This document shows, in pieces, positions 1-64,000 of a stretch of DNA of 64,000 bases. Each line of letters starts with the position of its first letter. Within the stretch, counting starts at the first letter, position 1. The stretch is taken from contig JADZAY010000008.1 of NCBI GenBank assembly GCA_020852375.1, positions 9,688 through 73,687 on the forward strand, given 5' to 3'. Below the pieces are notes generated by a model. The model ran no database searches. It was not told the origin of the DNA and saw only the letters and a list, made by a program, of their open reading frames with translations. The DNA comes from Candidatus Yanofskybacteria bacterium. Lineage in GTDB: Bacteria > Patescibacteriota > Minisyncoccia > 2-02-FULL-40-12 > GWA2-44-9. The position numbers were made by a program, and so were the translations under genes.

Positions 1-266
1 ACGTCGCCGTAGCACCACGACGCTTCGGTTTGGTCGCCGGTGCCGCGGTGGTTCGCGCACAGGCGGTTCGCAAGGCGCTCGGCGGGGCCGTCCCAGAGGA
101 CGTACGACGTGGCGTCGATGCCGCGCCCGAACTCGGTCCGCTCGAACGGCGTGGGCCGGTAGCGGCCCTGGGCCTCGGCGACGGGGGCGTAGACGCCCAC
201 GATGACGGCGATGGCGAGGATGGCGAAGGCCACCATTGCGCACTCGGTCGACATCAGCTTCTTCAT
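1..266 (-). CDS. Hypothetical secreted/membrane protein, partial (C-terminus runs off the window start)
   Basis: Open minus-strand frame from an ATG at 264-266 to position 1 without a stop. It is preceded by GGAGGAGAA, an RBS-like sequence. The N-terminus MKKLMSTECAMVAFAILAIAVIVGVYAPVAEAQ looks like a signal peptide or TM segment. It is absent from the ORF track because no stop lies in the window. Confidence 0.4.
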   Translation of the reverse strand, partial: MKKLMSTECAMVAFAILAIAVIVGVYAPVAEAQGRYRPTPFERTEFGRGIDATSYVLWDGPAERLANRLCANHRGTGDQTEASWCYGD

Positions 267-402
267 TTCTCCTCCTGATGCCCCTGCCGGGGCTTGGAAA
301 CGTTCTTTCTTTCTTTCCTATCGTTGCCCATACATTATAGCAGAATTCCACGAATAAGTCAACTATCGGAAAGTGCAAAAAACCAGCATGTTAAGCCGAT
401 TT

Positions 403-1245
403 TTACTGCATCGAGCGAATATGCTTGAGGGCGGCGATGTCCCGATCGCGGCCCTCGCTTTCCGTTTCCAAGATCCAGTCGATGCGGGAGAACTCTGGAG
501 TGGTGAGTATATTTGCAAGACCGGTCGTCCCGATGAATCCATTTCCGATGTGGTCGTGTCGATCCTTGTGGCCACCGAGGTCGGTCTTGCTATCGTTTAC
601 ATGGCTGAGGCGGAGGCGCTTCAGTCCGATCGTGCGGTCGAACTCTTCGAGTACCCGCGCCGCGCCGTCGGGGGTTCGGAAGTCGTACCCCGATGCGAAT
701 GCGTGACAGGTATCAAAGCAGATGCCACCGAATCCTTGAACTTCGATGGCGGGTCGTATCATGTCGGCATTTTCCTGGAAGGTATCGCCGAGTACCTGCC
801 CCGCTCCGGCGGATATTTCAACGAGTAGCTCGCAGGAGCCGGTATAGTCGCGCAGGATATCTTCGAGACCTTTCTGGACGGCCTCGATCCCCTCTTCGAG
901 CGCTCTGCCGGTGTGTGATCCGGGGTGGAACATAACGAACTGCGCTCCGAGGAGAGACCCGCGCTCGAGCTCTTCCCGAATGATCCGCCGACTCGCATGC
1001 CGAGTCGCAGGGTTCGGAGAAGCAAGATTAATGTAGTAGGGCGCATGAATGACAAACCGTCCGAAACCGGCGTGCCGCATGTTCTTTTTGAATTCCGCGA
1101 TGACCTCATCGGTCAGTTGTGGGGCTGGGCCGCCCTGGGGGGACCGGGTGAAGCACTGAAATGTTTCGCAGTCCTCCTGGAGGGCGCGGATGGGGGCATT
1201 TACAATGCCCCCGGCGATGCTTACATGGGCTCCGATGGCGTTCAT
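403..1245 (-). CDS. nfo: Endonuclease IV (apurinic/apyrimidinic endonuclease, Nfo family)
   Basis: Translation starting at the internal MNAIGAHVSIAGG... shows the classic endonuclease IV N-terminus and TIM-barrel metal-binding motifs (HAPYYINLAS, HPGSH, DTCHAFASGYD). The start is moved to Met26 of the track ORF (403..1320). Confidence 0.88.
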   Translation of the reverse strand: MNAIGAHVSIAGGIVNAPIRALQEDCETFQCFTRSPQGGPAPQLTDEVIAEFKKNMRHAGFGRFVIHAPYYINLASPNPATRHASRRIIREELERGSLLGAQFVMFHPGSHTGRALEEGIEAVQKGLEDILRDYTGSCELLVEISAGAGQVLGDTFQENADMIRPAIEVQGFGGICFDTCHAFASGYDFRTPDGAARVLEEFDRTIGLKRLRLSHVNDSKTDLGGHKDRHDHIGNGFIGTTGLANILTTPEFSRIDWILETESEGRDRDIAALKHIRSMQ

Positions 1246-1247
1246 GT

Positions 1248-1607
1248 CTAGATGTTTTCGAATAGTTCGATATCGGGAGTGGTCTCCCCTATGATAACGG
1301 AGATGACGTCCATCTGCCACGGGGTCTCATCGGTGTACCGATTCGCGGAGAGCCACGTTTGCGCTGTACGCATGACCTTGTGCATCTTCCAGCCATTCGC
1401 GCGCAGGAACGGCTCGAAACCCGATACGAGGCGTTGTGCCGTCTTTACTTCAATGAAGTGGATGACTCCATTTCGGCGTGCGACGATGTCGAGTTCGCCC
1501 CACGGGCGCCGCCAATTTCGGTCGACGATAGAAAAACCGGACTCGGTGAGCCAGGCGCACGCCAATTCCTCCCCCTTTTTCCCTACTCTGTCGGTGATAT
1601 TTCCCAT
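1248..1607 (-). CDS. yraN: YraN-family (UPF0102) endonuclease-like protein
   Basis: About 119 aa from the internal Met MGNITDRVGKKGEELACAWL.... The pattern GEELA..WL...GF.I..RN.R...GELDIVA..NGV..FIEVKT is typical of the UPF0102/YraN family. Its stop lies 2 bp from the nfo start. Confidence 0.75.
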   Translation of the reverse strand: MGNITDRVGKKGEELACAWLTESGFSIVDRNWRRPWGELDIVARRNGVIHFIEVKTAQRLVSGFEPFLRANGWKMHKVMRTAQTWLSANRYTDETPWQMDVISVIIGETTPDIELFENI

Positions 1608-1775
1608 GGAGTTGACACTACTACATTGAACGGGGTCCAATATCCCTTGTGGACAATGAATCCGGTGGGCGTTGACCAAAAGACCCCAAAATGCTAATCT
1701 CTGCCAGTAATTCTCGCAAGAGAATTTTTGCTTTCTTTGGCGAAAAGCGGCGAAATTCGTTGTTTTTAGCCAAGT

Positions 1776-2957
1776 TTGCCTATTAGTACAATCCTCTCCA
1801 GAACTAGCTCACAGGTCCGCAGGTTTTTTGCCGAAAGTCGGATCGGGGCGATCATAGGACGAGTGACCGCAAGCAGATATACGGAGCTCTACGCCGTTGT
1901 TTTTGTTGCCGTCACGGCGCTCGTGTTCTATGGGTCCAGCAATGAGGGGCAGGCTTCCCTGCTCGATAACTGGGTTCGCCAGTATATCGAAGAGAAGGCC
2001 GTCGCTTTTGATACGTCCCGCGGGCTTTCCTCGTCTCAGATGGCCGATATTAATAGCATTTTTGCGGGTGTTGGCGGTGATGCGGCTATTTCCTCCCCTG
2101 CTCCCAGCATGGCAGCTTCGACCATCCGGGAAAGTGCGGTGGTTGCCATATCTCCCCCTGATACCGACTATCTCTCCCGCATATCCGGCCGGAGGTCCGG
2201 TGTTATCGAATACACCGTCCAACAGGGCGACCTCATCTCATTTATCGCGTCAGACTTCGGCGTGAGCGTGAATTCGATACTCTGGGCGAATGCACTTAAG
2301 GACGCTGACAGTATCTCCCCCGGGCAGGTTCTTCGAATTCCTCCGGTGACCGGAGTGATCCATCGCGTAAAAGGCGGGGAGACGGTTGCTGCCCTTGCAA
2401 AGAAGTACTCAGCGAGCGAGGAGCGCATTATTGCTTACAATCGCCTGCCAGTGAGCGGCGAGCTTGATGCTGGGGACGAGATCATCATCCCGGGCGGGGT
2501 CATGCAGGGGATTTCGAGCGGAACGATAAAGGTGCCGCTATTTGGCACGGCGTCCGTTGCGAGCCTCGCAAATGCCGCGAAACAGTTTGCTCACCTCCCC
2601 GATCTCGGAGATTACTTCAAGCTTCCGACCTTTGGATTCAACTGGGGGCGCATTCACGGGAGAAATGGCGTGGATATGGCGAATTCCTGCGGAACCCCGA
2701 TCTACGCGGCAGCGGACGGAAAAGTGACCGTTGCTGACGCAACTGGCTACAATGGCGGTTTTGGGAAGTACATCAAGATCTCTCACGATAATGGAACGGA
2801 AACGCTCTACGCACATGCGTCGAAGCTTCTCGTTGAGTCCGGGCAAGTAGTTGGAAAAGGGGACAAGATCGCTCTTATGGGGACGACGGGGCGCTCGACC
2901 GGATGCCACCTGCATTTCGAGGTGCATGGAGCGCAGAACCCGCTTGCTAAGAAGTAA
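1776..2957 (+). CDS. LysM-domain peptidoglycan hydrolase, peptidase M23 family
   Basis: Two LysM-like repeats (YTVQQGDLISFIASDFGVSVNSILWAN...GQVLRIP and HRVKGGETVAALAKKYSASEERIIAYNRL). The C-terminal M23 motifs are NGVDMANSCGTPIYAAADGKV, GGFGKYIKISHDNGTETLYAHAS and GTTGRSTGCHLHFEV. An N-terminal hydrophobic segment is present. The start codon is uncertain. Confidence 0.85.
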   Translation: MPISTILSRTSSQVRRFFAESRIGAIIGRVTASRYTELYAVVFVAVTALVFYGSSNEGQASLLDNWVRQYIEEKAVAFDTSRGLSSSQMADINSIFAGVGGDAAISSPAPSMAASTIRESAVVAISPPDTDYLSRISGRRSGVIEYTVQQGDLISFIASDFGVSVNSILWANALKDADSISPGQVLRIPPVTGVIHRVKGGETVAALAKKYSASEERIIAYNRLPVSGELDAGDEIIIPGGVMQGISSGTIKVPLFGTASVASLANAAKQFAHLPDLGDYFKLPTFGFNWGRIHGRNGVDMANSCGTPIYAAADGKVTVADATGYNGGFGKYIKISHDNGTETLYAHASKLLVESGQVVGKGDKIALMGTTGRSTGCHLHFEVHGAQNPLAKK

Positions 2958-4464
2958 TCCTCTCGCTCATGCGGAGCGCCATGGCCTCCGCAATATGGTG
3001 CGACTCGATGATCTGCGCACCCTCGAGATCGGCAATCGTTCGGCCGATCTTTTTTATCTTATGGTAAGCACGGAGCGAAAGATTATTTCGATTTACCGCC
3101 ATTTTAAGGAGATTCTCGGCGTCGGCCGTGAGAACGCAGAGCGAATCGATGTTCGTGTGGCGGATCTCGCTATTGGTAACAAGCCCGAACGGAGAAAGGC
3201 GTTCCTGTTGGGCTTCGCGAGCCCGTACGATGGCTTTTCTTGCCGCGATGATATCTGTGGGGGATGATGCCGCATCATCGATCCGTTCTCGCGAAACCTG
3301 GACTCGAATATCCACGCGGTCGAGGAGCGGCCCGGAGATTCGTTTTGCGTATTTCAGTGCCGTAATAGGGGAGCATGTGCATTCGGCTGACGCATCTCCG
3401 AGATTCCCGCAGGGGCATGGATTCATTGCGGCAACGAGCATGAATTTTGCAGGGAGCGTCATTGACCCCGACGCTCGCGAGATGGAAACGACACCGTCTT
3501 CAAGGGGCTGGCGGAGCGCTTCGAGGACATTTCGTGCGAATTCGGGGAGCTCGTCCAGGAAAAGAACCCCGCGATGCGCAAGGCTTACTTGGCCTGGACG
3601 AACAACGGTGCCGCCACCGACGATAGATGCTGAGGATGCCGTGTGATGAGGCGATGAAAACGGCCGGGTGATGGCGCTGACCGGCCCCCGCAAAAGTCCC
3701 GCTGCGCTCTGGATCTTTGCCACCTCGAGGGCCTCCTGGCTCGTGAGCGGCGGAAGAAGGCCCGCCAGCGAGCGTGCCAGCAGCGTCTTTCCTGAGCCGG
3801 GGGATCCGCTCATGAGTACATTGTGGGCGCCCGCGGCGGCAACAATGAGCGCTCGTTTTGCGGTTTGCTGGCCCTTGATGTGCAGAAAGGAGTCATCATT
3901 TGGCACTGGTGCCACGGCGGTGTCACCAGGTGTCACCGGTATTGGCACCTGGTGACACAGGTGTGACACCACCTGCGACAAGGTGTCAGCTCCGATGACA
4001 CCAACCCCTGACACCACCGATGCCTCCGCGGCGTTGCAGGAGGGGACGATGATCTGCTCGATCCCGAGCTCCTTGGCGAGCATTGTGGCGGCCAAAATAC
4101 CGTTCGTATGAGCGAGGTGCCCATCAAGGCCTAGCTCTCCGATGAGCAGCGTCTTTGGCCCAGCTATGACGGCCTGACGGCTCTCAGCGAGGTAGGCTAC
4201 GGCGATCGGAAGGTCGTATCCCGGCCCCTCTTTCTTGATGTCGGCCGGTGCTAAGTTCACCACAAACCGCTTATTCTTGCTCCGAGGCGCAGAGAAGCCG
4301 CTATTTTTTATAGCGGCTTCTATTCGATCGATTGATTCCTGCACCGCTTTGTCGCCAAGACCGACGATCGAAAACGCATGAATGCCCGGATTCGAATCTA
4401 TCTGAACTCGAACGAGTTGAGCGTCGATCCCACCGAGTGCAGCTGAGAGGAATTGATGCGCCAC
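2947..4464 (-). CDS. comM: Competence protein ComM / YifB-family Mg-chelatase-like AAA+ ATPase
   Basis: 505 aa. It has an N-terminal Lon-like domain, Walker A GSPGSGKT, GVLFLDELPEF, and the Cys cluster CPCGNLGDASAECTCS typical of the ComM/YifB family. Confidence 0.9.
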   Translation of the reverse strand: MAHQFLSAALGGIDAQLVRVQIDSNPGIHAFSIVGLGDKAVQESIDRIEAAIKNSGFSAPRSKNKRFVVNLAPADIKKEGPGYDLPIAVAYLAESRQAVIAGPKTLLIGELGLDGHLAHTNGILAATMLAKELGIEQIIVPSCNAAEASVVSGVGVIGADTLSQVVSHLCHQVPIPVTPGDTAVAPVPNDDSFLHIKGQQTAKRALIVAAAGAHNVLMSGSPGSGKTLLARSLAGLLPPLTSQEALEVAKIQSAAGLLRGPVSAITRPFSSPHHTASSASIVGGGTVVRPGQVSLAHRGVLFLDELPEFARNVLEALRQPLEDGVVSISRASGSMTLPAKFMLVAAMNPCPCGNLGDASAECTCSPITALKYAKRISGPLLDRVDIRVQVSRERIDDAASSPTDIIAARKAIVRAREAQQERLSPFGLVTNSEIRHTNIDSLCVLTADAENLLKMAVNRNNLSLRAYHKIKKIGRTIADLEGAQIIESHHIAEAMALRMSERITS

Positions 4465-4498
4465 AGATCAATGCGCCCCCTCAAGCGCAAAATGGGCT

Positions 4499-4825
4499 CT
4501 AGGCAGCGGTCTGACTCGTCTCCTGTATCTTATCGTTCAAACGAGCCATCTCCTCTCCTGCGCGATTTTTGAGGGCAATAAGGAGATCCTGCGTTTCTGA
4601 ATCGGCTGTGAACTCTTGCGCGTCTTCCGACGGCTCGTTTCCACCCGAGTCTGCGTGGATCATGGGGATGCGCTCTGCGAGCTTGTTTGAGAACAAGTTG
4701 TACGCTGCCCACTTTTTCCGCATTTCATCGATGCCGCCCTCGGGGAGCGACTCGATCACGCTCAATTCTTTTTGGGTTCCACTGACTTCTGCGGCGCTGG
4801 AGATATCTTCTGGAAAATGTTCCAT
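4499..4825 (-). CDS. Small acidic hypothetical protein (start uncertain)
   Basis: The track ORF 4499..5161 runs at its 5' end into a repeat-rich region that gives WCH...WCH translation artefacts. The plausible product starts at the internal Met MEHFPEDISS... (about 108 aa, acidic, no recognised domain). Confidence 0.3.
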   Translation of the reverse strand: MEHFPEDISSAAEVSGTQKELSVIESLPEGGIDEMRKKWAAYNLFSNKLAERIPMIHADSGGNEPSEDAQEFTADSETQDLLIALKNRAGEEMARLNDKIQETSQTAA

Positions 4826-5034
4826 ATGCGAAATGATTAGTGCTTCAGGTATATCACGGTGGGGCGAGGGAATCAACAGAAGAAAAGGAAAGGGCGCCCG
4901 TATACCCCGTAAACCGTAATGGTTGTTTATGGGAGAGCGCCCGTTACCGCCAGACCCCCGACCGGCAATCTTGCCTCGCCGAGAGTTGTTAGGTTGTGCT
5001 GTCGATGTGATGTGTCCGTCGGTCTCCCCAGAAG

Positions 5035-5295
5035 AGAGGTGACACGCGGTGCCATCACGCTGCAATGAACTGACACCATCATATGGCACCACGTGGCACC
5101 ACGCAATGGCACCGAGTGGATAACTTGGCACCACAATATGGCACCACGTGGCACCACGCAATGCGAATTGGCACCAGGGGGTGCAAAATTATCGGCGAAA
5201 TATAAAGAGAAAATGAATGACACCTGGGATGTGGTGCCAGGTGCCATGAGTGGTGCCACTGTGGATGACACCGGGGATAACTTGCCGGTGTCACT
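5035..5295. repeat. Clustered octamer repeats TGGCACC(A/C) / GGTGCCA and TGACACC / GGTGTCA in an intergenic region
   Basis: At least 9 direct copies of (A/G/T)TGGCACCAC occur within 5083-5175, including two exact 25-mers TGGCACCACGTGGCACCACGCAATG. An AT-rich spacer (5190-5215) follows. At least 4 copies of the reverse-complement GTGGTGCCA/GGTGCCA occur at 5228-5260, along with flanking TGACACC/GGTGTCA copies. Confidence 0.7.
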
Positions 5296-6679
5296 GCATG
5301 AGCTGGTCGATGGCGAAGAACATCGCCTCTCGTGAGCCGGTGAGGACGAGGTAATTCTTCCCGTTCGAAGCAAGGACGATGGCGTAGTCGATACTGCGGT
5401 CTGCGTAGGGGAAGTTCCAGTACCGGACGGCGATCTGGCGATAGGTTCCCGTTGAAAACTCCTGCACAACGCGGCGGCTCATACCGTAGCCGAAGAATGG
5501 CGCTCCGGCAGATGCGAGACCGGTATTTTCCCAGACGGTGAGCGCTTGGTTGGCTTTCGTGGCGTTCGAGAGCTCCATCACGATCGCGATGCGAGTTCCG
5601 ACCGCGGCGTCGGGGTCAACGGTGCCGGAGGCGGTGAACTGCTCGGTCTGGCCGAAGGCGAGTACCATCCAGTCGGAGGCGAGCGTTGATGCGAGGTCGG
5701 CCGGCACTCCGCCATCAAGCATAATGTCCAAGAACTGAGCAGCTGTTGCGGACCCGCCGTTCAGCTCCACAATGACCGGAACCGCCTGCTTGCTCTTCGG
5801 CGCAGTGTTCGCAAGGGCGCTTGCGAAATCAGTCCGTGCAACGGTGTCATTCTTCAGCGTCGCAGTCACCGTCTGTCCTTTGAAGTACGAGGAGAGTGAG
5901 CGGCCGAGCACCGGGGCTGATGTTGCTGCAGCGGGAGTGGGGGTTTGGGATGGGGTTGGCGTTTCATCTCCGCCGAAGAGCGATGTAATGAGGAGCGCGA
6001 TCCCTCCGATGACGATCGCGCCGAGGATGCCCACGACGACTTTCTTCAGCATCCCCGAAGGCGCAGTTGCGGCGGGAACGGAAATCGTAGGCGCCTGCCG
6101 AGGCGCTTCGGCAGGCGTTTTTTGTTGCGGCGGAACTCCCATTGGGGCTTGGCCGACGCGGATGTTCCCGATATCGGCCGACATCGTGCGAAGCTCGCTG
6201 CTGTAATCAGCCGCGGTTTCCGTCTTTTGCGTTGGTTTCGGCGCCTGGGGTATTACTGGGGGCGCAGGTGGAGCTGGCGGGCGTGGGGCGACTGGGCGTA
6301 TCGGCGCCACAGGAGTCTTCGGCGGTGGTGGCGGCGGGGGAGGCATCGCGGGTCGTCCGAGCGGCGCGACTCCCTGCGGCGCTGGCGGCATTGCGGGAGG
6401 AGTTTTTGGAGCTTGAGGTGTGGGTGCCGGCGAGGGAGGAGGCGTTGCGACCGGCTGCGGTGCGGCCATTTTGGGTTGTGCTGGTGTCGGGGCGGGCATT
6501 GGTGCCAGAACCGCCGGCTGCGGTGCTTGCCCCGGCGCACGGATCGGGAGATTCGTCGGAGCGCCTGATCGCGTTGGTGCTGGCGGATTCGACGCCTGAT
6601 CTTTTGCCCGCTGAGCCGCGAGGTCATTGAGCATAGCGCTGATACGAGCGGCATTCGGGGATTGCGGTTGGTCGGGCAT
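5291..6679 (-). CDS. Proline-rich membrane-anchored hypothetical protein
   Basis: 462 aa. The N-terminal roughly 200 aa are a low-complexity P/A/Q-rich segment. A single TM helix (VVVGILGAIVIGGIALLITSLFGG) follows. The roughly 220-aa C-terminal globular domain has no recognised motif. Confidence 0.6.
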   Translation of the reverse strand: MPDQPQSPNAARISAMLNDLAAQRAKDQASNPPAPTRSGAPTNLPIRAPGQAPQPAVLAPMPAPTPAQPKMAAPQPVATPPPSPAPTPQAPKTPPAMPPAPQGVAPLGRPAMPPPPPPPPKTPVAPIRPVAPRPPAPPAPPVIPQAPKPTQKTETAADYSSELRTMSADIGNIRVGQAPMGVPPQQKTPAEAPRQAPTISVPAATAPSGMLKKVVVGILGAIVIGGIALLITSLFGGDETPTPSQTPTPAAATSAPVLGRSLSSYFKGQTVTATLKNDTVARTDFASALANTAPKSKQAVPVIVELNGGSATAAQFLDIMLDGGVPADLASTLASDWMVLAFGQTEQFTASGTVDPDAAVGTRIAIVMELSNATKANQALTVWENTGLASAGAPFFGYGMSRRVVQEFSTGTYRQIAVRYWNFPYADRSIDYAIVLASNGKNYLVLTGSREAMFFAIDQLMQ

Positions 6680-6762
6680 TGTGAGAGTGGTTATGCGTCA
6701 ATCATACCTCCGAAGTAGAGAAATCGAAAAGGCCCTCGCGGGCCTTTTCGGAAACGTGTGCG

Positions 6763-8916
6763 TTACGAGTGTCGGCTTCGGTCGCCGCCGCCGCGGGGGC
6801 GTTCCCCTCGCGGCTTTCCGTTTGGGCCGAGCATCGAAAGGGAGATCTTCCCCTCCGGGCTTACGGAGACGACCCACACATGTACTTTTTGGCCTTCCTT
6901 CACCACGTCTGAAGGATGAGCGACTCGTTCGGTGCTCATCTCTGAGACATGGACCATACCGTCCTTGCCGGGGACGATCTCAACGAAAGCGCCGAAATCC
7001 TTTATCGAGACGACAGTTCCGTCGAACTCATCGCCCGGCTTTGGTTCGTAGGTGAGCTGTTCAATGCGCTCGATGGCAAGCTTCATGCCATCCGCAGAGG
7101 CGCAAGTGATGAAGACCATGCCATCGTCTTCGATGTCGATAGTCGCGCCAGTTTCATCGATGATCGCGTTGATCGTCTTTCCACCGGAGCCGATGACCAA
7201 GCCGATCTTTTCGGGGTCGATTCGCATGGTGTGGACGCGCGGGGCATGCGGTGAAAGCTCGGAGCGGGGCGCGGCGATCGCAGATTCCATGACCGCGAGG
7301 ATCTCCAAGCGCGCCTTTCGGGCCTGCGCAAGTGTTTCGCGCACGATGGTCGGTGTGATGCCGTCGATCTTCACATCCATCTGCATGGCTGTGACGCCGT
7401 CTTTTGTTCCGGCCACTTTCAGGTCCATGTCGCCGTGGTGGTCCTCCGGGCCCTGGATATCGGTAAGGATCTTGTAGCTTTCTCCTTTCTCATCCAGCAT
7501 AAGCCCCATCGCGATACCGGCAGCCGGCGCGAGGATCGGGACGCCGCCATCCATAAGCGCAAGGGTGGAGCCGCATACGGATGCCTGCGACGATGACCCG
7601 TTCGATCCGAGAATTTCTGAAACAACACGGATCGTGTAGGGGAATTTCTCCCGAGAGGGGATGATCGGTGCGAGCGCACGCTCGGCGAGGGCTCCATGGC
7701 CAACCTCACGCCGCCCGGGAGCTCCCATGCGTCCCGTTTCACCGACCGAGTACGGAGGGAAGTTGTAGTGGTGGATGAATCCTTTCTTTGTGAGGTCGAT
7801 CTCCATGCTCTCGAGCCACTGCTCTTGGCCCGGCGCGCCGAGCGTTAGCACAGACAGCGCCTGCGTTTCGCCGCGCATAAAGAGCCCGTTTCCGTGGGTG
7901 CGCGGGATCACGCCGATCTCCGCGCTGATGGGGCGGAGCTCATCGAGCTTTCGTCCGTCCACGCGCCGGTTCTTCTCGAGAACGTTGCGGTGAACGACGT
8001 TGTTGATCGCCTCCTCAAACAGACTTTCGGCGGCGGTTTTCTTTGCTTCGAGATCGGGGGCTCCCGCATAGGTCTCGTCCAAGTGCTTCATGAGCTCTTC
8101 TTTCACTGCCGCCTGTCCGGCGTAGTGCTCCGCTTTCGACGATGTGAAGATGGCAGTGTCGAGCTTCGGTTCGCAGAAATCGCGAACCTCGCGGGCGAGC
8201 GCTTCGTCGACGGCCGCCATGGCGAGTTCGGCCTTCTGTTTGCCGACCTCTTTCGCGATCGTTATCTGGAGGTCATTGAGCTCCTTGAGAGCTTTGAATC
8301 CCGCTTCAATGGCATCACCCATGACATCCTCGGAAACGATCTTCGCTCCCGCCTCGATCATATTGATGCGGGTCGAGGTGCCGGAAACGATGATGTCGAG
8401 GTCGCTCTCGAGGCGCTCTGCGTAGGTTGGGTTGATGACGAATGCGCCATTGATGCGGCCGACGCGCACGCTTGCCACCGGACCCGCGTAGGGGATGTCA
8501 GAGATCATGAGCGCCGTGGAAACGGCGAAGACCGCCGGCATATCGGCGTCGTTGATCTTGTCGAAGGTGAGCACGGTCGCAACGCACTGAAGCTCGTTTC
8601 GCGTGCGATGATCGAAGCGAGGGCGAATGGAGCGATCGATGACCCGCCCCGTCAGGATCGCCTCTTCGGTGGGGCGGCCTTCGCGCTTCAGCCACTTCGA
8701 ATCCTTGATCTTCCCCGCAGCGTAATAGCGTTCCTCAAAGTCGACGGACAACGGAAAATAATCCTTCGGGGTGACGTTGCCGAGGACTGCCGTCGCCAGA
8801 ACGGTCGTTTCGCCGTACTGGACCAACACCGAACCGTTCGCTTGCTGCGCCAACTTGCCCGTCTTTATGATGAGCGGCTTTCCCGCGAATGTCGCGGTAT
8901 ATACTTTTTCTGCCAT
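6763..8916 (-). CDS. pnp: Polynucleotide phosphorylase (polyribonucleotide nucleotidyltransferase)
   Basis: Two RNase PH-like domains, then KH (GLVIGSGGKTI) and S1 (GTVVSIKDFGAFVEI) domains. The start is set at the internal MAEKVYTATF... (Met26 of track ORF 6763..8991). A short Arg/Gly-rich C-terminal tail is present. Confidence 0.95.
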   Translation of the reverse strand: MAEKVYTATFAGKPLIIKTGKLAQQANGSVLVQYGETTVLATAVLGNVTPKDYFPLSVDFEERYYAAGKIKDSKWLKREGRPTEEAILTGRVIDRSIRPRFDHRTRNELQCVATVLTFDKINDADMPAVFAVSTALMISDIPYAGPVASVRVGRINGAFVINPTYAERLESDLDIIVSGTSTRINMIEAGAKIVSEDVMGDAIEAGFKALKELNDLQITIAKEVGKQKAELAMAAVDEALAREVRDFCEPKLDTAIFTSSKAEHYAGQAAVKEELMKHLDETYAGAPDLEAKKTAAESLFEEAINNVVHRNVLEKNRRVDGRKLDELRPISAEIGVIPRTHGNGLFMRGETQALSVLTLGAPGQEQWLESMEIDLTKKGFIHHYNFPPYSVGETGRMGAPGRREVGHGALAERALAPIIPSREKFPYTIRVVSEILGSNGSSSQASVCGSTLALMDGGVPILAPAAGIAMGLMLDEKGESYKILTDIQGPEDHHGDMDLKVAGTKDGVTAMQMDVKIDGITPTIVRETLAQARKARLEILAVMESAIAAPRSELSPHAPRVHTMRIDPEKIGLVIGSGGKTINAIIDETGATIDIEDDGMVFITCASADGMKLAIERIEQLTYEPKPGDEFDGTVVSIKDFGAFVEIVPGKDGMVHVSEMSTERVAHPSDVVKEGQKVHVWVVSVSPEGKISLSMLGPNGKPRGERPRGGGDRSRHS

Positions 8917-9104
8917 CTGAATGGCGGCGATGCCGAGCGTGCCTCTCGCATTCTGAGGAGTGCGGGAGGCGGAGTTCACTCTAAGCCGCAATGTTTCGGT
9001 TGAAACGCTTCGGTCTAGATTGAACTCGGTGTCCGTATCGTGCAGGGCCGCGTTGTGAATCTACGCGGAAAAGTATGCCACAAATGACGAGAAAAAGCCA
9101 GCGC

Positions 9105-10010
9105 TTATCGCGCGCTGACAGCCCCCTCTCGGAGGAGTTGTTCGACCTCTTCGAACCCGGGCGGGAACGCGTAGTTGTATCGGGCGGGAATCGCGAAGAC
9201 GTATGCCGCGTTACGCGCGAGTTCGCCCGGTTGGAACGGAGCTGCGCTGACCGACCACTCATCGCTCTGGATATGTTTCCACTGCTCGATCGTGAACACC
9301 ATGATGGGAATGTCCTGGCGCGGTGATGTGGCCGTTGAGAGGGGGTGGGTGATATGGAGCTCGGGGCCGTCGGCGACGGGTATGGATGGCGAATCTCCCC
9401 GCATGGAAACGGCATGCCACGCTTCACGCTGAACCTTAAAACCGATCCAGCTACCGGGGAGTTGAACGCGGAGGCCGTAGGTGACGTCGTCGTACGCCGC
9501 GGCGTACGACACCGACCCTGTCGTGGCGAGCTGCGAGGCGATGGCTCGGAAGACGTCGGTTGTTTCGCGAGAGCTGTCGGCGGTCCAGAGCGCGAACCGA
9601 AGAGCGTCGCGCCCCTCATACCGGGCACAGGCTCGTCCGGGGACATCGGTGCAAAGGAGCGCGTCCGATTGCGGGCCTCCGGCGTTCAGAATTGCGAGCC
9701 CGGAAGTGTCCGGGGTCTTTCCGTTCTTAAGAACTTGGAATCCAACGACCTCCCCGGCTTCACCCTGTTCCGCTTGAGCCGGTGTTCGGTAGGCGATGGG
9801 CGCGATATACCATCCGGCGGGGGCGGTAAGGGTGATCGAGCCCCACGAGAACGAAGGCGATTCCTGCAGGGGAGAGGGAGATGGCTCCGGGGTGGTGGGA
9901 TGCGGGCGAAGTCCCCAAATGAGCCCCAGAGTGATGGTGACAGCGAGCAATATCACCATGACCCCGGTAAGGATGTGTGGTGAGGGAGAGTTTGCTGAGG
10001 GAGCGTTCAT
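9105..10010 (-). CDS. Membrane-anchored hypothetical protein
   Basis: The start is set at the internal MNAPSANS..., followed by a single TM (ILTGVMVILLAVTITLGLIWGL) and a roughly 250-aa extracytoplasmic domain with no recognised motifs. Same architecture as the neighbouring gene. Confidence 0.5.
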   Translation of the reverse strand: MNAPSANSPSPHILTGVMVILLAVTITLGLIWGLRPHPTTPEPSPSPLQESPSFSWGSITLTAPAGWYIAPIAYRTPAQAEQGEAGEVVGFQVLKNGKTPDTSGLAILNAGGPQSDALLCTDVPGRACARYEGRDALRFALWTADSSRETTDVFRAIASQLATTGSVSYAAAYDDVTYGLRVQLPGSWIGFKVQREAWHAVSMRGDSPSIPVADGPELHITHPLSTATSPRQDIPIMVFTIEQWKHIQSDEWSVSAAPFQPGELARNAAYVFAIPARYNYAFPPGFEEVEQLLREGAVSAR

Positions 10011-10012
10011 GG

Positions 10013-10618
10013 CTACTTCGTGAGTTCGAGCGATGACACGATGCGCTCCTGGAGGGCGATATCTTTGTCGATGCGATTGGTGTCGCTTGAGCAGGCCGCG
10101 AACGCAATGCGGAGCGTTTGCTGGCCGAGCGGGGCATGGAAGACCGATGCCGCGCATTCATCATCGCCGATGGTGAAGCGCACGCCCTTGCCCGTCGGCA
10201 GGTCGAGTACCTCGACGTTCTTCGGATCCATTCCATCACGAACGTTCGTGAGACTGACGGGGCGATCGATCACGCCAACAGCCATCCATCCGGACGGTCC
10301 TTTCTGACGCAGGACCTGGGTGATCTGCTCACCACCACCTCCCAGCGGGAGCACTGATTTGGTGTAGGTGATTTCCGGGAACTTCGCCACAGGGTATGCG
10401 ATCTTGAACCCGTACTCACTGTTCGGGTACCACTTCCATGCGTCCGACGGGGCGGGCGTTTTTGATGTGCTCGGGAGCGGCGTCGGGGACGGCAACACCG
10501 AGTCCGACGTGGCGGGCGTCTCTTGGGACACCGTTTCGCTGCGGGAATTCTTCAGAAACCAGCCAGCTGCCAGCACGACTACTACGACTCCGATCGCGAT
10601 TCCGATGCGTTTATTCAT
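10013..10618 (-). CDS. Membrane-anchored hypothetical protein
   Basis: The start is set at MNKRIGIAIGVVVVVLAAGWFL (N-terminal TM). A Ser/Thr/Pro-rich linker is followed by a roughly 130-aa domain. The upstream part of track ORF 10013..10939 is Arg/Ser-rich and probably noncoding. Confidence 0.5.
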   Translation of the reverse strand: MNKRIGIAIGVVVVVLAAGWFLKNSRSETVSQETPATSDSVLPSPTPLPSTSKTPAPSDAWKWYPNSEYGFKIAYPVAKFPEITYTKSVLPLGGGGEQITQVLRQKGPSGWMAVGVIDRPVSLTNVRDGMDPKNVEVLDLPTGKGVRFTIGDDECAASVFHAPLGQQTLRIAFAACSSDTNRIDKDIALQERIVSSLELTK

Positions 10619-10670
10619 ACCCGTACTATGCCAAAAAATGCCGATCCCCGCTAGAGGCGGGGATCGGGGG

Positions 10671-11300
10671 CTACTCTTCGTCGTGTCGGATGCGCGGAGG
10701 CATGAATCCGGTGAGAGTTGCTTCCGGTTTTTCGGTCCGAACCGGTTTTCGGGGGGTTGGCGTGCCAGTTCGGGAGCGGCTTCCCGGAATGCGCATGAGC
10801 ACCTTCTTGTGTTCGTCCAGGTCGTAGTAGTTGTTGACCGCTTCTTTGAGCTTGAGCGAGGTCGAGCGACCGAACGAGACCGCTTCAACGATGAGTCCGT
10901 TATGGCGCAGGTATTCGACGAGGGGAACGAAGTCGCCATCGCCGGTCACCAGGACGGCAACATCGAGCTGCTTCGCCATCGAGATGACGTCAACGGCCAT
11001 ACCGACATCCCAGTCTGCTTTTTTGGCGCCGCCGGCAAAGACCTGGAGGTCTTTCATTTTCAGTTCCAGTCCGCTCTTTTCGAGCGCCTCGAAGAACGGC
11101 TGCTCTTCGGTTTCGCCGCTTTTGACGACGTATACGAGCGCCCGGACGATCTGGCGGTCTGCAACGGCGAGCTTCAACAGCTCGGCAAAATTGATGCGAG
11201 CGTTATGGAGGTGCTTCGCGGAGTGGTACAGGTTCTGCATGTCCACGAACACTCCAACACGGTGGTTACTCCGCGGTTTGATGGTGACCTTGTCCGGCAT
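10671..11300 (-). CDS. NYN-domain (LabA-like, PIN-related) putative ribonuclease
   Basis: The pattern VGVFVDMQNLYHSA...LVYV...GETEEQ...GDGDFVPLVEYLRHNGLIVEAVSF matches the NYN/LabA fold with conserved acidic residues. It is followed by a basic C-terminal tail. Confidence 0.75.
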   Translation of the reverse strand: MPDKVTIKPRSNHRVGVFVDMQNLYHSAKHLHNARINFAELLKLAVADRQIVRALVYVVKSGETEEQPFFEALEKSGLELKMKDLQVFAGGAKKADWDVGMAVDVISMAKQLDVAVLVTGDGDFVPLVEYLRHNGLIVEAVSFGRSTSLKLKEAVNNYYDLDEHKKVLMRIPGSRSRTGTPTPRKPVRTEKPEATLTGFMPPRIRHDEE

Positions 11301-11305
11301 AGCGA

Positions 11306-11572
11306 TTACTTCTTGAGGCCGAGCTTCGACGCGAGTTTCGCGTAGCGCTTTTCGTCGGTGCGCTTGAGGTAGTCGAGCAAGCGCTTGCGCTTGGCGACCA
11401 TCTTCAACAGACCCACGCGGGAGCTGTTGTCCTTTGCGTGCTTCTTCAAATGTTTCGTGAGGGCCTCGATCTCAGCGGTGAACAGGGCGATCTGGCTCTC
11501 CGGCGAGCCCGTGTCCTTTGTGTGGACCTGGTGCTCGGCGATCAACTTCGACTTCTGCTTCGGTGTAAGCAT
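11306..11572 (-). CDS. rpsO: 30S ribosomal protein S15
   Basis: 88 aa, reading MLTPKQKSKLIAEHQVHTKDTGSPESQIALFTAEIEALTKHLKKHAKDNSSRVGLLKMVAKRKRLLDYLK, a canonical S15. Confidence 0.95.
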   Translation of the reverse strand: MLTPKQKSKLIAEHQVHTKDTGSPESQIALFTAEIEALTKHLKKHAKDNSSRVGLLKMVAKRKRLLDYLKRTDEKRYAKLASKLGLKK

Positions 11573-11678
11573 GAAATGGTCACGGACACATCAGAAACCA
11601 ATGGAATCCGACGAGCCGTCGTTAGTGGTGGCTACAGCCACCTGACTGACACTACTCCTCCAGAATAGCATACTTTTC

Positions 11679-11711
11679 ACAAAAAAACAAGACCCGCCTA
11701 CATGGCGGGTC
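11679..11711 (-). terminator. Rho-independent terminator (minus strand) after the gene at 11733..12146
   Basis: On the minus strand the stem GACCCGCC / GGCGGGTC is followed by TTGTTTTTTTGTG. Confidence 0.6.
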
Positions 11712-11732
11712 GGATTGTCGGGAGTAGGGGGA

Positions 11733-12146
11733 CTACAGACCCCACTTGGCTCGCTTGGCGGCAGCCTCGGCCTCGGCTTTCTGCGTCTCGGCTTTTGCAG
11801 CGACCTCGGTGCGCTCTTTCGCTTCGAACCAGAGAGTATTGAGGACCGCTTCCCAGTCACCGGGGACGAAGCATTCGATCTCTTGCGCCGTCTTGCTGAA
11901 CACCAGAGATTCGGAGGCGTGGATCGTGACTTGGAACAGGAATCCGCCTGCTACGATGAACGCCGAGCTAGTAGCAACTCGGAGTCCATCGCGTTCGAAC
12001 TCGACTATCCTTTCAGAGGCCCCAAAGTAATAGCGGAGCCGTTCTTTGCCGAGCTGCTGTACGATAAGCCGTGCCTTCTCCTCGATTTTCTTGTCTCTTG
12101 CTTCCTGCTTACGTTCTTCGATTGCTTTCACTAGCCCTTCGCTCAT
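11733..12146 (-). CDS. Hypothetical protein
   Basis: 137 aa with normal composition, no recognised motif, and its own downstream terminator. Confidence 0.5.
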   Translation of the reverse strand: MSEGLVKAIEERKQEARDKKIEEKARLIVQQLGKERLRYYFGASERIVEFERDGLRVATSSAFIVAGGFLFQVTIHASESLVFSKTAQEIECFVPGDWEAVLNTLWFEAKERTEVAAKAETQKAEAEAAAKRAKWGL

Positions 12147-12241
12147 ACTGCACTCCTTTGCATGTGCTGGTTTCTTTTACCGATTCATGAGCACCCTGTC
12201 AATAGCGAAAGAAAACCCCGCCGGTGATGGCGGGGGAGGGG

Positions 12242-12526
12242 TCAGAATCCTGCTGTCCTTGGTGGCGGCACCAGCTTCGTTTTGCGGGGACCGAACAGGA
12301 GGCGCCAGAGTGGACCGAAGATTCGGTACTCGATGAGGACGGAGCGTGCGTGGCAGTGTCCGGCCGGACAGGTCAGATACACATATGCCTCGCCGATGCC
12401 CAGGAATCCCGGTTCCCAGTCCGTGTCGCTCTGGTCGAATTCGAAAACCGTCTTGCAGATACGGCACTCTGCCCGACCGTGACGGGTCTTTCTCGGGTCG
12501 GGTGATTCGCGCACGATCGTGGCCAT
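12242..12526 (-). CDS. Small Cys-rich (zinc-ribbon-like) hypothetical protein
   Basis: 94 aa with a CRIC...CPAGHC arrangement. The start overlaps the stop of the upstream pseudopilin gene, suggesting translational coupling. Confidence 0.4.
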   Translation of the reverse strand: MATIVRESPDPRKTRHGRAECRICKTVFEFDQSDTDWEPGFLGIGEAYVYLTCPAGHCHARSVLIEYRIFGPLWRLLFGPRKTKLVPPPRTAGF

Positions 12527-12528
12527 GC

Positions 12529-12900
12529 TCAGAACCCTTCCTTCTTCGCGATGGCGTGAATGCGGATGCAGTCCTGCGAGGGACCGCGCTCACGCTCTGC
12601 CACCCTATCAAGTTGACCCTGGACGAGCGTTCGGTCGAGTGTCCCTGGCGGAAGCGGTAGGATCGCTTCGGGTTCGGGGCATAGGGCGGCGATGCGCGCT
12701 TGGACGAATGGCCGCAGGACTTCGATCTGGGCAGGGGTGAGCGGTGTGGACAGATTTCGGAACTCGCCGCCGAATAGGAATTTGCGGTCGACTTCCCGTT
12801 TCGCCGCGAGCAGGGATGAGATTGCGATCGATGCTATGACCCCGATGACCGCGAGAACGACGAGAAGCTCGATGAGCGTGAAGCCGCGCTGGTTGCGCAT
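12529..12900 (-). CDS. Prepilin-type N-terminal cleavage/methylation domain protein (pseudopilin)
   Basis: The N-terminus MRNQRGFTLIELLVVLAVIGVIASIA is a class III (type IV pilin) signal. Confidence 0.7.
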   Translation of the reverse strand: MRNQRGFTLIELLVVLAVIGVIASIAISSLLAAKREVDRKFLFGGEFRNLSTPLTPAQIEVLRPFVQARIAALCPEPEAILPLPPGTLDRTLVQGQLDRVAERERGPSQDCIRIHAIAKKEGF

Positions 12901-13133
12901 AACATCCTCCGTTGTAAGGGAACGAACCTTTCTAGCGAATTATCCACAGGATGTCAATTTCGACATTGTGCGACCTGTGCATGGTGCTAAAATTGAAGAA
13001 CGTTCAGATTCGGATAAGCTGCGAGGCGCGGGCGAGGAACGGAGCGAGCCGTATCAAGGCATACGGTGAGCGAGTACCAGAGCGGGCGTGCGAAGCCGCC
13101 ATACACCGCAACAAAGCAGATCGCCGAATATGA

Positions 13134-14078
13134 ATGTTCGTGACTATGCCGACACTGAAGCAACTCAAGAACGAATACCTCGAATATCTGGAGATCGAGC
13201 GGAACCGCGCGCTCAAGACAATCGAGAACTACGGGCGCTACCTCGAGCGGTTCATTCATTTCGCATCGAGCACTGCGGGGGAAGATGTTGCCGATCTCAA
13301 TGAGGACGTCATCCGGCAATACCGCTTATGGTTGAATCGATTCAAAGACTCCGAAACGGGGGAGCCGTTGAAGCGCATCACACAGAATTACCACATCATC
13401 GCGCTACGGAACTTTCTGAAGTATTTGGTCAAGCGGCAGATCAAATCGGTCGCTCCCGAGCGGGTTGAGCTGGGAAAACAAGAGGATCGACAGGTGAGTT
13501 TCTTGGAGCCCAGCGAACTCGAGCGGCTCCTCGATGCTCCGGAAGGCTCCGATCTTCCTGCGCTCCGTGATCGCGCGCTGTTGGCGACGCTGTTCTCGAC
13601 CGGTATGCGCGTGAGCGAGTTGTGCTCGCTGAATCGGGATATGGTATCGGTTGAGCGCGGTGAGCTTTCGGTGCGTGGAAAGGGTGGCAAGGTGCGCCCG
13701 GTGTTCGTTGCCGACGACGCGGCGAAGCACCTGCAAGAATGGATGAAAGCGCGCTCGGATCTGGATCAAGCGCTCTTTATCCGCATCCCGCGCAATCAGC
13801 GGTTCGGTTCGTATGAAGATCTCCGTCTGACGCCGCGCTCGGTCCAGCGCATTGTGAAGGGCCACGCGATCGCCGCGGGCATTGTGGGGAAAAAGGTCAG
13901 CCCGCACACGCTTCGGCATTCATTCGCGACCGATCTGCTTCGCAACGGGGCCGACATTCGCTCCGTACAGGCCATGCTTGGCCATTCCAGCGTGACGACG
14001 ACGCAGATCTACACCCACGTCACCGACAAGGGACTCAAAGAGGTGCACCAGAAGTTTTTGAAGGGCGGCAAGCGCTAG
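13134..14078 (+). CDS. Tyrosine recombinase, XerC/XerD family
   Basis: It has an N-terminal SAM-like core-binding domain. The C-terminal catalytic motifs include R..., HTLRHSFATDLLRNGADIRSVQAMLGHSSVTTTQIYTHV (RHRH + Tyr). MPTLKQL at 13146 is an alternative start. Confidence 0.88.
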   Translation: MFVTMPTLKQLKNEYLEYLEIERNRALKTIENYGRYLERFIHFASSTAGEDVADLNEDVIRQYRLWLNRFKDSETGEPLKRITQNYHIIALRNFLKYLVKRQIKSVAPERVELGKQEDRQVSFLEPSELERLLDAPEGSDLPALRDRALLATLFSTGMRVSELCSLNRDMVSVERGELSVRGKGGKVRPVFVADDAAKHLQEWMKARSDLDQALFIRIPRNQRFGSYEDLRLTPRSVQRIVKGHAIAAGIVGKKVSPHTLRHSFATDLLRNGADIRSVQAMLGHSSVTTTQIYTHVTDKGLKEVHQKFLKGGKR

Positions 14079-14107
14079 GGAAATCCCCTTGCGCAGAGGA
14101 GCGGCAC

Positions 14108-14854
14108 ATGCACAATACACTGCATATGCCGAACGTTTTGATACCGATGGCAACGCGGGCACTCGGAGGTGATCGAGTCGGGACGCTGCATTTTGCACGA
14201 GCACCCTATGTGTGGCAGTTGGTGGAACGGGGAATCGAGCCGGTGCTCGTGTCTTCGCTGTTGACATCCGACATGATCGCGCGGGCGTACGCGGCAAGCG
14301 ACGGTCTCTTGTGCATGGGGGGAGGCGATCTCGATGCGCGGTGGTACGGACACGAAAATCATGCGCTCAACGATCGCGCAGAGCCAGAGCGCGACATGCT
14401 CGAACTGGCCCTGATCCGAATGGCGATCGCCGATCGGAAGCCGTTCCTTGGTATTTGTCGCGGCATGCAGGCGCTGGCGGTCGCAATGGGTGGATCGCTG
14501 TACCAGCACATTCCCGATATTCCCGGAACGGAGGAGCATGGGATCGGGGAGGGGAACGGATACGATGCGCTGTTGCATCGGAGGAAACACGTGGTACGTA
14601 TCGCTCCGTACACCCGCGTGCGGAGTATCCTCGGAGCCGATGAGGTGCACATGAATTCAGGGCATCATCAGGCGGTTGCATCGCTGGGGGCGGGACTTCG
14701 AGAGGCAGGGGCCACAGCGGATGGCGTCCTTGAGTTCATTGAGCACCGAGACCCGGGATATTTCTGCGTCGGCGTTCAGGGGCACCCCGAAGCCCAGGAC
14801 GATCCTGTGGCGCGCCGGTTATTCGATGCCTTTTCGGATGCCGTGGCCGGTTGA
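14108..14854 (+). CDS. Class I glutamine amidotransferase-like, gamma-glutamyl-GABA hydrolase family (peptidase C26)
   Basis: Nucleophile elbow FLGICRGMQALAVAMGGSL, with downstream His/Glu (GHHQ...GVQGHPE). Confidence 0.75.
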   Translation: MHNTLHMPNVLIPMATRALGGDRVGTLHFARAPYVWQLVERGIEPVLVSSLLTSDMIARAYAASDGLLCMGGGDLDARWYGHENHALNDRAEPERDMLELALIRMAIADRKPFLGICRGMQALAVAMGGSLYQHIPDIPGTEEHGIGEGNGYDALLHRRKHVVRIAPYTRVRSILGADEVHMNSGHHQAVASLGAGLREAGATADGVLEFIEHRDPGYFCVGVQGHPEAQDDPVARRLFDAFSDAVAG

Positions 14855-14966
14855 GCTGTGGCGATGGAATGGTACAATGAGCCGGTACTGCTCTCGAACA
14901 TCCGCCGATCGTTCGTGGTGTGCATCGCCTCGGGCTATGCATGGGCGCATGACGACGGGTATCGCT

Positions 14967-15089
14967 ATGGACGAGCAGAAATGCACGCAGTGCGGAGGAG
15001 AGGTCCAGGATGGAAAGTGTGTCGAATGTGGCGCGGAGGCGCCAGCGGCTGAGCCGACCACCGAGGCTCCTGCCGAAGAGGCGTTCTAA
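14967..15089 (+). CDS. Possible small zinc-ribbon protein
   Basis: 40 aa, MDEQKCTQCGGEVQDGKCVECGAEA..., with a CxxC-N9-CxxC arrangement. Weak call. Confidence 0.25.
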   Translation: MDEQKCTQCGGEVQDGKCVECGAEAPAAEPTTEAPAEEAF

Positions 15090-15144
15090 CACCGTTCCGA
15101 ACGTATGAAAACAGCCGAGAGCGTTCGCTCTCGGCTGTTGCCGT

Positions 15145-15954
15145 CTACTGGACGGGGGACTTGGGGACGGGGCCCTTGTCCTGGGCCCACAGGAGCAGGT
15201 CCTCGACCGTGAAGTATCCGTAGTTGTTCGAGCTCTGCTCGACGGGGTTGAGCCAGAACCAGATCGGGTGGGCCATTTTCGGGGGATTCTCCTTCGGGAG
15301 CCAGCGGGGGGAGAGGGCGAAGTATCCCTTCCCGGCCGCCTTGAGGCGACTGGGCAACGCCGTGGCCCGGTACACCTCTTCGGTGGCGTCGCGCAGGCGG
15401 AGGCGCTCGAGATCGGCTGCCTTCATCGTATCCAGCGTCTCGCGCGGGACACGGGACCTGATGACAATGACGAGCCCGGTACCACCGAACGGAGCCGCGC
15501 TCGAGCAGAAGATCAGGGCGTCCTTTTCGAGGAGCGCCTTGTGGATCTCGCCGAGACCGATGCCGGTCGTGGTGCGGATGACGAAGTCGCTCTCGTCCCA
15601 GCATGCGACGGTCTCGTCCTCGGGGAAGAGGCGAAAGGTTCGGTCGAAAAGCTCCGCGCTTGGCGTTTGGCCCTGGAGCAGGTCGTTGATGAACCGGTAG
15701 CAGAGCAGGTAGTCCTTGCCGTTCAGGTTCTCGTAGAACCGCATGTACGAAGGGACGCGCGTGGTCGTACGGACATCGGCGCCCACCAGGTCGTGCCCGC
15801 CGGGAACATGCCGCGGGCTGCCGGGAATCCCGAACTCGTCCATGATGATGCGGATGCCGAATTCGTGTTCGGCCGCCGCATCCCATCCGAGACAGATGCC
15901 GACGACGCGCTTCTTGTTCTCGATCAAGCCGACATCGAACATGCCAGGCTTCAT
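15145..15954 (-). CDS. Hypothetical protein (269 aa)
   Basis: Normal composition. It is preceded by a near-consensus promoter and an AGGAGG RBS 6 nt before the ATG. The overlapping Arg-rich ORF 15086..15985 in another frame is judged spurious. Confidence 0.6.
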   Translation of the reverse strand: MKPGMFDVGLIENKKRVVGICLGWDAAAEHEFGIRIIMDEFGIPGSPRHVPGGHDLVGADVRTTTRVPSYMRFYENLNGKDYLLCYRFINDLLQGQTPSAELFDRTFRLFPEDETVACWDESDFVIRTTTGIGLGEIHKALLEKDALIFCSSAAPFGGTGLVIVIRSRVPRETLDTMKAADLERLRLRDATEEVYRATALPSRLKAAGKGYFALSPRWLPKENPPKMAHPIWFWLNPVEQSSNNYGYFTVEDLLLWAQDKGPVPKSPVQ

Positions 15955-15985
15955 ACCGCCTCCTGAGTGTGAAACGTGCCGACAT

Positions 15986-16013
15986 TATTATACGCTTTCA
16001 TAGTATATTGTCA
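15986..16013 (-). promoter_or_regulatory. Sigma70-like promoter (TTGACA-N16-TATAAT) for the gene at 15145..15954
   Basis: On the minus strand, TTGACAATATACTATGAAAGCGTATAAT is followed about 25 nt later by AGGAGGCGGTATG. Confidence 0.55.
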
Positions 16014-16112
16014 AGAATCCGCGGGGGTGGCACATCGCTCCGGGCTTCGATTCCTACCGCAACCACCAATGACAGAACAGGGACTGCCATTCGGCAGCCC
16101 CTGTTCTGTATG

Positions 16113-16184
16113 TGCTCTCGGTAGGAATCGAACCTACATTTCCTCCTTCGGAGGGAGATGTCCTATCCATTGAACGACGAGAGC
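16113..16184 (-). tRNA. tRNA-Arg (anticodon CCG)
   Basis: Cloverleaf read by eye. Acceptor GCTCTCG/CGAGAGC. Anticodon loop CUCCGAA. T-arm GGTTCGATTCC. CCA is not encoded. Confidence 0.75.
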
Positions 16185-16185
16185 G

Positions 16186-16270
16186 TGGTGCCCGGGGTCG
16201 GAGTCGAACCGACACGCCTTGCGGCAATCGATCTTAAGTCGATCGTGTCTGCCAATTTCACCACCCGGGC
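16186..16270 (-). tRNA. tRNA-Leu (anticodon UAA)
   Basis: 85 nt with a long variable arm. Acceptor GCCCGGG/CCCGGGC. Anticodon loop ACUUAAGA. CCA is encoded. It sits 1 nt from tRNA-Arg. Confidence 0.8.
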
Positions 16271-16303
16271 TTTCGTGATGGCGATATTCTTCAGTGCACC
16301 CCT

Positions 16304-16378
16304 TGGAGGCGGCGGCGGGAATCGAACCCGCGTGTAAGAGTTTTGCAGACTCTCGCCTTACCACTTGGCTACGCCGCC
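16304..16378 (-). tRNA. tRNA-Cys (anticodon GCA)
   Basis: Sequence GGCGGCGTAGCCAAGTGGTAAGGCGAGAGTCTGCAAAACTCTTACACGCGGGTTCGATTCCCGCCGCCGCCTCCA. Acceptor GGCGGCG/CGCCGCC. Loop CUGCAAA. Discriminator U. CCA is encoded. Confidence 0.8.
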
Positions 16379-16389
16379 AAGGGGTGCAC

Positions 16390-16635
16390 TCAATGAACGC
16401 GATGAAGGGATTTTAGGCACTCCTTCTGCTGGTGGGATCTTAGGAGTCTTTCCATTTTGACGGCTTCGCTTCGAGATGGCAACATTCGCACCTCAACGAG
16501 TTTCCACGGACGGTTCGGTTTTGTAGATCGAACGCGACCCGCATTGTGCAGCTTCAGGCGGTGATCGACATTCTCCGTAGAGCCAATATACATGTCTCCG
16601 TTCCGCTGGCTTATCAGCACATATGCGTAGAACAT
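16390..16635 (-). CDS. GIY-YIG nuclease domain protein (81 aa, stand-alone catalytic domain)
   Basis: MFYAYVLISQRNGDMYIGSTENVDHRLKLHNAGRVRSTKPNRPWKLVEV matches the GIY-YIG motifs (YVL/YIG...R...H N ... PW.L). It lies between an intact tRNA-Cys and a truncated tRNA-Cys 5' half. Confidence 0.75.
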   Translation of the reverse strand: MFYAYVLISQRNGDMYIGSTENVDHRLKLHNAGRVRSTKPNRPWKLVEVRMLPSRSEAVKMERLLRSHQQKECLKSLHRVH

Positions 16636-16674
16636 TGTGTTTTGTCTCGCTTCGCGAGATCTCGCAGAGCGAGA

Positions 16675-16708
16675 CAGACTCTCGCCTTACCACTTGGCTA
16701 CTGCGCCG
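16675..16708 (-). pseudogene. Truncated tRNA-Cys-like 5' half (acceptor through anticodon position 34), interrupted by a palindrome
   Basis: The minus-strand read GGCGCAGTAGCCAAGTGGTAAGGCGAGAGTCTG matches positions 1-34 of the tRNA-Cys at 16304..16378. Only 3 acceptor-stem nucleotides differ. A 30-32 nt imperfect palindrome (16644-16675) follows, then CAAAAC (the rest of the Cys anticodon loop), and 9 nt later the GIY-YIG ATG. Confidence 0.6.
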
Positions 16709-16709
16709 A

Positions 16710-18236
16710 CTATAACGTCTGTTGTACCGTTTCTTCGGTCACGAACTCAAGCACATCGCCCTCTTGAATATCGCCGTCGAAGCTTGATGTGTCAATCCGC
16801 AAGCCGCACTCAACGCCTTGCGCGACTTCCGAAACGTCCTCTTTTTCCTGCTGGAGATTGGTCACCTTACCGATGCGAGTGGGCGTTTCGCCACGAGCAA
16901 GATCGACGAGTGAGCCTTTCTTCACGGAGCCGGAGGTGACCTTTCCGCCAAGGATGACCGCGCGTGATTCGGTTTTAAAGATCGCAAGAACGCGGAGTTT
17001 TCCCAGCACGGTGCGCTTGGTTTCTGTGGGGAGTAGGGTGGCCAGATTGGTTCGGACGGCTTCGACGAGTTCGTAGATGATATCGAAGGATGCGATACGG
17101 ATACCGTCGCGCTCGGCAAGTTTCTGTGCCGCCGGTTCGGTGGCGACACGGAACCCGAGAATGATCGCTCCCTTCGCCGCCGCAGTTTTCACGTCGGCTT
17201 CAGTGATGTTCCCGATGCCGGAAGCGAGCACACGCAGACCGACGTGTTCGTTCGGAATGGACGCGACCGCAAGTTCGATCGCTTCCAGCGAGCTCGCGAC
17301 GTCCGCCTTGAAGATGACGTTCAGGAGGGAGCGGTCACTTCCCGGAGCTTCCTGTCCGCGGTAGGTGTCGAACGCGACCGGCGGGGGAGTGATCGAATCG
17401 GCCGCGAGGTCTTCGGCGGCTTTCTTTGCGGTTGCCGTGCGGAACTGTCCGCCGACACGGGGCGCTTCGGGCCAACCGGTGAGGAGCACCGGTTGGGAGG
17501 GGGACGCCGTTTCCAGGGCGGCTCCGCGGAAATCCTCCATGCTCTTCACCTTTCCAACGACATGGTCAACGACGATCCAGTCGCCGACGCGGAGCGTGCC
17601 ATTCTGCACGAGCGCGGTCGCGACATATCCGCGCCGCTTATCGAGATTCGACTCGATGATGACGCCTGACGCAGGGCCGGTGGTGGTACTGGTGAGTTCC
17701 TGCAGCTCTGCGACCAGGTTGACCATGTCGAGCAGTTCGGGGATGCCCGCTCCGGTCTTTGCGCTGATCTCGAGTGCGGGCGTCTGCCCGCCCCACTCTT
17801 CGACGAGCACGTCTTCCTGGGCGAGGTCTTGCTTTACTTTCGCGGGGTTCGCGCCTTCTTTGTCGGTCTTGTTGATGGCGACGATGCAGGGGATCCCCGC
17901 GTCCTTGATGATGCGGATGGCCTCGCGGGTCTGTGGCTTGACGGATTCGTCGGCGGCGACGACGAGAACGGCGACATCGGCGACCTTCGCGCCGCGGCTG
18001 CGGATCGCGGTGAATGCTTCGTGACCCGGGGTGTCGAGGAATGTGATCAGGCGTCCGTTGGTCTCGGCTTGGTAGGCGCCGATGTGCTGCGTGATGCCGC
18101 CGGATTCACCTTCAATGACATTCGTGTTGCGGATGGCGTCGAGCAGCTTGGTTTTTCCGTGGTCGACGTGACCCAACACCACCACGACGGGTGGGCGCGA
18201 AGCTGAGTGCTCGGTTGAGGATGAGAGTTCGGCCAT
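16710..18236 (-). CDS. infB: Translation initiation factor IF-2 (short form)
   Basis: G-domain motifs VVVVLGHVDHGKTKLLD, DTPGHEAF and NKTD, plus C-terminal beta-barrel domains. 508 aa, lacking the long N-terminal region of E. coli-type IF-2. Confidence 0.92.
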   Translation of the reverse strand: MAELSSSTEHSASRPPVVVVLGHVDHGKTKLLDAIRNTNVIEGESGGITQHIGAYQAETNGRLITFLDTPGHEAFTAIRSRGAKVADVAVLVVAADESVKPQTREAIRIIKDAGIPCIVAINKTDKEGANPAKVKQDLAQEDVLVEEWGGQTPALEISAKTGAGIPELLDMVNLVAELQELTSTTTGPASGVIIESNLDKRRGYVATALVQNGTLRVGDWIVVDHVVGKVKSMEDFRGAALETASPSQPVLLTGWPEAPRVGGQFRTATAKKAAEDLAADSITPPPVAFDTYRGQEAPGSDRSLLNVIFKADVASSLEAIELAVASIPNEHVGLRVLASGIGNITEADVKTAAAKGAIILGFRVATEPAAQKLAERDGIRIASFDIIYELVEAVRTNLATLLPTETKRTVLGKLRVLAIFKTESRAVILGGKVTSGSVKKGSLVDLARGETPTRIGKVTNLQQEKEDVSEVAQGVECGLRIDTSSFDGDIQEGDVLEFVTEETVQQTL

Positions 18237-18334
18237 AGGGGGAAATATGCGGTCATGGAGGCCTTATCGCCGAATATGACGACCACAAAATCTACCACAT
18301 TCCGAGGTTTTCGACAAACCGTTCCGTTGTGCCG

Positions 18335-18643
18335 TTATGAACGAAGGCCGAGCGCTCGGGCGATGGAGTAGTTGTCGCCGAAGAGGTGGCGAGTGGTCAA
18401 CTCGGTCTCGATGACGGTATCAACGGGGATCGCGCGCACATCTCCCTCGGATACCACCACAGGGATGTGTTTCCACTTCGGCGTGTGCATTTCCATGTGC
18501 TTTCCGTTCTTGTCGGTCAGGTCGTAGATGAAATGCTCGCTGTCTTCTCGGATGACTCCAGGAAAGCGTGCGCGCAACTGCTCCATGCGGCGCATGGTCT
18601 TTTCATCGAGACGCTCAGGCCGGAGAGACGGCGCGCGTTCCAT
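18335..18643 (-). CDS. Hypothetical protein (102 aa) upstream of infB
   Basis: No recognised motif. It occupies the position where nusA/ylxR-type genes often sit, but it is not YlxR-like. Confidence 0.45.
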   Translation of the reverse strand: MERAPSLRPERLDEKTMRRMEQLRARFPGVIREDSEHFIYDLTDKNGKHMEMHTPKWKHIPVVVSEGDVRAIPVDTVIETELTTRHLFGDNYSIARALGLRS

Positions 18644-18648
18644 GGGGG

Positions 18649-19071
18649 CTACTTATAGTGCGAACGGACCTGGAAGAGGATGTAGAGCGAGATGCCGGTG
18701 CCGATGATGAGTCCACCGAGGTCGAAGCGGAGAAGCGAGTGTACGCCGCTCAGGAGCGTGTTGTAGTACATGAACTGCCAGCCAGACGATGTGCGAGCGA
18801 ACAGGCCGGGAATGGAGAGGCCGAGCAGGGCGATGCTGGCGAGCGAGAAGACGATGCCGAGCGTGCCGCCGTAGACTCCGTATCCACCCATCATGCCGTA
18901 CGGGAGCATCATGGCGCCGAATCCGAGCAGTGCCAGCACTGCCGGAAGCGACAGGATGAGTCCGATGACCGCAAGGTACGGGGCGATCTTTACCAAGAAC
19001 GCACGAACATTCTCCGGGAGGTTCGGGAGCTTCGCGAACAGATCCGACAGCATCTTTTCGAGGTCTTTCAT
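18649..19071 (-). CDS. Hypothetical integral membrane protein
   Basis: 140 aa with 3-4 predicted TM helices (AVIGLILSLPAVLALLGFGAMML, GIVFSLASIALLGLSIPGLF, LGGLIIGTGISLYILF). Confidence 0.55.
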   Translation of the reverse strand: MKDLEKMLSDLFAKLPNLPENVRAFLVKIAPYLAVIGLILSLPAVLALLGFGAMMLPYGMMGGYGVYGGTLGIVFSLASIALLGLSIPGLFARTSSGWQFMYYNTLLSGVHSLLRFDLGGLIIGTGISLYILFQVRSHYK

Positions 19072-19125
19072 GAATATACATTAACCGATGCGAATACTAT
19101 AGCACGATTCGACGGAGGAAGGGGA

Positions 19126-19261
19126 GGTGTGTGAAGAGGATTCGGACTGGCCACTGCCTCGCGGTGTCCGCTTCTGCGGACACACCGCTCCGGCGTTCGA
19201 ATCCTCCCGTTTCACACACACCGAAACAATACAGACTCCCACGTGGGAGTCTGTATTGTTT
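19126..19261. other. Structured region: perfect 17-bp hairpin (19224-19261) plus a roughly 97-nt imperfect palindrome (19126-19222) immediately 3' of tRNA-Ser
   Basis: Hairpin AAACAATACAGACTCCC-ACGT-GGGAGTCTGTATTGTTT. Palindrome GGTGTGTGAAGAGGATTCGGAC ... GTCCGC-TTCT-GCGGAC ... GTTCGAATCCTCCCGTTTCACACACACC. The right arm (GTTCGAATCCTCCCG) is identical to the T-loop and 3' stem of the adjacent tRNA-Ser, but in inverted orientation. Confidence 0.6.
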
Positions 19262-19264
19262 ATG

Positions 19265-19353
19265 CGGAGACGGGAGGATTCGAACCTCCGGACCGGTGTA
19301 ACCCGGTCAACACGTTAGCACCGTGCCGCTTTAGACCACTCAGCCACGTCTCC
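19265..19353 (-). tRNA. tRNA-Ser (anticodon GCU)
   Basis: 89 nt with a long variable arm. Acceptor GGAGACG/CGTCTCC. Anticodon loop GUGCUAA. T-arm GGAGGTTCGAATCCTCC. CCA is not fully encoded. Confidence 0.8.
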
Positions 19354-19511
19354 AAATTTTTATTATCTCGGCAAGGCCTCGCTCAAAAAACTGAGGGAGC
19401 CGTGTCTGCCGGGGCGGCTTTTGCCCGCCCGCTGAATACTCGCCTTCTCGCATTCGGCCCACGCCTCCAATAGCCAGGAGATTCTAGCACTTTTCGCCGC
19501 TCTCATCAACC

Positions 19512-20165
19512 TCAGCCGCGCGCGACGGTGAGTGCGGTGACGGAACGGGCGCCGGCGGCGCGGAGAGCGCGGGCGCACGCTTGAAGCGTGGCTCCGGTGG
19601 TACACACATCGTCAACGAGCATGACGGCTCGCCCTCGTATCGCGGCGGGTTTGTTGCAGGCGAATGCGTCGCGCATGTTCTCGAGTCGTTCGCCACGGTC
19701 GGCCGTTGCGACCTGGCTTCCCGTGTTGCGCGTGCGGGTGAGCGCGGTGGCGTCGCAGGGGAGTGCGGTGATGTGCGCCCATGCTCGGGCGATGAGCTCG
19801 GCCTGATTGTACCCGCGCTCACGGAAACGCGATGGATGCAGAGGAACCGGGACGACGACCGCATTCTTCTTGGTGTGCTGGAGCGCCTCCGGTGTCTGTG
19901 CGACCGCGTCAGCCAGCCAGCATGCAAGCGGGCCCGCGAGTGCGGTGAGCGATCGGTATTTCAGCCGCCACACGGCCTGGGCGAGCAGGGGGTGTGCGAG
20001 CGGGCCACCCGATATTGCCCGAGTGCCGTCGGCGAGCCTACGGACGTCCGGGGCGGATGGAATGCGCTCGCGGCATGGCGAACATAGGGCCTCTCCGATC
20101 TCATCGCAGGCAATGCATCGGTTGGGCCACAGCGTATCGCGCAGCCATGCCAAAATGTCCTTCAT
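19512..20165 (-). CDS. comFC: ComF-family protein (ComFC-like phosphoribosyltransferase with N-terminal zinc ribbon)
   Basis: The start is set at MKDILAWLRDTLWPNRCIACDE...CSPC (double CxxC). The C-terminal PRTase motif is VMLVDDVCTTGATL. Confidence 0.8.
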   Translation of the reverse strand: MKDILAWLRDTLWPNRCIACDEIGEALCSPCRERIPSAPDVRRLADGTRAISGGPLAHPLLAQAVWRLKYRSLTALAGPLACWLADAVAQTPEALQHTKKNAVVVPVPLHPSRFRERGYNQAELIARAWAHITALPCDATALTRTRNTGSQVATADRGERLENMRDAFACNKPAAIRGRAVMLVDDVCTTGATLQACARALRAAGARSVTALTVARG

Positions 20166-20221
20166 ATATATAATCCACACACTGCCGACCCGGGCGGCTC
20201 CGTGGCTGGGGTATACTAGAT

Positions 20222-21322
20222 ATGACGATGCCATTCAACCTCTTCAAGGCAAAAAGCAAGCTCGGTATCGATATTGGTACTTCGAGCATCAAGATCGTTG
20301 AGCTTTCCCAGGAGAACGGTCGCTGGAAGCTTGAGAATTATGCGATGTACGAGCTACATAGCAAAGATGGTCGCGCGGATACCGCGAACACGGTGATGGA
20401 CCTTTCGGACGACGAGATCGCGAGCGCCATCAAAGAGACGATCTCGACCGCGGGTATGAAGAGTCGCGATGCGGTCGCGTCGGTATCGGCGTTCTCGACG
20501 TTCGCGACCGTTATCGAAATGCCGTATGTGAGCGAAGAGGATCTCGCGAAGACTATACCGTTCGAGGCGCGGAAGTATGTGCCGGTGCCGCTCGACCAAG
20601 TTGTCCTTGATTGGTCCATCATCGGCGTTGTCGATGGGAAGGGGGGAGTGAGCGAGTTGCCGCCGGGTCCTGCGGCACCCGGGGCAACTGTCACGGTGGA
20701 GGTGTTCTTGGCGGCGGTTCCTAAAGATGAGACCGCCCGGTACCAGCGCATCATGCGCGCGGCGGGAGTGAATCTTGTTGCGCTTGAATTGGAGAACTCC
20801 AGTCTGGTGCGGGCGTTGCTGGGGAACGACCTTTCTCCGACCGCGATCCTGAATGTGGGAGGGCGGAGCACTTCGATCCTCGTGGTAAGCAAGGGGTATG
20901 AGCGGTTGAGCCACAACTACGAGATCGGCGGATACGAGATCACCAAAGCCATTGCGACTGCGCTTGGCATCAGCGCCGAACAGGCGGAGGCGCTGAAGCG
21001 GAAATACGGAGTCATTGATAATCCCGAGAACAAAGCGCGTGCCGCAATGATGCCGCTGATCGATATGATGGTATTCGAGACGAACAAGACCATCGAGGCG
21101 TTCGAGCAGTCGCGGAAGTCGCGTATCAGCCGGGTTGTGCTCATCGGCGGTCTTGCCAACATGCCGGGTCTCGCCCAATACGTGAAGCAGCGCATCCCTC
21201 GGGATGTCCTCATCGGCAATGTGTTCGCACGGTTGGTGCACCCGCCGGAGCTTGCTCCGCTGGTACAGACCTTGAGCAACACGCTTGCCATCGCAGTCGG
21301 CTGCGCCATGCGGGAGACGTGA
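20222..21322 (+). CDS. pilM: Type IV pilus assembly protein PilM
   Basis: Actin-like ATPase fold: LGIDIGTSSIKIVEL..., VVLIGGLANMPGL. This is the first gene of the pilMNO block. Confidence 0.88.
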   Translation: MTMPFNLFKAKSKLGIDIGTSSIKIVELSQENGRWKLENYAMYELHSKDGRADTANTVMDLSDDEIASAIKETISTAGMKSRDAVASVSAFSTFATVIEMPYVSEEDLAKTIPFEARKYVPVPLDQVVLDWSIIGVVDGKGGVSELPPGPAAPGATVTVEVFLAAVPKDETARYQRIMRAAGVNLVALELENSSLVRALLGNDLSPTAILNVGGRSTSILVVSKGYERLSHNYEIGGYEITKAIATALGISAEQAEALKRKYGVIDNPENKARAAMMPLIDMMVFETNKTIEAFEQSRKSRISRVVLIGGLANMPGLAQYVKQRIPRDVLIGNVFARLVHPPELAPLVQTLSNTLAIAVGCAMRET

Positions 21323-21932
21323 TATACTAGAAGGGGAACACTGTTCTGTCGTGCCATACAAAGGAGGGGTACAACTTTTGCCGGAAACCGAACGCCGCCC
21401 AACGCTGGCGTCGTATACGAGCGGCAATTCCTATTTCTACACTGCCGTCGCGCTCGGTATCGCGATCATCATCATCGGCGCCACGCTGGGCGGCTACAAG
21501 GCGAGCCTTCGTCAGCAGATCGCGAGCCTGGACGGGCAGTTGGATGCCAGCGAACAGCAGCGCAACAAGACACAGGAGCAAGAGCTGATCGCGGCATCGA
21601 AGCAGTCGCGGGTCATGCGGCAGTTGCTGGCCGGGAAGTGGTACTGGTCGCAGGCGCTCGAGCGCATGGAACAGATGACCCAGGCCTCGGTTGCGCTCAC
21701 GCAGCTCGGTGCTTCCGCTACGAAGGGGACGATCACATTCCGCGGGACCGCTGATGGGTACGCGGCGGTCGCTCGACAGCTCGCCGCATTCGTCGCGGCG
21801 ACCGGCGTGAAGGATGTTTCGTTGCGTTCGGTCAAGACCAATCCCCAGGGCGTCATTGAATTCGACGGGGAACTCTCCATTGATACGCGGACACTAGTCG
21901 GAAAACCATCACCTTCACCCTCTACGCCATGA
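21285..21932 (+). CDS. pilN: PilN-like type IV pilus assembly protein (start uncertain)
   Basis: It has one TM segment (FYTAVALGIAIIIIGATLGGY) followed by a coiled coil, and sits between pilM and pilO. The track ORF overlaps pilM by 38 bp. The true start may be an internal GTG/TTG. Confidence 0.6.
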   Translation: MPSQSAAPCGRRDILEGEHCSVVPYKGGVQLLPETERRPTLASYTSGNSYFYTAVALGIAIIIIGATLGGYKASLRQQIASLDGQLDASEQQRNKTQEQELIAASKQSRVMRQLLAGKWYWSQALERMEQMTQASVALTQLGASATKGTITFRGTADGYAAVARQLAAFVAATGVKDVSLRSVKTNPQGVIEFDGELSIDTRTLVGKPSPSPSTP

Positions 21933-22462
21933 CGAGCGGCAAAGCGATCTTCGGAGCGTGCACGATTGCCATTGCGGCCTTCTTCTTTTGGCCGTCGGTG
22001 ATCGGGTCGTGGCAAGAGATGCAGGCGTTGCGGGCTGCACGCAATGAGCGAGAGGCATTACTGAAAGATCGCACCGACATTCTTGCGCGCGCGACCGAGC
22101 AGTATGCATCCTACCAGGCGGCACTTGCGGGGGAGGGAGGGCGTGCACTTTTCTCGATGGTCCCGGCGAAGAAAGATACGGCCGAACTCGTGTCCGCGAT
22201 CCAGGATATCGCCGCGCGGTCCGGGGCACAGATCGGCGAGATCCGCACCGCGGACAGCAAGGGAAAGACCAGCGACCCCTACCGAACCCTGACACTGACC
22301 ATTGAGCTGTCGGGCTCGTACAGCGCCTTGCGTTCGTTCTTGTCCGGGCTTGAACAGTACGTGCGCGTTATGAGCGTCGAGAGTATCGAAGTAAGCACGG
22401 ATACACGCGCGCCGGGATCGTTGCGGTTCGGTATCCGCGCCGACACCTATTTCATCCAGTAG
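21929..22462 (+). CDS. pilO: PilO-like type IV pilus assembly protein
   Basis: N-terminal TM (IFGACTIAIAAFFFW), a coiled coil, then a PilO-like C-terminal domain. It overlaps the pilN stop. Confidence 0.7.
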   Translation: MTSGKAIFGACTIAIAAFFFWPSVIGSWQEMQALRAARNEREALLKDRTDILARATEQYASYQAALAGEGGRALFSMVPAKKDTAELVSAIQDIAARSGAQIGEIRTADSKGKTSDPYRTLTLTIELSGSYSALRSFLSGLEQYVRVMSVESIEVSTDTRAPGSLRFGIRADTYFIQ

Positions 22463-22464
22463 CC

Positions 22465-22731
22465 ATGGGCACGACCAAACAAAACTCTTCACTGCTCTAC
22501 CTTATTATGTTGCTGGGGTTTGTGTTGGGCTTTCTCTACAACAGCCGTCTCGATCCGACGGCAGGTGTTCCGCCGGTCGATGGTCGGCATCAGTTGACCT
22601 CGCTCAGGGGACTCGAGTCGGCTCGCATCGACACCTCGTTCCTGTCTTCGGAGCAATTCAAAGAGCTGCGTATATTCGGTTCGCTTCCGGTACAACCGGT
22701 GGGAAACGGGAAGTCGGATCCATTTCACTAG
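22465..22731 (+). CDS. Small membrane protein (PilP-position hypothetical)
   Basis: 88 aa with an N-terminal TM (LLYLIMLLGFVLGFLY). It sits between pilO and pilB. Confidence 0.45.
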   Translation: MGTTKQNSSLLYLIMLLGFVLGFLYNSRLDPTAGVPPVDGRHQLTSLRGLESARIDTSFLSSEQFKELRIFGSLPVQPVGNGKSDPFH

Positions 22732-22743
22732 CAATTCTCGTGT

Positions 22744-24516
22744 ATGCCCGGCAAGGCGCCTCAAACACTTATCAATGAGCTGGTACGCATCGGCCGCCTG
22801 ACAAAGGCGGACGCTGATGCTTTGGTCTCGGCGGCAGTCCGAGAGGGGAAAGACGTCGGTGCGGCGCTGATCGAGGCCGGCACCATGAGCGATGCCGAGC
22901 TCGCGAAATTCAAAAGCGAATTGTATCGGCTCCCGCAAGTTGACCTTTCGCAGACGGAACCGGATCCTGCTGCGCTCGGTGAGATCAGCGAGGATGTCGC
23001 CGGATTCTACCGGGTCATTCCGTTCGCGGTCGCCGACGGAGTGCTAAAGGTCGGTATTGTCGATCCGGAAGACATCAATGCGCTCGAGGCGCTGAAGTTC
23101 ATTGCCGCGGACAAGGGCTTGAAGCTGGAGAAGTATGTGCTCATGTACCGAGATTTCGCCGGAGCGCTCAAGCGGTTCAAGTCGTTGAGCGGCGAGGTCG
23201 GCAAAGCTCTGGAGTCGATCGCGGAAGAGGCGGGACAGGCGGTCGGTGGCGGGGAGCCGGAGCTGTCGCTCGACCAGATCACCGCAGAGAGCCCGGTGAC
23301 GAAAGTCGTATCGGCGATGCTCGCGCACGCGATCGATGGCCGTGCGTCCGATATTCACATCGAGCCGTTCGACACGGATACGCGCGTTCGGTTCCGCGTC
23401 GATGGCGTCCTGCAGGCGGTACTCACGCTTCCGAAGAATCTCCACCCGTCCGTGGTGACGCGCATCAAGATCCTCTCGAATCTCAAGATCGATGAGACGC
23501 GCGTTCCGCAGGATGGACGCTTCAGCATCTACCAGGGCAAGACGAAGATTGATTTTCGTGTCAGCACGTTCCCGACGAAAGCGGGGGAGAAGGTAGTGAT
23601 GCGCATCCTTGACCCGCTGTCGAGCCGCATCGATCTTCCGGGGCTCGGAGTGACCGGCCGAAGTGCTACGCTCCTACAGGAGGCGATCGAGAAGCCTTAC
23701 GGCATCATTCTGATCACCGGGCCGACCGGCTCCGGAAAATCGACGACCATTGCCGCGTTGTTGAAACAGATGAACACCGAGGAGATCAACATTGTGACCC
23801 TCGAGGATCCGATCGAGTACTACATCGACGGGGTGAACCAGTCGCAGACGCACGAAGAGATCGGGTACACATTCGCAAATGGCCTTCGCTCGATCCTGCG
23901 CCAAGACCCGGACGTTATCATGGTTGGTGAGATCCGAGATCGTGAGACTGCAGGGCTTGCGGTACAGGCGGCACTGACAGGGCATATCGTGCTCTCAACG
24001 CTCCACACGAACGATGCGCTCGGGGTGATCCCGCGCTTGGTGGATATGGGGGTCGAGAAGTATCTGCTTCCGCCGGTGCTGAACCTTGCGGTTGCTCAGC
24101 GACTTCTGCGTCGGCTGTGTCCGACGTGCAAAGTGAAGGATGTCGCGAACGAGGCGGAAGCGAAGATCATTTCCGATGCGCTTGCGCACATGCCGCAGGA
24201 GCTGGTCGCTCCATATCTGAAGGAACAGTTCGAGGTGTATCGTCCGAACACGAAGTCGCCGTGCAAGGAGTGCGGCGGGAAGGCTTTCAAGGGGCGTATC
24301 GCGATCTTCGAGATGCTGCACATGACCGACGAGCTTGAGGGTATTATCCTGGGAAACCTCTCCGAAGCAGCATTGCGTGATGAAGCGAAGCGGCAGGGGA
24401 TGGTCAGTATGTTCCAGGACGGCATCTTGAAAGTGCTCGACGGGACTTGCTCACTCCAGGAGCTGCTCGAAGTCGCTCAGGCGAGTGACGAGGAGGAGCC
24501 GCCGAAGGCCGCATAA
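22744..24516 (+). CDS. pilB: Type IV pilus assembly ATPase PilB (GspE family)
   Basis: It has an N-terminal GspII-like domain, Walker A GPTGSGKSTT, Asp/His boxes and a tetracysteine motif CPTC...CKEC. Confidence 0.92.
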   Translation: MPGKAPQTLINELVRIGRLTKADADALVSAAVREGKDVGAALIEAGTMSDAELAKFKSELYRLPQVDLSQTEPDPAALGEISEDVAGFYRVIPFAVADGVLKVGIVDPEDINALEALKFIAADKGLKLEKYVLMYRDFAGALKRFKSLSGEVGKALESIAEEAGQAVGGGEPELSLDQITAESPVTKVVSAMLAHAIDGRASDIHIEPFDTDTRVRFRVDGVLQAVLTLPKNLHPSVVTRIKILSNLKIDETRVPQDGRFSIYQGKTKIDFRVSTFPTKAGEKVVMRILDPLSSRIDLPGLGVTGRSATLLQEAIEKPYGIILITGPTGSGKSTTIAALLKQMNTEEINIVTLEDPIEYYIDGVNQSQTHEEIGYTFANGLRSILRQDPDVIMVGEIRDRETAGLAVQAALTGHIVLSTLHTNDALGVIPRLVDMGVEKYLLPPVLNLAVAQRLLRRLCPTCKVKDVANEAEAKIISDALAHMPQELVAPYLKEQFEVYRPNTKSPCKECGGKAFKGRIAIFEMLHMTDELEGIILGNLSEAALRDEAKRQGMVSMFQDGILKVLDGTCSLQELLEVAQASDEEEPPKAA

Positions 24517-24525
24517 CATCGAACC

Positions 24526-25740
24526 ATGCAGTTTTCCTATCAGGTCAAACACCAGGACGGAACGCTCCACAGCGGACTCATCGAAGCCCCGGACGAAGGA
24601 GCTGCGGTCGCCGAGCTGCACGGGCGCGGGTTTGTGGTGCTTTCGCTGGCGTCTGCGCAGAAGGGGATATTCTCCGGCGGCGATCTCAACCAGCTGTTCA
24701 ATCGGCCGAAGACGAAAGACGTCGTCGTATTCACGCGACAGCTCGCGACGCTTATCGAGGCGGATGTGCCGCTCGCGGAGAGTATGCGCACATTGGCAGG
24801 GCAGACCGATAATCCGGCGTTCTCGCGTATCATCGCGGAAGTAAGCGACAAGCTCGAAGGGGGGACATCGTTGTCGGCCGCATTCGCGGCGCACCCGAAG
24901 TTGTTCTCGCAGTTCTACGTGAAACTCGTTCGGTCGGGTGAGATCTCCGGTCGTCTCCAGCAGTCGCTCCAGTATCTTGCCGATTACCTGGAGCGCAACC
25001 AGGCGATCGCAGGGAAGGTGCGCAACGCCCTCGCGTATCCCATCTTCGTCATCTTTGCCATGGTCGCGGTCGCGCTGATCATGGTGGTGTATGTGTTGCC
25101 GCAGCTGCTCGTCATCTTCAAGGAGTCAGGTGTCACCGATCTTCCTATCACCACGAAGGCGCTGATCGCAGTGACTGATTTTACCAACAGCTATATCGTG
25201 TTGATCCTTGGCATGCTGGTGATCACGGTCGTCGGTGCCCTGCAGTGGGTGCGGACGCCGGACGGACGGCACTGGTGGGATGCGTTCAAAGTGCGCATGC
25301 CGTTGTTCGGGATCATTCTTAAGTCGCTCTACCTCGCGCGCATCGCCGAGAACATGGCGACGCTCATCAAGAGCGACATCGCCATCCTCGATGCGCTTCG
25401 CGTGACGGGTGATATCGTCGACAATGTGGTCTATCGCGACATTCTTCTGCACGCCGAAGAGCAGGTGCGAGGCGGCGGGAGCGTTTCGGAGGTGTTCCGG
25501 CAGTATCGGGCCAGCATCCCGCCGCTGATGGCGTCGATGATCGCGATCGGGGAGCGCACGGGGAAACTGGATTACATGCTGGGCCATGTGAGCGCGTTCT
25601 ATCGTACCGATTCTGAAAGCCGCATCGACAACATTTCCGCACTCATCGAGCCGGTACTGGTCGTGGTGCTTGGATTGGGGGTTGCGATCCTTGTCGCTTC
25701 CATTCTCCTCCCGCTCTACTCTCTTGTGGGCGTGTCGTAG
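24526..25740 (+). CDS. pilC: Type IV pilus inner-membrane platform protein PilC (GspF family)
   Basis: 404 aa. Two GspF repeats with the conserved IAEN / GE..G motif, and 3 TM segments. Confidence 0.9.
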   Translation: MQFSYQVKHQDGTLHSGLIEAPDEGAAVAELHGRGFVVLSLASAQKGIFSGGDLNQLFNRPKTKDVVVFTRQLATLIEADVPLAESMRTLAGQTDNPAFSRIIAEVSDKLEGGTSLSAAFAAHPKLFSQFYVKLVRSGEISGRLQQSLQYLADYLERNQAIAGKVRNALAYPIFVIFAMVAVALIMVVYVLPQLLVIFKESGVTDLPITTKALIAVTDFTNSYIVLILGMLVITVVGALQWVRTPDGRHWWDAFKVRMPLFGIILKSLYLARIAENMATLIKSDIAILDALRVTGDIVDNVVYRDILLHAEEQVRGGGSVSEVFRQYRASIPPLMASMIAIGERTGKLDYMLGHVSAFYRTDSESRIDNISALIEPVLVVVLGLGVAILVASILLPLYSLVGVS

Positions 25741-25825
25741 AGGCGTCGTGCACGAGATTGACGTATCGCGAATTTAGCGTACTGTAGCGCTCGGTGGCTT
25801 TGCTCTTTCGGATATTTCCGCGGCA

Positions 25826-26482
25826 GTGCTGCGGACCCTTGTCCTCCGGGCAGGAGGAAGCTTCTCCGCGATCAGCGGGAAGGAGATTGAAATGAAGTAC
25901 GGTCAGTTGACGATGGGGCAGATTGAAGCGGTGGTCAACAAGCTTGGCGGGATGGAGGGTGTTCAACGCCTACTCGCGGGAGACCTCATGATCACCGAGC
26001 TTGCTGAGCGGTTCAAGCCGATGGAGTGGAGGCGAATCGTTCTCGGGGTGCGCGACTCCTGGGATGCGTATCGCGCGTCGTGCGAATCGGCGGGCGTGAT
26101 CGGGGAGGATCTCCGAAGGTACTTTCCTTCTCACAAGATTAGCACCGTTCCGCGTGAGGTTGTCCTTACCGTGGTGTCGGGTGCCCAGCTCGGATTTTCG
26201 AGGCCGGCTAAGCGCGCCGCAATCATTGCCCGTGCTGAAAGTGTGGGGGTTCGGACATGTCCAGGGGAAGTTGCCCTCGTGCTTTCCATGGCATATCTCG
26301 ACCAGCCTCCTCACGAGGTGCTGACGATTGCCACGGATCCGGCGCAGGAGTTTGGCGAGACTCCCGGGGTGTTTCAGGTCGCTGCAGGACTTCTGTCGCG
26401 AAGACTAATCCGTCGTCCCAGCGACCCGTCCGCTCTCTGGAGTCCGGAAGTCCAATGGGTGTTTCGGATGATGGTCCGCTAG
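25826..26482 (+). CDS. Hypothetical protein (embedded in pilus cluster)
   Basis: 218 aa (or 196 aa from MKYGQLTMGQ at 25892). No recognised motif. Its 3' end overlaps the next gene by 28 bp. Confidence 0.45.
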   Translation: MLRTLVLRAGGSFSAISGKEIEMKYGQLTMGQIEAVVNKLGGMEGVQRLLAGDLMITELAERFKPMEWRRIVLGVRDSWDAYRASCESAGVIGEDLRRYFPSHKISTVPREVVLTVVSGAQLGFSRPAKRAAIIARAESVGVRTCPGEVALVLSMAYLDQPPHEVLTIATDPAQEFGETPGVFQVAAGLLSRRLIRRPSDPSALWSPEVQWVFRMMVR

Positions 26483-26985
26483 CATTTCAGCCCGGCAACG
26501 CGCCGGGCTTTTTGTTCGCATACCTTGACTCAACGCATGGGAGTTGTATCGTTGCTGTCGGTTCTTTCAGAGGAGGCGTCATGGGACGATGGTGTCCTAC
26601 CCTCGATGATGTGTTTTACTTCAGCTATGACTGCCCTTATGTCCAGGAGATACAGCTTGCGAGGGAGAGGGGTGCCCGAGTGGTCATCGTGCATTCGGGG
26701 GCTGTCGGAATAAGCGAGGTGAAGCTGTTCGATTCCTGCACTTCTGTCCCACGGGTTCGGGTGAGCGGCGAAGCGTCTGGCCCAGAGCCGCTTGCGGAGG
26801 CCACTGCGCTTCTGTTTGTTCATGGGTGGGATCTCCATGATGCCGCTACGCGGGAGTGGCTTGATCGCTACACATACGCGATACGGGCGTTGCGGGAGGG
26901 GGATCCCATGGGCTATGCAGGGGCGCTCGAACGGGTCGAGAAAGTTTGCCCCGACCGCTACGTACCGATTTGGACTGTGCCGTAA
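26455..26985 (+). CDS. Hypothetical protein (embedded in pilus cluster)
   Basis: The start is set at the internal MGVSDDGPLAF (track ORF 26257..26985). About 176 aa, Cys-containing, no recognised motif. Confidence 0.4.
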   Translation: MGVSDDGPLAFQPGNAPGFLFAYLDSTHGSCIVAVGSFRGGVMGRWCPTLDDVFYFSYDCPYVQEIQLARERGARVVIVHSGAVGISEVKLFDSCTSVPRVRVSGEASGPEPLAEATALLFVHGWDLHDAATREWLDRYTYAIRALREGDPMGYAGALERVEKVCPDRYVPIWTVP

Positions 26986-27061
26986 TGATTCGGTTTCGCC
27001 GCCCTTCTCGGCGGCTTTTTGTTTGGTTCGCGGGAAGGACAAGGGCGAACGGCATTGACTT

Positions 27062-27832
27062 TTGTATGAAATGATGCTGCCATTAGAAGGCAGGGCGACT
27101 CAGTTCCCGTGCGCTTTGAAAACGGCAAGTCCCGGGCCCGTCATGGTGACGGGTAAGGGATACGCCATAGTTAAGGAGGCGAGCATGGCTCGTCAGAAGA
27201 GCGAGTTCCTGAAAGGGTGGGGGAAGGCCTTCGAGGTGTTCAAGGCCATCGTCGATTCGGTTCTGGCGCTGGGCGGCGGCGATGCCGACCTAGAGCGGGT
27301 CCTCACCGACAAGACCCTACGGACCGAGATCGCCAAGCTTATTGTCGGCACCGCAAAGGTGATCCGTTCCGTCAGCGTTGTCACCGCTCCCGCCGTCGCG
27401 AAATTCGTTGCGCATGACCGCTTCACGGTGAACATCGCTGCGAACCTCCCGGTCCGCATCGGCTACCTCGGCGACAACTTCAAGAAGCACTTCCTGTCCA
27501 AGACGGAGGAGAACGTCGCCCGGGCCGAGCTCACGAGCTTCCAGCTCACCAAGGACTCCCTAGACAGGGACATCTTGGCCCAGCTGGGAGACACGGCCGA
27601 GATCTCCCTGGCCCACCTCTGGTACCTGCTCTCGCTCCAGCCCAACGGCGAGCCAGGCTTCCTGCTCACCAACGGCTACGCCAACATCTTCTACATCCGC
27701 GATGCCTCCGGAATCCTCTGGGCCGTCCGCGCGGACTGGGACGCCGGTTACGGCCACTGGGGTGTGGAGGCGTACTCGGTGTCCGGCCCGGACGGGTGGA
27801 GCGCCGGCCGCCAGGTGGTTTCTCGCGAGTAG
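27062..27832 (+). CDS. Hypothetical protein (embedded in pilus cluster)
   Basis: 256 aa (alternative start MARQKSEF at about 27185). Normal composition, no recognised motif. A strong terminator follows. Confidence 0.5.
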   Translation: MYEMMLPLEGRATQFPCALKTASPGPVMVTGKGYAIVKEASMARQKSEFLKGWGKAFEVFKAIVDSVLALGGGDADLERVLTDKTLRTEIAKLIVGTAKVIRSVSVVTAPAVAKFVAHDRFTVNIAANLPVRIGYLGDNFKKHFLSKTEENVARAELTSFQLTKDSLDRDILAQLGDTAEISLAHLWYLLSLQPNGEPGFLLTNGYANIFYIRDASGILWAVRADWDAGYGHWGVEAYSVSGPDGWSAGRQVVSRE

Positions 27833-27861
27833 CGCTTGGGCGCTTTGACTCTCGACTCTCG

Positions 27862-27895
27862 GACCCGGTGCGGTTTATCCGCACCGGGTCTTTTT
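27862..27895 (+). terminator. Rho-independent terminator
   Basis: GACCCGGTGCGG-TTTAT-CCGCACCGGGTC followed by TTTTT. Confidence 0.7.
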
Positions 27896-27975
27896 GACAC
27901 ACGCTCTGTTGATAACGGACTGTCGTTTCGGGGGAGGGGGATATACAATGAAGGCGTATTCACGTTACTCGTTTT

Positions 27976-28473
27976 ATGTTCACACCCACTAAGTTCCTCC
28001 GGCGTGAGAAGGGCTTCACTCTTGTGGAGCTGTTGGTCGTTATCGCTATCATTGGCGTACTGGCGACGCTGGTACTCCTCCAGCTCGGCACCGCTCGCGC
28101 TCGCGCTCGCGATACCAAGCGCATCACGGATGTGAACCAGATCCGCACGGCGATCGAGCAGTATTTCGAAGACAACGGTGGCGTCTATCCGACCGCGATC
28201 ACTTCGACCGAGATCGGGCGCTATCTCACGCGCGTTCCCGTCGATCCGCTGACCGGTCAGCCGTACGGCTACGCATACAATCCCGCCGCATCACCCTCGC
28301 AGTTCCAGGTGTGGGCGCTTCTTGAGCAGACCGCTGCCGCCTTGAATGGTGACGCCGACATCGACAGTAGTGGGTGGTCGGGGGATACGAATAGCGTGGG
28401 GACTGGAGACTCTGAGTGTGGCAAAGGCGCAAAGGGAAGCACTGTGTGCGTCTACGATCAGGGAATTCAGTAG
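27976..28473 (+). CDS. pilA: Type IV pilin (major pilin candidate, PilA-like)
   Basis: Class III signal and N-terminal helix KGFTLVELLVVIAIIGVLATLVLLQLGTAR. 165 aa. A strong hairpin follows immediately downstream. Confidence 0.85.
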   Translation: MFTPTKFLRREKGFTLVELLVVIAIIGVLATLVLLQLGTARARARDTKRITDVNQIRTAIEQYFEDNGGVYPTAITSTEIGRYLTRVPVDPLTGQPYGYAYNPAASPSQFQVWALLEQTAAALNGDADIDSSGWSGDTNSVGTGDSECGKGAKGSTVCVYDQGIQ

Positions 28474-28495
28474 TTCGCGGATAGTAGCGTGTGCA

Positions 28496-28521
28496 TTCCG
28501 CCCTCCAAAAGGAGGGCGGAA
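28496..28521 (+). terminator. Hairpin terminator after the pilin gene
   Basis: TTCCGCCCTCC-AAAA-GGAGGGCGGAA, an 11-bp perfect stem. The U-tract is weak. Confidence 0.5.
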
Positions 28522-28536
28522 TGGTATACTGAGGGC

Positions 28537-29295
28537 ATGGAGATCGTCATCGTTGCACTCGTCGGAATGCTCTTGGGGAGCTTTTTGAGCGTACTCATCG
28601 GACGGTGGCCCCACTGGCGTGGCGTTGCAACGGGCAGGTCGCACTGTCCGAACTGCATGCACACGCTCGCGTGGTATGACCTTATCCCCGTGGCGAGCTG
28701 GGCGTGGTTGCGCGGACGGTGCCGGTATTGCGGCGGCCCGATCTCGCCACTCTACCCGGCGCTCGAGGTGAGCGTTGCGGCTGTTCTCGGAATCGCGGTC
28801 GCGCTTTTTGGGGTCGGTTCGTGGTGGAGCATCATCGGGCTCGTCATATTGTTCGGACTTATCGCGCTCTTCTTTTTCGATCTGATCCACCGGATGCTTC
28901 CCGATGTCATTGTCTATCCGTTGACCGGCGTCGTGCTGTTCCGGATCTTGCTGGAGCGACCCGATCTGTTGGTCAATGCGCTGGCGGCCGGCGTGCTATT
29001 GAGTGCCGCGTTCGGATTGTTGTACCTGCGTTCACGCGGGCGATGGCTTGGGCTCGGCGATGTGAAGCTTGCGTTCACGATCGGCGTATTGTTCGGATAT
29101 CCGATTGCGATCGGCGTCACGTTGGTGGCGATCTGGGTTGGGGCGCTGATGGGCGTTGGATTGATGCTATTCCGGCGGGCGACGATGACCACCGAGCTTC
29201 CGTTCGGGTCGTTCTGGACTGCAGCGGCGATCGTAACGATATTGAGTCCCGGCTGGGTCGCGTATCTTTCGGGCCTTTTGATGCCGGCCTGGTAA
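28537..29295 (+). CDS. pilD: Prepilin peptidase PilD (peptidase A24)
   Basis: The start is set at MEIVIVALVG.... The Cys box CPNC...CRYC and multiple TM helices follow. The upstream part of track ORF 28489.. overlaps the terminator hairpin. Confidence 0.85.
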   Translation: MEIVIVALVGMLLGSFLSVLIGRWPHWRGVATGRSHCPNCMHTLAWYDLIPVASWAWLRGRCRYCGGPISPLYPALEVSVAAVLGIAVALFGVGSWWSIIGLVILFGLIALFFFDLIHRMLPDVIVYPLTGVVLFRILLERPDLLVNALAAGVLLSAAFGLLYLRSRGRWLGLGDVKLAFTIGVLFGYPIAIGVTLVAIWVGALMGVGLMLFRRATMTTELPFGSFWTAAAIVTILSPGWVAYLSGLLMPAW

Positions 29296-29302
29296 CAATC
29301 AC

Positions 29303-29839
29303 ATGGGGCATCAGGGACAACAAGGATTCACACTGCTCGAGGTGCTCGTTGTGGCGAGCATCACCGTGTTCATCACCGGGCTTTTGGTCGTGAACTTTTC
29401 TCGGACGCGGGTCGATCTGAATCAAACGATCCTGACGATCCAGGATGCGATACGCGAAGTGCAGGGGCAGGCGCTTTCGGGTTCTCTGGTGCGGGGGACG
29501 CATCGGTGCGGATACGGCATCGTCTTCACTGCGACCGGATACACGCTCTATGCAGGGCCGGACTCCGCGGCGGTGGATTGTGTCGGGGCGCCGCGGACGT
29601 TCGATGCGGGTGCGAGCACGGTCCTTCGCCAGGCACTCCTTGCAAGCAACGTGCTTGAGGTGGTATCTCCGTTGCCGGATATTTACTTCGAGCCGCCGAA
29701 TCCGACCACGTACCTGAACGGAGCGGCGAACCCAGGAGCAACGGCGACGATACTGGTTCGCCGAAAAGGCGCGCAGTGTCCGTCCGCGGATTGCCGTGCG
29801 CTGACCGTGTCATCGTCAGGTCGCATTGAATTGCAATGA
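29303..29839 (+). CDS. Prepilin-type N-terminal cleavage/methylation domain protein (minor pilin)
   Basis: N-terminus QGFTLLEVLVVASITVFITGLLVV. Confidence 0.7.
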   Translation: MGHQGQQGFTLLEVLVVASITVFITGLLVVNFSRTRVDLNQTILTIQDAIREVQGQALSGSLVRGTHRCGYGIVFTATGYTLYAGPDSAAVDCVGAPRTFDAGASTVLRQALLASNVLEVVSPLPDIYFEPPNPTTYLNGAANPGATATILVRRKGAQCPSADCRALTVSSSGRIELQ

Positions 29840-30318
29840 ACAAGCGAGGATTCACATTGGTCGAAGTGTTGGTCGCGTTGGCGCTCCTGAGCGTCGGGTT
29901 GGTGCCCGCATTCATCCAGGCGACAAATGCGCTCATGCTTTCCACTACCGTGCGGAATTCGCTCATCGCCGCGCACCTTGCCCAAGAGGGTGTCGAGGTG
30001 CTGCGCGCTCTGCGAGACGACAACTGGTTTGCCGGGCGCGCATTCGATGCTGGTCTTGATGCGTGCCAGGTGGGATGCATTCTTGCGTGGAATGCCGACA
30101 CGCCCCAGGATGCTGCCGGTAACCTTCCGCTCAAGTTCGATGCCGCGACGGGCATGTATCAGTACGCAACCGGTACGGACTCGCCATTCCGCCGGAAGAT
30201 TACGGTTGCCCACGTTTCTCCCGTCGAGCTTTCCGTGATCAGCGAGGTGACGTGGCGCGAGCGCTCGGTCGACAAGCGGTTCGTCGTAGAATCGCATTTG
30301 TACAACTGGCTCCCATGA
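29836..30318 (+). CDS. Prepilin-type N-terminal cleavage/methylation domain protein (minor pilin)
   Basis: N-terminus MNKRGFTLVEVLVALALLSVGLV. It overlaps neighbouring genes by 4 bp on each side. Confidence 0.7.
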   Translation: MNKRGFTLVEVLVALALLSVGLVPAFIQATNALMLSTTVRNSLIAAHLAQEGVEVLRALRDDNWFAGRAFDAGLDACQVGCILAWNADTPQDAAGNLPLKFDAATGMYQYATGTDSPFRRKITVAHVSPVELSVISEVTWRERSVDKRFVVESHLYNWLP

Positions 30319-30890
30319 CGCGAACCACACTTCCGATCTCTGATCCTCAGCCTCAGGAAAAGGGGTTCTCCCTTATCGAGCTGCTGGTCGCCGCGACGAT
30401 CTTTACCTTTGTGGTAACAGGAGTGACCGGGCTCTTCCTGCAAGCGCTCGACCTCCAGCGTCGCGCCTCGGGCATCCAGAAGATCGAGGAGAACGCGCAG
30501 TTTCTGATCGAGTCCATCGCACGCGAGATCCGCGTGAGCCGCATCACGAGTTCCGATTCGATCTGCACGCCGCCGGATCCTGCCACGACTCGAACGCTGG
30601 TGATCGAACATCCCGTGAACGGGACCATCACCTATACCTACGCGAAGGTTGGTGGCGTCGGAGCGGTGATGCGCGATGACGGGAGTGGTCCCCAGCAGGT
30701 CACCGCGAAGGATGTCGACCTCACAGCATTCGCGTTTTGCGTGACCGGATCCGGGCCCGGCGGCAAGCAGGCCCGGGTGACCATTCCCATGACGCTCCGT
30801 TCGACCGCCGGCCGTGCCGGTGCGCAGGTATCAGTGTCGCTGCAGACGACTATCGTCGCCCGGGACCTTTCTCAAGACATTGTTCCATGA
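30315..30890 (+). CDS. Prepilin-type N-terminal cleavage/methylation domain protein (minor pilin)
   Basis: The start is set at MTRTTLPISDPQPQEKGFSLIELLVAATIFTFVV. There are ATGA overlaps at both ends. Confidence 0.65.
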   Translation: MTRTTLPISDPQPQEKGFSLIELLVAATIFTFVVTGVTGLFLQALDLQRRASGIQKIEENAQFLIESIAREIRVSRITSSDSICTPPDPATTRTLVIEHPVNGTITYTYAKVGGVGAVMRDDGSGPQQVTAKDVDLTAFAFCVTGSGPGGKQARVTIPMTLRSTAGRAGAQVSVSLQTTIVARDLSQDIVP

Positions 30891-31261
30891 ATCACACACG
30901 CGAGCGCCAACGGGGGAGCGTTATCATCTACGCCATGCTGACCATGTCGGTCATGCTGGCGATCGGGCTTACGCTCAACGCGCTATTCATCGGGAAGCTG
31001 CGATCCGCTTCCGCGGCGCGCGATTCGATGGTCGCACTGTACGCCGCCGATAGCGCGGCTGAGCTCTGTCTTATTGAAGCTCGCTCGGCCACCGACCAGC
31101 CGCCCATCACGTTCTCCATGGGGGCCACCTATCAGATCACCGATGTGGGTTCGGGTGCGGATGTGACCGACAACTGCATGGCGCTTGGGAGCGCCTCGTT
31201 CCAATTCCGAGCGGTTGGCCGCTATCGTGGGACCTCTCGGGCGCTAGAGATCAGCCAATAA
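30887..31261 (+). CDS. Pilus-associated small protein with N-terminal TM (PilX-like minor pilin candidate)
   Basis: The start is set at MNHTRERQRGSVIIYAMLTMSVMLAIGLTL. 124 aa. This is the last gene of the pilin block. Confidence 0.5.
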   Translation: MNHTRERQRGSVIIYAMLTMSVMLAIGLTLNALFIGKLRSASAARDSMVALYAADSAAELCLIEARSATDQPPITFSMGATYQITDVGSGADVTDNCMALGSASFQFRAVGRYRGTSRALEISQ

Positions 31262-31479
31262 GCATCTGCTCCACGCTCGCACGCGCCTCTCCGATGTGCG
31301 CGGCTCGCGTTGCGCTGGGGGACCGCCGTATTCGGCGGTCTTCTGCGTTATCGGCTCCGGTCCTCGCTCACCGTACCTACAGTACGACTCGCTCCGGTTC
31401 TCGCCGATGCCTTGAATCTCATCCAAATACGGCGGTCCGAGCTATGACGCACCGCCTTTATTTCTGCTATGATTCGGGC

Positions 31480-33507
31480 ATGGAAAAGGTCGCCGCCCGG
31501 GAGCGCATTGAGAAGCTCCGAAAACTCATTGACCAGTACCGGTACGAGTACCATGTGCTCGACCGGCTTTCGATATCCGAGGACGCTCTGGACTCGCTGA
31601 AAAAGGAGCTGTTCGATCTTGAGCAGGAGCACCCCGAGCTTATTACCCCTGATTCGCCGACCCAACGGGTCGCTGGGAAGCCGCTGGAGGGATTCACGAA
31701 GGTGGAGCATCCCGGGCGGATGATATCGCTGAACGACGCTTTTTCCGAAGCCGACCTTCGGGCCTGGCGCGAGCGGCTGGAGAATTTTCTAGGCGCGCCG
31801 TATCGCGGAGGATTCTACTGCGATCTGAAGATGGACGGGCTGGCTATCGAGCTGCGCTACGAGCGCGGCGTCTTGGTGCAGGCATCGACGCGGGGAGACG
31901 GTATGGTAGGGGAGGATGTGACGCAGAACATTCGTACCGTCGAGGCGGTTCCGCTACGGCTCCGAGATACGGAGCGAAATATTCCCGAGACGCTCCTGGT
32001 CCGCGGCGAGGCGTTTCTCATGAAGAGTGAGTTCGCACGCATCAATGCGGAGTTGGCTGAAAACGGCGAAAAGACATACGCGAATCCGCGAAACCTCGCC
32101 GCCGGCACGATCCGGCAGCTCGATCCCTCGGTGACCGCCGGACGAAAGTTGTCGTTTTACGGATACAGCGTGGTCGCAACCGACGGCGCATACGGGGGAG
32201 ACTTCGCGACGCATGCCGACGAATATGCGGCGTTGCGCGCGTGGGGTGTTCCGGTCAACCCGCACGGCATCGTTGCCGACGACCTCGACGGCGTGCTGGC
32301 GTTCTATCGTGCATGGGAGGAGAAGCGTGACGCGCTGGACTATGAGTTCGACGGCACGGTCATTTCGGTGAACGACAACGAAATCTATCGCCGCGCGGGT
32401 ATTGTGGGGAAGTCGCCGCGTGGGGCCATCGCATTCAAGTTCGCACCGCGGCAGGCGGAGACCGTCGTCGAAGACATTCAAGTGCAGGTCGGGCGGACCG
32501 GCGTGCTCACGCCTGTCGCGCATCTGCGCCCGGTCCACATCGGCGGCACTACGGTGAGCCGCGCGACACTGCACAATCTCGACGAAGTGCGCCGCCTCGA
32601 TGTGCGCATCGGGGATACGGTCATTGTCGGTCGGGCCGGAGATGTGATCCCCGATATCCTCAAATCGTTACCCGAGCTTCGGCCGGCCGGCGCAAAAGAA
32701 TTCTCTATGCCGAAGAAGTGTCCGGTGTGCGGTGCGGCGATCGTCCAGCAGAACGAGCAGGTTGCCTTCGTGTGTCCGAACACGGAGTGCCCCGCAAAGC
32801 AACGGCGGAGCATGTATCACTTCGCCAGTCGGAATGCGCTGAACATCGAAGGGCTGGGGCCGCAGACCCTTGACCAACTGCTCGATGCCGGACTCATCAC
32901 CGATGCCGCCGACCTGTTCGTGCTGACTCCCGAGGATCTTCTGAACCTGGAGGGATTTGCGGATGTTTCGAGCGCGAAGCTTGTTGGATCCATTCGATCG
33001 CGGAAAAAAGTTCCGCTTTCCCGATTCGTGTATGCGTTGGGCATCGAGCATGTGGGGGAGGAGACTGCGCGGGCGCTCGCCCACCATTTCCATACGCTTT
33101 CCGCGCTTGCAGGTGCATCGGAAGGAGAGCTGGTCGCCGTGCCCGATATCGGTCCGGTGGTTGCGCGGAGTATCGCGGAGTGGTTTGCGCGGCCGTACAA
33201 TAAGCAGCTGCTCAAGAAGTTCGACGCTGCGGGAGTGCAGGTGCTTGCCGAGAAAGGTGCGGCAAAAGGAAAGCTGTCCGGTAAAACGTTCGTGGTCACC
33301 GGGACACTGGACTCCATGAGCCGCGAGGAGGCGGAGGAGAAGATTCGCGCCCTGGGCGGGAAAGCGGTGAGCTCGGTGAGCAAGGCAACGACCGCGGTCA
33401 TCGTGGGAACCAATCCGGGTTCCGCAAAGATCGCTGCCGCCCAGAAATACGGCACTGAACAGCTTACCGAGCAAGAATTCCTTGTTCTCGTCCGCCGAAT
33501 ACCGTGA
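31480..33507 (+). CDS. ligA: NAD-dependent DNA ligase
   Basis: The start is set at MEKVAARERIEKLR.... The adenylation motif is KMDGLA. It has an OB-fold, a Zn finger (CPVCGA...CPNTEC), HhH repeats and a C-terminal BRCT domain (FVVTGTL..SR.EAE). Confidence 0.92.
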   Translation: MEKVAARERIEKLRKLIDQYRYEYHVLDRLSISEDALDSLKKELFDLEQEHPELITPDSPTQRVAGKPLEGFTKVEHPGRMISLNDAFSEADLRAWRERLENFLGAPYRGGFYCDLKMDGLAIELRYERGVLVQASTRGDGMVGEDVTQNIRTVEAVPLRLRDTERNIPETLLVRGEAFLMKSEFARINAELAENGEKTYANPRNLAAGTIRQLDPSVTAGRKLSFYGYSVVATDGAYGGDFATHADEYAALRAWGVPVNPHGIVADDLDGVLAFYRAWEEKRDALDYEFDGTVISVNDNEIYRRAGIVGKSPRGAIAFKFAPRQAETVVEDIQVQVGRTGVLTPVAHLRPVHIGGTTVSRATLHNLDEVRRLDVRIGDTVIVGRAGDVIPDILKSLPELRPAGAKEFSMPKKCPVCGAAIVQQNEQVAFVCPNTECPAKQRRSMYHFASRNALNIEGLGPQTLDQLLDAGLITDAADLFVLTPEDLLNLEGFADVSSAKLVGSIRSRKKVPLSRFVYALGIEHVGEETARALAHHFHTLSALAGASEGELVAVPDIGPVVARSIAEWFARPYNKQLLKKFDAAGVQVLAEKGAAKGKLSGKTFVVTGTLDSMSREEAEEKIRALGGKAVSSVSKATTAVIVGTNPGSAKIAAAQKYGTEQLTEQEFLVLVRRIP

Positions 33508-33519
33508 TAGACTTCCGCC

Positions 33520-35688
33520 ATGCCTTCCGAACCGCACCCGAACACCGCTCCGGAATTCAAATCCGTCCGCGAAGAACACCGCGCTCTGCGTAAGGTCCAG
33601 AAGAGCATGGCTGAACACGGAGCGGTACCCGAAGACCTGGCCGCGGAGCTGGAATCGCTCAAACAGCGAGCCCGCGATCTTGTTGCGCAAGCCGGAGGAT
33701 TCTGGGAGTTGCGGAAACAGCGGCGGGAGACCGAATCTCTGCGGCCAATCGTTCGCTCCGTTTCGTCCGGCCGCGCCGAACTCCGCCGGCGAGCGTTTCA
33801 GATCGCCCGTGCATCGGCACAGCACGGCATGACGGCGTGGGCGGAGCGCGCCCTTGCCGCCCTGGACACCGACCTTCGCGCAATGGACGAGCAGATCGAG
33901 AAGCTCCGGCAGGACCCGGAATCCGCCGTCCAGCTCCGGATGATCGAACTCTCCGGCTGGCGCGACCAACTTCAGGAAGGGTACGCAGCCACGCAATCCC
34001 GCCAAGAGCACCTGGACCGCATGCAGGAGCTCATCCAGGCCGGCAAGCCCATCTTCCTGAAGGGACCCACCGGCACGGGGAAAACGGAGCTGGCCCGCAG
34101 GCTCGTACACGAGCTGTACGGAAAAGACCCTGAAATCGTCCGCGGCAACCCGAACGTGCAGGAGTGGACCATGATCGGGCAGGTGGGGCTCCGGGCAACC
34201 GAGCAGGGAGCAACCGAAACGGTGTTCGACCCCGGTCCGGTCATCCGAGCCATGACCCGGGGCATTCCCGTCGTCATCGACGAGTTCAACCAGATCGATC
34301 CGCAGGTCCGATTCGTGCTCAAGGAGCTGTACAACCGCAGGCCGGGCGACTGCGTGCAGGTGCCGAACAACGGAACGCACTGCATCGAGGACGGATTTGC
34401 CATTATCGTGACTGCCAACCTGGGCAGCCGCTACGAGAAGGCGCGGTTCCCGTTGGACGATGCCGAAGAGCGGGTGTTCCTGGATTGCACCGTGGATGTC
34501 GGCTACCTCCCGCCCCACGAACTCTACGACCTCTGCCTGGCATCGCTTATTGCGGTGCGCGGCCAGGCACCGGTGAGCGCGGCGGAGGCGGCGGACGTCC
34601 TGAAGCGGTACTGCGACGCCGTCAGCGAGATCGACCGCATCTACACGGACGGCACGAGCGCATTCGATCTGGAGGGCAAGGCATCCCGCGGCGTCAAACA
34701 GGCGCTGGAGAAAACCGTCATCGATCCCGGTCTCGCGCTCCGCCTGGTCCGCGACTACGCGGTCGCCGGCTCGCGCGCCGCATCGCTGGCGGAACACCTC
34801 GCGCGCCGCGTCACCGACCTCCTGGTGAACCTCAACAACGACAACGACCGCAACCTCATGGCGAAGGTGTTTTCCCAGTTCGGCATCATCACCGTCCCGA
34901 TCGGCGATCTCGCCGCGACTGCCGCCACCCGCACGGTGCTCTCCTCCGCGCCGCTGCCGGCATCGGAGCGCGGCAGTATCCCGCTCCGCGACGCGGCACT
35001 CCTGGACCCGTACCGCCGCCGCGCCGCGTCCCTGGAAGCGGATGCGGAATCGCTGGGAGTGTCCCGGGTCAAGCCACCGGACACAATCATCCCCGGCGGT
35101 TCGCCGGAGCGCGCATCCGCCGCGGTGACCGCCTTCCTCCGCGACACGTTCCAGAACGCCTGGAGCTACACTCCGAAGCAGCTCGCGATCGCGGAGCAGA
35201 ATCTGAAGCCCGAATTCGTCGCTCCCTCCGTTGTGGACTACGCCGCGCGCAAAGCCGATGTCAATGCGGCGCAATCCGGCCAGTACACCCTGAACCCCGA
35301 AACCGTCGGCATCGACTGGGATTCCCTGACTCCCGAGCAGATCGCCGAACGGACCGAGATCGTCGACCTCAACGCCGATCCCGTATTCGCGAAGCTCGCA
35401 GACAAATCGCTCGCTTCCGTTGCCGACTTCGTTACCCGTACCTACGGCTCCGCCCGTCTCCCCGGTCTGGAGCTGGAACGGCGCCTCTACGCGCTCGGCA
35501 ACCAGGCTCCCGCCGCCTTCAAAGAGGTCGGCGCGTATGTATTTTTCTTCGGATCGCTTATCCGGAACGCCAACGGCTACTGGAATGTGCCGTATGCGTA
35601 CTGGGGCGGTGCGGGGTGGTTTCGGGGCGGCTACTGGCTTGAGAATGGCTGGAATGCCGATTGCCGCCTCGTCCTCGTGAAGAGATAG
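33520..35688 (+). CDS. AAA (AAA_5/MoxR-like) ATPase with a C-terminal C-type-lectin-like variable region, the DGR target protein
   Basis: 722 aa. Walker A FLKGPTGTGKTELARR and Walker B VVIDEFNQ. The C-terminal 40 aa (NANGYWNVPYAYWGGAGWFRGGYWLENGWNADCRLVLVKR) are encoded by the VR copy of the DGR repeat. Confidence 0.8.
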   Translation: MPSEPHPNTAPEFKSVREEHRALRKVQKSMAEHGAVPEDLAAELESLKQRARDLVAQAGGFWELRKQRRETESLRPIVRSVSSGRAELRRRAFQIARASAQHGMTAWAERALAALDTDLRAMDEQIEKLRQDPESAVQLRMIELSGWRDQLQEGYAATQSRQEHLDRMQELIQAGKPIFLKGPTGTGKTELARRLVHELYGKDPEIVRGNPNVQEWTMIGQVGLRATEQGATETVFDPGPVIRAMTRGIPVVIDEFNQIDPQVRFVLKELYNRRPGDCVQVPNNGTHCIEDGFAIIVTANLGSRYEKARFPLDDAEERVFLDCTVDVGYLPPHELYDLCLASLIAVRGQAPVSAAEAADVLKRYCDAVSEIDRIYTDGTSAFDLEGKASRGVKQALEKTVIDPGLALRLVRDYAVAGSRAASLAEHLARRVTDLLVNLNNDNDRNLMAKVFSQFGIITVPIGDLAATAATRTVLSSAPLPASERGSIPLRDAALLDPYRRRAASLEADAESLGVSRVKPPDTIIPGGSPERASAAVTAFLRDTFQNAWSYTPKQLAIAEQNLKPEFVAPSVVDYAARKADVNAAQSGQYTLNPETVGIDWDSLTPEQIAERTEIVDLNADPVFAKLADKSLASVADFVTRTYGSARLPGLELERRLYALGNQAPAAFKEVGAYVFFFGSLIRNANGYWNVPYAYWGGAGWFRGGYWLENGWNADCRLVLVKR
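35557..35677 (+). repeat. DGR variable repeat (VR) at the 3' end of the target gene
   Basis: 121 bp. Compared with the copy at 35961-36081, 111 of 121 positions are identical. All 10 differences are T or G here where the other copy has A. Confidence 0.85.
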
Positions 35689-35960
35689 CTCGTTGTGCTT
35701 GATCCGTTGTGATGATTCTTGATCTGTTGGTGGTTGGTCTGCGCCGCGAATATCGGCAGGCCGGATGTTCCCGTCTGCCGCGGCGTCGAGACGAATGACT
35801 CCCGAATGCGGTCTGCCAGCGCTCGCCGCAGTGCGGGTCATGCACATCGTGACGATACGAAGCGCGTCTGCGTAAGATGCCAGGGCATTGCGATGCCGAA
35901 TCAGATTCAGCCCCGAGGAAGGAGAACCAAGGGGCGGTGACACGGAAGGCATTCTGCGCT

Positions 35961-36081
35961 CATATCCGGAACGCCAACGGCAACTGGAATGTGCCGTATG
36001 CGAACTGGGACGGTACGGGGTGGAATCGGAACGGCAACTGGCTTGAGAATGGCTGGAATGCCGATTGCCGCCTCGTCCTCG
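35961..36081 (+). repeat. DGR template repeat (TR)
   Basis: This is the A-bearing copy. The AAC codons correspond to TAC/TTT/GGC/GCG-type codons in the VR. Identity ends at the same GC-rich 3' block (GCCGATTGCCGCCTCGTCCTCG), a candidate IMH element. Confidence 0.85.
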
Positions 36082-36084
36082 CCG

Positions 36085-36471
36085 CTACGCGCCTGTATGT
36101 CTGCCCGCCTGGTGCTTCCAGCCGTAGAGCATGCGGCCGATCTCTTCCAGGCGGGCGGACAAGTCAGAAAACCTCGTCTCGCCGATTCCTTCAAGCTCCC
36201 ACAGCGCGGTGAGCATGAATTTTAAGACATCGTTTCGCGCGATGGCCCGTGCGAGGAGCGGCGGTCGTTCAAGCGAGGGAGCGAATTGCGCCGCGGCAAT
36301 CAGTTCTACGAGTTCCGCAAAGAGCGCGTCAATACGGATGCCAAGAGAGTAGCGACGCATCTTGGGGATGTGGCGCGTAATGGAATGCCATTGCACATAT
36401 GCAGCGAGCAGTTTTGCGGCAGTTCCGGAAATCCTGTCCGTGCGGATGTTTTTCGGGGGGGGGTGCTCCAT
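36085..36471 (-). CDS. avd: Accessory variability determinant (Avd)-like four-helix-bundle protein
   Basis: 128 aa from the internal MEHPPPKN.... The motifs IPKMRRYSLGIRIDALFAELVELIAAAQ and the C-terminal EIGRMLYGWKHQ match the bAvd / 23S-rRNA-IVS-protein family pattern. It is basic. Its start codon lies 3 bp from the RT start, on the opposite strand. Confidence 0.65.
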   Translation of the reverse strand: MEHPPPKNIRTDRISGTAAKLLAAYVQWHSITRHIPKMRRYSLGIRIDALFAELVELIAAAQFAPSLERPPLLARAIARNDVLKFMLTALWELEGIGETRFSDLSARLEEIGRMLYGWKHQAGRHTGA

Positions 36472-36473
36472 GT

Positions 36474-37466
36474 ATGACTCTGAATGTAGCATACGACAGC
36501 ATATTTTCATACGAGCGGCTCTTCGCGAGCTGGCGTGCGTTTGCGCGCGGGAAGCGGCAGCGTGCGGACGTCGCCGCATACGCCGTGCGCCTGATAGACA
36601 ATATCTCGTCATTGCACCGTGACCTTGCGAACGGAACATGGCAGCATGGCGGGTATCGCCGTTTTTGTGTTTCCGATCCGAAACCGCGCATTATCCACAA
36701 GGCATCGGTACGCGACCGCATTGTCCACCACGCGATCATGTCCGCGCTCGGTCCGTACTTTGAGCGGCGATTCATTCCGGATTCATACTCCTGCAGAATC
36801 GGGAAGGGAACTCATTGTGCGCTGGGCAGGTTCGCGGAGTTCATCCGAAGCGGCAGTCGCAACGACACGCGCACCTGCTGGGTGCTCCAGTGTGACATTC
36901 GGAAGTGCTTCGCATCGCTTGATCAAAGGGTGCTCATCGCACTTCTTTCACGGCATGTACCCTGCGAGAAGTTGATGCGGGTGCTCCGGTCGGTCATTGA
37001 GAGTTACTCGTCCGGGGCATCGGGAGCTGGAATTCCGCTTGGCAACCTCACGAGCCAGCTGTTCGTAAATGTGTACCTTCATGAACTCGACAGGTTCATG
37101 GGGAAGACGCTTCGATGCTTGCAGTATATTCGCTACGCCGATGACTTTGCGGTAGTTTCTCCGAACCGCGCGTGGCTCATGTCACTCGTGCCGCATATCC
37201 GTAATTTTCTGGGCACTGCTCTCAAGTTGCAACTGCATCCGGGCAAACTCACTCTGCGGACAGTCGCTTCGGGCGTGGATTTCCTCGGGTGGGTCCATTT
37301 TCCGAACCACCGCGTCTTGCGCACGGCAACGAAGCGGCGAATGTTCCATGCATTGCGGCGATCCGCCGCGCTTCCGACGGTCGCGTCGTACCTTGGCTTG
37401 CTCGGCAATGGAAATACGCATCGCCTCGTGCAAATGGTCAGAGGGCTTGCTATACTCCACGAATAA
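36474..37466 (+). CDS. DGR-type reverse transcriptase
   Basis: The start is set at MTLNVAYDS.... RT motifs include FIPDSYSCRIGKGTH, the DGR-characteristic IPLGNLTSQLFVNVYL (LGxxxSQ) and the catalytic YADDF. About 330 aa, with no maturase or endonuclease domains. Confidence 0.85.
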   Translation: MTLNVAYDSIFSYERLFASWRAFARGKRQRADVAAYAVRLIDNISSLHRDLANGTWQHGGYRRFCVSDPKPRIIHKASVRDRIVHHAIMSALGPYFERRFIPDSYSCRIGKGTHCALGRFAEFIRSGSRNDTRTCWVLQCDIRKCFASLDQRVLIALLSRHVPCEKLMRVLRSVIESYSSGASGAGIPLGNLTSQLFVNVYLHELDRFMGKTLRCLQYIRYADDFAVVSPNRAWLMSLVPHIRNFLGTALKLQLHPGKLTLRTVASGVDFLGWVHFPNHRVLRTATKRRMFHALRRSAALPTVASYLGLLGNGNTHRLVQMVRGLAILHE

Positions 37467-37468
37467 GC

Positions 37469-39343
37469 ATGACGGAGCGCATCTCGGAGCCAACACCGGA
37501 GCAGACCGCGCGGCGGGAAATGGCCGAGCGAATTTGGCGCGAGCATGGGAGGTATTTTGAATCGTATGCGGGCACGTATGGGTTGGAAGTCAAGCCGTCG
37601 CCTCCCGGACTGGGAACATTCGCTGTCAATTTGGAAAAAGGCATCCTCTATATCGCGACGGAGTGGTTCCTGGAGCGGGGATATTCCGAAGCGGAGATTC
37701 CCGCCTATGTACTGCACGAGATGGAGCATATGCGGGAAGCGGATGCGCTGGTGCGTACTCATGGCGGACTGGGGGTGTGGCGAGAGCACGGCAAGCGGTG
37801 CAAGGCCAGCCGACGATTCCGTATTTTAGATAACTGCGTAGATGACATCAAGATGAACCGGACCGTAATGCTCCGTGCGCCGGTACAGACAGAAACGCTT
37901 CTCGACTTTTATCGCAGGCGGTTCAATGGGGGAACGAATGATCTTTCGGGAGCGCCGCGGCATTTGCAGTTTGCGTACGCGCTCCTGCGGCTGGCAATGT
38001 TGCCTGATGAACCGGTCGTCGTGGCACCCGAAGTACGGGAGGCGCTGGACGAGCTGGAGGCGCTCCGTGGCCGAAGCGGTCGCACCGCGCTGGACATTAT
38101 GACGGATCCACAGGTGGATATGGCCACACGTCTTACGCTCCAGGAAAAAAACGTTGAACCGCTGTTCGAGCGGTTGTATGAGCGGGATCGTCGGGAGCGG
38201 CAACCGGAAAAACCGGGCGATAGCCAGGGCGGGGAGAAAAGTGGCGGCGAAGGCGGGGGCGAGGGCGACGATCCGTTCGCCAGCGAGTATGACCGTTTTG
38301 ATGCGCAGAATCCGGATGGAGCGCTCTCCGACGACGCGCTCGGGGACGCGGTGGACGAGGCGGATGCGTCCGGCGCGCTTGCGCGTCCGCGCGGCGGACA
38401 GCTGGCAGACGCGGCACGGGATGCTCGTTCTGCGTACGCTCGTGAACATGGCGTTTCCGAATCCGAACTTGCCGCATACCGGCGATTCTACGATCAGTTG
38501 ACAGCGCTTACTGACCCCGAAACGGGTCGCACGGTTGTTGACGGTTTGCGGGATGTGTTTGAGCAAATCATTTCGGAACGTGAGCGACCACGGGTGGTGC
38601 CGAAGCATCCGGTTATACATGGCCACCGGCTTTCACGGCCGGCACAGGCGCATATTGCGGCGCGAACGGGCGACCGGCACCCCTCTGTGTGGGAGACGGT
38701 CGAACGAAAGGAGAAAAAAGGCGAGCTGTACGGCGACGTTGATGTAGTGCTCGTCTGTGATCGGTCGGGGAGCATGCTCGGCCAGAAGGCAATCCAGCAG
38801 CGACTGGCGGCGGGTTTGATGCTGGAGGCGCTTGCCGACTTTTCCGAGCTCATCCATGAGCGTGCGAGCGGGCTGACCGATCCGCTGGTCGTGCGAACCC
38901 AGACGTGGTCGTTCGGTGACGAGGCGGTCACGAACGAGCTCAAGCCGTTGAGCGATAACCTAACCGAGCGCGATCGCGTGGCCGTGTTTCATGCGCTCGG
39001 CTCTACTCCGGGCAGCTCCACGATGGATTACGAAGCGCTCAAGCGTATTGCAGACGGCATTGATGCGGGCGAACAGCAACTGCTCCGTCAGAAAAAACTG
39101 AAGAAGATCATCATCGCGCTTACCGATGGCGTTAGTAGCGATATGCCCGCGTTGCGTGGCCAGATTGAGCGGCTCCGTGGCATGGGCGCGGTTGTTGTCG
39201 GTGTTGGTATCACCAAAGACGGCGTATCGGCCGAGACATCATATGCTCCGAACGGCCTTGTCTGTGCGGAGGTCGCAGCTCTGCCGCGCACGCTCGCCGA
39301 CCTATTGAAAAAGCATTTGGCTGACCTGAATGTCCGGCGGTGA
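37469..39343 (+). CDS. von Willebrand factor A domain protein with N-terminal HExxH (zinc-metallopeptidase-like) domain
   Basis: The start is set at MTERISEPTPEQ... (3 bp after the RT stop). The N-terminal domain has YVLHEMEHMREADAL. An acidic Gly-rich linker follows. The C-terminal VWA has a MIDAS-like motif VVLVCDRSGSM...IIIALTDGVS. Confidence 0.75.
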   Translation: MTERISEPTPEQTARREMAERIWREHGRYFESYAGTYGLEVKPSPPGLGTFAVNLEKGILYIATEWFLERGYSEAEIPAYVLHEMEHMREADALVRTHGGLGVWREHGKRCKASRRFRILDNCVDDIKMNRTVMLRAPVQTETLLDFYRRRFNGGTNDLSGAPRHLQFAYALLRLAMLPDEPVVVAPEVREALDELEALRGRSGRTALDIMTDPQVDMATRLTLQEKNVEPLFERLYERDRRERQPEKPGDSQGGEKSGGEGGGEGDDPFASEYDRFDAQNPDGALSDDALGDAVDEADASGALARPRGGQLADAARDARSAYAREHGVSESELAAYRRFYDQLTALTDPETGRTVVDGLRDVFEQIISERERPRVVPKHPVIHGHRLSRPAQAHIAARTGDRHPSVWETVERKEKKGELYGDVDVVLVCDRSGSMLGQKAIQQRLAAGLMLEALADFSELIHERASGLTDPLVVRTQTWSFGDEAVTNELKPLSDNLTERDRVAVFHALGSTPGSSTMDYEALKRIADGIDAGEQQLLRQKKLKKIIIALTDGVSSDMPALRGQIERLRGMGAVVVGVGITKDGVSAETSYAPNGLVCAEVAALPRTLADLLKKHLADLNVRR

Positions 39344-39358
39344 TATCTGAAACAGCGC

Positions 39359-39679
39359 GTGCATACGGCATGGATTGACTTTGATTCTCGTACGGCCTAC
39401 CATCGGGTTATGGAAAAAGACGTGCGTGACGCCATCGAGGATTTAGCGCTTGTGACGGCTCGCGAGTTTCAAACACTTCGAGAAGATCTCAAGCAGTTTG
39501 CCACGAAAGAAGATCTCAAGCAGTTTGCCACGAAAGAAGATCTCGCGGCGGGATTTTCAATGGTGATGGATATTATTCGTCCTATGCGGCGGGATTATGA
39601 AGCTCTTAAAGACGACCTGGCGCCCCGGATGGATAGCGTGGAGCAGCGCCTGCTGAAGGTGGAGCACAAGGTTGCATAG
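39359..39679 (+). CDS. Small coiled-coil hypothetical protein with internal tandem repeat
   Basis: 106 aa (alternative start MEKDVRDA). It contains a 27-bp tandem duplication encoding KEDLKQFAT twice. Confidence 0.4.
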   Translation: MHTAWIDFDSRTAYHRVMEKDVRDAIEDLALVTAREFQTLREDLKQFATKEDLKQFATKEDLAAGFSMVMDIIRPMRRDYEALKDDLAPRMDSVEQRLLKVEHKVA

Positions 39680-39796
39680 GCACTGGTGCCACTTCTTTTT
39701 CGTGCTCTTGAAGTAGTCCGCAGGGAGTGGCATAGTAGCGGCGCACCGTGACGGTGCTGTGCGGCATCTCGTCGCACACTCCCGTGAGGGGAGGGT

Positions 39797-40237
39797 TTGA
39801 CAATGGCGAAAGGGAAAGAGCTTTCCGAGCGAGAGTTGGTAGCGCTGAGCGCCCTGAAGATCGCTCTCACCGCCGTCGCCGTTTCTCCGGTGTCGGTGAC
39901 CCATGTAAGGCGCTTCACGAAGGTGCGTGAGACCAACAAAGACGGGGTCCGTCGGTGCACAATGCGCTTGGCATTTGGTTTCCGGCGACTCGATGTTGAT
40001 GAGTGCGGCACGGGGACGGCGTCCATAACGCTTTGGCTTGTGGTTGCTGCGGACAGTGCAAAGCTGTGCTCCTACTACTCCGTGTGGGCTCCGGTTGATG
40101 CCCATATCACGGTAACGCAAGGGAAGGACCTGTTCCGCTTGCCCTTTGCCTGTCCCGTGAGTGCGGGCAGAGTTGGGACCGGTGAGCGCTCGTACTTCGT
40201 CGCTGTGCGGGGCGCTCTCAGTGTTCGCAAGAAGTAG
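39797..40237 (+). CDS. Hypothetical protein
   Basis: 146 aa, no recognised motif. Confidence 0.4.
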   Translation: MTMAKGKELSERELVALSALKIALTAVAVSPVSVTHVRRFTKVRETNKDGVRRCTMRLAFGFRRLDVDECGTGTASITLWLVVAADSAKLCSYYSVWAPVDAHITVTQGKDLFRLPFACPVSAGRVGTGERSYFVAVRGALSVRKK

Positions 40238-40298
40238 GCCTTCCGATCGCCCGACGCTATCCCTTTTTCGCGAGCAACGAAGTTGCTAGAATCCAATT

Positions 40299-40376
40299 GG
40301 CGGCGTGGCGAAGGAAAACGCGCAGGGCCTGCAAACCCTGTACTCGATGGGTTGGAATTCCCATCCGTCGCCTCCA
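40299..40376 (+). ncRNA. tRNA-like element (degenerate tRNA-Cys(GCA)-like, non-canonical loops)
   Basis: Sequence GGCGGCG-TG-GCG-AAGGAAAA-CGC-G-CAGGG-CCTGCAAA-CCCTG-TACTC-GATGG(G)-TTGGAATT-(C)CCATC-CGTCGCC-T-CCA. The acceptor stem, discriminator U and CCA are the same as in the tRNA-Cys at 16304. The anticodon and T loops are 8 nt rather than 7. Confidence 0.4.
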
Positions 40377-40383
40377 TCCTCAT

Positions 40384-40415
40384 CCCCGGACACCTGTCCG
40401 GGGCTTTCGTTTTGA
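40384..40415 (+). terminator. Rho-independent terminator
   Basis: CCCCGGACA-CCT-TGTCCGGGG followed by CTTTCGTTTTG. Confidence 0.65.
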
Positions 40416-40532
40416 TAATGCATACGGCGTTATCAAAACGGGCAGAATCGCAGCGGCTACGCCGCTTGGGCGATTCTGAGTTACCGTAAAGAGTCTATTT
40501 ATTTCAGCGGATTTCCATGCTAGGATGCCGTC

Positions 40533-40838
40533 ATGCTGACAGATGCAGAAGTAAATCATATCGCCAAACTTGCGCGCATCGAGCTCACCGATGCATTGCG
40601 TGAGCGGATGAAAAAAGACCTCTCGAGCGTGCTCGAGTATGTCGCATTGCTTGAGAAGGCCGATACCGCCGGCGTCGAGCCGTTGTATCAGGTGACCGGT
40701 CTTCAGAACCAAACCCGGCCCGACGAGCGTCGCGCCGATTTTCCCATGGACGCAGCGCTCTTCGAGCGCCTGGTCGGGCAGGCGCCGGCTCATGATGGGC
40801 GCCTTGTGAAGGTGAAGGCGGTTAAACGAACGACATGA
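40533..40838 (+). CDS. gatC: Asp/Glu-tRNA(Asn/Gln) amidotransferase subunit C
   Basis: 101 aa. [40 protein letters not shown] is typical GatC. Its stop overlaps the gatA start. Confidence 0.88.
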
Positions 40839-42262
40839 AGGATTTCGGATATACTATCGCATCTGCACGGGAAGCATTTTTGTCGGGGACGCTCACGCCC
40901 GAGCGGTTGTTCGAGCACTACCAGCGTCGGATCGCCGAGCAGAACGGCACCCTGAACGCCTACCGTTCGGTCGATTTTTCATATGCTGACCACGGGCGCG
41001 ATGCGTCGATCCTTGCCGGGATTCCATATGCCCTGAAAGACAACATGCTTGTCGGCGGGACGATCGCGACAGCCGGATCGAAGATCCTCGAGCGCTATGT
41101 TTCCGCATACGATTCGACCGTGTACGCGAAGCTCCGATCCGGAGGCGCACAGCTTCTCGGGAAGACCAATATGGATGAGTTCGCTATGGGGTCGTCAGGG
41201 GAGAACAGTGCGTACGGTGTCGTACGGAACCCATGGGACACGGACCGTGTTCCCGGGGGAAGTTCCGCCGGCTCTGCTGCTGCCGTCGCCGCCGACCTGT
41301 GTGTATTTTCTCTGGGATCGGATACGGGCGGCTCGATCCGTCAGCCCGCCGCGATGTGTGGTGTGGTTGGGTTGAAGCCGACGTACGGCCGCGTGAGTCG
41401 GCATGGCTTGATGGCAATGGCATCGTCGCTTGACCAGATCGGGCCATTCACGAAGACCGTTGAAGACGCGGCGCTGGTGCTCGGTGCCATCGCAGGGCCG
41501 GATCCGCTTGATTCGACGACCGTTCCGCATGATGTGCCAGACTATGTAGCGGAAATGAACGGGGACATGACCGGCGTGCGCGTCGGTGTTCCAAAGGAAT
41601 ATTTTGGAGAAGGCTTGAGCGCCGAGGTTCGTGAGCGCGTCGAGGGGGGGATCCGCGCATTGGAGCGCGCGGGTGCCGAGATTGTTGAGGTATCGTTGCC
41701 GCACAGCGCATACGCGCTGGCGGTCTACTATATCGTTCAGCCGAGCGAAGTGTCTGCGAACCTTGCGCGATACGACGGCATTCGGTACGGGCACTCCGCT
41801 TCCGATGCCGATACGCTGCTGGAGGTATACACCAAGAGCCGTGCGCAGGGATTTGGACCCGAGCCGCTCCGGCGCATCATGCTCGGCACCTATGCGCTGT
41901 CGGCGGGGTATTTTGATGCCTATTATCTGAGGGCGCAAAAAGTCCGCGCGCTCATCCGGCAGGACTTCGATCGCGCGTTCGAGCGTGTCGATGTGATCGT
42001 CGGTCCGACGTCGCCGACCGTCGCGTTCAAAATTGGAGAGAAGAGCGATGACCCGCTTGCGATGTATCTCTCTGATATCTACACGGTGCCCGTGAACCTC
42101 GCAGGAGTACCGGCTCTTTCGGTGCCATGTGGGCTTGGCGCAGCATCCGGGTTGCCAGTCGGTTTCCATATCATCGGGGACATGTTCCGGGAGGGAATGG
42201 TCCTGCGCGTCGCGCGCCATATTGAACATGCTGTACGAGAATCTTCGGAACACACTCACTGA
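40835..42262 (+). CDS. gatA: Asp/Glu-tRNA(Asn/Gln) amidotransferase subunit A (amidase)
   Basis: Amidase signature [13 protein letters not shown] with the Ser-cisSer-Lys triad context. 475 aa. No gatB follows. Confidence 0.92.
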
Positions 42263-42842
42263 GCTTGCCGCGGCGCTCTTACTGAGGGGATCCGCGTGGG
42301 ATGACGCGTCTCTTCCGGCGCGTATCGGAGATGTTCTTCACAATAATGCTATCGCGGGGGATGCGCGCACGCTCATCTCGGAGATTGCATTCATTCTCTG
42401 CGTCGGATTGGTTGCGTTTATTGCATTCGTTGCGCGGCAGAAGCGCGCGCTCCAGGCAAAGCAGGCCGTTGCCGTGCCGGCTGCAGTTCCCGAGGCGGCG
42501 GAAGCGGTCGGCAATCAGCCTGTCGGGATGCTGCGGGCGCGGTGGGATGCGATCCTGAAGCATCTCGATTCGAATCGGGAAGGAGACTGGAAGCTTGCCG
42601 TGCTCGAGGCGGATAAGTTGGTGGAAGACGCACTGGCGCGGGCGGGATTCCCGGGAGATTCGTTCGGAGACCGCCTCACGAACATACAGCCCGGAACACT
42701 ACAGTCGCTCGACGGGATCTGGTGGGCGCACAAGGTCAGGAATCGGGTCGCACATGAGATCGATTACTTTCTCCGGTATACTGAAGCGAAGCAGGTGCTG
42801 GGATATTTTGAGACAGCGCTCGTTGAGCTGAACTTTCTGTGA
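42228..42842 (+). CDS. Hypothetical membrane protein
   Basis: The start is set at MLYENLRN... (overlapping the gatA 3' end by about 35 bp). One TM ([20 protein letters not shown]), then a roughly 120-aa soluble domain. Confidence 0.45.
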
Positions 42843-44686
42843 TCGGTATGGCAACACTACCTGACATACTAAAATCTACGCGAACCCGGATCGTTGGTGC
42901 GGTCGCGGCCGGGATCGTCGTGCTTGGAACAACGGCGTACGGCTGGTACACCGCCGAGCGCATTGTCCCGAACACCTGGGTCGGTTCGGTTGATGTTGGC
43001 GGTCTGACGCGTGACGAGGCGGCGCTGCGGCTTCAGGACGAGTTAGACCGGGTGGCGGTTTCCGGCGTTCAGCTTTCCATCGATGGCGCCCCGCAGTCGA
43101 TCGACCTTGATACGGTTGGTTTTGACCTCAATATCGCGCAAGCGGTTGACGAAGCGTTCGTGCGAGGGCATGGCGGATCGCTGCCTGCGCGCCTCGGTGA
43201 GCGGATCCGTGCACTGTGGCACGCTGAGCGTGTTGCGGCTCCGATTCGTGTCGATGAGAATGCTCTCCGGGCACAGGTTGCAGAGGTTGCCGATGTGACT
43301 GACGTCGATCGGCGCGACGTCCGACTGGAGATCGAGGGAACGACGGTCCGCGTGCTTACCGATACGAAGCCTGGGAGGGCGATCAATCAGCAGGAGGCGT
43401 TCTCGGCGACGCTCGATACGCTTCGCGCGCTTGGTGGCGCATCGATCGCGCTGCAGTTGTACGACGACCCGCCGCGTATCGATCCTGCTACCGCGGACGA
43501 CGCCGCACTCGCTGCGCGCCGCATGATTGCGCGACCGCTTACACTCCAGTACGAAGACCTCTTTTTTACAATCAACCGAGAGAAGATCGGGTCCTGGATT
43601 GTTTCCCATGCGGGAGCCTCGGATGGGCCACAGCAACGGACGCTCGTCGCGAGCGTTGATCCGGCTTCTGTCGCAGCCTATGTGACAACGGTTGCCCGCA
43701 CACTGAATGTAGACCCGCAGCCGCCGCAGATTACCACAGAAGGAGGCCGCGTGACCGGATTCGTACCTCCGAAGGTCGGGCGTGCGGTGAAGGAGGACGT
43801 TCTGGTCCAAATGATTGTTGACGCACTCGCAAGTCGCGCATCGAACGGAAAGGTGGGGGATGTCCTCACGGTCCCGCTGAAGGCGACCAGTATGGCGCTC
43901 GAAGGACTTGATGCGGCGGCCGGCATCCGCGAGATCATCGGGCGCGCGACGACTCCGTTCGCGGGGAGCCCGAAGAACCGCATCAGCAACATCAAGAACG
44001 GGGTAAAGTTCCTGACCGGGGCCGTCGTGAAGGCGGGGGAGGAGTTCTCGACTCTGCAGACGCTGGGGACCATCGACAACACGACCGGATATCTCCCCGA
44101 GCTGGTCATCAAGGGAGATCGGACGCTTCCCGAGTTCGGGGGTGGGTTGTGCCAGGTCTCAACGACGCTGTTCCGCGCCGTGCTCAACGCCGGGTTGCCG
44201 GTGACCGCGCGCCGCAACCACAGCTACCGGGTCACCTACTACGAAAAGGATGGCGACGGGAAAAAGATCGGGCCCGGGCTTGATGCGACCATCTACGAGC
44301 CGAACGTAGACTTCAAATTCAAGAACGACACTGCGCATCCGATCCTGATCATCGGATATGTCATCGGCGATAAGGTCTCTTTCGACCTCTACGGTACGAA
44401 AGATGGCCGCACGAGTCAGCTTATCGGGCCGCGAACGCTCACCGAGACGCCCCCGGGCGAGCCGGTATATATTGAGACGACCGAGCTCGCGCCGGGGGTC
44501 GTCAAACAGGTTGAGACGCCGCATCCCGGCGGCTCGGCGGTTGCGACCTATGTCGTGACATATCCGGACGGGCACAAGGAGGTTCAGGAGTTCAAGAGCT
44601 GGTATCGTAAATGGCCGGCGAAGTATCTCAAGGGCGTCGCCCAGCTTTCCTCGACCCCGTCACCGCTCTCTGCGGCGCAAGAATAG
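42839..44686 (+). CDS. VanW-family protein (peptidoglycan-associated, with N-terminal TM)
   Basis: 615 aa. It has an N-terminal TM. The VanW-domain core is GGGLCQVSTTLFRAVLNAGLPVTARRNHSY. A C-terminal beta-rich domain follows. Confidence 0.75.
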   Translation: MIGMATLPDILKSTRTRIVGAVAAGIVVLGTTAYGWYTAERIVPNTWVGSVDVGGLTRDEAALRLQDELDRVAVSGVQLSIDGAPQSIDLDTVGFDLNIAQAVDEAFVRGHGGSLPARLGERIRALWHAERVAAPIRVDENALRAQVAEVADVTDVDRRDVRLEIEGTTVRVLTDTKPGRAINQQEAFSATLDTLRALGGASIALQLYDDPPRIDPATADDAALAARRMIARPLTLQYEDLFFTINREKIGSWIVSHAGASDGPQQRTLVASVDPASVAAYVTTVARTLNVDPQPPQITTEGGRVTGFVPPKVGRAVKEDVLVQMIVDALASRASNGKVGDVLTVPLKATSMALEGLDAAAGIREIIGRATTPFAGSPKNRISNIKNGVKFLTGAVVKAGEEFSTLQTLGTIDNTTGYLPELVIKGDRTLPEFGGGLCQVSTTLFRAVLNAGLPVTARRNHSYRVTYYEKDGDGKKIGPGLDATIYEPNVDFKFKNDTAHPILIIGYVIGDKVSFDLYGTKDGRTSQLIGPRTLTETPPGEPVYIETTELAPGVVKQVETPHPGGSAVATYVVTYPDGHKEVQEFKSWYRKWPAKYLKGVAQLSSTPSPLSAAQE

Positions 44687-44702
44687 TGGTAGCGCGTCGC
44701 TC

Positions 44703-44735
44703 GGCGACCCACTATGTGGGTCGCTTATTTATCTT
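44703..44735 (+). terminator. Rho-independent terminator after the VanW-family gene, overlapping the ileS promoter -35 element
   Basis: Stem-loop CGACCCAC-TAT-GTGGGTCG followed by CTTATTTATCTT. It is then followed by TTGAAA-N17-TACCAT ending about 9 nt before the ileS ATG, suggesting a leaderless or short-leader ileS mRNA. Confidence 0.55.
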
Positions 44736-44770
44736 GAAAAAGCGGGGAAAGTTGCGTACCATGAACGAAT

Positions 44771-47700
44771 ATGGCGGAATTCAAGGAGCTCGAAGAGCGA
44801 ATACAAAAGTTCTGGGAAGACAACGACGTCTTCCGAAAAAGCATGCGCCAGCGCGAGGGCGCTGAGCCATTCGTGTTCTACGAGGGTCCGCCGACCGCGA
44901 ACGGGAATCCGGGGATCCACCATGTGATCGCGCGCATCTTCAAAGATATCTTCAACCGCTACCAGACCATGCGGGGGCGCTATGTGCTCCGCAAGGGGGG
45001 ATGGGATACCCATGGTCTTCCGGTCGAGATCCAAGTCGAGAAAGAGCTCGGGTTCAAGAGCAAGAAGGACATCGAGGCGTTCGGTATCGCTCCGTACAAC
45101 GCCAAATGCCGCGAGTCGGTGTGGAAGTTTAAGAGCGAGTGGGACCGTTTCACACGCCGCATCGGCTACTGGGTGGATCTGCAGAACCCGTACATTACCT
45201 ACGAGAATCCCTACATCGAATCGCTCTGGAACATCATCGGACGGTTCTGGGAGCGAAAGCTTCTGTATCAGGCGCATCGGGTTGTGCCGTACTGCACGCG
45301 GTGCGGGACGCCGCTTTCGAGTCACGAGGTTGCGCAGGGATATAAAACGGTCACCGACACGTCGGTCTATCTGAAGTTCAAGATCAAAAGCACGAAGGTG
45401 AAGATCAACGGCGTCTCCGTGCCGAAGGGAACGTACCTGCTCGCATGGACGACGACCCCGTGGACGCTTCCTGGGAATGTTGCGCTAGCGGTCGGTTCGA
45501 CCGTTCGCTATGCGCTTGCCCGGCGGAACGATGAGCACTTTATCCTCGCCGCCGATCTTGCCAATAGCGTCTTGGGCGCGCCGCTCGAGATCCTTGGCGA
45601 GTTTGATGGCGCGAGCTTGGTCGGCACGACCTACGAGCCGCTCTTTCCGGTGCGTGCGCTCAAGAAGCCGGCATCCTATAAAGTGTACGAGGCGGACTTC
45701 GTCACGACGACGGACGGCACAGGGATCGTGCACACCGCTGTTATGTACGGAGAGGACGACTATCGGCTCGGTGTCGCCGTTGGGTTGCCGCGCGTCCATA
45801 CGGTGGATGAGCGCGGAAAGTTCGTGGGAGTTTCCGATGATCTTGATGGGCGGTATGTGAAATCCGCCGAGACAGAGGCGCTGATTCTCGACCAGCTTAC
45901 CGCACGCGGTCTCCTGCTTGCGAAGGTGCCCTACGAGCATGAGTACCCGTTCTGTTGGCGATGCGATACGCCGCTGTTGTATTACGCAAAGGATAGCTGG
46001 TTCGTTCGCATGAGCTCGCTGAATGCGGAACTCCTCGCGAACAACAGCACGATCAACTGGGTCCCGAGCCACCTGAAAGAGGGGCGATTCGGGCAATGGC
46101 TCCGCGAGAGCAAGGACTGGAACTTTTCGCGTGAACGATATTGGGGCACGCCGCTCCCGATCTGGGCCGCCCGTGACCGGCGGGGGCAGATCGTCGGTCA
46201 GCCGCTGGTCGTTTCGTCGTTGGAGGATCTCACCGAATACCGCGCAGACGCGCCGGCGACGATCTGGGCCGTTCGCCATGGAGAGTCGCTCAAGAACGTT
46301 GAGGGTATCATCGATCAGGGGGAAGGGGACTCTCCGCTGACCGATACAGGGCGAGAGCAAGTCATCGCGGCGGCGCGTGCATTCAAGCGTGAACTTGCCC
46401 GCAAGCGGGTGAAGCTGTCGGTTGTGGTGACATCGCCGATCCAGCGCACGATGCAGACCGCAGAGCTGTTTGCTCAGGAGCTTGGCATCAAGAAGGTAGT
46501 TTCGGATGACCGCCTGCGAGAGATCCGTCTCGGGCCGAGCCTGCAGGGGTGTCACGATGCGGCATACCACGAACGGTATCCGACCTATGAGCGGAAGTTC
46601 ACCGAGCAGCCCCCCGGAGGGGAGTCGTTGGCCGACCTGCGCGCGCGCATGTGGGGCGTCTTGAAAGATTTCAATGATTCCTACGCGGGGAGGCATGTGC
46701 TGGTGGTAAGTCACGAGTATCCGATCTGGATGCTGGTGGATGCCGCGAATGGCTGGACGACCGCCGAATCCATCACTGAGAAAGAGCGGCGCGGTTCCGA
46801 TTTTGTCCCGTACGCAACTCCCGAGAAGGTCGTCGCGAAGAACCTCCCAAGAAATGCGCGTGGCGAAGTCGATCTGCACCGGCCCTATATCGACGACATT
46901 GTCCTCAAGCGGGGAGGGAAGGTGCTGCGGCGCGTCCCGGAGATTTGTGACGTGTGGTTCGATTCCGGGGCTATGCCGTATGCGCAATGGCATTGGCCGT
47001 TCGAGAACGAGTCAGTGTTCGAGCGGCAGTTCCCGGCGGATTTCATTTCGGAAGCCGTCGACCAGACGCGTGGGTGGTTCTATACGCTCCTGGCGGTATC
47101 CACTGCACTCGGCATGAAGGCGCCGTTCAAGAACGTCGTATCGTTAGGGCATGTCCTCGACGAGAAAGGGCAGAAGATGTCCAAGTCGCGCGGCAATGTG
47201 ATCTTCCCGAACGATGTGTTCGATGCGGTCGGCGTCGACGCGACTCGCTGGTATTTCTACACTGTGAACGCTCCCGGGGACACCAAGAACTTTAGCGTGC
47301 GCGAAGTGCGGGAGCGGTTGACCGGATTCCTGGGAACGCTGGGGAACTGCCTGCGGTTCTACGAGTTGTACCGAACGGAGCACGAGAACGACTCCGAGAA
47401 CGAGGGGCATCTGCTCGACGAATGGGTCCTCTCGCGGCTCAATGAGGTGACGGTGTTGGTAACGGATCGCCTCGATCACTACGACACCACGGCTGCCGCG
47501 CGGGAGCTCGAGCGATTTGTTGTCGATGATTTCAGCCAGTGGTGGCTTCGACGGAGCAGGAAACGTAACGGCGCGCTTCCGGTGTTGCGCCGCGTGCTGC
47601 GTTCGCTGGCACTCTTGCTGGCGCCGTTCATCCCGTTCACCGCAGAGGATCTCTGGCAGAAACTGAAGCGTTCGGGAGATCCGGAATCCGTTCACCTCGC

Positions 47701-48232
47701 CGATTGGGAGGCGGGCAATGCGCGTCTTGTGAACGACGAGCTTCACCAGCACATGAAGCAGGTGCGGGAGCACATCAGTGCGGGGCTGGCGATACGAAAG
47801 GAGCAGCAGATCCGAGTGCGCCAGCCGCTTCGGTCGGTGACCGTTCCGGGCAATGCGTTGCCTGCGGATCTCGAGATGCTCATCAAAGACGAGCTGAACG
47901 TGAAAGAGGTCGCTTATGCGCCGGGAGTTCCGGTATCGCTCGACACGACCATTGGCGCGGAGTTGCGGGCCGAAGGGTTCGCGCGGGAGGTGATGCGCGC
48001 GGTCCAGGATATGCGTAAGGAGGCCGGGTGCCGCGTAAGCGACCGGGTACAGTGTTTCTGGTCTAGCGAGGACGCGGAAGTGTCCCGTGCGCTGCTTTCC
48101 TACACACAGATGATCGCGGACGAGACCGGGCTTTCGGTATTCACGAACCAGCGTGATGCAGGCGTCTTCGCTCTGGAGAAGACGACCGACCTCATTCCCG
48201 GGAAGACGATCTGGATCGCACTTCGCACCTAA
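44771..48232 (+). CDS. ileS: Isoleucyl-tRNA synthetase (type 2 architecture) with an inserted histidine-phosphatase (PGAM-like) domain
   Basis: 1153 aa. Order of motifs: PTANGNPGIHH, CP1 editing domain, HEYPFCWRCDTPL, WNFSRERYWGTPLPIW, then a roughly 200-aa insert, then DVWFDSGAMPYAQ and KMSKSRGNV. The insert has WAVRHGESLKN, LTDTGREQ and LVVSHEYPIW, the RHG/His-phosphatase signature. A C-terminal anticodon-binding extension is present. Confidence 0.9.
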   Translation: MAEFKELEERIQKFWEDNDVFRKSMRQREGAEPFVFYEGPPTANGNPGIHHVIARIFKDIFNRYQTMRGRYVLRKGGWDTHGLPVEIQVEKELGFKSKKDIEAFGIAPYNAKCRESVWKFKSEWDRFTRRIGYWVDLQNPYITYENPYIESLWNIIGRFWERKLLYQAHRVVPYCTRCGTPLSSHEVAQGYKTVTDTSVYLKFKIKSTKVKINGVSVPKGTYLLAWTTTPWTLPGNVALAVGSTVRYALARRNDEHFILAADLANSVLGAPLEILGEFDGASLVGTTYEPLFPVRALKKPASYKVYEADFVTTTDGTGIVHTAVMYGEDDYRLGVAVGLPRVHTVDERGKFVGVSDDLDGRYVKSAETEALILDQLTARGLLLAKVPYEHEYPFCWRCDTPLLYYAKDSWFVRMSSLNAELLANNSTINWVPSHLKEGRFGQWLRESKDWNFSRERYWGTPLPIWAARDRRGQIVGQPLVVSSLEDLTEYRADAPATIWAVRHGESLKNVEGIIDQGEGDSPLTDTGREQVIAAARAFKRELARKRVKLSVVVTSPIQRTMQTAELFAQELGIKKVVSDDRLREIRLGPSLQGCHDAAYHERYPTYERKFTEQPPGGESLADLRARMWGVLKDFNDSYAGRHVLVVSHEYPIWMLVDAANGWTTAESITEKERRGSDFVPYATPEKVVAKNLPRNARGEVDLHRPYIDDIVLKRGGKVLRRVPEICDVWFDSGAMPYAQWHWPFENESVFERQFPADFISEAVDQTRGWFYTLLAVSTALGMKAPFKNVVSLGHVLDEKGQKMSKSRGNVIFPNDVFDAVGVDATRWYFYTVNAPGDTKNFSVREVRERLTGFLGTLGNCLRFYELYRTEHENDSENEGHLLDEWVLSRLNEVTVLVTDRLDHYDTTAAARELERFVVDDFSQWWLRRSRKRNGALPVLRRVLRSLALLLAPFIPFTAEDLWQKLKRSGDPESVHLADWEAGNARLVNDELHQHMKQVREHISAGLAIRKEQQIRVRQPLRSVTVPGNALPADLEMLIKDELNVKEVAYAPGVPVSLDTTIGAELRAEGFAREVMRAVQDMRKEAGCRVSDRVQCFWSSEDAEVSRALLSYTQMIADETGLSVFTNQRDAGVFALEKTTDLIPGKTIWIALRT

Positions 48233-48258
48233 AAACGACCTCCGCATCAGCGGAGGTC
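48232..48258. terminator. Bidirectional hairpin terminator between convergent ileS and the BFN gene
   Basis: AAAAAC-GACCTCCGC-ATCA-GCGGAGGTC. Confidence 0.55.
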
Positions 48259-48766
48259 AGGCTTCTGGGGGCTTGTGGGTGTGAAAGTAATCATCCCAAC
48301 TGATGTTGTCTAGGTCGCCAGTGAGAGGCTTTTGTTCGCTGGGCGGGAGATCGAACGGACTCAGACTTTGGAAGAACTCCTCGTCGATGTAGAGAGGGGC
48401 TTTTGCGAGGCGGGTAATCGAGAATGCGTCGGATGCTCTGCAGCGAATGCGCCACAAGCGCTCGCCGGAACGTAGATGGAGTGACGCTAGGAGAATGGAG
48501 TCATCATCCCGCCCTTCGAATCGGGCGCAGACGATCTCGATTTCGAGCTTGTGGAGAACCGATACCATCAATTGTTGAGGGGACGGAGGCGTGGTGGTTC
48601 TTCCTCGTGCTGCCTGGAGAATGGGTTCGATATCGTCTTCGTCGATGGCGAGAGCGATGACTTTTGTCGTACCATGCCGCCGCATGCAGAACGCAAAGTG
48701 GTCGTTATCGTCATCCTGCGGGGATTCGACCTGTACAATGCGTCCGAACACGAGTTCGATGTCCAT
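48257..48766 (-). CDS. Bifunctional nuclease (BFN/DUF151) family protein
   Basis: The start is set at MDIELVFGRIVQVES.... The conserved segments are VIALAIDEDDIEPIL and DDDSILLASLHLRSGERLWRIRCRASDAFSI. The N-terminal extension of the track ORF is not used. Confidence 0.65.
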   Translation of the reverse strand: MDIELVFGRIVQVESPQDDDNDHFAFCMRRHGTTKVIALAIDEDDIEPILQAARGRTTTPPSPQQLMVSVLHKLEIEIVCARFEGRDDDSILLASLHLRSGERLWRIRCRASDAFSITRLAKAPLYIDEEFFQSLSPFDLPPSEQKPLTGDLDNISWDDYFHTHKPPEA

Positions 48767-48849
48767 GCGCACCTCCGAATGGGTTTTACACGATTTTCCG
48801 GTTGTTGCCCAGGGGTTGCCTTGGGTCGTGGGTTCGCTACCATTGGTGC

Positions 48850-49539
48850 ATGGCAAAACTCATTACCTTTCTCGTACTTGTTGCGGCAGCTATCGGCGGC
48901 GCGCTGTATATAACATCAAAAGACGATCGTGGCCCGATCGGGGCGCCGGTGCTTTCGGAAACTCCTGCGGAAGCGACGGAGACGCCCGCGGCGTTCGCCG
49001 ACGGCATCTATCGTCTCGACGCGGCGGCATCGCGCATGGAGTGGTCGGGGACCAAGACGCTGATCGTGAACTATGTTGATCGCGGCACCGTTTCCATCGC
49101 GAGCGGTTCCGCTGCTGTGGTTGATGGCGTGGTGGCAAGCGGCTCTGTGGTCGTTGACCTCGCGACGATTACCCCGACGGTTACCGGTCGGGGGAGCGGG
49201 GAGAGCACACTGCAGAAGCATCTGAAGTCCGCTGATTTCTTCGACATCGCAAAATACCCGACCGCCACGTTCGTATTCGAGAAACTGGTACCCGCTTCAC
49301 TGTCCGGCCAATTTACTGTTTCCGGTTCGCTGACCATTAAGGGTGTTACGAAGCCGATCGAATTTCCGGCGGTGCTTACTGGAGAGGAGGACCGGCTGAC
49401 CATGGAGGCGACGGCCACGCTTGACCGCACGCAATGGGGCCTGACCTATGCGTCGGGGAACTTTTTCAAGAACCTTGGCGATAAGGTGATCGGCGACATG
49501 TTCACTGTGCACTTTGTGGCGGTCGGTACTCGCCAGTAG
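48850..49539 (+). CDS. YceI-family periplasmic protein
   Basis: The start is set at MAKLITFLVLVAAAIGGALY (signal peptide/anchor). YceI-like beta-barrel motifs include WSGTK and FDIAKYPTATF. Confidence 0.7.
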   Translation: MAKLITFLVLVAAAIGGALYITSKDDRGPIGAPVLSETPAEATETPAAFADGIYRLDAAASRMEWSGTKTLIVNYVDRGTVSIASGSAAVVDGVVASGSVVVDLATITPTVTGRGSGESTLQKHLKSADFFDIAKYPTATFVFEKLVPASLSGQFTVSGSLTIKGVTKPIEFPAVLTGEEDRLTMEATATLDRTQWGLTYASGNFFKNLGDKVIGDMFTVHFVAVGTRQ

Positions 49540-49541
49540 GG

Positions 49542-49865
49542 GTGTATACTTGCGGCATGAATGCCAACGCAGCACAAGCGGTCGCGGGCCACGCGGCAGG
49601 GAAGTCAGTGGTGCTCGATGTTCGTCGGGACGATGAGTGGGCGGCGGGGCATGCTGAGGGCGCGCTCCACTGGGAGCTTGCTCGCCTTGAGGGGGGAGAG
49701 ATGCCGGATGTTCCAAAGGACGCCACAGTGTATACCTATTGCGCAGCGGGTGGCCGCGCCGGGAAGGCGGCAGAGATCCTTGCCGCGCACGGCTGGGAGC
49801 GCGTCGCGAGCATCGGTGGGCTGAAGGACTGGGAGGAGGCTGGTGGCGCGGTCGAGCATTTGTAG
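49542..49865 (+). CDS. Rhodanese-domain protein (sulfurtransferase-like)
   Basis: 107 aa with the active-site loop YCAAGGRAGKA and its conserved Cys. Confidence 0.75.
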   Translation: MYTCGMNANAAQAVAGHAAGKSVVLDVRRDDEWAAGHAEGALHWELARLEGGEMPDVPKDATVYTYCAAGGRAGKAAEILAAHGWERVASIGGLKDWEEAGGAVEHL

Positions 49866-49890
49866 CTGTATACGCATGGGAGCAGTGTCC

Positions 49891-50349
49891 ATGAAAATTA
49901 TTGGCGTGGCATTGGTTCTGCTTGGGGCGGTCCTTTTCGGCGCGCGGTGGCTTCGGCCGGTGCTGCAGAGCGGGAGCGTCGCCACGGAGTCGCCGATGGC
50001 AACTCCGATCGCTACACCGCTTGCGGACGACGTGGTCGTCATCGATGAGCCGCTGCCGCTTGCCAGTATCAGCTCGCCGCTTCGGGTCGCGGGAAAGGCG
50101 CGAGGGACTTGGTTTTTCGAGGGGAGCTTTCCGGTCATTCTGACGGACTGGGATGGTCGCATTATCGCAACTGTTCCGGCGCAAGCGCAGAGCGAATGGA
50201 TGACGACTGATTGGGTGCCATTTGAGGCAATCCTCACCTTCGAGAAGCCGTCGTACGGCGCACGCGGCTCGCTCATATTGAAGAAGGATAATCCATCGGG
50301 ACTACCCGAGCACGATGATGCTCGAGAGATGACGATCTTTTTCCGCTAA
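49891..50349 (+). CDS. Secreted Gmad2/GerMN-like immunoglobulin-fold protein
   Basis: The start is set at MKIIGVALVLLGAV (signal). Motifs: LRVAGKARGTWFFEGSFPVILTDWDGRIIAT...ILTFEKP. Confidence 0.5.
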   Translation: MKIIGVALVLLGAVLFGARWLRPVLQSGSVATESPMATPIATPLADDVVVIDEPLPLASISSPLRVAGKARGTWFFEGSFPVILTDWDGRIIATVPAQAQSEWMTTDWVPFEAILTFEKPSYGARGSLILKKDNPSGLPEHDDAREMTIFFR

Positions 50350-50355
50350 CCGGAT

Positions 50356-50931
50356 ATGCATGTACGCGCGATCGTGATACGGAAGATCCCTGTTCGCGAA
50401 CACGACCAATTGGTCGTGTTGTATACGAAGGAGGCGGGGCGGCTTGCCGCAACGGCGAAGGGATCGCTTCGTGCAAGCAGTGCGCAGGCGCTTGCGCTCG
50501 ACGAGGGGAATATGATCGAGTGCGAGTTGGTGCAGGGGCGCAATGGTCTCCTCATCACTGGCGCCCAGGTGTCGCGAGCGTTTTCGGGTGCCAAATCATC
50601 GGTTGCCCGGTGGGCTGCGGCGCAATTCTTCCTACAGGTCATTCAGTTGTCGGTGTATGACGAGCAGCCTGATATCCAGCTCTGGCGGCACCTTGTCGAT
50701 GTCCTTGAGCAGGTTGATGGTGCTTCAGCCGACGCGCTTCTCTCGGTGTTCCGGTCTTGTCAGGGGCGCATGCTCGAGGTCCTTGGGTACGGGGCTTCGG
50801 GGGCGGCACAGCTCGTGTCGCATATCGGGAGGACACCGCTCGATGATCGGTTCGAAGAGATCGCGCAGCGCCGCATGGCCTCACTCGATCTGCTCTATGA
50901 CGCGCTTCGTCTCGCCGGGGTTTCATGCTAG
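50356..50931 (+). CDS. recO: DNA repair protein RecO (short form)
   Basis: The N-terminal OB fold (AIVIRKIPVREHDQLVVLYTKEAGRLAATAKG) and the following helical region resemble RecO. 191 aa, with no zinc-finger C-terminal domain. Confidence 0.55.
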   Translation: MHVRAIVIRKIPVREHDQLVVLYTKEAGRLAATAKGSLRASSAQALALDEGNMIECELVQGRNGLLITGAQVSRAFSGAKSSVARWAAAQFFLQVIQLSVYDEQPDIQLWRHLVDVLEQVDGASADALLSVFRSCQGRMLEVLGYGASGAAQLVSHIGRTPLDDRFEEIAQRRMASLDLLYDALRLAGVSC

Positions 50932-50941
50932 CATACAAGGC

Positions 50942-52765
50942 ATGCCAGCAGACTTTGAGATCTCGCCGCTCATTACGCCGGTGACGCCAACGCCATCGGC
51001 CCGTCCCCAAATGCCTTCGTCGGGCGGGGGAGCCGTGCCTCCTATGCGCAGACGTTCGAACCAACTCTTGAAGTGGTTGATCCTTGCGGCCGCAGGGCTT
51101 TTCGTGCTGACGGTTGGGTCTCTCTGGTGGGGCGGGAGCTCATTTTCCGATAAGGGAGTTTCGATAGCGCTGCAGGCGCCCGATCACGCAACGTCGGGGG
51201 ACGAGATCACCTATACCATCACCTATCGGAACGACACGAAGGTCCCGCTCACCGATATCCGGTTCCGCCTTTTTTATCCCGAAGGGACGATCGTCCTCAA
51301 AGACGGTGCACCAACGACACCTGAAAGTGAGGGGTTCACCGTTGACCAGCTTGATCCGGGTCGGTCAGGATCCCAGGAGGTGAAGGCTATTCTGGTCGGA
51401 GACAAGGGCGCTATGCAGACGGCTCGCCTGAAGACCATTTTCCGAGCCGGTACGCTCCGTTCGAATTTCGAAAAAGAATCAACGGCGACAACGACGATCA
51501 CGGCGCTACCGGTCACGCTGACGCTCGCTGCGCCCCCCACGACCGTCGCGGGGCAGGCGGTGCAGTATGTGCTCGATATTAGGAACGATTCGGGCGCGGA
51601 TCTTTCCGATCTCAAAGTGACGCTTGCCTATCCGGATGGATTCGTCGTCCAGAAGATGGATCCGAACCCCTCATCCGGGAACACCGTATGGAATATCGAG
51701 TCGCTGAATGCGGGGGCGGGTAAACGTATTCGCGTGGACGGAGCGCTCTCCGGCTCGGAGGGTGAGGCGAAGATCGTATCGGCGGTCATCCAGCGGAATC
51801 TGAACGGCCAGTATGTCGACTATGTCCGGACGGAGGCGTTCACCATGATCTCGAGCCCGCTCCTCTCGGTTTCCATCACTCCCGCCGGCGGACGCGACTA
51901 CGTTGCGTTTCCGGGAGATGTCCTTCGCTACACCATCGCCTACGCAAACAACTCCCGCTTCACGCTCCTCGGGCTCATGCTCGGGGTCAAGCTGGAAGGG
52001 GATATGTACGACACCTCCCGTGTCGATGTGTCTCCGGGGTTCTTTGACGACGCGACCAAGACAGCGGTATTCGATGCCGCCAGCGTTCCTGATTTTTCCG
52101 CGCTCCCTCCCGGGAAGAGCGGGAAGGTGATGCTTTCCGTTCCATTGAAGGCGGGACTTTCGGGCGGCCAACTCGGCGGCGCGAAAAGCTTCTTCGTGAA
52201 GGCGACGGCACGCTTGGCGACTTCACAGGTTCCGACCGGGATCGATGGGAATGAAGTGTTCGCGATCGACAGCGTGGTGACCAAGATCGGTTCTCAGCCC
52301 ACGCTCACGCAGGCACTGGTGTATGACGGAGGAGCCGGATCGGGCCCCTTGCCGCCGGTTGCCGGTCAGGAGACCTCGGTCATGGTGCGGTGGCAGCTTG
52401 CGAATCCGGGGAATGATGTGCGTGATGCGAAGGTCATCGCGACACTTCCCGCAGGAGTGGTGTTCGCAGGTGCGCCAACCGCGGCGCAGGGGACTGCTCC
52501 GGTGTACGACCGAACTCGGAACACCGTGACGTGGAGTGTTGGAACGCTTCCGTTCGGCACGGGGAACGGCACGCCCCGCTATGAGGCGACGTTCAAGATC
52601 TCGTTCAAGCCATCTGAGAGCCAGCGAGGACAGAGCGTCCCGCTCATCAACGGCGCGACCCTGACGGGCACCGATGCGTTTACCGGCCAGCTGGTGCAGG
52701 CGACCCTGCGCAATCTCACGACCGACAACATCGAGGGCCATCCGAACGATGGCCGGGTGCAATAA
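50942..52765 (+). CDS. Large surface protein with repeated DUF11-type (CARDB-like) beta-sandwich domains
   Basis: The start is set at MPADFEIS.... An N-terminal TM anchor is present. At least 4 repeats follow the pattern GDEITYTITYRNDT..L.D.....P.G (SGDEITYTITYRNDTKVPLTD, AGQAVQYVLDIRNDSGADLSD, PGDVLRYTIAYANNSRFTLLG, GQETSVMVRWQLANPGNDVRDA). Confidence 0.7.
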   Translation: MPADFEISPLITPVTPTPSARPQMPSSGGGAVPPMRRRSNQLLKWLILAAAGLFVLTVGSLWWGGSSFSDKGVSIALQAPDHATSGDEITYTITYRNDTKVPLTDIRFRLFYPEGTIVLKDGAPTTPESEGFTVDQLDPGRSGSQEVKAILVGDKGAMQTARLKTIFRAGTLRSNFEKESTATTTITALPVTLTLAAPPTTVAGQAVQYVLDIRNDSGADLSDLKVTLAYPDGFVVQKMDPNPSSGNTVWNIESLNAGAGKRIRVDGALSGSEGEAKIVSAVIQRNLNGQYVDYVRTEAFTMISSPLLSVSITPAGGRDYVAFPGDVLRYTIAYANNSRFTLLGLMLGVKLEGDMYDTSRVDVSPGFFDDATKTAVFDAASVPDFSALPPGKSGKVMLSVPLKAGLSGGQLGGAKSFFVKATARLATSQVPTGIDGNEVFAIDSVVTKIGSQPTLTQALVYDGGAGSGPLPPVAGQETSVMVRWQLANPGNDVRDAKVIATLPAGVVFAGAPTAAQGTAPVYDRTRNTVTWSVGTLPFGTGNGTPRYEATFKISFKPSESQRGQSVPLINGATLTGTDAFTGQLVQATLRNLTTDNIEGHPNDGRVQ

Positions 52766-52802
52766 AGCCCCCGACGCGAGCGGGCGTCGGGGGTGGTGTG
52801 TA

Positions 52803-54635
52803 CTAACGGAGAACGCCAGCGATCTGGTTGTGGAGCAATCGCTGGTATACCGAGCAGCGCCTTGCAAGCTCTTCGTGTGTACCATAATCCACCAGATGCC
52901 CCTCATCCATGACGAGGATGCGGTCAGCGCCGCGGATCGTCGAGAACCGGTGGGCGACGATGAGGGTTGTTCGATTCTTCGAGACCTCATCGAGCGCCTT
53001 CCGGAACCTGTCCTCATTTTCGGCGTCGAGACTGCTCGTCGCTTCGTCGAGGATAAGGATTGCGGGGTTCTTGATGATCGCCCGGGCGATGCCAACGCGC
53101 TGACGCTGGCCACCTGACAGCTGGATGCCGCGCTCGCCGATAACGGTGTCGTACCCGTGCTCGAGTCGACCCTTGAACTCGTCGACACAGCACAGGCGTG
53201 CGATGCGGTCGAGCTCGTCATCCGTTACGCTCGCTCGCGCTGCACGGTCGAGGCCGAATGTGATGTTGTACCGCATGGTGTTATCGAACAGGGTGACATC
53301 TTGGTCGACGAGGCCGATGGAGCGGCGGAGTCGCTTGAGCGACAACTCTCGGATGTCGTAGCCGTCGATCTTAATGAGGCCATCGGTAACATCGAACGCG
53401 CGCAGGATGAGCTTTACGAGCGTCGATTTCCCGGCACCGGACGGACCCACAATGGCCACGCGTTCACCCGGGTTGATGGTGAACGACACGCTCCCGACAG
53501 ACTCGGCGTGCTCGCCGGGCGTCTCGCCGTTCTCCGGCTCGCCGTCCACGGGAAGCGCCTTGCGTGCCGGGTAGGAGAACGAAACGTCGATGAATTCGAT
53601 CTTTCCGCGGAGCGCGGCGGGCCATATCGGTCGCGGCACTTCTTTGACGTCGGGCTCCATGGCGAGCATGTCCCAGTAGCGCTCGATAGCGGCCCGCATG
53701 GTCATGATGCGACGCTGGATATTTCCGAAGTTCTCGACTCTGCCAATGGGGGAGAGTGACCACCAGACGAGGGTGATGAACTGTCCCGGCGTTGCGGCGC
53801 CAGACGCCACCGCGTATGCCGCTGTTGCCACAACAGCGGCGACGGTGCCGCCGATGATGACGCCGTTCTTTGCGGCGTTCTTCAGGAGGTAGGAGAGCCA
53901 GATTCGTTTTGCGAATACATGAACCTTCCCGATGCTTTCCTGTGTTTCGGCGACCATGCGCTTTTCCTGCGCGCTGAACTGCACGAGCGGGATGTTGCGC
54001 ATAACCTCTGCGTACAACCGGCTGTCGTCGTGCCACATGCGCTCGAGTTTCTTGAGCTGGGGCACGAACGGGCGATTGATCAAGTAGGTCGCAACAAGGT
54101 AGGCGATGATGCCGCTGATGACAACCGTCCCGACCCGCCAGTTTAGCCACAGGAGGCCGACGATGAGGATGCAGACCTCCAGCACGAGCGGCGCGACCTC
54201 GTAGATGAGGGTGTACGCCATGGTGCTGAGCGAGTGCTGGCCCTTGTTGACCACGGACTGCTTGAGCCCGGAGTTCTCTGCCATGTGCTGACCGGGAGAG
54301 AACTCCATGAGGCGTTCGAGCGTGCGTCGCGCGGTCAGTTGGCCGACCTCGAAGTCGAGTCGTGCGACCTCGATGTGCTGGCGCAGGCCCCAGAGGGCGT
54401 TCGATGCGAGCGATGTGCCCAGAAGGAGTCCGATGATCGGGAGTACGCTCACCATAGCTTCTCGGAGCGGGAGCGTATGGGCGTTGGCGGAGATGAGGCG
54501 GTCGCTGATCACTCCGAACAGGTAGGGGCGGACCATCGAGATGATCTGCCCGATGATGAGGAGGCCGAACACGACGGTCGCAGGGGCGCGGAATGTCCGG
54601 TAGACCTCGAGGGTCCGGCGAAGAAATCCCAGCAT
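52803..54635 (-). CDS. ABC transporter, fused permease/ATP-binding protein (MsbA-like exporter)
   Basis: Six N-terminal TM helices. The NBD has Walker A GPSGAGKST, signature LSGGQRQRVGIARA, Walker B ILILDEATSSLD and an H-loop. Confidence 0.9.
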   Translation of the reverse strand: MLGFLRRTLEVYRTFRAPATVVFGLLIIGQIISMVRPYLFGVISDRLISANAHTLPLREAMVSVLPIIGLLLGTSLASNALWGLRQHIEVARLDFEVGQLTARRTLERLMEFSPGQHMAENSGLKQSVVNKGQHSLSTMAYTLIYEVAPLVLEVCILIVGLLWLNWRVGTVVISGIIAYLVATYLINRPFVPQLKKLERMWHDDSRLYAEVMRNIPLVQFSAQEKRMVAETQESIGKVHVFAKRIWLSYLLKNAAKNGVIIGGTVAAVVATAAYAVASGAATPGQFITLVWWSLSPIGRVENFGNIQRRIMTMRAAIERYWDMLAMEPDVKEVPRPIWPAALRGKIEFIDVSFSYPARKALPVDGEPENGETPGEHAESVGSVSFTINPGERVAIVGPSGAGKSTLVKLILRAFDVTDGLIKIDGYDIRELSLKRLRRSIGLVDQDVTLFDNTMRYNITFGLDRAARASVTDDELDRIARLCCVDEFKGRLEHGYDTVIGERGIQLSGGQRQRVGIARAIIKNPAILILDEATSSLDAENEDRFRKALDEVSKNRTTLIVAHRFSTIRGADRILVMDEGHLVDYGTHEELARRCSVYQRLLHNQIAGVLR

Positions 54636-54757
54636 GGCTTCTCCTTCAGTTGGAAATGTTCTCTATCTTTCGGGGATGTACTATACATAAAAACACTGAA
54701 AAGTCAATCTTTTGGCGCCTGGATTCCCGAAGGTGAGTGGGGTATGATGACCAGACC

Positions 54758-56092
54758 ATGGCATCGCAACCGGATCGTATGGACGCTATCATCTCGCTCG
54801 CCAAGCGGCGCGGTTTTGTGTATCCGGGAAGCGATGTCTACGGCGGACTTGCGAACTCATGGGACTACGGTCCGCTGGGTGCTGAGCTGCGGCGCAATAT
54901 TAAAGAAGCGTGGTGGTGGCGTTTTGTGCAGAAGCGCGATGATGTCGTCGGCATCGAGACGGCGCTCATCATGAATCCGAAGGTGTGGCAGGCGAGCGGG
55001 CACCTGGCAACGTTCTCCGATCCGCTCGTGGAGTGCAAGAAGTGTCATGCCCGGTATCGCGCAGACCAGCTCGAGGGGGCCTGTCCGAGTTGTGGCGGCA
55101 AAGAATTCAGCGAAGCGCGCCAATTCAATTTGATGTTCAAGACGTTCATCGGCCCCGCAGAGGAAGCGGCGAATGTCGCGTACCTCCGTCCCGAAACGGC
55201 CCAGGGCATGTTCGTGAATGTGAAGAACGTGTTGGATTCCAACCGTGTGAAATTGCCGTTCGGTATCGCGCAGATCGGGAAGGCGTTTCGCAACGAGATC
55301 ACGCCGGGCAATTTCATCTTCCGCACGCGCGAGTTCGAACAGATGGAGATCGAGTACTTCATCAGGCCGCCGGCGAACGACGAGGAATGGCAGAACGTGT
55401 TCGAGCACTGGCGCAATGAGATGCATGCATGGATGCGCGATGTCGGCATTGATGCGGCGCGGGTGAGTGAGTTCGAGGTTCCCGCAGAAGACCGCGCCCA
55501 TTACTCCAAGCGCACCATTGATTTCATGTTTGCGTTCCCATTCGGGGTCAAAGAGCTCTATGGACTCGCGTATCGAACTGACTTTGACCTCAAGAATCAC
55601 ATGGAGCAGAGCGGGAAGGATCTTTCCTACCTCGATCCGGAGACCAATGAGCGTACTGTTCCGCACTGCGTAGAGCCGACGTGGGGTGTGGACCGCACCC
55701 TTCTAGCCGTGCTCCTGTCGGCCTACACCGAAGAGGGAGAGGGGGATGATGCGCGCGTGGTGCTGAAGCTGAAGCCGGCGCTTGCCCCGTTCAAGGCGGC
55801 GGTGTTCCCGCTGCTGAAGAACAAGCCTGAGTTGGTCGCCAAGGCGAAAGAGGTTCGTTCGCAGCTCATGGACGGGGATCCGCGTCTGCTTCCCATCGCA
55901 TGGGATGATCGTGGCAATATCGGCAAGCGCTACCTTGCGCAGGACGAGATCGGCACTCCCGCGTGCATCACCGTGGACTTCCAGACGCTCGAAGACGATA
56001 CGGTGACCATCCGCGACCGCGACACGAAAGAGCAGCGTAGGGTTGCGGTGGCAGACCTCCCGAGTGTGCTGGGGGAGTTCCTCGCCCGATAG
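54758..56092 (+). CDS. glyQS: Glycyl-tRNA synthetase (class II, single-chain glyQS type)
   Basis: Motif 1-3 context RRGFVYPGSDVYGGLANSWDYGPLG, FRNEITP and FEQMEIEYF. The C-terminal anticodon-binding domain follows. The start is at the ATG 21 nt inside the track ORF. Confidence 0.9.
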   Translation: MASQPDRMDAIISLAKRRGFVYPGSDVYGGLANSWDYGPLGAELRRNIKEAWWWRFVQKRDDVVGIETALIMNPKVWQASGHLATFSDPLVECKKCHARYRADQLEGACPSCGGKEFSEARQFNLMFKTFIGPAEEAANVAYLRPETAQGMFVNVKNVLDSNRVKLPFGIAQIGKAFRNEITPGNFIFRTREFEQMEIEYFIRPPANDEEWQNVFEHWRNEMHAWMRDVGIDAARVSEFEVPAEDRAHYSKRTIDFMFAFPFGVKELYGLAYRTDFDLKNHMEQSGKDLSYLDPETNERTVPHCVEPTWGVDRTLLAVLLSAYTEEGEGDDARVVLKLKPALAPFKAAVFPLLKNKPELVAKAKEVRSQLMDGDPRLLPIAWDDRGNIGKRYLAQDEIGTPACITVDFQTLEDDTVTIRDRDTKEQRRVAVADLPSVLGEFLAR

Positions 56093-56106
56093 GGAATAAA
56101 GAGAAC

Positions 56107-56135
56107 ACCCGCCTGTGGCGGGTGTTTACGCGCCC
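56107..56135 (+). terminator. Rho-independent terminator after glyQS
   Basis: ACACCCGCC-TGT-GGCGGGTGT followed by TTACG. Confidence 0.5.
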
Positions 56136-56416
56136 TTCTTGTCGCGCAACTCTGCGACGAGGAAGAATAGCATCCGGGCGGTCAGCTCGTGGGTGCGCAC
56201 CTCTTCCTCCGGCGCTCTTTCCCGAGCGCACCGCTCCTTTGCCTCTTCCGAAGACATGAGAAACGCGAGCTCCATTTCGTCGCACGCGGCATCGCGGCTC
56301 ATGCCGAATTTCCGCATGGCGGTCTCAAGCAGTTTCTCCAGTTTCGGGGCCCACTCTGCACGGAGAGCGGCGGGAATGTCCACGGAACACCTCCGGAACT
56401 GGCAGTACGGTAGCAT
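56126..56416 (-). CDS. Hypothetical small protein (weak call)
   Basis: Track ORF 56126..56464 trimmed to an internal Met so that it does not cover the promoter at 56458. Normal composition, no motif. Confidence 0.3.
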   Translation of the reverse strand: MLPYCQFRRCSVDIPAALRAEWAPKLEKLLETAMRKFGMSRDAACDEMELAFLMSSEEAKERCARERAPEEEVRTHELTARMLFFLVAELRDKKGA

Positions 56417-56457
56417 GTGGTGAGAAAAGCGCAAAACCCCCGGTTTTCGCGGATATA

Positions 56458-56487
56458 TTGACAATCTACTATATATTATGCTATAAT
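56458..56487 (+). promoter_or_regulatory. Sigma70-like promoter (TTGACA-N18-TATAAT) upstream of the lipoprotein gene
   Basis: TTGACAATCTACTATATATTATGCTATAAT within an AT-rich island. It is preceded by the hairpin AAAACCCCCGGTTTT. Confidence 0.55.
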
Positions 56488-56548
56488 ATAGCTGCCAGTT
56501 CGGTCTTTTCCAATCCCTATTTCAGACGCGGCGCTGCCGCGTCAGGAG

Positions 56549-57553
56549 GTGACCATGCGCACCCTTCTGCGTGCCGCCTTCTGCGCGGCATTCACGCTCC
56601 TGGCCGTGGCGTGCGACGGCCAGTCGCCCATGGCGGCCAGTTCTGCTCCCACGCTCGTCTCTGGCATCTTGACCGTCCGGTCGAACCGGACCGGCCAGCC
56701 GATTTCCGGAGCGGCCGTGACGGTGAGCGGCCAGCCGTTCGTTACGACCTCCGACGGGACCGTCACGCTGATGGCCATCCCGTCGGACGCCGTCTGCGTC
56801 ATCGACGCGGACGGGTACCTGCACTCCCGGGTTGCGAAGTGCGCACTCGGGGGAGTGGAGTACCTCCACCCCGACGATGCGCGGATGCCGTACGCGTCGT
56901 TGCTGTATACGCTGTACGGCAATGGCGTTCTCTACCGTACCACCACGTCGCACGTCACCGTCTTCCCGGACGCGACGTTCCGGAACGACCGTGACGCATG
57001 GCGCGATCTCGAGTGGGCGGTTGGGAAGCTCAATGCGACCCGCGACACGCTTGCGGCGGTTCCGCGTCCCGGAACCTCGATGCTGCCGACCTGGAGCATC
57101 GCGGCGAGGGACGACGAGGCGGCCGAGTTCAGGCTCGTCCTGAAGTTCGACCCCTCGAACGAGTGGTTCCACAAGCCCGGCTACGAAAATGCCGGCGCCC
57201 TGACCTTCGCGCACTACCGTGGGTACGTGCAGGTAGGGGCGGACGTCGTCTTCCAGTACCTGGGCGACGTTTTCTTCGGGGATCACTTGAAGAGGGCGGT
57301 CATCCATGAGTTCACCCACGCCATCGGTGTGGGCCACCTGCGGGAGGAAGATCCCGAGGGGATCATGGGCGGTTCCGCCCGCGGTGGAGCTCCTCTGGAG
57401 TTCAGCCCCGAGGAGTACGACCTGCTCCGTTACCTGACCGCTCGTCCGGCGGGCACCGTGCCCGTCGACGACAGCACGAAGGCCGAGGCTTCCAAGCCTG
57501 CGGCTCTCGGCAAGACGCAGACCCGTCTGGTCTGCGCGGCGAAGGTCAGGTAG
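56549..57553 (+). CDS. Secreted lipoprotein with metzincin-type zinc-binding motif (putative metallopeptidase)
   Basis: Signal peptide plus lipobox (LLAVAC). The motif HEFTHAIGVGH is HExxHxxGxxH. 334 aa. Confidence 0.6.
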   Translation: MTMRTLLRAAFCAAFTLLAVACDGQSPMAASSAPTLVSGILTVRSNRTGQPISGAAVTVSGQPFVTTSDGTVTLMAIPSDAVCVIDADGYLHSRVAKCALGGVEYLHPDDARMPYASLLYTLYGNGVLYRTTTSHVTVFPDATFRNDRDAWRDLEWAVGKLNATRDTLAAVPRPGTSMLPTWSIAARDDEAAEFRLVLKFDPSNEWFHKPGYENAGALTFAHYRGYVQVGADVVFQYLGDVFFGDHLKRAVIHEFTHAIGVGHLREEDPEGIMGGSARGGAPLEFSPEEYDLLRYLTARPAGTVPVDDSTKAEASKPAALGKTQTRLVCAAKVR

Positions 57554-57626
57554 TCCGTTCGGCCACCCCGAGCCCAGCTCGGTCGGGGTGGCCTTTTCTT
57601 TTGCCAAGATATGGTAGGATGCTCCT

Positions 57627-58100
57627 ATGCCGAACGTAACCATCAACCGAACAAAGAGCTATCTTGCCATGATCCGCAATGCGGCTGCAGGAGAGAACCG
57701 TATGTTCCGCAGTCTTATTGCCTCAGTAGACGGCGTGGAGTCTGACATCCTCAAAGATGGAGCGCTTTCCTGCGCATTTTTTGCGTCGGCAATCCTGTAT
57801 ATCAATAAGCTCATCGGCGATGTGCATGCCGGGGTGCCCGGTCTTGAGCGTGATCTTGCCGCGAGCGGGTGGCAGCAGATATCCGATCTTCGAGAGGGAG
57901 CAGTGATCGCCTGGGAGGCGCAGAAGGGGAGCTTCGTTCCCGGTATGGGAGAGGAGCATGGGCATATCGGTTTTTACATTGGCAACGACCGCGCGGTCAG
58001 TAACGGCTCGAACACGAGCCATGTACCCGAGGAACATCATGTGACCTATGACGGTACCCGAAAGATCGTGCGTATCTGGTGGCATGCTGAGCTGGAGTAA
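57627..58100 (+). CDS. NlpC/P60-like (papain-fold) putative hydrolase
   Basis: 157 aa. A candidate Cys (LSCAFFASAI), downstream HGHIGFYIGNDRAVSNGSN and a terminal His resemble the NlpC/P60-type Cys-His-His arrangement. Weak. Confidence 0.35.
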   Translation: MPNVTINRTKSYLAMIRNAAAGENRMFRSLIASVDGVESDILKDGALSCAFFASAILYINKLIGDVHAGVPGLERDLAASGWQQISDLREGAVIAWEAQKGSFVPGMGEEHGHIGFYIGNDRAVSNGSNTSHVPEEHHVTYDGTRKIVRIWWHAELE

Positions 58101-58124
58101 AGCACCGATATAGCTTTGGCGCAT

Positions 58125-58161
58125 AAAAACACAAGAGGCCTTCCGGGCCTCTTGTGTTTTT
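58125..58161. terminator. Bidirectional perfect hairpin terminator
   Basis: AAAAACACAAGAGGCC-TTCCG-GGCCTCTTGTGTTTTT, a 16-bp perfect stem with A/T runs on both sides. It lies between a plus-strand CDS and the minus-strand tRNA-Asp. Confidence 0.75.
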
Positions 58162-58164
58162 ATG

Positions 58165-58238
58165 CGCGGTGGACGGGACTCGAACCCGCGACCTCCGCCG
58201 TGACAGGGCGGCGCTCTAACCAGCTGAGCTACCACCGC
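58165..58238 (-). tRNA. tRNA-Asp (anticodon GUC)
   Basis: Sequence GCGGTGGTAGCTCAGCTGGTTAGAGCGCCGCCCTGTCACGGCGGAGGTCGCGGGTTCGAGTCCCGTCCACCGCG. CCA is not encoded. Confidence 0.85.
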
Positions 58239-58357
58239 AGTAGGCGACGGCAACGGTCGGGAGGTACCCGCTGTCACCGGGCTTCATGCGTGGATGTAGT
58301 GTACACTCTTTTTTCGCCCCGTGCAAGGTCTGGGCCGGTTTTTGGTATACTAACGGG

Positions 58358-58726
58358 ATGAGAATACGCCCGTGGGTCATTACTGGAGCGGCGTGGTGCT
58401 GTGCGGCTGCTGCCGGAGCCGTTCTGGTGCTCACAGTGACCCCGCAAGAGGCTTCGGCGGGACTTATTGCGCTGGCGTGGGGCGTTGGTTTCATCCTGCT
58501 TTGGAGCGGGGCGGCGACACTGCTCTTGCTGGCTCGCCAGTCGATCCTTCAGGCGATCTGGGCGCCCCTCCCGCTCGCTGTGGTGGTCGTTGGAGGTGTC
58601 CTTGCTCGCCATGCGTTCGGGGTAGGGTGGAGATTGCTGGGGGGCGTACTTTTGGCTACACTGTTCATATCGGCCTATGTCCTGTGGCGCCTGCGCCGCG
58701 GGTTCGAGCATGAAGAATCAGCTTGA
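58358..58726 (+). CDS. Hypothetical integral membrane protein
   Basis: The start is set at MRIRPWVITGAAW. There are 4 hydrophobic helices. Its 3' end overlaps the pheS start by about 17 bp. Confidence 0.45.
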   Translation: MRIRPWVITGAAWCCAAAAGAVLVLTVTPQEASAGLIALAWGVGFILLWSGAATLLLLARQSILQAIWAPLPLAVVVVGGVLARHAFGVGWRLLGGVLLATLFISAYVLWRLRRGFEHEESA

Positions 58727-59717
58727 TCGCATCAAAGAGGTTGCACTGAAGGATCTCGAGAATCTCCGCACGCTGGCGGAACTTGAAACTGCGCGCGTGC
58801 AGGCGCTTGGGCGGAGCTCGGAGCTTTCGCAGTTCCTCCGCTCATTGAAGGAGCGGAGCGAGGACGAGCGACGCGAGTTGGGTGCGCTTGCGAATCGCAT
58901 CCGGGGCGAACTCGAAGAGCAGTTCGAGCGGGCGAAGGAGCGCCTTGAAGATCTCGCATATGCTGCCCTCGAAAAACTCGATGTCTCCGCCCCGGGCATG
59001 AAGGTCCAGCGAGGACACGTGCACCCGCTGACCCAGGTGCAGGACGACATCAACGCCATCTTCGCGTCCATGGGATTTCGTATCGTGGAGGGCCCCGAGG
59101 TGGAAACCGAGTGGGCCAATTTCGACGCGCTGAACACGCCTCCGGACCACCCGGCCCGCGGCATGCAGGATACCTTCTGGCTCCAAGGGATGCAGCATCT
59201 GATGCGAACGCATACCAGCCCGATGCAGGTGCGCTTTATGCAGCAGCATCAGCCGCCGTTCCGCATTATCGTGCCGGGGAGGGTGTACCGCAACGAGGCG
59301 ACCGACGCTACGCACGAGTTTCAATTCCATCAGATCGAAGGACTCATGGTGACTCGCACCGGCCCCGGGGCACCGTCCATGGCGAATCTGAAAGGGGTTA
59401 TGGAGCATTTCTACCAGCGCTTCTTCCGCGATCCGAACATCGAGGTTCGTTTCAACGCTTCGTATTTCCCGTTCGTGGAGCCCGGAGTCGAGGTGTACAT
59501 CAAGGGTTCGTCAGGCAAGCTAGCGGGGAAGTGGCTGGAGGTCGCCGGTGCGGGCATGGTGCACCAGAATGTATTCGAGCATGTGGGATATGTGCGAGGG
59601 GAGATGCAGGGATTCGCGTTCGGTATGGCGCTCGAGCGTATGGCGATGCTGAAGTACAAGATCGATGATATTCGTCTGTTCAATGGCGGCGACCTTCGCT
59701 TTCTGCGGCAATTCTAG
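58710..59717 (+). CDS. pheS: Phenylalanyl-tRNA synthetase alpha subunit
   Basis: The start is set at MKNQLDRIKE.... Class II motifs are FRIIVPGRVYRNE, FHQIEGLMV and GFAFGMALERMAML. Confidence 0.92.
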   Translation: MKNQLDRIKEVALKDLENLRTLAELETARVQALGRSSELSQFLRSLKERSEDERRELGALANRIRGELEEQFERAKERLEDLAYAALEKLDVSAPGMKVQRGHVHPLTQVQDDINAIFASMGFRIVEGPEVETEWANFDALNTPPDHPARGMQDTFWLQGMQHLMRTHTSPMQVRFMQQHQPPFRIIVPGRVYRNEATDATHEFQFHQIEGLMVTRTGPGAPSMANLKGVMEHFYQRFFRDPNIEVRFNASYFPFVEPGVEVYIKGSSGKLAGKWLEVAGAGMVHQNVFEHVGYVRGEMQGFAFGMALERMAMLKYKIDDIRLFNGGDLRFLRQF

Positions 59718-59719
59718 GC

Positions 59720-61795
59720 ATGAAATTCTCCTACGAATGGATCAAAGAGCTGTCGGGCACTACGCTTTCTGCCGAGGACGCGTCTGCGGTGCTGACCGCG
59801 AAGGCGTTCGAGGTGAAAGAGTCCGGCCCTGTGCTGGATATCGACATCCTTCCGAACCGTCCTGATGCGGTATCGCATCTTGGTGTCGCGCGGGAGCTGT
59901 GCGCGCTGAGCGGGCAGCGATTCGCAGCGCCGGTATACGAGTATGCGGTCAGCGAACGACCGGATGTTGAGATCGAGATTCGCGATGCCGCTGCGTGCAT
60001 GCGGTATAGCGCGTTGATCGTCCGGGGAGTAACGGTCGGACCTTCTCCCGCGTGGCTCCGCGAGCGCCTTGAAGCGTGCGGCCTTCAGAGCATCAACAAT
60101 GTCGTCGACGTGACGAACTATGTCATGTTGGAGCTTGGGCAGCCGATGCATGCGTTCGACCGTGCGCTGATCGATCGGATCGTGGTTCGTCGTGCAGAGA
60201 CCGGTGAAACGCTCCAGGCGCTCGATGAGGCGCGCACGAGCTACGCACTCGACAACTCCATGCTCGTGATCGCTGACGGAACGCGCCCGCTCGCGATCGC
60301 CGGCATCAAAGGAGGGGTGGGGACGGGCATCACTGATGCGACGACCGATGTACTACTCGAGGCGGCGGCATTCGGCCCCGAGTCGGTCCGTGCAACGAGC
60401 CGCGCTCTGAATCTCCGCACCGATGCGTCCATTCGTTTTGGGTATGGCGTTGATCCGAACCTGACCGCTCCGGCGCTCGTGCGTGCGGGCGAGCTGCTTG
60501 CGAAGGCCGCTGGTGGGACGCCCGATTCCAGCATCATTGATGTGTATCCGAGCCCTGCATCTGATCGGGTTCTCTCGCTCGACCCCGAGTACGTACGAGC
60601 GCTCCTCGGTATTGCGATACCGAACGCGCAGATCAGGAGCATCCTCGAATCACTTAGTTTTGAAGTCACCGAGCATGAAGGGAGCATGAATGTTCGAGTG
60701 CCAACGCGACGGCTCGATGTGGTCGGCCAGGAAGATCTTGTCGAAGAGGTTGGGCGAGTCTATGGATACGACGCCATTCCCGCCGCGGCTCCGGTGCTTC
60801 CCATTTACGATCAGCATTCGTGGGTGCAGGAAGATACGGCGGTTGCGTGGGATGAGGCAAGCTTTATTCGTGAGCGAGCGGCTCTGGTGCGGCTCCTGGC
60901 GGGTGCAGGGTATGCGGAGGTGTACAATTACGTCTTTCTATCCGATGAGCTGCGGACCCTTCTGAAGCTCGAGCATTTGCACGAGCTGGCGCAACCTCAG
61001 TCCGGCGAGTATCGGTGGCTCCGCTCATCGCTGGTCCCGCGGCTCCTGGTGAACGCTCGCGACAATCTCCGCTTTGCAGAGCGGGTGCGCCTGTTCGAGA
61101 CGGGTCATACATTCAGCCGCATCGGAGAGGGGAAAGAGGATGTGCGTGTAGGGATCGTGCTTGCATCTCGCGCTGGCGGCGATGAGCTGTTCTATGAGCT
61201 GAAAGGGGTTGTTGCGCTCCTGCTTGAGCGGCTGGGCATTACCGGGACCTATTCGGACGATGCGGCTCCGTTCCCGTGGGATGCGTCCGCTGTGCATGCG
61301 ACGCTGGGAGGGCGCCAGGCGCTCGTGCGCGCTGACGACGATACGGTGCTCGGATTCATTGGTGCGGTCCACCCGCGCATCGCTTCCGCACTGAAGCTGA
61401 AGGGCTACGCCGCGATCGCGGAGCTCGACCTCCGAGCGCTGGTTCGCTTCGCGCAAGAGGAGCGCGAGTTCGCTCCGTTGCCGAAATATCCGAGTGTTGT
61501 CCGGGACATTGCGCTCTTTGTCGACCAGGGCGTGAAGATCGATGATATCATTCAGACGATTCACGGCGCCGATCCCAGCGATCTCGTCGACGATGTCGAT
61601 GTCTTCGATATCTTTGTGCCGACCGGCACTGAAAAGCTCAAGGCGGAGGGGGATACTCCGGAGTATGGCAAGAGTGTGGCATTCCACCTCGTATTCCGTT
61701 CCGACGAGCGGACCCTGACGGACGCGGAAGTTGATGCCGCCGAGGTCGTGATCAAGCAGGCGCTCCAGGAGAAACTCAACGCCCGCGTGCGGTGA
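59720..61795 (+). CDS. pheT: Phenylalanyl-tRNA synthetase beta subunit (short form)
   Basis: 691 aa. B3/B4, B5 and C-terminal catalytic-like/anticodon-binding domains are present. It starts 3 nt after the pheS stop. Confidence 0.9.
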   Translation: MKFSYEWIKELSGTTLSAEDASAVLTAKAFEVKESGPVLDIDILPNRPDAVSHLGVARELCALSGQRFAAPVYEYAVSERPDVEIEIRDAAACMRYSALIVRGVTVGPSPAWLRERLEACGLQSINNVVDVTNYVMLELGQPMHAFDRALIDRIVVRRAETGETLQALDEARTSYALDNSMLVIADGTRPLAIAGIKGGVGTGITDATTDVLLEAAAFGPESVRATSRALNLRTDASIRFGYGVDPNLTAPALVRAGELLAKAAGGTPDSSIIDVYPSPASDRVLSLDPEYVRALLGIAIPNAQIRSILESLSFEVTEHEGSMNVRVPTRRLDVVGQEDLVEEVGRVYGYDAIPAAAPVLPIYDQHSWVQEDTAVAWDEASFIRERAALVRLLAGAGYAEVYNYVFLSDELRTLLKLEHLHELAQPQSGEYRWLRSSLVPRLLVNARDNLRFAERVRLFETGHTFSRIGEGKEDVRVGIVLASRAGGDELFYELKGVVALLLERLGITGTYSDDAAPFPWDASAVHATLGGRQALVRADDDTVLGFIGAVHPRIASALKLKGYAAIAELDLRALVRFAQEEREFAPLPKYPSVVRDIALFVDQGVKIDDIIQTIHGADPSDLVDDVDVFDIFVPTGTEKLKAEGDTPEYGKSVAFHLVFRSDERTLTDAEVDAAEVVIKQALQEKLNARVR

Positions 61796-61849
61796 GAAAA
61801 ATCGGCGTTTTGACGCCGTTTTTTGCCCATTTGTCCAGTTGATTTTTGA

Positions 61850-64000
<2,151 letters not shown>

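Follow-up and report, generated by a model that had tools for sequence, protein, structure and literature searches.

A GIY-YIG nuclease gene between an orphaned and an intact tRNA-Cys in Candidatus Yanofskybacteria: a putative selfish cassette that replaces a tRNA

Several described genetic systems resemble in part the locus reported here. In the mitochondria of Allomyces an element of the atp6 gene consists of an endonuclease ORF that carries the replacement end of its host gene. The mobile hairpins of fungal mitochondria go by the established term double-hairpin elements (DHEs), and we know of no description in these organelles of a fixed physical coupling between hairpin and ORF. REP/REPIN sequences with their RAYT enzymes and the IS200/IS605 elements employ a HUH Y1 transposase, REPs being extragenic, and to our knowledge REP systems have neither tRNA linkage nor tRNA duplication. 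Rickettsia palindromic elements (RPE) measure about 100–150 bp and, as far as we know, have no associated nuclease. Likewise, we know of no function assigned to UPF0213 proteins and of no mobile element in which they or SLX1 have been described. SLX1 cuts branched and stem-loop DNA (PMC4407285, PMC8287910), and SegB of phage T4 is a free-standing GIY-YIG homing endonuclease encoded in a tRNA gene cluster (PMC2330249).

This report describes a region of a 64,000-nt stretch of DNA from Candidatus Yanofskybacteria (the whole stretch analysed is referred to as the window). The region is probably the resident copy of a homing-like selfish cassette that replaces a tRNA. Such a cassette would comprise a GIY-YIG nuclease reduced to its catalytic domain and assigned to the structure-specific UPF0213/Slx1 clade, a 30-nt GC-rich double hairpin placed 9–10 nt before the start codon in most Cys-type loci that were read, an entire tRNA-Cys that adjoins the ORF at its 3′ end and the orphaned 5′ half of a tRNA-Cys gene that would formerly have stood directly after infB. 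The features of the locus are as follows:

16710..18236, minus strand: infB, encoding IF-2 (508 aa), the upstream host gene (from the ORF list)
16712-16710, minus strand: infB stop codon, TAG
16675..16707, minus strand: orphan 5′ half of tRNA-Cys, GGCGCAGTAGCCAAGTGGTAAGGCGAGAGTCTG, standard positions 1-34 (33 nt)
16645..16674, minus strand: double-hairpin module (palindrome), TCTCGCTCTGCGAGATCTCGCGAAGCGAGA, 30 nt
16639..16644, minus strand: CAAAAC (anticodon loop and stem, positions 35-40), the sequence conserved on the 3′ side of the module
16390..16635, minus strand: GIY-YIG nuclease gene, 81 aa, catalytic domain only (Pfam PF01541, E 8e-14)
16379..16390, minus strand: left arm, AGTGCACCCCTT, of a perfect 12-nt inverted repeat, sharing the last base of the ORF stop codon
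16304..16378, minus strand: intact tRNA-Cys(GCA) (ARAGORN; Rfam tRNA, 69.4 bits)
16293..16304, minus strand: right arm, AAGGGGTGCACT, of the 12-nt inverted repeat, its first base being A76 of the intact tRNA-Cys
16112..16270, minus strand: tRNA-Leu(UAA) and tRNA-Arg(CCG), the conserved downstream host flank (ARAGORN)

An earlier sequence-only reading had described a nuclease gene between an intact tRNA-Cys and a hairpin-interrupted 5′ half, and this layout is confirmed from the sequence. IF-2 of the window is 100% identical to a Candidatus Yanofskybacteria IF-2 (P0015), and on the minus strand the orphan half begins 2 nt past the infB stop. CAAAAC is followed by ACA and then by the nuclease ATG at 16635; the 9 nt that the reading had counted from CAAAAC to the ATG are thus the distance from the palindrome, CAAAAC itself lying 3 nt away. 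Pfam and ARAGORN recovered the 81-aa GIY-YIG domain and, 11 nt past the end of the ORF, the tRNA-Cys(GCA) that the same reading had named. The perfect arms of the 12-nt inverted repeat bracket the intact tRNA-Cys; leader-trailer complementarity occurs in 2 of 71 GIY-linked tRNAs versus 0 of 150 other tRNAs, and with only these two cases the repeat was ruled out as a general cassette feature. An integrase-borne tRNA island was also rejected: the ORF list contains no recombinase in the 439-nt variable segment, and the duplicated part is the 5′ half of the tRNA, not its 3′ end.

Compared without gaps, the orphan and nucleotides 1-33 of the intact gene (standard positions 1-34) agree at 31 of 33 positions and share a 27-nt exact repeat. 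The fragment had been recognised before, with three changed acceptor nucleotides where this comparison gives two. The acceptor of the intact tRNA-Cys is GGCGGCG/CGCCGCC; that of the orphan, GGCGCAG, is the acceptor of the intact tRNA-Cys in the relatives L222 and L224. The uninterrupted allele that was to be sought in related genomes is present in L226-L230, where an intact tRNA-Cys lies 1 nt past the infB stop, and the window orphan occupies the position of this resident gene. The infB stop marks the ancestral position of the resident tRNA-Cys, and the orphan is interpreted as a remnant of the displaced resident gene. Its acceptor differences fit a distinct resident allele and not decay of a copy, an argument that consists of two acceptor nucleotides; elsewhere, at position 9 and in the anticodon stem, the orphan agrees with the intact copy. 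In 14 of 27 related loci more than 3 differences separate the orphan from the intact 5′ half, a further sign of mobility. The intact tRNA-Cys(GCA) of the window is predicted to be a functional replacement copy.

The double-hairpin module of the window consists of two units, each with a 6-bp stem and a 3-nt loop. Its insertion point is precisely the G34/C35 junction, the target is not duplicated and CAAAAC continues the anticodon loop; the palindrome previously placed directly after position 34 proves to be 30 nt long. It is single-copy within the 64 kb window, where 0 matches are expected. Among related loci chosen solely by alignment of the tRNA, the double hairpin follows G34 in all 27 whose orphan reaches this nucleotide, and CAAAA(C) follows the module in 26 of them, the exception (L159) reading TAAAAC. 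Since the palindrome is unique in 64 kb and the same junction is found in related loci chosen by tRNA alignment, the arrangement in the window is far beyond chance expectation. The two-hairpin model leaves 100% of 288 cells paired, with 0 of 500 shuffles as good, and the stems covary (35 double changes versus 6.8 ± 2.2 in shuffles; 7 of 12 pairs compensatory). A single long hairpin was rejected as the fold across relatives, as it is 84.7% paired and about half of the sequences break two of its pairs. In the window copy both stems read TCTCGC, so that the minimum-energy fold there is one long hairpin.

The nuclease is a member of the GIY-YIG superfamily (PF01541 match of 52 bits versus a cut-off of 22.6). 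Over 24 relatives Y5, Y16, G18, R26, H30 and N31 are invariant and E62 is nearly so, and the AF2 model (pLDDT 95) shows the order beta-beta-alpha-beta-alpha-alpha. A phmmer search against PDB matched the UPF0213 proteins 1zg2 (4e-7) and 1ywl (5e-5) and SLX1 (2e-4), with no match to I-TevI or UvrC at E<=1. Foldseek gave 1zg2 (1.7e-4) and Slx1 (2-4e-3; rmsd 2.3-2.5 Å, 38-39% identity) and, more weakly, I-TevI (0.33) and UvrC (0.56). Sequence and predicted fold place the protein in the UPF0213/YhbQ-Slx1 clade and not with I-TevI-like enzymes; the profile comparison that had been suggested, homing endonuclease versus UvrC/Slx1, points to a UPF0213/Slx1-like enzyme, more distant from I-TevI and UvrC. 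TIGR01453 covers only residues 5-32 of the nuclease, at 18.8 bits versus a cut-off of 56. The 81 aa are entirely catalytic domain, with neither a DNA-binding domain nor a tether of the I-TevI/Seg type. The window protein has a 99% relative (P0001), and small ORFs annotated as 'GIY-YIG nuclease family' form 22,932 clusters at 50% identity. A phage origin was ruled out, as 2.9 million viral contigs hold 1 relative of the nuclease versus more than 589 in metagenomes.

Among the closest relatives the slot between infB and tRNA-Leu is variable: it is empty in L226-L230, holds only a remnant in L222 and L224, and is filled by a LAGLIDADG ORF in L221 and by the GIY-YIG gene in the window. L221 is the closest relative found (IF2 88% identical to that of the window) and its flanks are 97–100% identical to the window's, similarity resuming 2–3 nt upstream of tRNA-Leu at about 97% identity; its LAGLIDADG ORF is accompanied by a different tRNA-Cys allele and by no hairpin. 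Sporadic presence at one site among close relatives, as in free-standing homing endonuclease genes, is therefore observed. The empty slots of L226-L230, the resident-allele orphan and the LAGLIDADG cassette of L221 support the earlier suggestion that the locus is the footprint of a tRNA-targeting mobile event. Of the homing-like cassette suggested to have entered at the anticodon loop with a replacement tRNA, the cassette and its tRNA are upheld; entry at 34/35 applies to the hairpin module only, the ORF junction lying about 6–10 nt further on.

The same slot bears on the idea that the ORF is a domesticated host gene, that is, a vertically inherited housekeeping nuclease (e.g., a UPF0213-type enzyme for repair or for the removal of hairpins) transcribed together with tRNA-Cys, the fragments being due to local duplication and hairpin insertion with no mobility of a cassette. 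This would agree with the infB-(rbfA)-GIY-tRNA-Cys-tRNA-Leu synteny found over 28 distinct loci with very divergent IF2, with the conserved active site and with the occurrence of UPF0213 proteins as ordinary chromosomal genes in Bacillus and Enterococcus. However, the conserved gene order belongs to the target tRNA-Cys gene and persists without the ORF, and in the closest relatives the slot is empty, remnant-only or occupied by a different nuclease. In addition, IF2 identity and GIY identity are not correlated (Spearman 0.05, 378 pairs; in one example pair IF2 is 29% and GIY 70% identical), so nuclease divergence is shown, as far as sequence identities tell, to be uncoupled from that of the host IF2. 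Tandem nuclease copies exist among the relatives, which are found at at least 10 tRNA isotypes. Vertical inheritance of a host gene is considered improbable on these grounds.

The architecture of the window is also found in the related loci L001, L003, L012, L034, L060, L065, L067, L119 and L139. In a sample selected by protein, 52 of 67 nuclease relatives lie within 60 nt of a tRNA gene on the same strand, in line with the remark of the sequence-only reading on orphan GIY-YIG ORFs beside tRNAs, and on the far side of the tRNA-linked ORFs there is usually an orphan tRNA piece. The targets include tRNAs for Cys, Ser, Glu, Tyr, Asn, Arg, Gly, Met, Pro and Phe, with orphan breakpoints at 34/35 or 35/36 in Ser-GCU, Ser-UGA, Glu, Tyr and Asn. 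A 3′ orphan is kept as well in 14 of 60 Cys loci, starting at C35 in 11 of the 14. In L003, L065 and L067 outer 5′ and 3′ tRNA halves flank the whole cassette and hairpins stand on both sides of the nuclease; in the window the hairpin is upstream only. A downstream hairpin and a 3′ orphan are present in about a quarter of the loci, and their absence from the window implies at least one unseen deletion in its history. Target-duplication and circular-intermediate models were considered for the two flanking hairpins, and the data favour neither. This comparison shows the putative cassette architecture to be conserved in many Patescibacteria; its design is met again at tRNA genes of hundreds of uncultured bacteria. 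As far as found, in a literature search of incomplete coverage, there is no prior description of the cassette or, in Patescibacteria, of tRNA-linked small GIY-YIG ORFs or hairpins of this kind.

Outer halves enclosing a cassette, as in L003, L065 and L067, could also be taken for the remains of a group I, protein-spliced or split tRNA-Cys, with the nuclease as its homing or splicing enzyme. Bacterial tRNA introns are located in the anticodon loop, as is this insertion, and the tRNA genes of Patescibacteria harbour many group I introns (PMC13011429). Against this, an Rfam search of 15900-17000 at E<=10 returned three tRNAs only and no group I ribozyme, and the fragment in the window is not followed by a 3′ exon, findings that speak against the decayed intron-like insertion mentioned as a second option in the sequence-only reading. 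Moreover, the orphan halves of relatives are truncated, mismatched or full of extra hairpins, and a complete hairpin-free tRNA-Cys is always present. An intron or split tRNA is hence a very remote prospect.

Hairpins of the same kind occur apart from the nuclease. In related genomes, not in the window, solo hairpins lie in frame within the genes for RadA, TopA, ArgRS, an IleRS-like protein, DnaE, TsaD and a Mur ligase, and 2 of 120 RadA homologs contain the peptide that the hairpin encodes; these genomes, and not the window, thus contain in-frame palindromes in conserved genes that are polymorphic among homologs, as RPEs are. Insertions into tRNA loops and into the RadA and TopA genes are precise and without duplication. 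Where orphans carry additional hairpins in their D- and T-loops, CAA again follows. The CAAA 3′ flank of the solo hairpins belonged to the search pattern, which makes the target preference only partly independent evidence, and a pattern-free flank search added solo-hairpin matches that were nearly always the opposite strand of these same copies. Judged by this distribution, the 30-nt double hairpin is apparently a mobile module in its own right that enters precisely 5′ of CAA(A), and the anticodon loop of tRNA-Cys, CTG^CAAAAC, is one such insertion site.

This leads to the question of whether nuclease and hairpin belong together. They might be two unrelated parasites: a free-standing tRNA-targeting GIY-YIG homing endonuclease with its replacement tRNA, and an independent MITE/REP-like hairpin that is moved by another enzyme and lands in the dead tRNA since CTG^CAAAAC fits its target. 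Another enzyme could indeed mobilise the hairpin, which would then merely accumulate in dead tRNA copies. There are 53 solo hairpins more than 400 nt from any GIY gene, many of them inside unrelated genes; this majority of remote copies counts against a link between nuclease and hairpin, and the CAA that follows the extra D- and T-loop hairpins and the hairpin-free LAGLIDADG cassette of L221 in the same slot are also what two parasites would leave. On the other hand, a GC-rich double hairpin lies no more than 99 nt upstream of 34 of 76 GIY-YIG ORFs versus 0.002 expected, and the distance from hairpin to ATG is 9–10 nt in 8 of 10 genome loci read by eye and mostly 8–15 nt in the wider set. Hairpins with stems unlike the Cys type stand directly upstream of the ORFs at tRNA-Ser(UGA), Glu and Tyr, at 34/35 or 35/36 and with flanks other than CAAA, and stems unlike the Cys type are also found at L184 and L209, where the adjacent tRNA was not found. 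The nuclease, of the structure-specific Slx1 clade, does not have the DNA-binding domain of known homing GIY-YIG enzymes. Two independent parasites are unlikely in our judgement, and we infer that the nuclease may mobilise the hairpin.

In the preferred reading, that of a tRNA-replacing cassette, the small Slx1-like nuclease would act on DNA structure and not on a long sequence, its candidate substrates being the hairpin, a cruciform or the cloverleaf loops of tRNA genes. It would be a trans-acting enzyme that makes breaks and mobilises hairpin modules, as RAYT transposases do with REP. The cassette would spread between genomes via break-induced or ordinary homologous recombination, with conserved tRNA halves as homology arms, and would be tolerated by the host because it supplies an intact tRNA-Cys in place of the resident copy, which the hairpin would split and silence. 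Two features count against this reading: the nuclease, at 81 aa, has no DNA-binding domain, and the intact tRNA-Cys still carries the presumed target CTGCAAAAC; the site of the orphan is broken by the hairpin. As the intact gene keeps this target, a classical homing endonuclease would re-cut its own host, which implies that the specificity lies elsewhere or that hits on the functional copy are lethal and never seen.

A more general proposal is put forward tentatively, and it may well not hold. The 81-aa Slx1-like GIY-YIG protein could act in trans as the enzyme of a class of bacterial mobile elements not recognised before, made up, like REP/RAYT, of a structure-directed nuclease and its cognate 30-nt double hairpin. 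The hairpin would enter tRNA-gene loops precisely and essential protein genes in frame, the master copy would persist in the anticodon loop of a single-copy tRNA by means of the spare tRNA, and the universally conserved tRNA halves would serve as portable homology arms between distantly related genomes.

If the locus is indeed a tRNA-replacing cassette, the small GIY-YIG ORFs, a very large and so far unexplained family, would be placed in a biological context for the first time, and single-copy essential tRNA genes of minimal genomes would appear as battlegrounds of selfish nucleases. A single slot is occupied in turn by GIY-YIG and LAGLIDADG cassettes, which differ in the tRNA allele that they carry, and tRNA genes can therefore move horizontally as hitch-hikers. 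A mobile hairpin of 10 codons is tolerated in core proteins of Patescibacteria (DnaE, TopA, RadA and aminoacyl-tRNA synthetases), which bears on annotation, phylogenetic markers and genome plasticity in this group. A minimal structure-reading nuclease with single-nucleotide insertion precision would also be of interest as a tool.

Regarding the systems described at the outset, the locus shares with T4 Seg/SegB a GIY-YIG gene located between genes beside tRNAs, sporadic among relatives and inherited with flanking tRNA sequence. Seg proteins, however, are about three times longer, have DNA-binding domains, are phage-borne and I-TevI-like, whereas the window nuclease has 81 aa, is UPF0213/Slx1-like and chromosomal in Patescibacteria, and has, unlike Seg genes, an orphan tRNA half and a covarying double hairpin on its flank. 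SLX1 and UPF0213/YhbQ (PDB 1zg2, 1ywl) belong, by sequence and predicted fold, to the same GIY-YIG subfamily as the window protein, and the cutting of branched and stem-loop DNA by SLX1 would fit a hairpin- or cloverleaf-directed activity; SLX1 requires SLX4 and bears a RING domain, unlike the window protein. The tRNA group I introns of Patescibacteria (PMC13011429, which makes no mention of GIY-YIG, Cys or hairpins) occur in the same phylum and in the same kind of target (tRNA loops, including the anticodon loop), but the present locus has no ribozyme and its tRNA gene is duplicated and replaced, not spliced from one gene.

The Allomyces element, like the cassette, brings a copy of the displaced gene part and leaves the old part as a pseudogene, and small mobile double hairpins coexist with it; its target is a protein gene in an organelle, and nuclease clade and host are different. 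REP/RAYT and IS200/IS605 resemble the locus in dispersed GC-rich hairpins, precise insertion with no target duplication, a nuclease gene flanked by its hairpins and, as far as a search pattern that itself contained CAAA lets this be judged, a conserved short motif beside the hairpin, but here the flanked gene is GIY-YIG instead of HUH Y1 and the modules also occur in frame inside genes. Finally, like an RPE, the module is a selfish palindrome found in frame in essential protein and RNA genes of reduced genomes; unlike an RPE, it has a length of 30 nt (10 codons) and lies at a tRNA locus in physical association with a nuclease gene.

The interval between infB and tRNA-Leu (the slot) holds what is best supported as a selfish cassette resident in a tRNA gene, which it replaces. 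The cassette comprises a GIY-YIG ORF, a double hairpin, an intact tRNA-Cys and an orphan tRNA-Cys piece, arranged as follows:

Ending at 16710, minus strand: infB (508 aa), product 100% identical to Candidatus Yanofskybacteria IF-2
16707-16675, minus strand: orphan tRNA-Cys piece GGCGCAGTAGCCAAGTGGTAAGGCGAGAGTCTG (5' half), starting 2 nt past infB
16674-16645, minus strand: 30-nt palindrome TCTCGCTCTGCGAGATCTCGCGAAGCGAGA
16644-16639, minus strand: CAAAAC, followed by ACA, continuing the tRNA-Cys anticodon loop
16635-16390, minus strand: 81-codon ORF with a GIY-YIG domain (Pfam E 8e-14)
16378-16304, minus strand: intact tRNA-Cys(GCA), 11 nt past the ORF
Downstream of tRNA-Cys(GCA), minus strand: tRNA-Leu(UAA) and tRNA-Arg(CCG)

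Of the first 33 nt of the intact tRNA-Cys, GGCGCAGTAGCCAAGTGGTAAGGCGAGAGTCTG shares 31, including a 27-nt exact repeat. The layout, fragment match, hairpin site and GIY-YIG assignment of the sequence-only reading were all recovered, but two of its small counts were not. A perfect 12-nt inverted repeat (AGTGCACCCCTT / AAGGGGTGCACT, at 16379-16390 and 16293-16304) exactly brackets the intact tRNA-Cys, its left arm overlapping the ORF stop codon and its right arm beginning at A76; a processing stem and a cassette boundary are both possible roles. Such leader-trailer pairing occurs in 2 of 71 GIY-linked tRNAs (this one and the tRNA-Ser of locus L188 in another genome) and in 0 of 150 other tRNAs. 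In many Patescibacteria rbfA separates infB from the cassette (e.g., L001 1507-1851 and L003 2407-2742); it is missing from that place in the window (16709-16710) and in Yanofskybacteria-like relatives, where tRNA-Cys directly follows infB.

The nearest relatives of the window by IF2, the infB product, were compared for slot content after infB.

Slot content in the nearest relatives (IF2 identity to the window)
L221, 88%: 231-aa LAGLIDADG ORF (Pfam 4e-7) and a different tRNA-Cys allele (GGTGCCG...)
L222/L223, 78%: no ORF; orphan GGCGCAG(T), then intact tRNA-Cys
L224, 75%: as in L222/L223
L226-L230, 58%: intact tRNA-Cys 1 nt past the infB stop

The last group supplies the uninterrupted allele that had been sought in related genomes. 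L221 and the window have identical infB ends and tRNA-Leu and tRNA-Arg that are ~97% identical, and the LAGLIDADG ORF stops at the TAG in the D-loop of its tRNA-Cys, as many GIY ORFs do. The orphan GGCGCAG(T) lies immediately past the infB stop in L224 and 23 nt past it in L222, and in L222-L224 ~100 nt of unassignable sequence separates it from the intact tRNA-Cys (acceptor GGCGCAG/CTGCGCC). The window orphan carries this acceptor of its relatives, whereas the window's intact tRNA-Cys has GGCGGCG/CGCCGCC; elsewhere (position 9, anticodon stem) the orphan equals the intact copy. Given the relatives' slot contents, it occupies the position of the resident gene. The earlier proposal of a tRNA-targeting mobile event that brings a replacement tRNA thus gains from a polymorphic slot and from an orphan that fits both the resident allele and its position. 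L221 is the closest relative found; its slot spans 4064-4815, with a possible 13-nt tRNA 5' fragment (GCGGGGTAGCTCA) upstream of the LAGLIDADG ORF. Upstream of infB in several Yanofskybacteria-like loci (L222 1649-1736, L224 1697-1784, L226 1838-1925), ARAGORN reports a serine tRNA whose anticodon is ACT; an A34 serine tRNA would be unusual in bacteria, and variant, pseudogene and miscall are all possible.

Slot polymorphism among close relatives contradicts a domesticated housekeeping nuclease, which is accordingly improbable. The same polymorphism, together with the lack of a ribozyme and of a 3' exon, makes the decayed intron offered by the sequence-only reading very improbable; Rfam found no intron or other RNA family at the locus, its matches being the three tRNAs only.

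Replacement of the resident gene is also suggested at other loci, where the outer 5' and 3' halves are complementary to one another but not to the inner tRNA: in L003, GGCGGCG...CGCCGCC halves surround an inner GGCCTGG gene, and L065 has similarly paired halves plus a third-level remnant. Fourteen of 27 orphans have more than three differences from the intact 5' half, and a 3' orphan lies downstream in 14 of 60 Cys-type loci, beginning at C35 in 11 of these. Nuclease divergence is uncoupled from host divergence: IF2 and GIY identities are uncorrelated (Spearman 0.05; 378 pairs from 28 distinct syntenic loci), with extremes of IF2 29% / GIY 70% and IF2 71% / GIY 57%, values that are indicative only, being uncorrected identities of tblastn segments.

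The architecture is conserved. Homologs (57–65% identity) share the neighborhood infB-rbfA-[fragment+hairpin]-GIY-tRNA-Cys-tRNA-Leu, and in L001, whose own tRNA-Cys is quite different, the upstream fragment matches that tRNA at 34/34 positions. The remark that GIY-YIG ORFs adjoin tRNAs proved sound: among 101 distinct ORFs, 71 lie within 60 nt upstream and 10 within 60 nt downstream of a same-strand tRNA gene, and in a protein-selected subset flanked by sufficient sequence on either side 52 of 67 are within 60 nt of one; the 5 tRNA genes in the 64-kb window set a chance expectation of well under one such case. A scan of metagenomes with a protein pattern yielded more than 589 nuclease relatives (80 kept), and a viral collection yielded one. 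Cys is the most frequent linked tRNA among close relatives; the nuclease family is also found at Ser-GCU, Ser-UGA, Glu, Tyr, Pro, Phe, Gly, Asn, Arg, and Met. On the side of the ORF away from the intact gene sits an orphan fragment of that tRNA, a 5' piece where the ORF is upstream of that gene and a 3' piece where it is downstream.

Examples of breakpoints in other tRNAs, each with a GC-rich hairpin (hp) at the junction
Ser-GCU, 34/35: TTTG / hp / CTAAAC
Ser-UGA, 35/36: CTTG / hp / AAAACC
Glu, 35/36: GGTTTT / hp / CATCC
Tyr, 34/35: GACTG / hp / TAAATC
Asn, 34/35: hp / TTAACC

In 20 of 60 Cys loci the ORF extends into the tRNA, with the D-loop TAG as stop codon where read, which makes ORF and tRNA one unit. 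The overlap is found at L001 2175-2192, L003 3238-3255 and 18 further Cys-type loci, with C-termini such as ...GLVAK; judging from this overlap, RNase P cutting of a co-transcript could strip the stop codon and act as a built-in attenuation. Two GIY-YIG ORFs stand in tandem at L160 1788-2338, L125 1462-2045 and L190 2501-3064, and in L161, L165 and L184 the two lie farther apart or have tRNA genes between them.

The palindrome has a single copy in the window, and related double hairpins were found elsewhere in Patescibacteria. Species-representative genomes (596 Gb) scanned with the second half of the hairpin gave 120 loci, the genuine ones belonging to many classes of Patescibacteria; matches from other phyla miss the first hairpin and look like chance, ~70 such matches being estimated from the pattern's information content and the amount of sequence scanned. 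Cys-type loci were chosen, with the hairpin ignored, wherever the orphan aligned as far as G34 of the adjacent intact tRNA; in 27 of 27 a double hairpin (~30 nt) directly follows the orphan and precedes CAAAA. A model of two adjacent hairpins, each a 6-bp stem with a 3-nt loop (24 of the 27 loci), is 100% paired over 288 cells, with compensatory changes in 7 of 12 pairs and 35 double changes versus 6.8±2.2 in shuffles (0 of 500 as good). Nearly all stem pairs are Watson-Crick, so the structure can form on either DNA strand. One long hairpin fitted the relatives worse (84.7% paired). Tandem modules occur at L154 and a nested one at L159, and L067 tandemly repeats a unit of 3' half, spacer, partial 5' piece and hairpin.

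The hairpin is itself mobile. Of 53 solo copies (no GIY gene within 400 nt), 32 fall in stop-free stretches of at least 120 codons, and those examined lie in real genes, where the 30 nt form ten in-frame codons, much as Rickettsia palindromic elements do. These essential genes, from other Patescibacteria, encode RadA, topoisomerase I, ArgRS, an IleRS-like synthetase, DnaE, TsaD and a Mur ligase (sites L129 6333-6362, L044 3499-3528, L082 3148-3177, L032 6546-6575, L074 320-349, L064 724-753 and L079 2106-2135). At the TopA zinc ribbon the sequence is AAATG / hp / CAAAACTGG, the protein without the module being CPKCKTGEIV, and TG^CAAAAC is also the tRNA-Cys anticodon loop; the hairpin-encoded peptide SREAGSRSARQ is present in 2 of 120 RadA homologs and missing from the closest ones; and extra hairpins in the D- and T-loops of orphan tRNAs likewise precede CAA. 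The window palindrome is therefore one insertion of a precise, duplication-free mini-element, for which the tRNA-Cys anticodon loop is such a site.

Hairpin and ORF are coupled statistically: 34 of 76 ORFs have a GC-rich double hairpin within 99 nt upstream (0.002 expected, judged by the remaining sequence of those loci), and stem sequences are unrelated at the ORFs of Ser-UGA, Glu, Tyr, L184, and L209. This link is correlative, one of two main difficulties for the selfish cassette, and two unrelated parasites on a shared neutral landing pad are a minority reading, unlikely on the whole. The other difficulty is that the intact tRNA retains the presumed target sequence.

Of the affinities considered earlier for the nuclease, the SLX1-like one held, and those to homing endonucleases and UvrC did not. 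A PDB sequence search ranked UPF0213 proteins best (1zg2, 4e-7; 1ywl), then SLX1 (2e-4), and the AF2 model (pLDDT 95) matches 1zg2 and Slx1 at rmsd 2.3–2.5 Å and 38–39% identity; I-TevI (E 0.33) and UvrC (E 0.56) match far less well. NCBIfam and PHROG homing-endonuclease models cover the first 30–40 residues only, with scores under cut-offs. The catalytic residues are invariant. The family comprises 22,932 clusters at 50% identity (E≤1e-3), the best-scoring 150 being nearly all of 80–130 aa. Many database relatives (among proteins P0135-P0283) have 100–135 aa with the domain beginning at residue 20–55, probably from a start codon set too far upstream in a frame that spans the hairpin and orphan tRNA half; a few of 157–214 aa contain two GIY-YIG stretches each. 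Since SLX1 cleaves branched DNA in a structure-specific manner (PMC4407285; PMC8287910), this kinship suggests that the enzyme may recognize hairpins or an extruded tRNA-gene cloverleaf rather than a long sequence.

In the selfish-cassette interpretation, a break made by the nuclease and recombination via the tRNA halves would spread the cassette, the spare tRNA would render the disruption tolerable, the hairpin may mark or protect the junction, and the Slx1-like nuclease might mobilize hairpins.

No published description of the arrangement was found in a literature search, and it is not mentioned in a recent survey of Patescibacteria tRNA introns (PMC13011429). The nuclease falls outside the I-TevI-type enzymes, the locus outside group I introns, and the cassette outside RAYT/IS200 systems and integrase islands. 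The cassette would work like T4 SegB, a free-standing homing endonuclease gene among tRNA genes (PMC2330249), and like mitochondrial elements that carry a replacement end of the invaded gene. Its hairpins may behave like REP, RPE or mitochondrial double-hairpin elements, and the nuclease-hairpin pair has a fair chance of forming a new class of element.

Follow-up and report, generated by a model that had tools for sequence, protein, structure and literature searches.

The region that we analyzed, a 64-kb stretch of DNA from a Candidatus Yanofskybacteria bacterium (here called the window), contains the following genes and features, with the evidence for each in parentheses.

33520-35688, plus strand: the diversity-generating retroelement (DGR) target, a 722-aa soluble AAA+ ATPase (ORF; Pfam AAA_5, E = 1.7e-13)
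35557-35677, plus strand: VR, the last 40 codons of the AAA+ target gene (sequence comparison with TR)
35663-35677, plus strand: GC-rich block GCCGCCTCGTCCTCG at the VR 3' end, with an identical copy at the TR end, 36067-36081 (sequence comparison)
35737-35792, plus strand: GC-rich hairpin, about 60 nt 3' of VR and the target stop (fold of -31.5 kcal/mol)
35865-35963, plus strand: 96-nt three-way-junction RNA directly 5' of TR (covariation, CM)
35961-36081, plus strand: TR, non-coding, with 27 adenines and 10 AAY codons (sequence comparison with VR)
36085-36471, minus strand: avd, a 128-aa basic accessory protein (NF033474 DivGenRetAVD, Pfam bAvd-like)
36098-36112 with 36147-36161, plus strand: 15-bp stem around an inner hairpin (RNA fold)
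36474-37466, plus strand: DGR reverse transcriptase (RT), 330 aa (PDB 8ub7 match, motifs, Pfam RVT_1)
37469-39343, plus strand: VWA-domain protein, 624 aa (Pfam VWA, E = 2.2e-8; MIDAS DRSGS at 431)

The TR/VR repeat pair

A first-pass annotation of this sequence had described two 121-bp copies, offset by 404 bp and identical at 111 of 121 positions. We reproduced this by direct alignment, and a repeat search returned the same pair. As had also been claimed, at each of the 10 mismatches TR (the downstream copy) has A, whereas VR (the upstream copy) has T or G. Given 27 adenines in a TR of 121 nt, the hypergeometric probability that 10 of 10 mismatches fall on A is 6.7e-8. All 27 TR adenines lie at codon position 1 or 2 of the target (VR) frame, for which (2/3)^27 is about 2e-5 by our own arithmetic, and every substitution between VR and TR is non-synonymous. 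The upstream copy is indeed the end of a protein-coding gene, covering codons 680 to 720 of the 722-aa ORF. The mechanical ORF list also holds an ORF at 35877-36212 that spans TR; this ORF most likely mirrors the frame of VR rather than being a gene.

There are no non-adenine differences between TR and VR over the 121 nt. Thus, the copying of this TR into VR was recent on the time scale of neutral drift. No further VR-like copy was found on either strand of the window. Therefore, the repeat is not dispersed, as the generic multicopy repeat considered in the first-pass annotation would be. A scan for TR/VR mismatches at A, also suggested there, found adenine-biased pairs in 44 of the 84 sequences scanned (the window stretch and 83 loci), that is, here and in 43 related loci, beside the same RT-Avd pair. 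In nearly all of these pairs, VR lies 360 to 590 nt upstream of TR.

The ends of the repeat fared differently. A common GC-rich 3' block had been reported, and GCCGCCTCGTCCTCG is present in both copies, past which VR and TR diverge completely. Because homology stops abruptly there, the block is a candidate IMH-type boundary, with a function suggested by its likeness to the BPP-1 IMH/IMH* as in PMC5758913. The 5' start at 35557 was less secure: the first mismatch comes as early as base 2 of the repeat (35558), which leaves this boundary soft, and BLAST opens the pair at 35559.

The reverse transcriptase and Avd

The RT has LGNLTSQ at residue 189 and YADD at residue 221, and a Pfam search returned RVT_1 only, with no maturase or endonuclease domain. 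This is the protein of about 330 aa that had been predicted. Among solved structures, its closest match by a wide margin is the 328-aa chain 8ub7 (E = 1.3e-44, residues 7 to 290), which we take to be Bordetella phage bRT. In the same search, group II intron RTs gave E-values no better than 6e-16, and retron-type RTs gave 4e-13. The clustering with either group that the first-pass annotation had proposed looking for was not found. Relatives of the RT number more than 7,900 at about 55% identity and are mostly from Patescibacteria. It also matched 83 phage records, five of them Bordetella phages, at 31 to 38% identity over at least 91% of its length.

The repeats could instead be an ordinary segmental duplication or gene-conversion tract beside an unrelated group II or retron RT, with an adenine pattern that arose by chance. 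The public annotation of the RT ([quoted passage not shown]) points this way, as does its best NCBIfam model, a group II RT/maturase. However, this model scored 129 bits, far under its 300-bit cutoff, and matched in its RT part only, while the E-values for 8ub7 and for group II RTs are about 28 orders of magnitude apart, in favor of 8ub7. Although the RT shares the RVT_1 fold and the fingers and palm motifs with group II intron RTs, it is only 330 aa long and is without their maturase (X), DNA-binding, and endonuclease domains, and Rfam found no group II intron or retron RNA in 35500-36600. The adenine pattern, given its probability and its recurrence in related loci, also argues against chance. 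A duplication of this kind is effectively refuted, and we give it almost no credence.

An Avd-like basic protein of 128 aa had been placed beside the RT. The protein itself stood up to analysis, with a pI of about 10 and matches to NF033474 DivGenRetAVD (E = 9.7e-11, 41.9 bits) and Pfam bAvd-like (E = 2.2e-9, 38.2 bits). Both scores are below the curated cutoffs (80 and 40 bits, respectively), which we counted against reading the locus as a DGR. What had been missed was the strand. The avd gene is on the minus strand. Its ATG and that of the RT, at 36474, are 2 bp apart, which makes the two genes divergent rather than tandem; the avd stop codon is 3 nt past the TR end. A minus-strand Avd homologue lies beside the RT in all of the approximately 70 related loci that have room upstream of the RT.

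The target, its VWA partner, and the RNA structures

The target has a Midasin/MoxR-like AAA_5 domain (residues 178 to 303) with Walker A (GPTGTGKT at 182) and Walker B (VVIDE at 251) motifs, and its best PDB sequence matches are Midasin AAA domains (E = 9e-13). Its NCBI record is named "AAA family ATPase [Candidatus Yanofskybacteria bacterium]." A sequence scan found no TM segment or signal peptide in the protein. VR sits in a C-terminal domain of about 195 aa (residues 528 to 722) that matched no family in Pfam and no structure in BFVD. The target family comprises about 107 clusters (50% identity, E < 1e-30), some full length and others with the C-terminal domain only.

The VWA gene starts 3 nt past the RT stop. 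The VWA protein is a conserved partner of the AAA+ target in at least five other loci: homologues with 31 to 69% identity are linked to an AAA-VR target and DGR in L001, L002, L103, L136, L144, and L162/L163. The whole module (AAA-VR / TR / (avd) / RT / VWA) is also present in L001, L103, and L136, and in L002 with VWA upstream. PADLOC found no defense system matching the AAA-VWA module.

The element is flanked by housekeeping genes, with an NAD-dependent DNA ligase upstream and GatC and the GatA amidase downstream, and this synteny is repeated in a related genome (LigA - AAA - VWA - GatC/GatA in L162/L163). The homology of the RT to many phage DGR RTs would fit a DGR carried by a phage or prophage and acting on a receptor-binding protein, like that of Bordetella phage BPP-1. 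These flanks argue against it, as do a soluble target with neither signal peptide nor TM segment, a VR domain with no structural counterpart in BFVD, and the CPR RT clade, nearly all of which has been reported to be cellular (Roux et al. 2021, PMC8144416). We regard a phage element as highly improbable.

The leader RNA 5' of TR folds into three stems: P1 (35870-35881 with 35948-35959), P2 (35885-35888 with 35893-35896), and P3 (35910-35914 with 35931-35935). From 34 loci aligned with MAFFT, RNAalifold predicted 23 pairs, and compensatory changes were seen in 22 of these. Cells were paired in 89.9% of cases versus 32 to 49% with slid partners, and none of 500 shuffles reached the observed values. 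A leader CM from which the window was left out scored 54.6 bits (E = 2.9e-11) at the locus, its sole significant match in 64 kb; it had 57 matches in the 83 related loci, one per locus. No family in Rfam 15 matched the leader RNA. This RNA is likely the 5' segment of the DGR template RNA, and we infer its role as such.

The hairpin at 35737-35792 is not followed by a U-run. Strong hairpins lie 0 to 100 nt past VR in most related loci, and the outer stem, GCGCCGCG/CGCGGYGC, is kept in the syntenic relative L162. This hairpin is a candidate target-recognition hairpin and/or target-gene terminator. Past TR, most clade members have a positionally conserved stem-loop at about 25 nt, followed by UUUU, resembling the putative Avd-binding element described at this position (Handa et al. 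2024, bioRxiv 10.1101/2023.10.23.563531). The stem-loop and U-run are missing from the window and L001, and no sigma-70-like promoter was found in 35400-37000; we counted both results against a DGR. The stem at 36098-36161, which is 17 nt past TR within the antisense of the avd 3' coding region (-46.5 kcal/mol, z = -3.6, with none of 200 shuffles as stable), may substitute for the relatives' structure.

Relation to known systems and proposed activity

The TR-(avd)-RT layout has been published as architecture B3, to which 90% of CPR DGRs belong (Wu et al. 2018, NAR 46:11, PMC5758913). Thus, the element belongs to a known kind and is a typical example of DGRs already catalogued in CPR bacteria. 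The closest are B3 DGRs with P-loop/Midasin-type AAA targets (category g1, VR class UVR4; PMC5758913), together with RT clade 2 (PMC8144416). Like these, the element has a Patescibacteria host, TR upstream of a reverse-strand avd and then RT, and VR a few hundred nucleotides upstream of TR at the target 3' end. Its Midasin-like AAA target with a VR domain outside Pfam is likened to UVR4 by description, UVR4 targets being known to match the Midasin AAA domain (PMC5758913). The commonest CPR target architecture has been described as a fusion of CLec with an AAA ATPase (Dore et al. 2024, PMC10907252). Nothing essential differs from the CPR B3 DGRs; the post-TR stem-loop and U-run are absent here and in L001. 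The first-pass annotation was right to call a DGR, since every component was found, and had overlooked that this CPR class was already described. The leader RNA, the VWA partner, and a deletion of about 1 kb in the syntenic relative are additions beyond the known kind; neither the VWA partner nor the leader RNA is described in the main text of the cited CPR DGR survey.

The BPP-1 prototype (mtd-VR, avd, TR, Sp, brt) shares the adenine-specific TR-to-VR transfer, an Avd accessory protein, an RT homologous over residues 7 to 290 with the (I/L)GxxxSQ and YxDD motifs, a GC-rich block that ends both repeats, and a hairpin downstream of VR. In contrast to its tail-fiber protein, the target here is an intracellular AAA+ ATPase. 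The RNA upstream of TR here is a self-contained three-way junction and not part of the avd coding sequence, and the Rfam RT-10 motif of the BPP-1 TR-RT spacer had no match in 35500-36600. P1 stops 1 nt short of the 5' end of TR, where polymerization would be expected to halt, and in this it resembles the cPRT Stop duplex (Handa et al. 2024). However, that duplex in BPP-1 pairs across TR, upstream with downstream, whereas covariation here supports pairing wholly within the upstream leader. Only 40 nt upstream of TR were examined in that study, so a 96-nt junction would be missed.

Conflict systems in which MoxR-vWA pairs are associated with DGRs have been described (Kaur et al. 2020, PMC7159879). 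As in these ternary (VMAP) systems (PMC7159879, PMC10907252), the locus combines genes for a MoxR/Midasin-clade AAA+ protein and a vWA protein with a DGR acting on one of the two, for which a cytoplasmic location is predicted. In the ternary systems, vWA is usually the protein that carries the fused CLec/FGS domain with VR, whereas here the VR domain is fused to AAA+. Unlike the systems of multicellular bacteria, this one has another RT clade and a small-genome CPR host. The flanks of the module differ among the window, L001, and L002, so that they share no conserved VMAP or effector (peptidase, TIR) gene.

We conclude that the element is very probably a structurally complete chromosomal DGR of Patescibacteria (CPR), arranged as target-VR / leader RNA-TR / (avd, opposite strand) / RT / VWA. 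It is also possible, though unlikely, that it is a fossil: genuine by descent and complete in appearance, with retrohoming ended and VR a frozen record. In L162/L163, a single deletion of about 1 kb removed the 3' half of the leader RNA, TR, avd, and RT residues 1 to 137, and VR is identical in two independent samples. Therefore, decay occurs at this very locus. The missing post-TR stem-loop and U-run would also fit a fossil, as would the finding that only 10 of the 27 TR adenines (37%) are changed in VR. We counted this low fraction against the complete DGR, together with the last six TR adenines (3' 45 nt), which are all unchanged. However, the ORFs of the RT, Avd, and target are all intact and no catalytic motif is missing, a model from other loci still matches the leader RNA with a good score, and the absence of non-adenine differences speaks against long neutral decay. 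L001 also does not have the post-TR stem-loop, yet 14 of its 15 TR/VR mismatches are at adenine.

If the complete DGR is active, a plus-strand RNA would start near the leader and continue through TR. The RT and basic Avd would reverse-copy TR into cDNA, misincorporating opposite template adenines, and the cDNA would replace the homologous VR, guided by the common GC-rich 3' block and perhaps by the downstream hairpin. The transcript ends, the priming, and the homing signals in this scheme are predictions. Up to 27 positions in 17 codons would be re-randomized in the C-terminal domain of the Midasin/MoxR-like ATPase, and this domain most likely binds a ligand. By analogy with MoxR-vWA pairs, the AAA+ motor would work with the co-encoded VWA protein, and the pair may serve the cell as an intracellular sensor or remodeller of variable specificity.

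Template and variable repeats, reverse transcriptase and Avd

Our analysis supports the reading of this locus as a diversity-generating retroelement (DGR), which a first-pass annotation had proposed: the pattern of the template and variable repeats (TR and VR), a VR that is coding, the reverse transcriptase (RT) and Avd all agree with it. The three genes of the element are the following.

33520-35688: target ORF, 722 aa, with an AAA_5 domain at aa 178-303 (Pfam, E 1.7e-13)
36085-36471, minus strand: avd, encoding a 128-aa basic protein (pI about 10)
36474-37466, plus strand: RT, 330 aa, with RVT_1 as its only Pfam domain, LGNLTSQ at 189 and YADD at 221

The two 121-bp copies reported at 35557-35677 (VR) and 35961-36081 (TR), offset by 404 bp, lie exactly there and are identical at 111 of 121 positions. 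At all 10 mismatches the downstream copy has A where the upstream copy has T or G, as had been described. The TR holds 27 A in 121 nt, and the hypergeometric probability that 10 of 10 mismatches fall on A is 6.7e-8. All 27 of these adenines sit at codon position 1 or 2 of the target frame, with 10 AAY codons among the TR codons, and every TR-to-VR substitution alters the amino acid. We confirmed that the upstream copy ends a coding gene: the VR comprises codons 680-720 of the target. Both copies close with the GC-rich block seen earlier, GCCGCCTCGTCCTCG, and show no relatedness beyond it. The shared GC-rich 15-mer at the 3' end of VR and TR, after which the flanks diverge, is a candidate IMH-type boundary, and a hairpin about 60 nt past the VR is a candidate homing signal.

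We then considered whether the pair might belong to a generic multi-copy repeat, a case that the first-pass annotation had named as evidence against a DGR. A repeat search of 33-39 kb returned this TR/VR pair as the sole long repeat family, and a scan of the window in both orientations that let the adenine positions vary gave no further copy or extra VR. A mechanical ORF at 35877-36212 (+) runs across the TR because the TR retains the VR reading frame. In L001, a related DGR locus, a comparable TR-spanning ORF (L001:5630-6040) is publicly annotated as a 136-aa protein, which is probably an artefact.

The RT had been described as DGR type, about 330 aa long, with YADD and LGNLTSQ and without maturase or endonuclease domains, and we found all of these features. 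Its best solved relative is PDB chain 8ub7 (E 1.3e-44 over residues 7-290), far ahead of group II intron RTs, which score 6e-16 or worse. This 328-aa chain is titled 'Reverse transcriptase', carries IGSLTSQ and YMDD, and is presumably the Bordetella phage bRT. By tblastn, 83 phage records match the RT across at least 91% of its length, with identities of 31-38%; 5 of them are Bordetella phage. Grouping of the RT with retron or group II RTs, the other case named as counter-evidence, was not seen in PDB and NCBIfam scores. A group II intron was rejected, as there is no maturase (X) domain and no Rfam intron match in 35500-36600, and the NCBIfam group II RT/maturase model scores 129 bits against a cutoff of 300, with the RT portion of the model alone covered. 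A retron was rejected as well: the retron RT model gives 31 bits against a 235-bit cutoff, retron-type PDB chains reach E 4e-13 compared with 1e-44 for 8ub7, and Rfam detects no retron RNA (msr/msd) in 35500-36600. In the Candidatus Yanofskybacteria MAG from which the window comes, the public labels are 'group II intron reverse transcriptase domain-containing protein' for the RT and 'AAA family ATPase' for the target, and together they mislabel a DGR.

The proposal of an Avd beside the RT stood as to identity, through matches to NF033474 'DGR protein Avd' (E 1e-10) and PF22296 bAvd-like (E 2e-9), both just under curated cutoffs; that the gene lies on the opposite strand (36085-36471, minus) had gone unnoted. 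The avd stop codon is 3 nt past the TR, and the avd ATG is 2 bp from the RT ATG (36469-36476). With the start codons so close, each gene would have to take its promoter and ribosome-binding site from within the other gene or from a point far upstream. The gap between the two start codons is about 10-100 nt in relatives. A scan of 35400-37000 gave no sigma-70-like promoter. Two terminator-like sites within the RT gene were at chance level and were set aside.

The AAA+ target, its VWA partner and related loci

The top PDB sequence matches of the target are Midasin AAA modules. Walker A and Walker B are intact, and hydrophobic segments are all below transmembrane strength. The VR domain gave no sequence match in Pfam or PDB, either as a single sequence or as a profile. 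Directly after the RT lies a VWA protein of 624 aa, whose DxSxS MIDAS motif is intact. The AAA_5 and VWA proteins stand together in one module, which is conserved in at least five other loci, and PADLOC gives no system-level defence assignment for either protein. The flanks are housekeeping: NAD-dependent DNA ligase (LigA) precedes the module, GatC and GatA follow it, and genes resembling type IV pilins lie before the ligase. On that side of LigA, two genes (29836-30890, +) carry a prepilin N-terminal methylation motif and are kept in the syntenic relative.

At E<1e-30, an exhaustive HMMER search with the target returned about 107 clusters (50% identity); some are full length, and many share the AAA and middle region only. 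Before that search the family had seemed rare: a word-index search returned only the target itself and one relative for the full protein, and one fragment for the C-terminal domain. Scanning contigs with the target alignment was dominated by the generic Walker-A pattern and yielded as true relatives L002-L005 only. In a subset of 200-300-aa proteins, the HMMER match was confined to the C-terminal 195 residues. Alignment of this domain showed an invariant W, G, R, V scaffold, with non-conserved positions interleaved in the last ~45 residues. In the related locus L103, three VRs (2137-2264, 3009-3136 and 3881-4008) share one TR (4393-4520) and belong to an AAA protein and to two short copies of the C-terminal domain that stand alone. 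Such stand-alone copies explain the 200-300-aa proteins that match residues 528-722 alone.

The closest full-length relative is L001 (41% identity). Its gene order, AAA-VR / TR / (avd) / RT / VWA, is that of the window, and of its 15 TR/VR mismatches, 14 fall on a TR adenine. We also took 80 metagenomic loci encoding an RT 50-57% identical to that of the window. Wherever a related locus extends far enough upstream of the RT, it encodes an Avd homologue in that place on the minus strand. An adenine-biased TR/VR pair was present in 44 of the 84 sequences scanned (the window stretch and 83 loci), and in these the VR almost always preceded the TR by 360-590 nt on the RT strand. The combination of AAA-VR and VWA also occurs in L103, L136, L144 (partial) and L002 (VWA upstream). 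L002 (CAYTED010000008.1) has the full AAA-VR/TR/(avd)/RT module and comes from a MAG labelled 'uncultured Bdellovibrionales': either the module was transferred horizontally from Patescibacteria, or the contig was binned wrongly.

Identity to the window Avd is 53-59% in the loci with AAA-VR/VWA targets (L001, L002, L103, L136 and L144). Elsewhere, among the L082-L161 loci, it is 31-42% in most and 49% in L114. RT identity to the window is 50-58% throughout, no higher in the AAA-VR/VWA loci. Avd seems to be tied more closely than the RT to the type of target.

We compared the module with described systems. Architecture B3, the order TR-(avd)-RT, makes up 90% of the CPR (Patescibacteria) set of Wu et al. 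2018 (PMC5758913), in which UVR4-class targets match the Midasin AAA domain. The order here, TR (+), reverse-strand avd and RT (+), is that of B3, and the AAA_5/Midasin-like domain upstream of the VR places the target, by domain, in category g1/UVR4. A cellular RT clade is restricted to Patescibacteria (Roux et al. 2021, PMC8144416). According to Dore et al. 2024 (PMC10907252), CLec fused to an AAA ATPase is the commonest target architecture in CPR. DGRs are also attached to conflict systems of the MoxR-vWA kind, in which it is usually the vWA protein that bears the variable domain (Kaur et al. 2020, PMC7159879; Dore et al. 2024). The window module shares the pairing of an AAA+ ATPase and a vWA protein with these MoxR-vWA (VMAP) systems; however, its variable domain sits on the AAA+ subunit. 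From flanking genes and PADLOC, we found no conserved third component (VMAP, iSTAND, FtsH or beta-propeller) or effector. Only AAA, avd, RT and VWA are conserved across the module, and flanking genes vary between loci. The match to these descriptions means that the window element belongs to a described class. It is one more well-resolved example of a DGR class known since 2017, and the finding is thus confirmatory. For the leader RNA described below and the conserved VWA partner, we found no description in the papers that we compared.

A covarying leader RNA 5' of the template repeat

The spacer between the target stop codon and the TR is 272 nt long and structured. We aligned the ~130 nt that precede the TR in 34 loci with MAFFT; the alignment showed conserved blocks, and RNAalifold folded it into a three-way junction of 23 pairs, with compensatory double changes in 22. 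On the structure-blind alignment, 89.9% of cells paired, compared with 32-49% when the 3' partners were slid by 1-3 columns. Double-change cells numbered 170, compared with 34-54 after sliding, and 0 of 500 shuffles reached any observed pairing measure.

We built a covariance model of the leader from 25 loci, excluding the window and L001. It matches the window at 35865-35963 (+) with 54.6 bits (E 2.9e-11), the sole significant match in 64 kb. In the 83 related loci it gave 57 matches, one per locus (e.g., L121:1852-1947 and L004:49-151), on the RT strand in all but one, a truncated match at a contig end. Helix P1 of the window pairs 35870-35881 with 35948-35959 and therefore terminates 1 nt before the TR. 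The structure of this 96-nt leader is itself well supported; it rests on covariation, and a single-sequence MFE fold of 35865-36200 fails to give the junction. Nothing in Rfam 15 matches the leader or the TR flank, either for the window region or for 15 related loci. The Rfam RT-10 motif is the BPP-1 TR-RT spacer.

A weak second match to the model at 18082-18150 (+), with 16.5 bits (E 0.1) and without helices P2 and P3, is probably due to chance. Just 5' of P1, the relatives have the consensus AAAAATGAAGATACTTGG, an A-rich stretch and then GATACT, aligned to window site 35854-35859. The window counterpart of GATACT is GATACG, about 6 nt further upstream. This conserved stretch may act as a -10-like promoter element, so that transcription of the template RNA begins at the junction.

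Past the TR, the order in most clade members is a conserved CGCAAC-like linker, a stem-loop, UUUU and then the avd stop codon, as described by eye. The sequence of the stem-loop varies between loci and its position is fixed (e.g., L085:1395-1450 and L121:2074-2125). It resembles an intrinsic terminator, the 'Avd-binding stem-loop' of Handa et al., or both. The stem-loop and UUUU are missing from the window (36082-36161) and from L001, as the TR there runs right up to the avd stop codon. The window instead has a 15-bp stem (36098-36112/36147-36161) inside antisense avd (-46.5 kcal/mol, z -3.6). RNAalifold found no structure in a MAFFT alignment of the TR 3' flank, since the stems are not alignable by sequence.

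BPP-1 requires RNA on either side of its TR, and a survey of 278 DGRs was limited to the 40 nt before and the 100 nt after the TR (Handa et al. 2024, bioRxiv 10.1101/2023.10.23.563531). The BPP-1 stop element is a duplex between upstream and downstream RNA, whereas the window leader helix is all upstream. The junction would form the 5' module of the template RNA in the CPR clade, where it could plausibly stop or dock RT-Avd. We tentatively propose, as a reading somewhat short of probable, that the leader is an undescribed clade-wide cis element that sets the template 5' end, docks RT-Avd and stops cDNA at the TR via its all-upstream helix, and that with AAA(VR)-VWA the module forms a self-contained, DGR-programmed intracellular MoxR-vWA sensor/remodeller of small-genome episymbionts.

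A decayed sister copy and the state of the element

Two near-identical contigs from different samples, L162 and L163, are syntenic with 31-42 kb of the window in the order pilins, LigA, AAA (63% identity), VWA (69%), GatC and GatA. In both (L162:5955-6950), the target stop codon and the spacer are followed by the leader up to the end of its 5' half, and RT codon ~138 comes directly next. A deletion of ~1 kb accounts for the loss of the leader's 3' half, the TR, avd and RT residues 1-137. L162 and L163 have zero differences in 5400-7200, VR included. The sole close relative has a deleted cassette and an invariant VR. From the shared site and the deleted cassette, the DGR is older than the split between the window and L162/L163 lineages, is vertically inherited at this site and can be lost by a single deletion. 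We also compared the relative's VR with the window TR; the adenine enrichment was modest (13/27 versus 20/94, P 0.013) and too weak to serve as evidence.

This decayed sister copy leaves room for the window element being a fossil DGR, as do the modest adenine substitution in its VR (10 of 27) and its missing post-TR stem-loop. However, its ORFs and motifs are intact, its leader RNA scores highly, and every TR/VR difference is at an adenine, with zero at other bases. Judging from these sequence features, we favor an element that is active or recently active.

The locus has practical value in offering intact and deleted copies at one chromosomal site and a conserved four-gene module that joins a hypervariable AAA+ ATPase to a VWA partner. 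The covarying leader could act as a sequence marker by which to find the TR 5' boundary and orientation in DGRs of Patescibacteria, and it could also set the construct boundary for in vitro reconstitution of a CPR DGR. If the AAA-VWA pair is indeed a variable intracellular sensor, the idea of DGR-diversified conflict and sensor systems would extend from multicellular bacteria to ultra-small episymbionts.

Follow-up and report, generated by a model that had tools for sequence, protein, structure and literature searches.

[quoted passage not shown] By its sequence, the target is a MoxR/midasin-class AAA_5 ATPase, and the C-terminal domain that holds the VR is predicted with high confidence to adopt a C-type-lectin-like (CLec) fold. 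The ATPase gene is linked to that of a partner protein, which combines a zincin-like HExxH domain with a VWA domain that has a MIDAS motif. The reading that we consider probable is that of a cytoplasmic machine of the MoxR-VWA type whose ligand specificity would be reprogrammed by the DGR. Candidatus Yanofskybacteria is placed by taxonomy in the Parcubacteria group of the Patescibacteria, i.e., the CPR, and the target is 100% identical to the NCBI entry [quoted passage not shown].

The VR/TR Pair and the Retroelement Genes

The elements of the DGR are arranged as follows:

33520..35688, + strand: DGR target gene (ORF, 722 aa), AAA_5 ATPase with a predicted C-terminal CLec-like variable domain
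35559..35677, + strand: variable repeat (VR), 119 nt, target codons 681-719, 9 mismatches to the TR
35963..36081, + strand: template repeat (TR), with 26 adenines, 10 AAY codons, and 16 mutable codons
36085..36468, - strand: avd (accessory variability determinant), between TR and RT, matching bAvd and DivGenRetAVD; the mechanically called ORF reaches 36639
36474..37466, + strand: DGR reverse transcriptase (RVT_1); the mechanically called ORF runs from 36399, with a likely start at M26

The initial annotation had proposed that the tail of the target is encoded by the VR of a DGR and that its randomised positions are Tyr, Phe, Gly, and Ala codons, and both proposals were confirmed. A direct repeat (35548-35677 and 35952-36081) yielded, after trimming to its homologous core, the 119-nt VR/TR pair at an offset of 404, with the VR lying at the 3′ end of the target ORF and the mutable adenines organized as AAY codons. 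The two copies differ at 9 of 119 positions, all nine of them at TR adenines and in codon positions 1 or 2; no difference occurs at the remaining 110 positions, among them 45 nt at the 3′ end. With 26 adenines in 119 nt, the chance of nine out of nine mismatches falling on A is about (26/119)^9, roughly 1e-6. The resulting residue changes from TR to VR are N687Y, N694Y, D696G, T698A, N701F, N703G, and N705Y. Only two copies of the repeat exist in the 64-kb window (0 expected in shuffles), and the TR can specify ~2.4e15 possible peptides, a stop codon never being reachable.

The RT matches RVT_1 (E=6e-18) and has intact YADD and LGNLTSQ motifs, and it is 50-58% identical to the RTs of two related loci, L001 and L002. 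The Avd-like protein matches Pfam bAvd (5e-9) and NCBIfam DivGenRetAVD (1.9e-10), both under the curated cutoffs. It is 54-55% identical to the genes in the same position at L001 and L002, and an orthologue with the same position and orientation is present in these two and in at least nine further loci. The 3′ end of the VR is GC-rich and identical to the TR; folding of 35670-35800 against shuffles gave z = -0.95, so that DNA folding provided no hairpin downstream of the VR better than shuffles. A GC-rich hairpin is present in only 34% of DGRs (PMC5758913). Promoter and terminator scans returned signals at chance level.

The Target Protein and Its AAA_5 Core

The N-terminal half of the target contains the following features, the last three inside the AAA_5 core:

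34051..34428, + strand: AAA_5 ATPase core (aa 178-303), Pfam PF07728
34063-34086, + strand: Walker A, GPTGTGKT
34270-34284, + strand: Walker B, VVIDE
34417-34419, + strand: sensor-1, N300

The translation of the ORF at 33520-35688 includes FLKGPTGTGKT, VVIDEFNQ, and the tail NANGYWNVPYAYWGGAGWFRGGYWLENGWNADCRLVLVKR. Residues 178-303 match Pfam AAA_5 (PF07728) with E=1.7e-13 and 51.2 bits against a cutoff of 22, and the Pfam matches to other P-loop families are confined to the surroundings of the Walker A loop, all under their cutoffs. A phmmer search of PDB sequences with the target recovered midasin AAA modules (9e-13) and NorQ (1.5e-3), and the best NCBIfam match, a partial one, is to GvpN. 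Walker A GPTGTGKT, Walker B D254/E255, and sensor-1 N300 are kept in 18-19 of 19 full-length relatives, while position 309 is R or K in 17 of the 19. Because the AAA_5 match exceeds the gathering threshold and is accompanied by PDB matches and conserved motifs, the ATPase assignment survives profile search. The Walker A/B P-loop core that had been read in the N-terminal half is thus upheld; a loss of the similarity under profile search, which would have counted against that reading, did not occur. Outside AAA_5, the protein consists of a 170-aa N-terminal helical extension, a middle region of ~220 aa, and the CLec domain.

A hydropathy scan of the target detected no transmembrane-like segment, and ten relatives, apart from one with a probable mis-called start, have neither a signal-peptide-like nor a transmembrane-like segment. 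The target is therefore predicted to be soluble and located in the cytoplasm.

The C-Terminal Variable Domain

The variable domain extends over the final part of the target gene:

35095..35685, + strand: C-terminal domain (aa 526-722, ~195 aa), with a helical N-terminal part followed by a predicted C-type-lectin-like core (from ~aa 612)

Structure prediction was applied to this domain and to the partner protein, in the latter case using database homologues. The high-confidence model of the C-terminal domain supports a CTLD topology (beta1-alpha1-alpha2-beta2-beta3-beta4-beta5) resembling known CLec proteins, in agreement with the lectin-like fold suggested for this tail by the initial annotation; the outcome set to refute that suggestion, a non-CLec fold with buried VR residues, was not obtained. 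Strands 163-170 and 175-181 of the model show an alternation of variable with invariant residues, and up to 16 DGR-rewritable codons fall in the beta3-beta4 region of the predicted fold. Among 38 relatives, the positions encoded by TR adenines are hypervariable and the framework is conserved (2.80 versus 1.06 bits), the family framework being GSxxRxxxGxWxVPxxxWxGxxWxRxAxWLxxxWxxxxRVVLLEK.

At the sequence level, the domain lies outside the known CLec VR families (FGE-sulfatase/CLec1, DUF1566/CLec2, and CLec3) and constitutes a separate family. The 38 C-terminal domain sequences gave no meaningful Pfam match, FGE-sulfatase and Mtd included; the domain profile found no match among PDB sequences, and Foldseek returned no significant match for the domain against the PDB. 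That the domain is instead an unrelated alpha/beta fold, with a resemblance to CLec proteins arising by chance, appears improbable.

The Zincin-Like/VWA Partner

Immediately downstream of the RT lies the gene of the partner protein:

37469..39343, + strand: partner protein, 624 aa, starting 2 nt past the RT stop
37469-38218, + strand: N-terminal zincin-like domain, with HEMEH at 37715-37729
38741-39220, + strand: C-terminal VWA domain, with the MIDAS motif DRSGS at 38759-38773

The VWA domain reaches 34.6 bits against a Pfam cutoff of 23.8, and the MIDAS pattern DxSxS..T..D is invariant. Equally invariant is HExxH in the zincin-like domain of these partners (~620 aa), a domain considered a putative metallopeptidase. 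The hydropathy scan revealed no transmembrane-like segment in the partner, and PADLOC made no defence-system assignment for target or partner beyond generic P-loop matches.

Related Loci and Diversification in Nature

A word-index homology search with the full target protein retrieved only the protein itself and one relative, and the same search with the C-terminal 191 aa retrieved nothing. The size of the family became visible through an exhaustive profile search, after the word-index search had missed it: the C-terminal domain family is large, with 198 representatives at E<=1e-30. In this representative set, many short "standalone" proteins with the C-terminal domain look like fragments from contig edges, and they were left out as an architecture of their own. 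A contig scan with the Walker A peptide was dominated by unrelated AAA proteins, its useful loci being L002-L005.

The survey covered 32 JGI metagenome loci encoding the C-terminal domain. About 22 of the 32 carry it as a fusion to an AAA_5 ATPase, and at least 11 surveyed loci have a downstream TR with all or nearly all mismatches at adenines (e.g., 12/12, 10/10, and 20/20). Upstream "TR" matches in L101 and L102 were discarded as spurious, with mismatches at A in only 6/16 and 4/18 cases. Of the 17 fusion loci whose flanks are long enough to tell, ~15 have the VWA partner next to the ATPase; L104 and L099 are fusion loci with long flanks and no adjacent VWA gene. L001, a relative at 41% identity, repeats the order AAA-VR, TR, reverse avd, RT, and VWA protein, in L002 the VWA gene is upstream instead, and in a few surveyed loci the C-terminal domain stands on its own in an ORF of ~290 aa next to the VWA gene. 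Clustering of the ORFs in the longer loci gave four conserved families only, namely target, partner, avd, and RT, and no toxin-like effector is conserved around the related loci. The neighbourhood in the window is composed of chromosomal housekeeping genes (ligA, gatA, and tRNA synthetases) together with type IV pilus genes, the latter not being conserved beside related loci.

Direct evidence that DGRs diversify the AAA-CLec protein family in nature was provided by a related locus recovered twice. Over 6,383 nt, contigs L091 and L092 from different samples show only 5 differences, each of them in the VR at a TR adenine. Since the two differ solely at these positions, they demonstrate activity for the family and not for the window locus, where diversification is suggested by the pattern of A-only mismatches.

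Comparison with Known Systems

AAA ATPase-CLec fusions are reported to be the commonest DGR target in CPR bacteria (Paul et al. 2017, as cited in PMC10907252), and Dore et al. (PMC10907252) proposed that the ATPase transduces signals sensed by the C-terminal region. Wu et al. 2018 (PMC5758913) found the TR-(avd)-RT "B3" layout in 90% of CPR DGRs and located the CPR VR class UVR4, category g1, on proteins with midasin-like AAA or P-loop NTPase motifs, leaving its fold unassigned. The window locus shares with these targets a host of the Parcubacteria group, a C-terminal VR preceded by a P-loop/midasin-like AAA domain, the "B3" layout with avd reversed, and mutable codons rich in AAY. Nothing essential is different, and the locus is a further member of this class. 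Its VR class is probably the same as UVR4; whereas the fold of UVR4 was open in 2018, the high-confidence model obtained here supports CLec. As both the CPR ATPase-CLec targets and the signal-transduction idea are published, the central idea of the initial annotation was already in the literature. A conserved zincin-VWA partner of CPR ATPase targets is possibly a new detail, one not mentioned in PMC5758913, PMC10907252, or PMC7159879.

MoxR ATPases are typified by their VWA partners, and vWA-MoxR systems can include CLec sensors diversified by DGRs (PMC7159879, PMC10907252). The vWA-MoxR-VMAP ternary conflict systems, which are DGR-associated, have been described in cyanobacteria, gammaproteobacteria, and other multicellular bacteria (Kaur et al. 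2020, PMC7159879; Dore et al. 2024, PMC10907252). They resemble the window system in combining a MoxR-class AAA_5, a VWA/MIDAS protein, and a DGR-diversified CLec domain, in being predicted to be intracellular, and in including a peptidase domain. In the ternary systems, however, the CLec/FGS domain usually resides on the vWA protein or on a separate target, and a third component, VMAP, carries the effector. The window system has its predicted CLec domain on the ATPase and its peptidase-like domain on the VWA protein, with no third conserved gene according to ORF clustering, although a divergent VMAP domain may exist within target or partner. The hosts also differ, a small-genome CPR bacterium in one case and multicellular bacteria in the other, and the RTs are reported to be of a different clade (PMC10907252).

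The AAA_5 core, similar to NorQ and midasin, and the adjacent gene with a C-terminal VWA domain and complete MIDAS also relate the locus to the classical MoxR-VWA pairs (CbbQ-CbbO, NorQ-NorD, and RavA-ViaA) and to midasin. Classical MoxR ATPases have ~270-500 aa and no variable domain, and their VWA partners are devoid of an HExxH domain. In comparison, the ATPase in the window adds the N-terminal helical extension, the middle region, and the predicted CLec domain, and its partner adds HExxH. Among DGR targets, Mtd of the Bordetella phage BPP-1 is a tail fibre and TvpA of Treponema denticola a surface lipoprotein. The target has no sequence similarity to either that is detectable with Pfam, and its variable domain is fused to a predicted cytoplasmic ATPase instead.

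Proposed Mechanism and Role

The mechanism outlined here is modelled on MoxR-VWA pairs (CbbQ-CbbO, NorQ-NorD, and RavA-ViaA) and on the DGR-linked vWA-MoxR systems (PMC7159879, PMC10907252). Like other AAA_5/MoxR proteins, the ATPase would assemble as a ring, and such an assembly would display several copies of the variable lectin domain. This domain would act as a ligand-recognition module, either sensor or adaptor, whose specificity the DGR would re-draw. ATP hydrolysis might then transmit ligand binding to the VWA partner or remodel it, and the output would come from the MIDAS site and the putative metallopeptidase of the partner, in the form of target capture, target cleavage, or peptidase activation. 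The role most likely served by such a machine would be the recognition of rapidly changing intracellular ligands, e.g., phage or host-derived proteins. The suggestion that a hypervariable recognition module sits on an ATP-driven enzyme is supported as regards architecture, which the literature already held, and a recognition function of this kind is probable.

A role in defence or conflict, by analogy with the DGR-linked vWA-MoxR conflict systems of multicellular bacteria, is possible yet tentative; given that CPR bacteria are not multicellular, the analogy is an extrapolation. Somewhat more speculative is the proposal that the AAA-CLec protein and its zincin-VWA partner form a self-contained, CPR-specific two-protein machine for DGR-programmable recognition and proteolysis (or signalling). 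The variable receptor would here sit on the motor, and such a machine might provide an anticipatory, antibody-like intracellular defence or a means of host manipulation, evolutionarily distinct from the vWA-MoxR-VMAP systems of multicellular bacteria.

Among the alternatives to a machine that recognises changing ligands, the one that survives best, though unlikely, is a housekeeping MoxR-VWA chaperone. Like CbbQ-CbbO or NorQ-NorD, it would mature or repair a cellular complex, with the lectin domain tuning its range of clients and no sensing of foreign molecules. NorQ, GvpN, and midasin are indeed the sequence neighbours of the ATPase, the locus lies among ligA, gatA, and tRNA synthetases, and the surroundings lack a conserved toxin-like effector. 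A repertoire of ~1e15 variants and A-only polymorphism between populations are, on the other hand, ill-suited to a fixed cellular client, and a partner with a putative protease domain goes beyond a mere adaptor.

Attachment to surfaces or hosts is the role usually proposed for the DGR targets of episymbiotic CPR bacteria. An adhesin of this kind, with the AAA domain serving export or assembly, is somewhat less likely than the chaperone. The pilus genes of the window are not kept beside related loci, an AAA+ ATPase requires cytoplasmic ATP, and neither the target nor its ten relatives (the probable mis-called start aside) show a signal-peptide-like or transmembrane-like segment. The conserved partner, moreover, is a soluble VWA/zincin protein and not a secretion component.

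The cassette would be a fossil if the VR had been diversified in the past and the element no longer homed, as might be suspected from several observations: a search for VR variants of the window locus in JGI metagenomes, in which the TR adenines were treated as N, gave 0 matches; the 90% protein cluster of the target has a single member; no convincing hairpin follows the VR directly; and avd scores under curated cutoffs. Nevertheless, nine of nine differences at TR adenines with 110 other positions identical would be unexpected for a decaying pair, the YADD and LGxxxSQ motifs of the RT are intact, and the hairpin occurs in only about a third of DGRs (PMC5758913). With the VR of a related locus (L091/L092) polymorphic in nature, a fossil element appears improbable.

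Conclusions

ATPase-fused DGR targets are the main hypervariable protein class of CPR bacteria, and one that is functionally unexplained. The window locus offers a clean and complete example of this class: its DGR is intact, its variable domain has a high-confidence CLec-like model, and a VWA/zincin partner gene is closely linked to it. General views of DGR biology are left unchanged by this locus. What has been added is the size of the family, the activity in nature revealed by L091/L092, and the near-constant linkage to a zincin-VWA partner. This linkage sets the ATPase inside the MoxR-VWA paradigm and provides a concrete, testable two-protein system in which the role of an intracellular, ATP-driven, hypervariable receptor may be explored.

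Natural variation in a related locus and organization of the retroelement

Two metagenome contigs from different samples (L091 and L092), both carrying relatives of the AAA_5 ATPase target with its C-terminal CLec-like variable domain, differ by only 5 bases in 6,383 nt and are otherwise identical. All 5 differences occur at adenines of the template repeat (TR), inside the variable region of the AAA-CLec relative (L091 6216-6234; L092 5440-5458). They represent natural polymorphism between samples, driven by the diversity-generating retroelement (DGR).

In the window, the accessory gene is placed between the TR and the reverse transcriptase (RT) gene:

36085-36468, minus strand: avd, with its likely start at 36468

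The likely starts of avd and RT (36474) are only 5 nt apart. Since avd is reversed between the TR and RT, a transcript with the TR that reaches the RT gene must cross avd in antisense. This layout, termed B3, is that of 90% of DGRs in the candidate phyla radiation (CPR) (PMC5758913).

Genomic neighborhood and base composition

Several further features surround the DGR locus in the window:

22744-31261: type IV pilus cluster, a short distance upstream of both ligA and the DGR locus
32668-35952, minus strand: antisense ORF of 1,094 aa, spanning ligA and the whole target gene
39359-39679: small ORF of 106 aa, directly after the partner gene, which encodes a zincin-like and VWA protein
44771-48232: class I tRNA synthetase of 1,153 aa, IleRS-like (tRNA-synt_1, Anticodon_1)

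The pilus cluster encodes a PilB-like T2SSE ATPase, a PilC-like T2SSF protein, and several proteins with prepilin-type N-methylation motifs; such a cluster is not conserved beside related DGR loci. The 106-aa product displays coiled-coil character and a tandem LKQFATKED repeat; it matches no family and lacks conservation across related loci. The IleRS-like synthetase contains a complete histidine-phosphatase domain (His_Phos_1, aa 498-664, E=3e-37) placed between the two halves of its catalytic domain, which it splits, an insertion that is unusual.

Antisense “shadow” ORFs like the 1,094-aa one recur in related loci, and this reading frame looks like a by-product of codon bias and high G+C content rather than a gene. 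G+C ranges from 57 to 64% along the whole window (1-64000), whereas the G+C tags in the names of the taxonomy's named Yanofskybacteria genomes are 36-48%. Either the taxonomic label of this MAG is loose, or the lineage is unusually G+C-rich.

Architectures in related loci

Among the related loci, L002 carries an AbiEii-like nucleotidyltransferase toxin gene of a type IV toxin-antitoxin family (7348-7968, E=1e-11) between the AAA-CLec target and the VWA partner; its record is labeled Bdellovibrionales, yet its genes resemble those of CPR loci. A more distant AAA_5 relative of 947 aa, with a C-terminal tail different from that of the target, occurs in a Patescibacteria genome (L005 4487-10133, including the preceding gene). 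The 929-aa protein encoded upstream of it bears a transglutaminase-core domain in place of the zincin-like domain, and no RT lies within 8 kb of this relative.

In some loci, this CLec-like variable domain is encoded on its own, by an ORF of about 290 aa adjoining the VWA gene, with the AAA_5 gene elsewhere in the locus:

L096 4075-4953: separate CLec-like variable-domain ORF
L097 9671-10549: separate CLec-like variable-domain ORF
L103 1160-2047: separate CLec-like variable-domain ORF

The CLec-like sensor domain seems to move between free and fused states.
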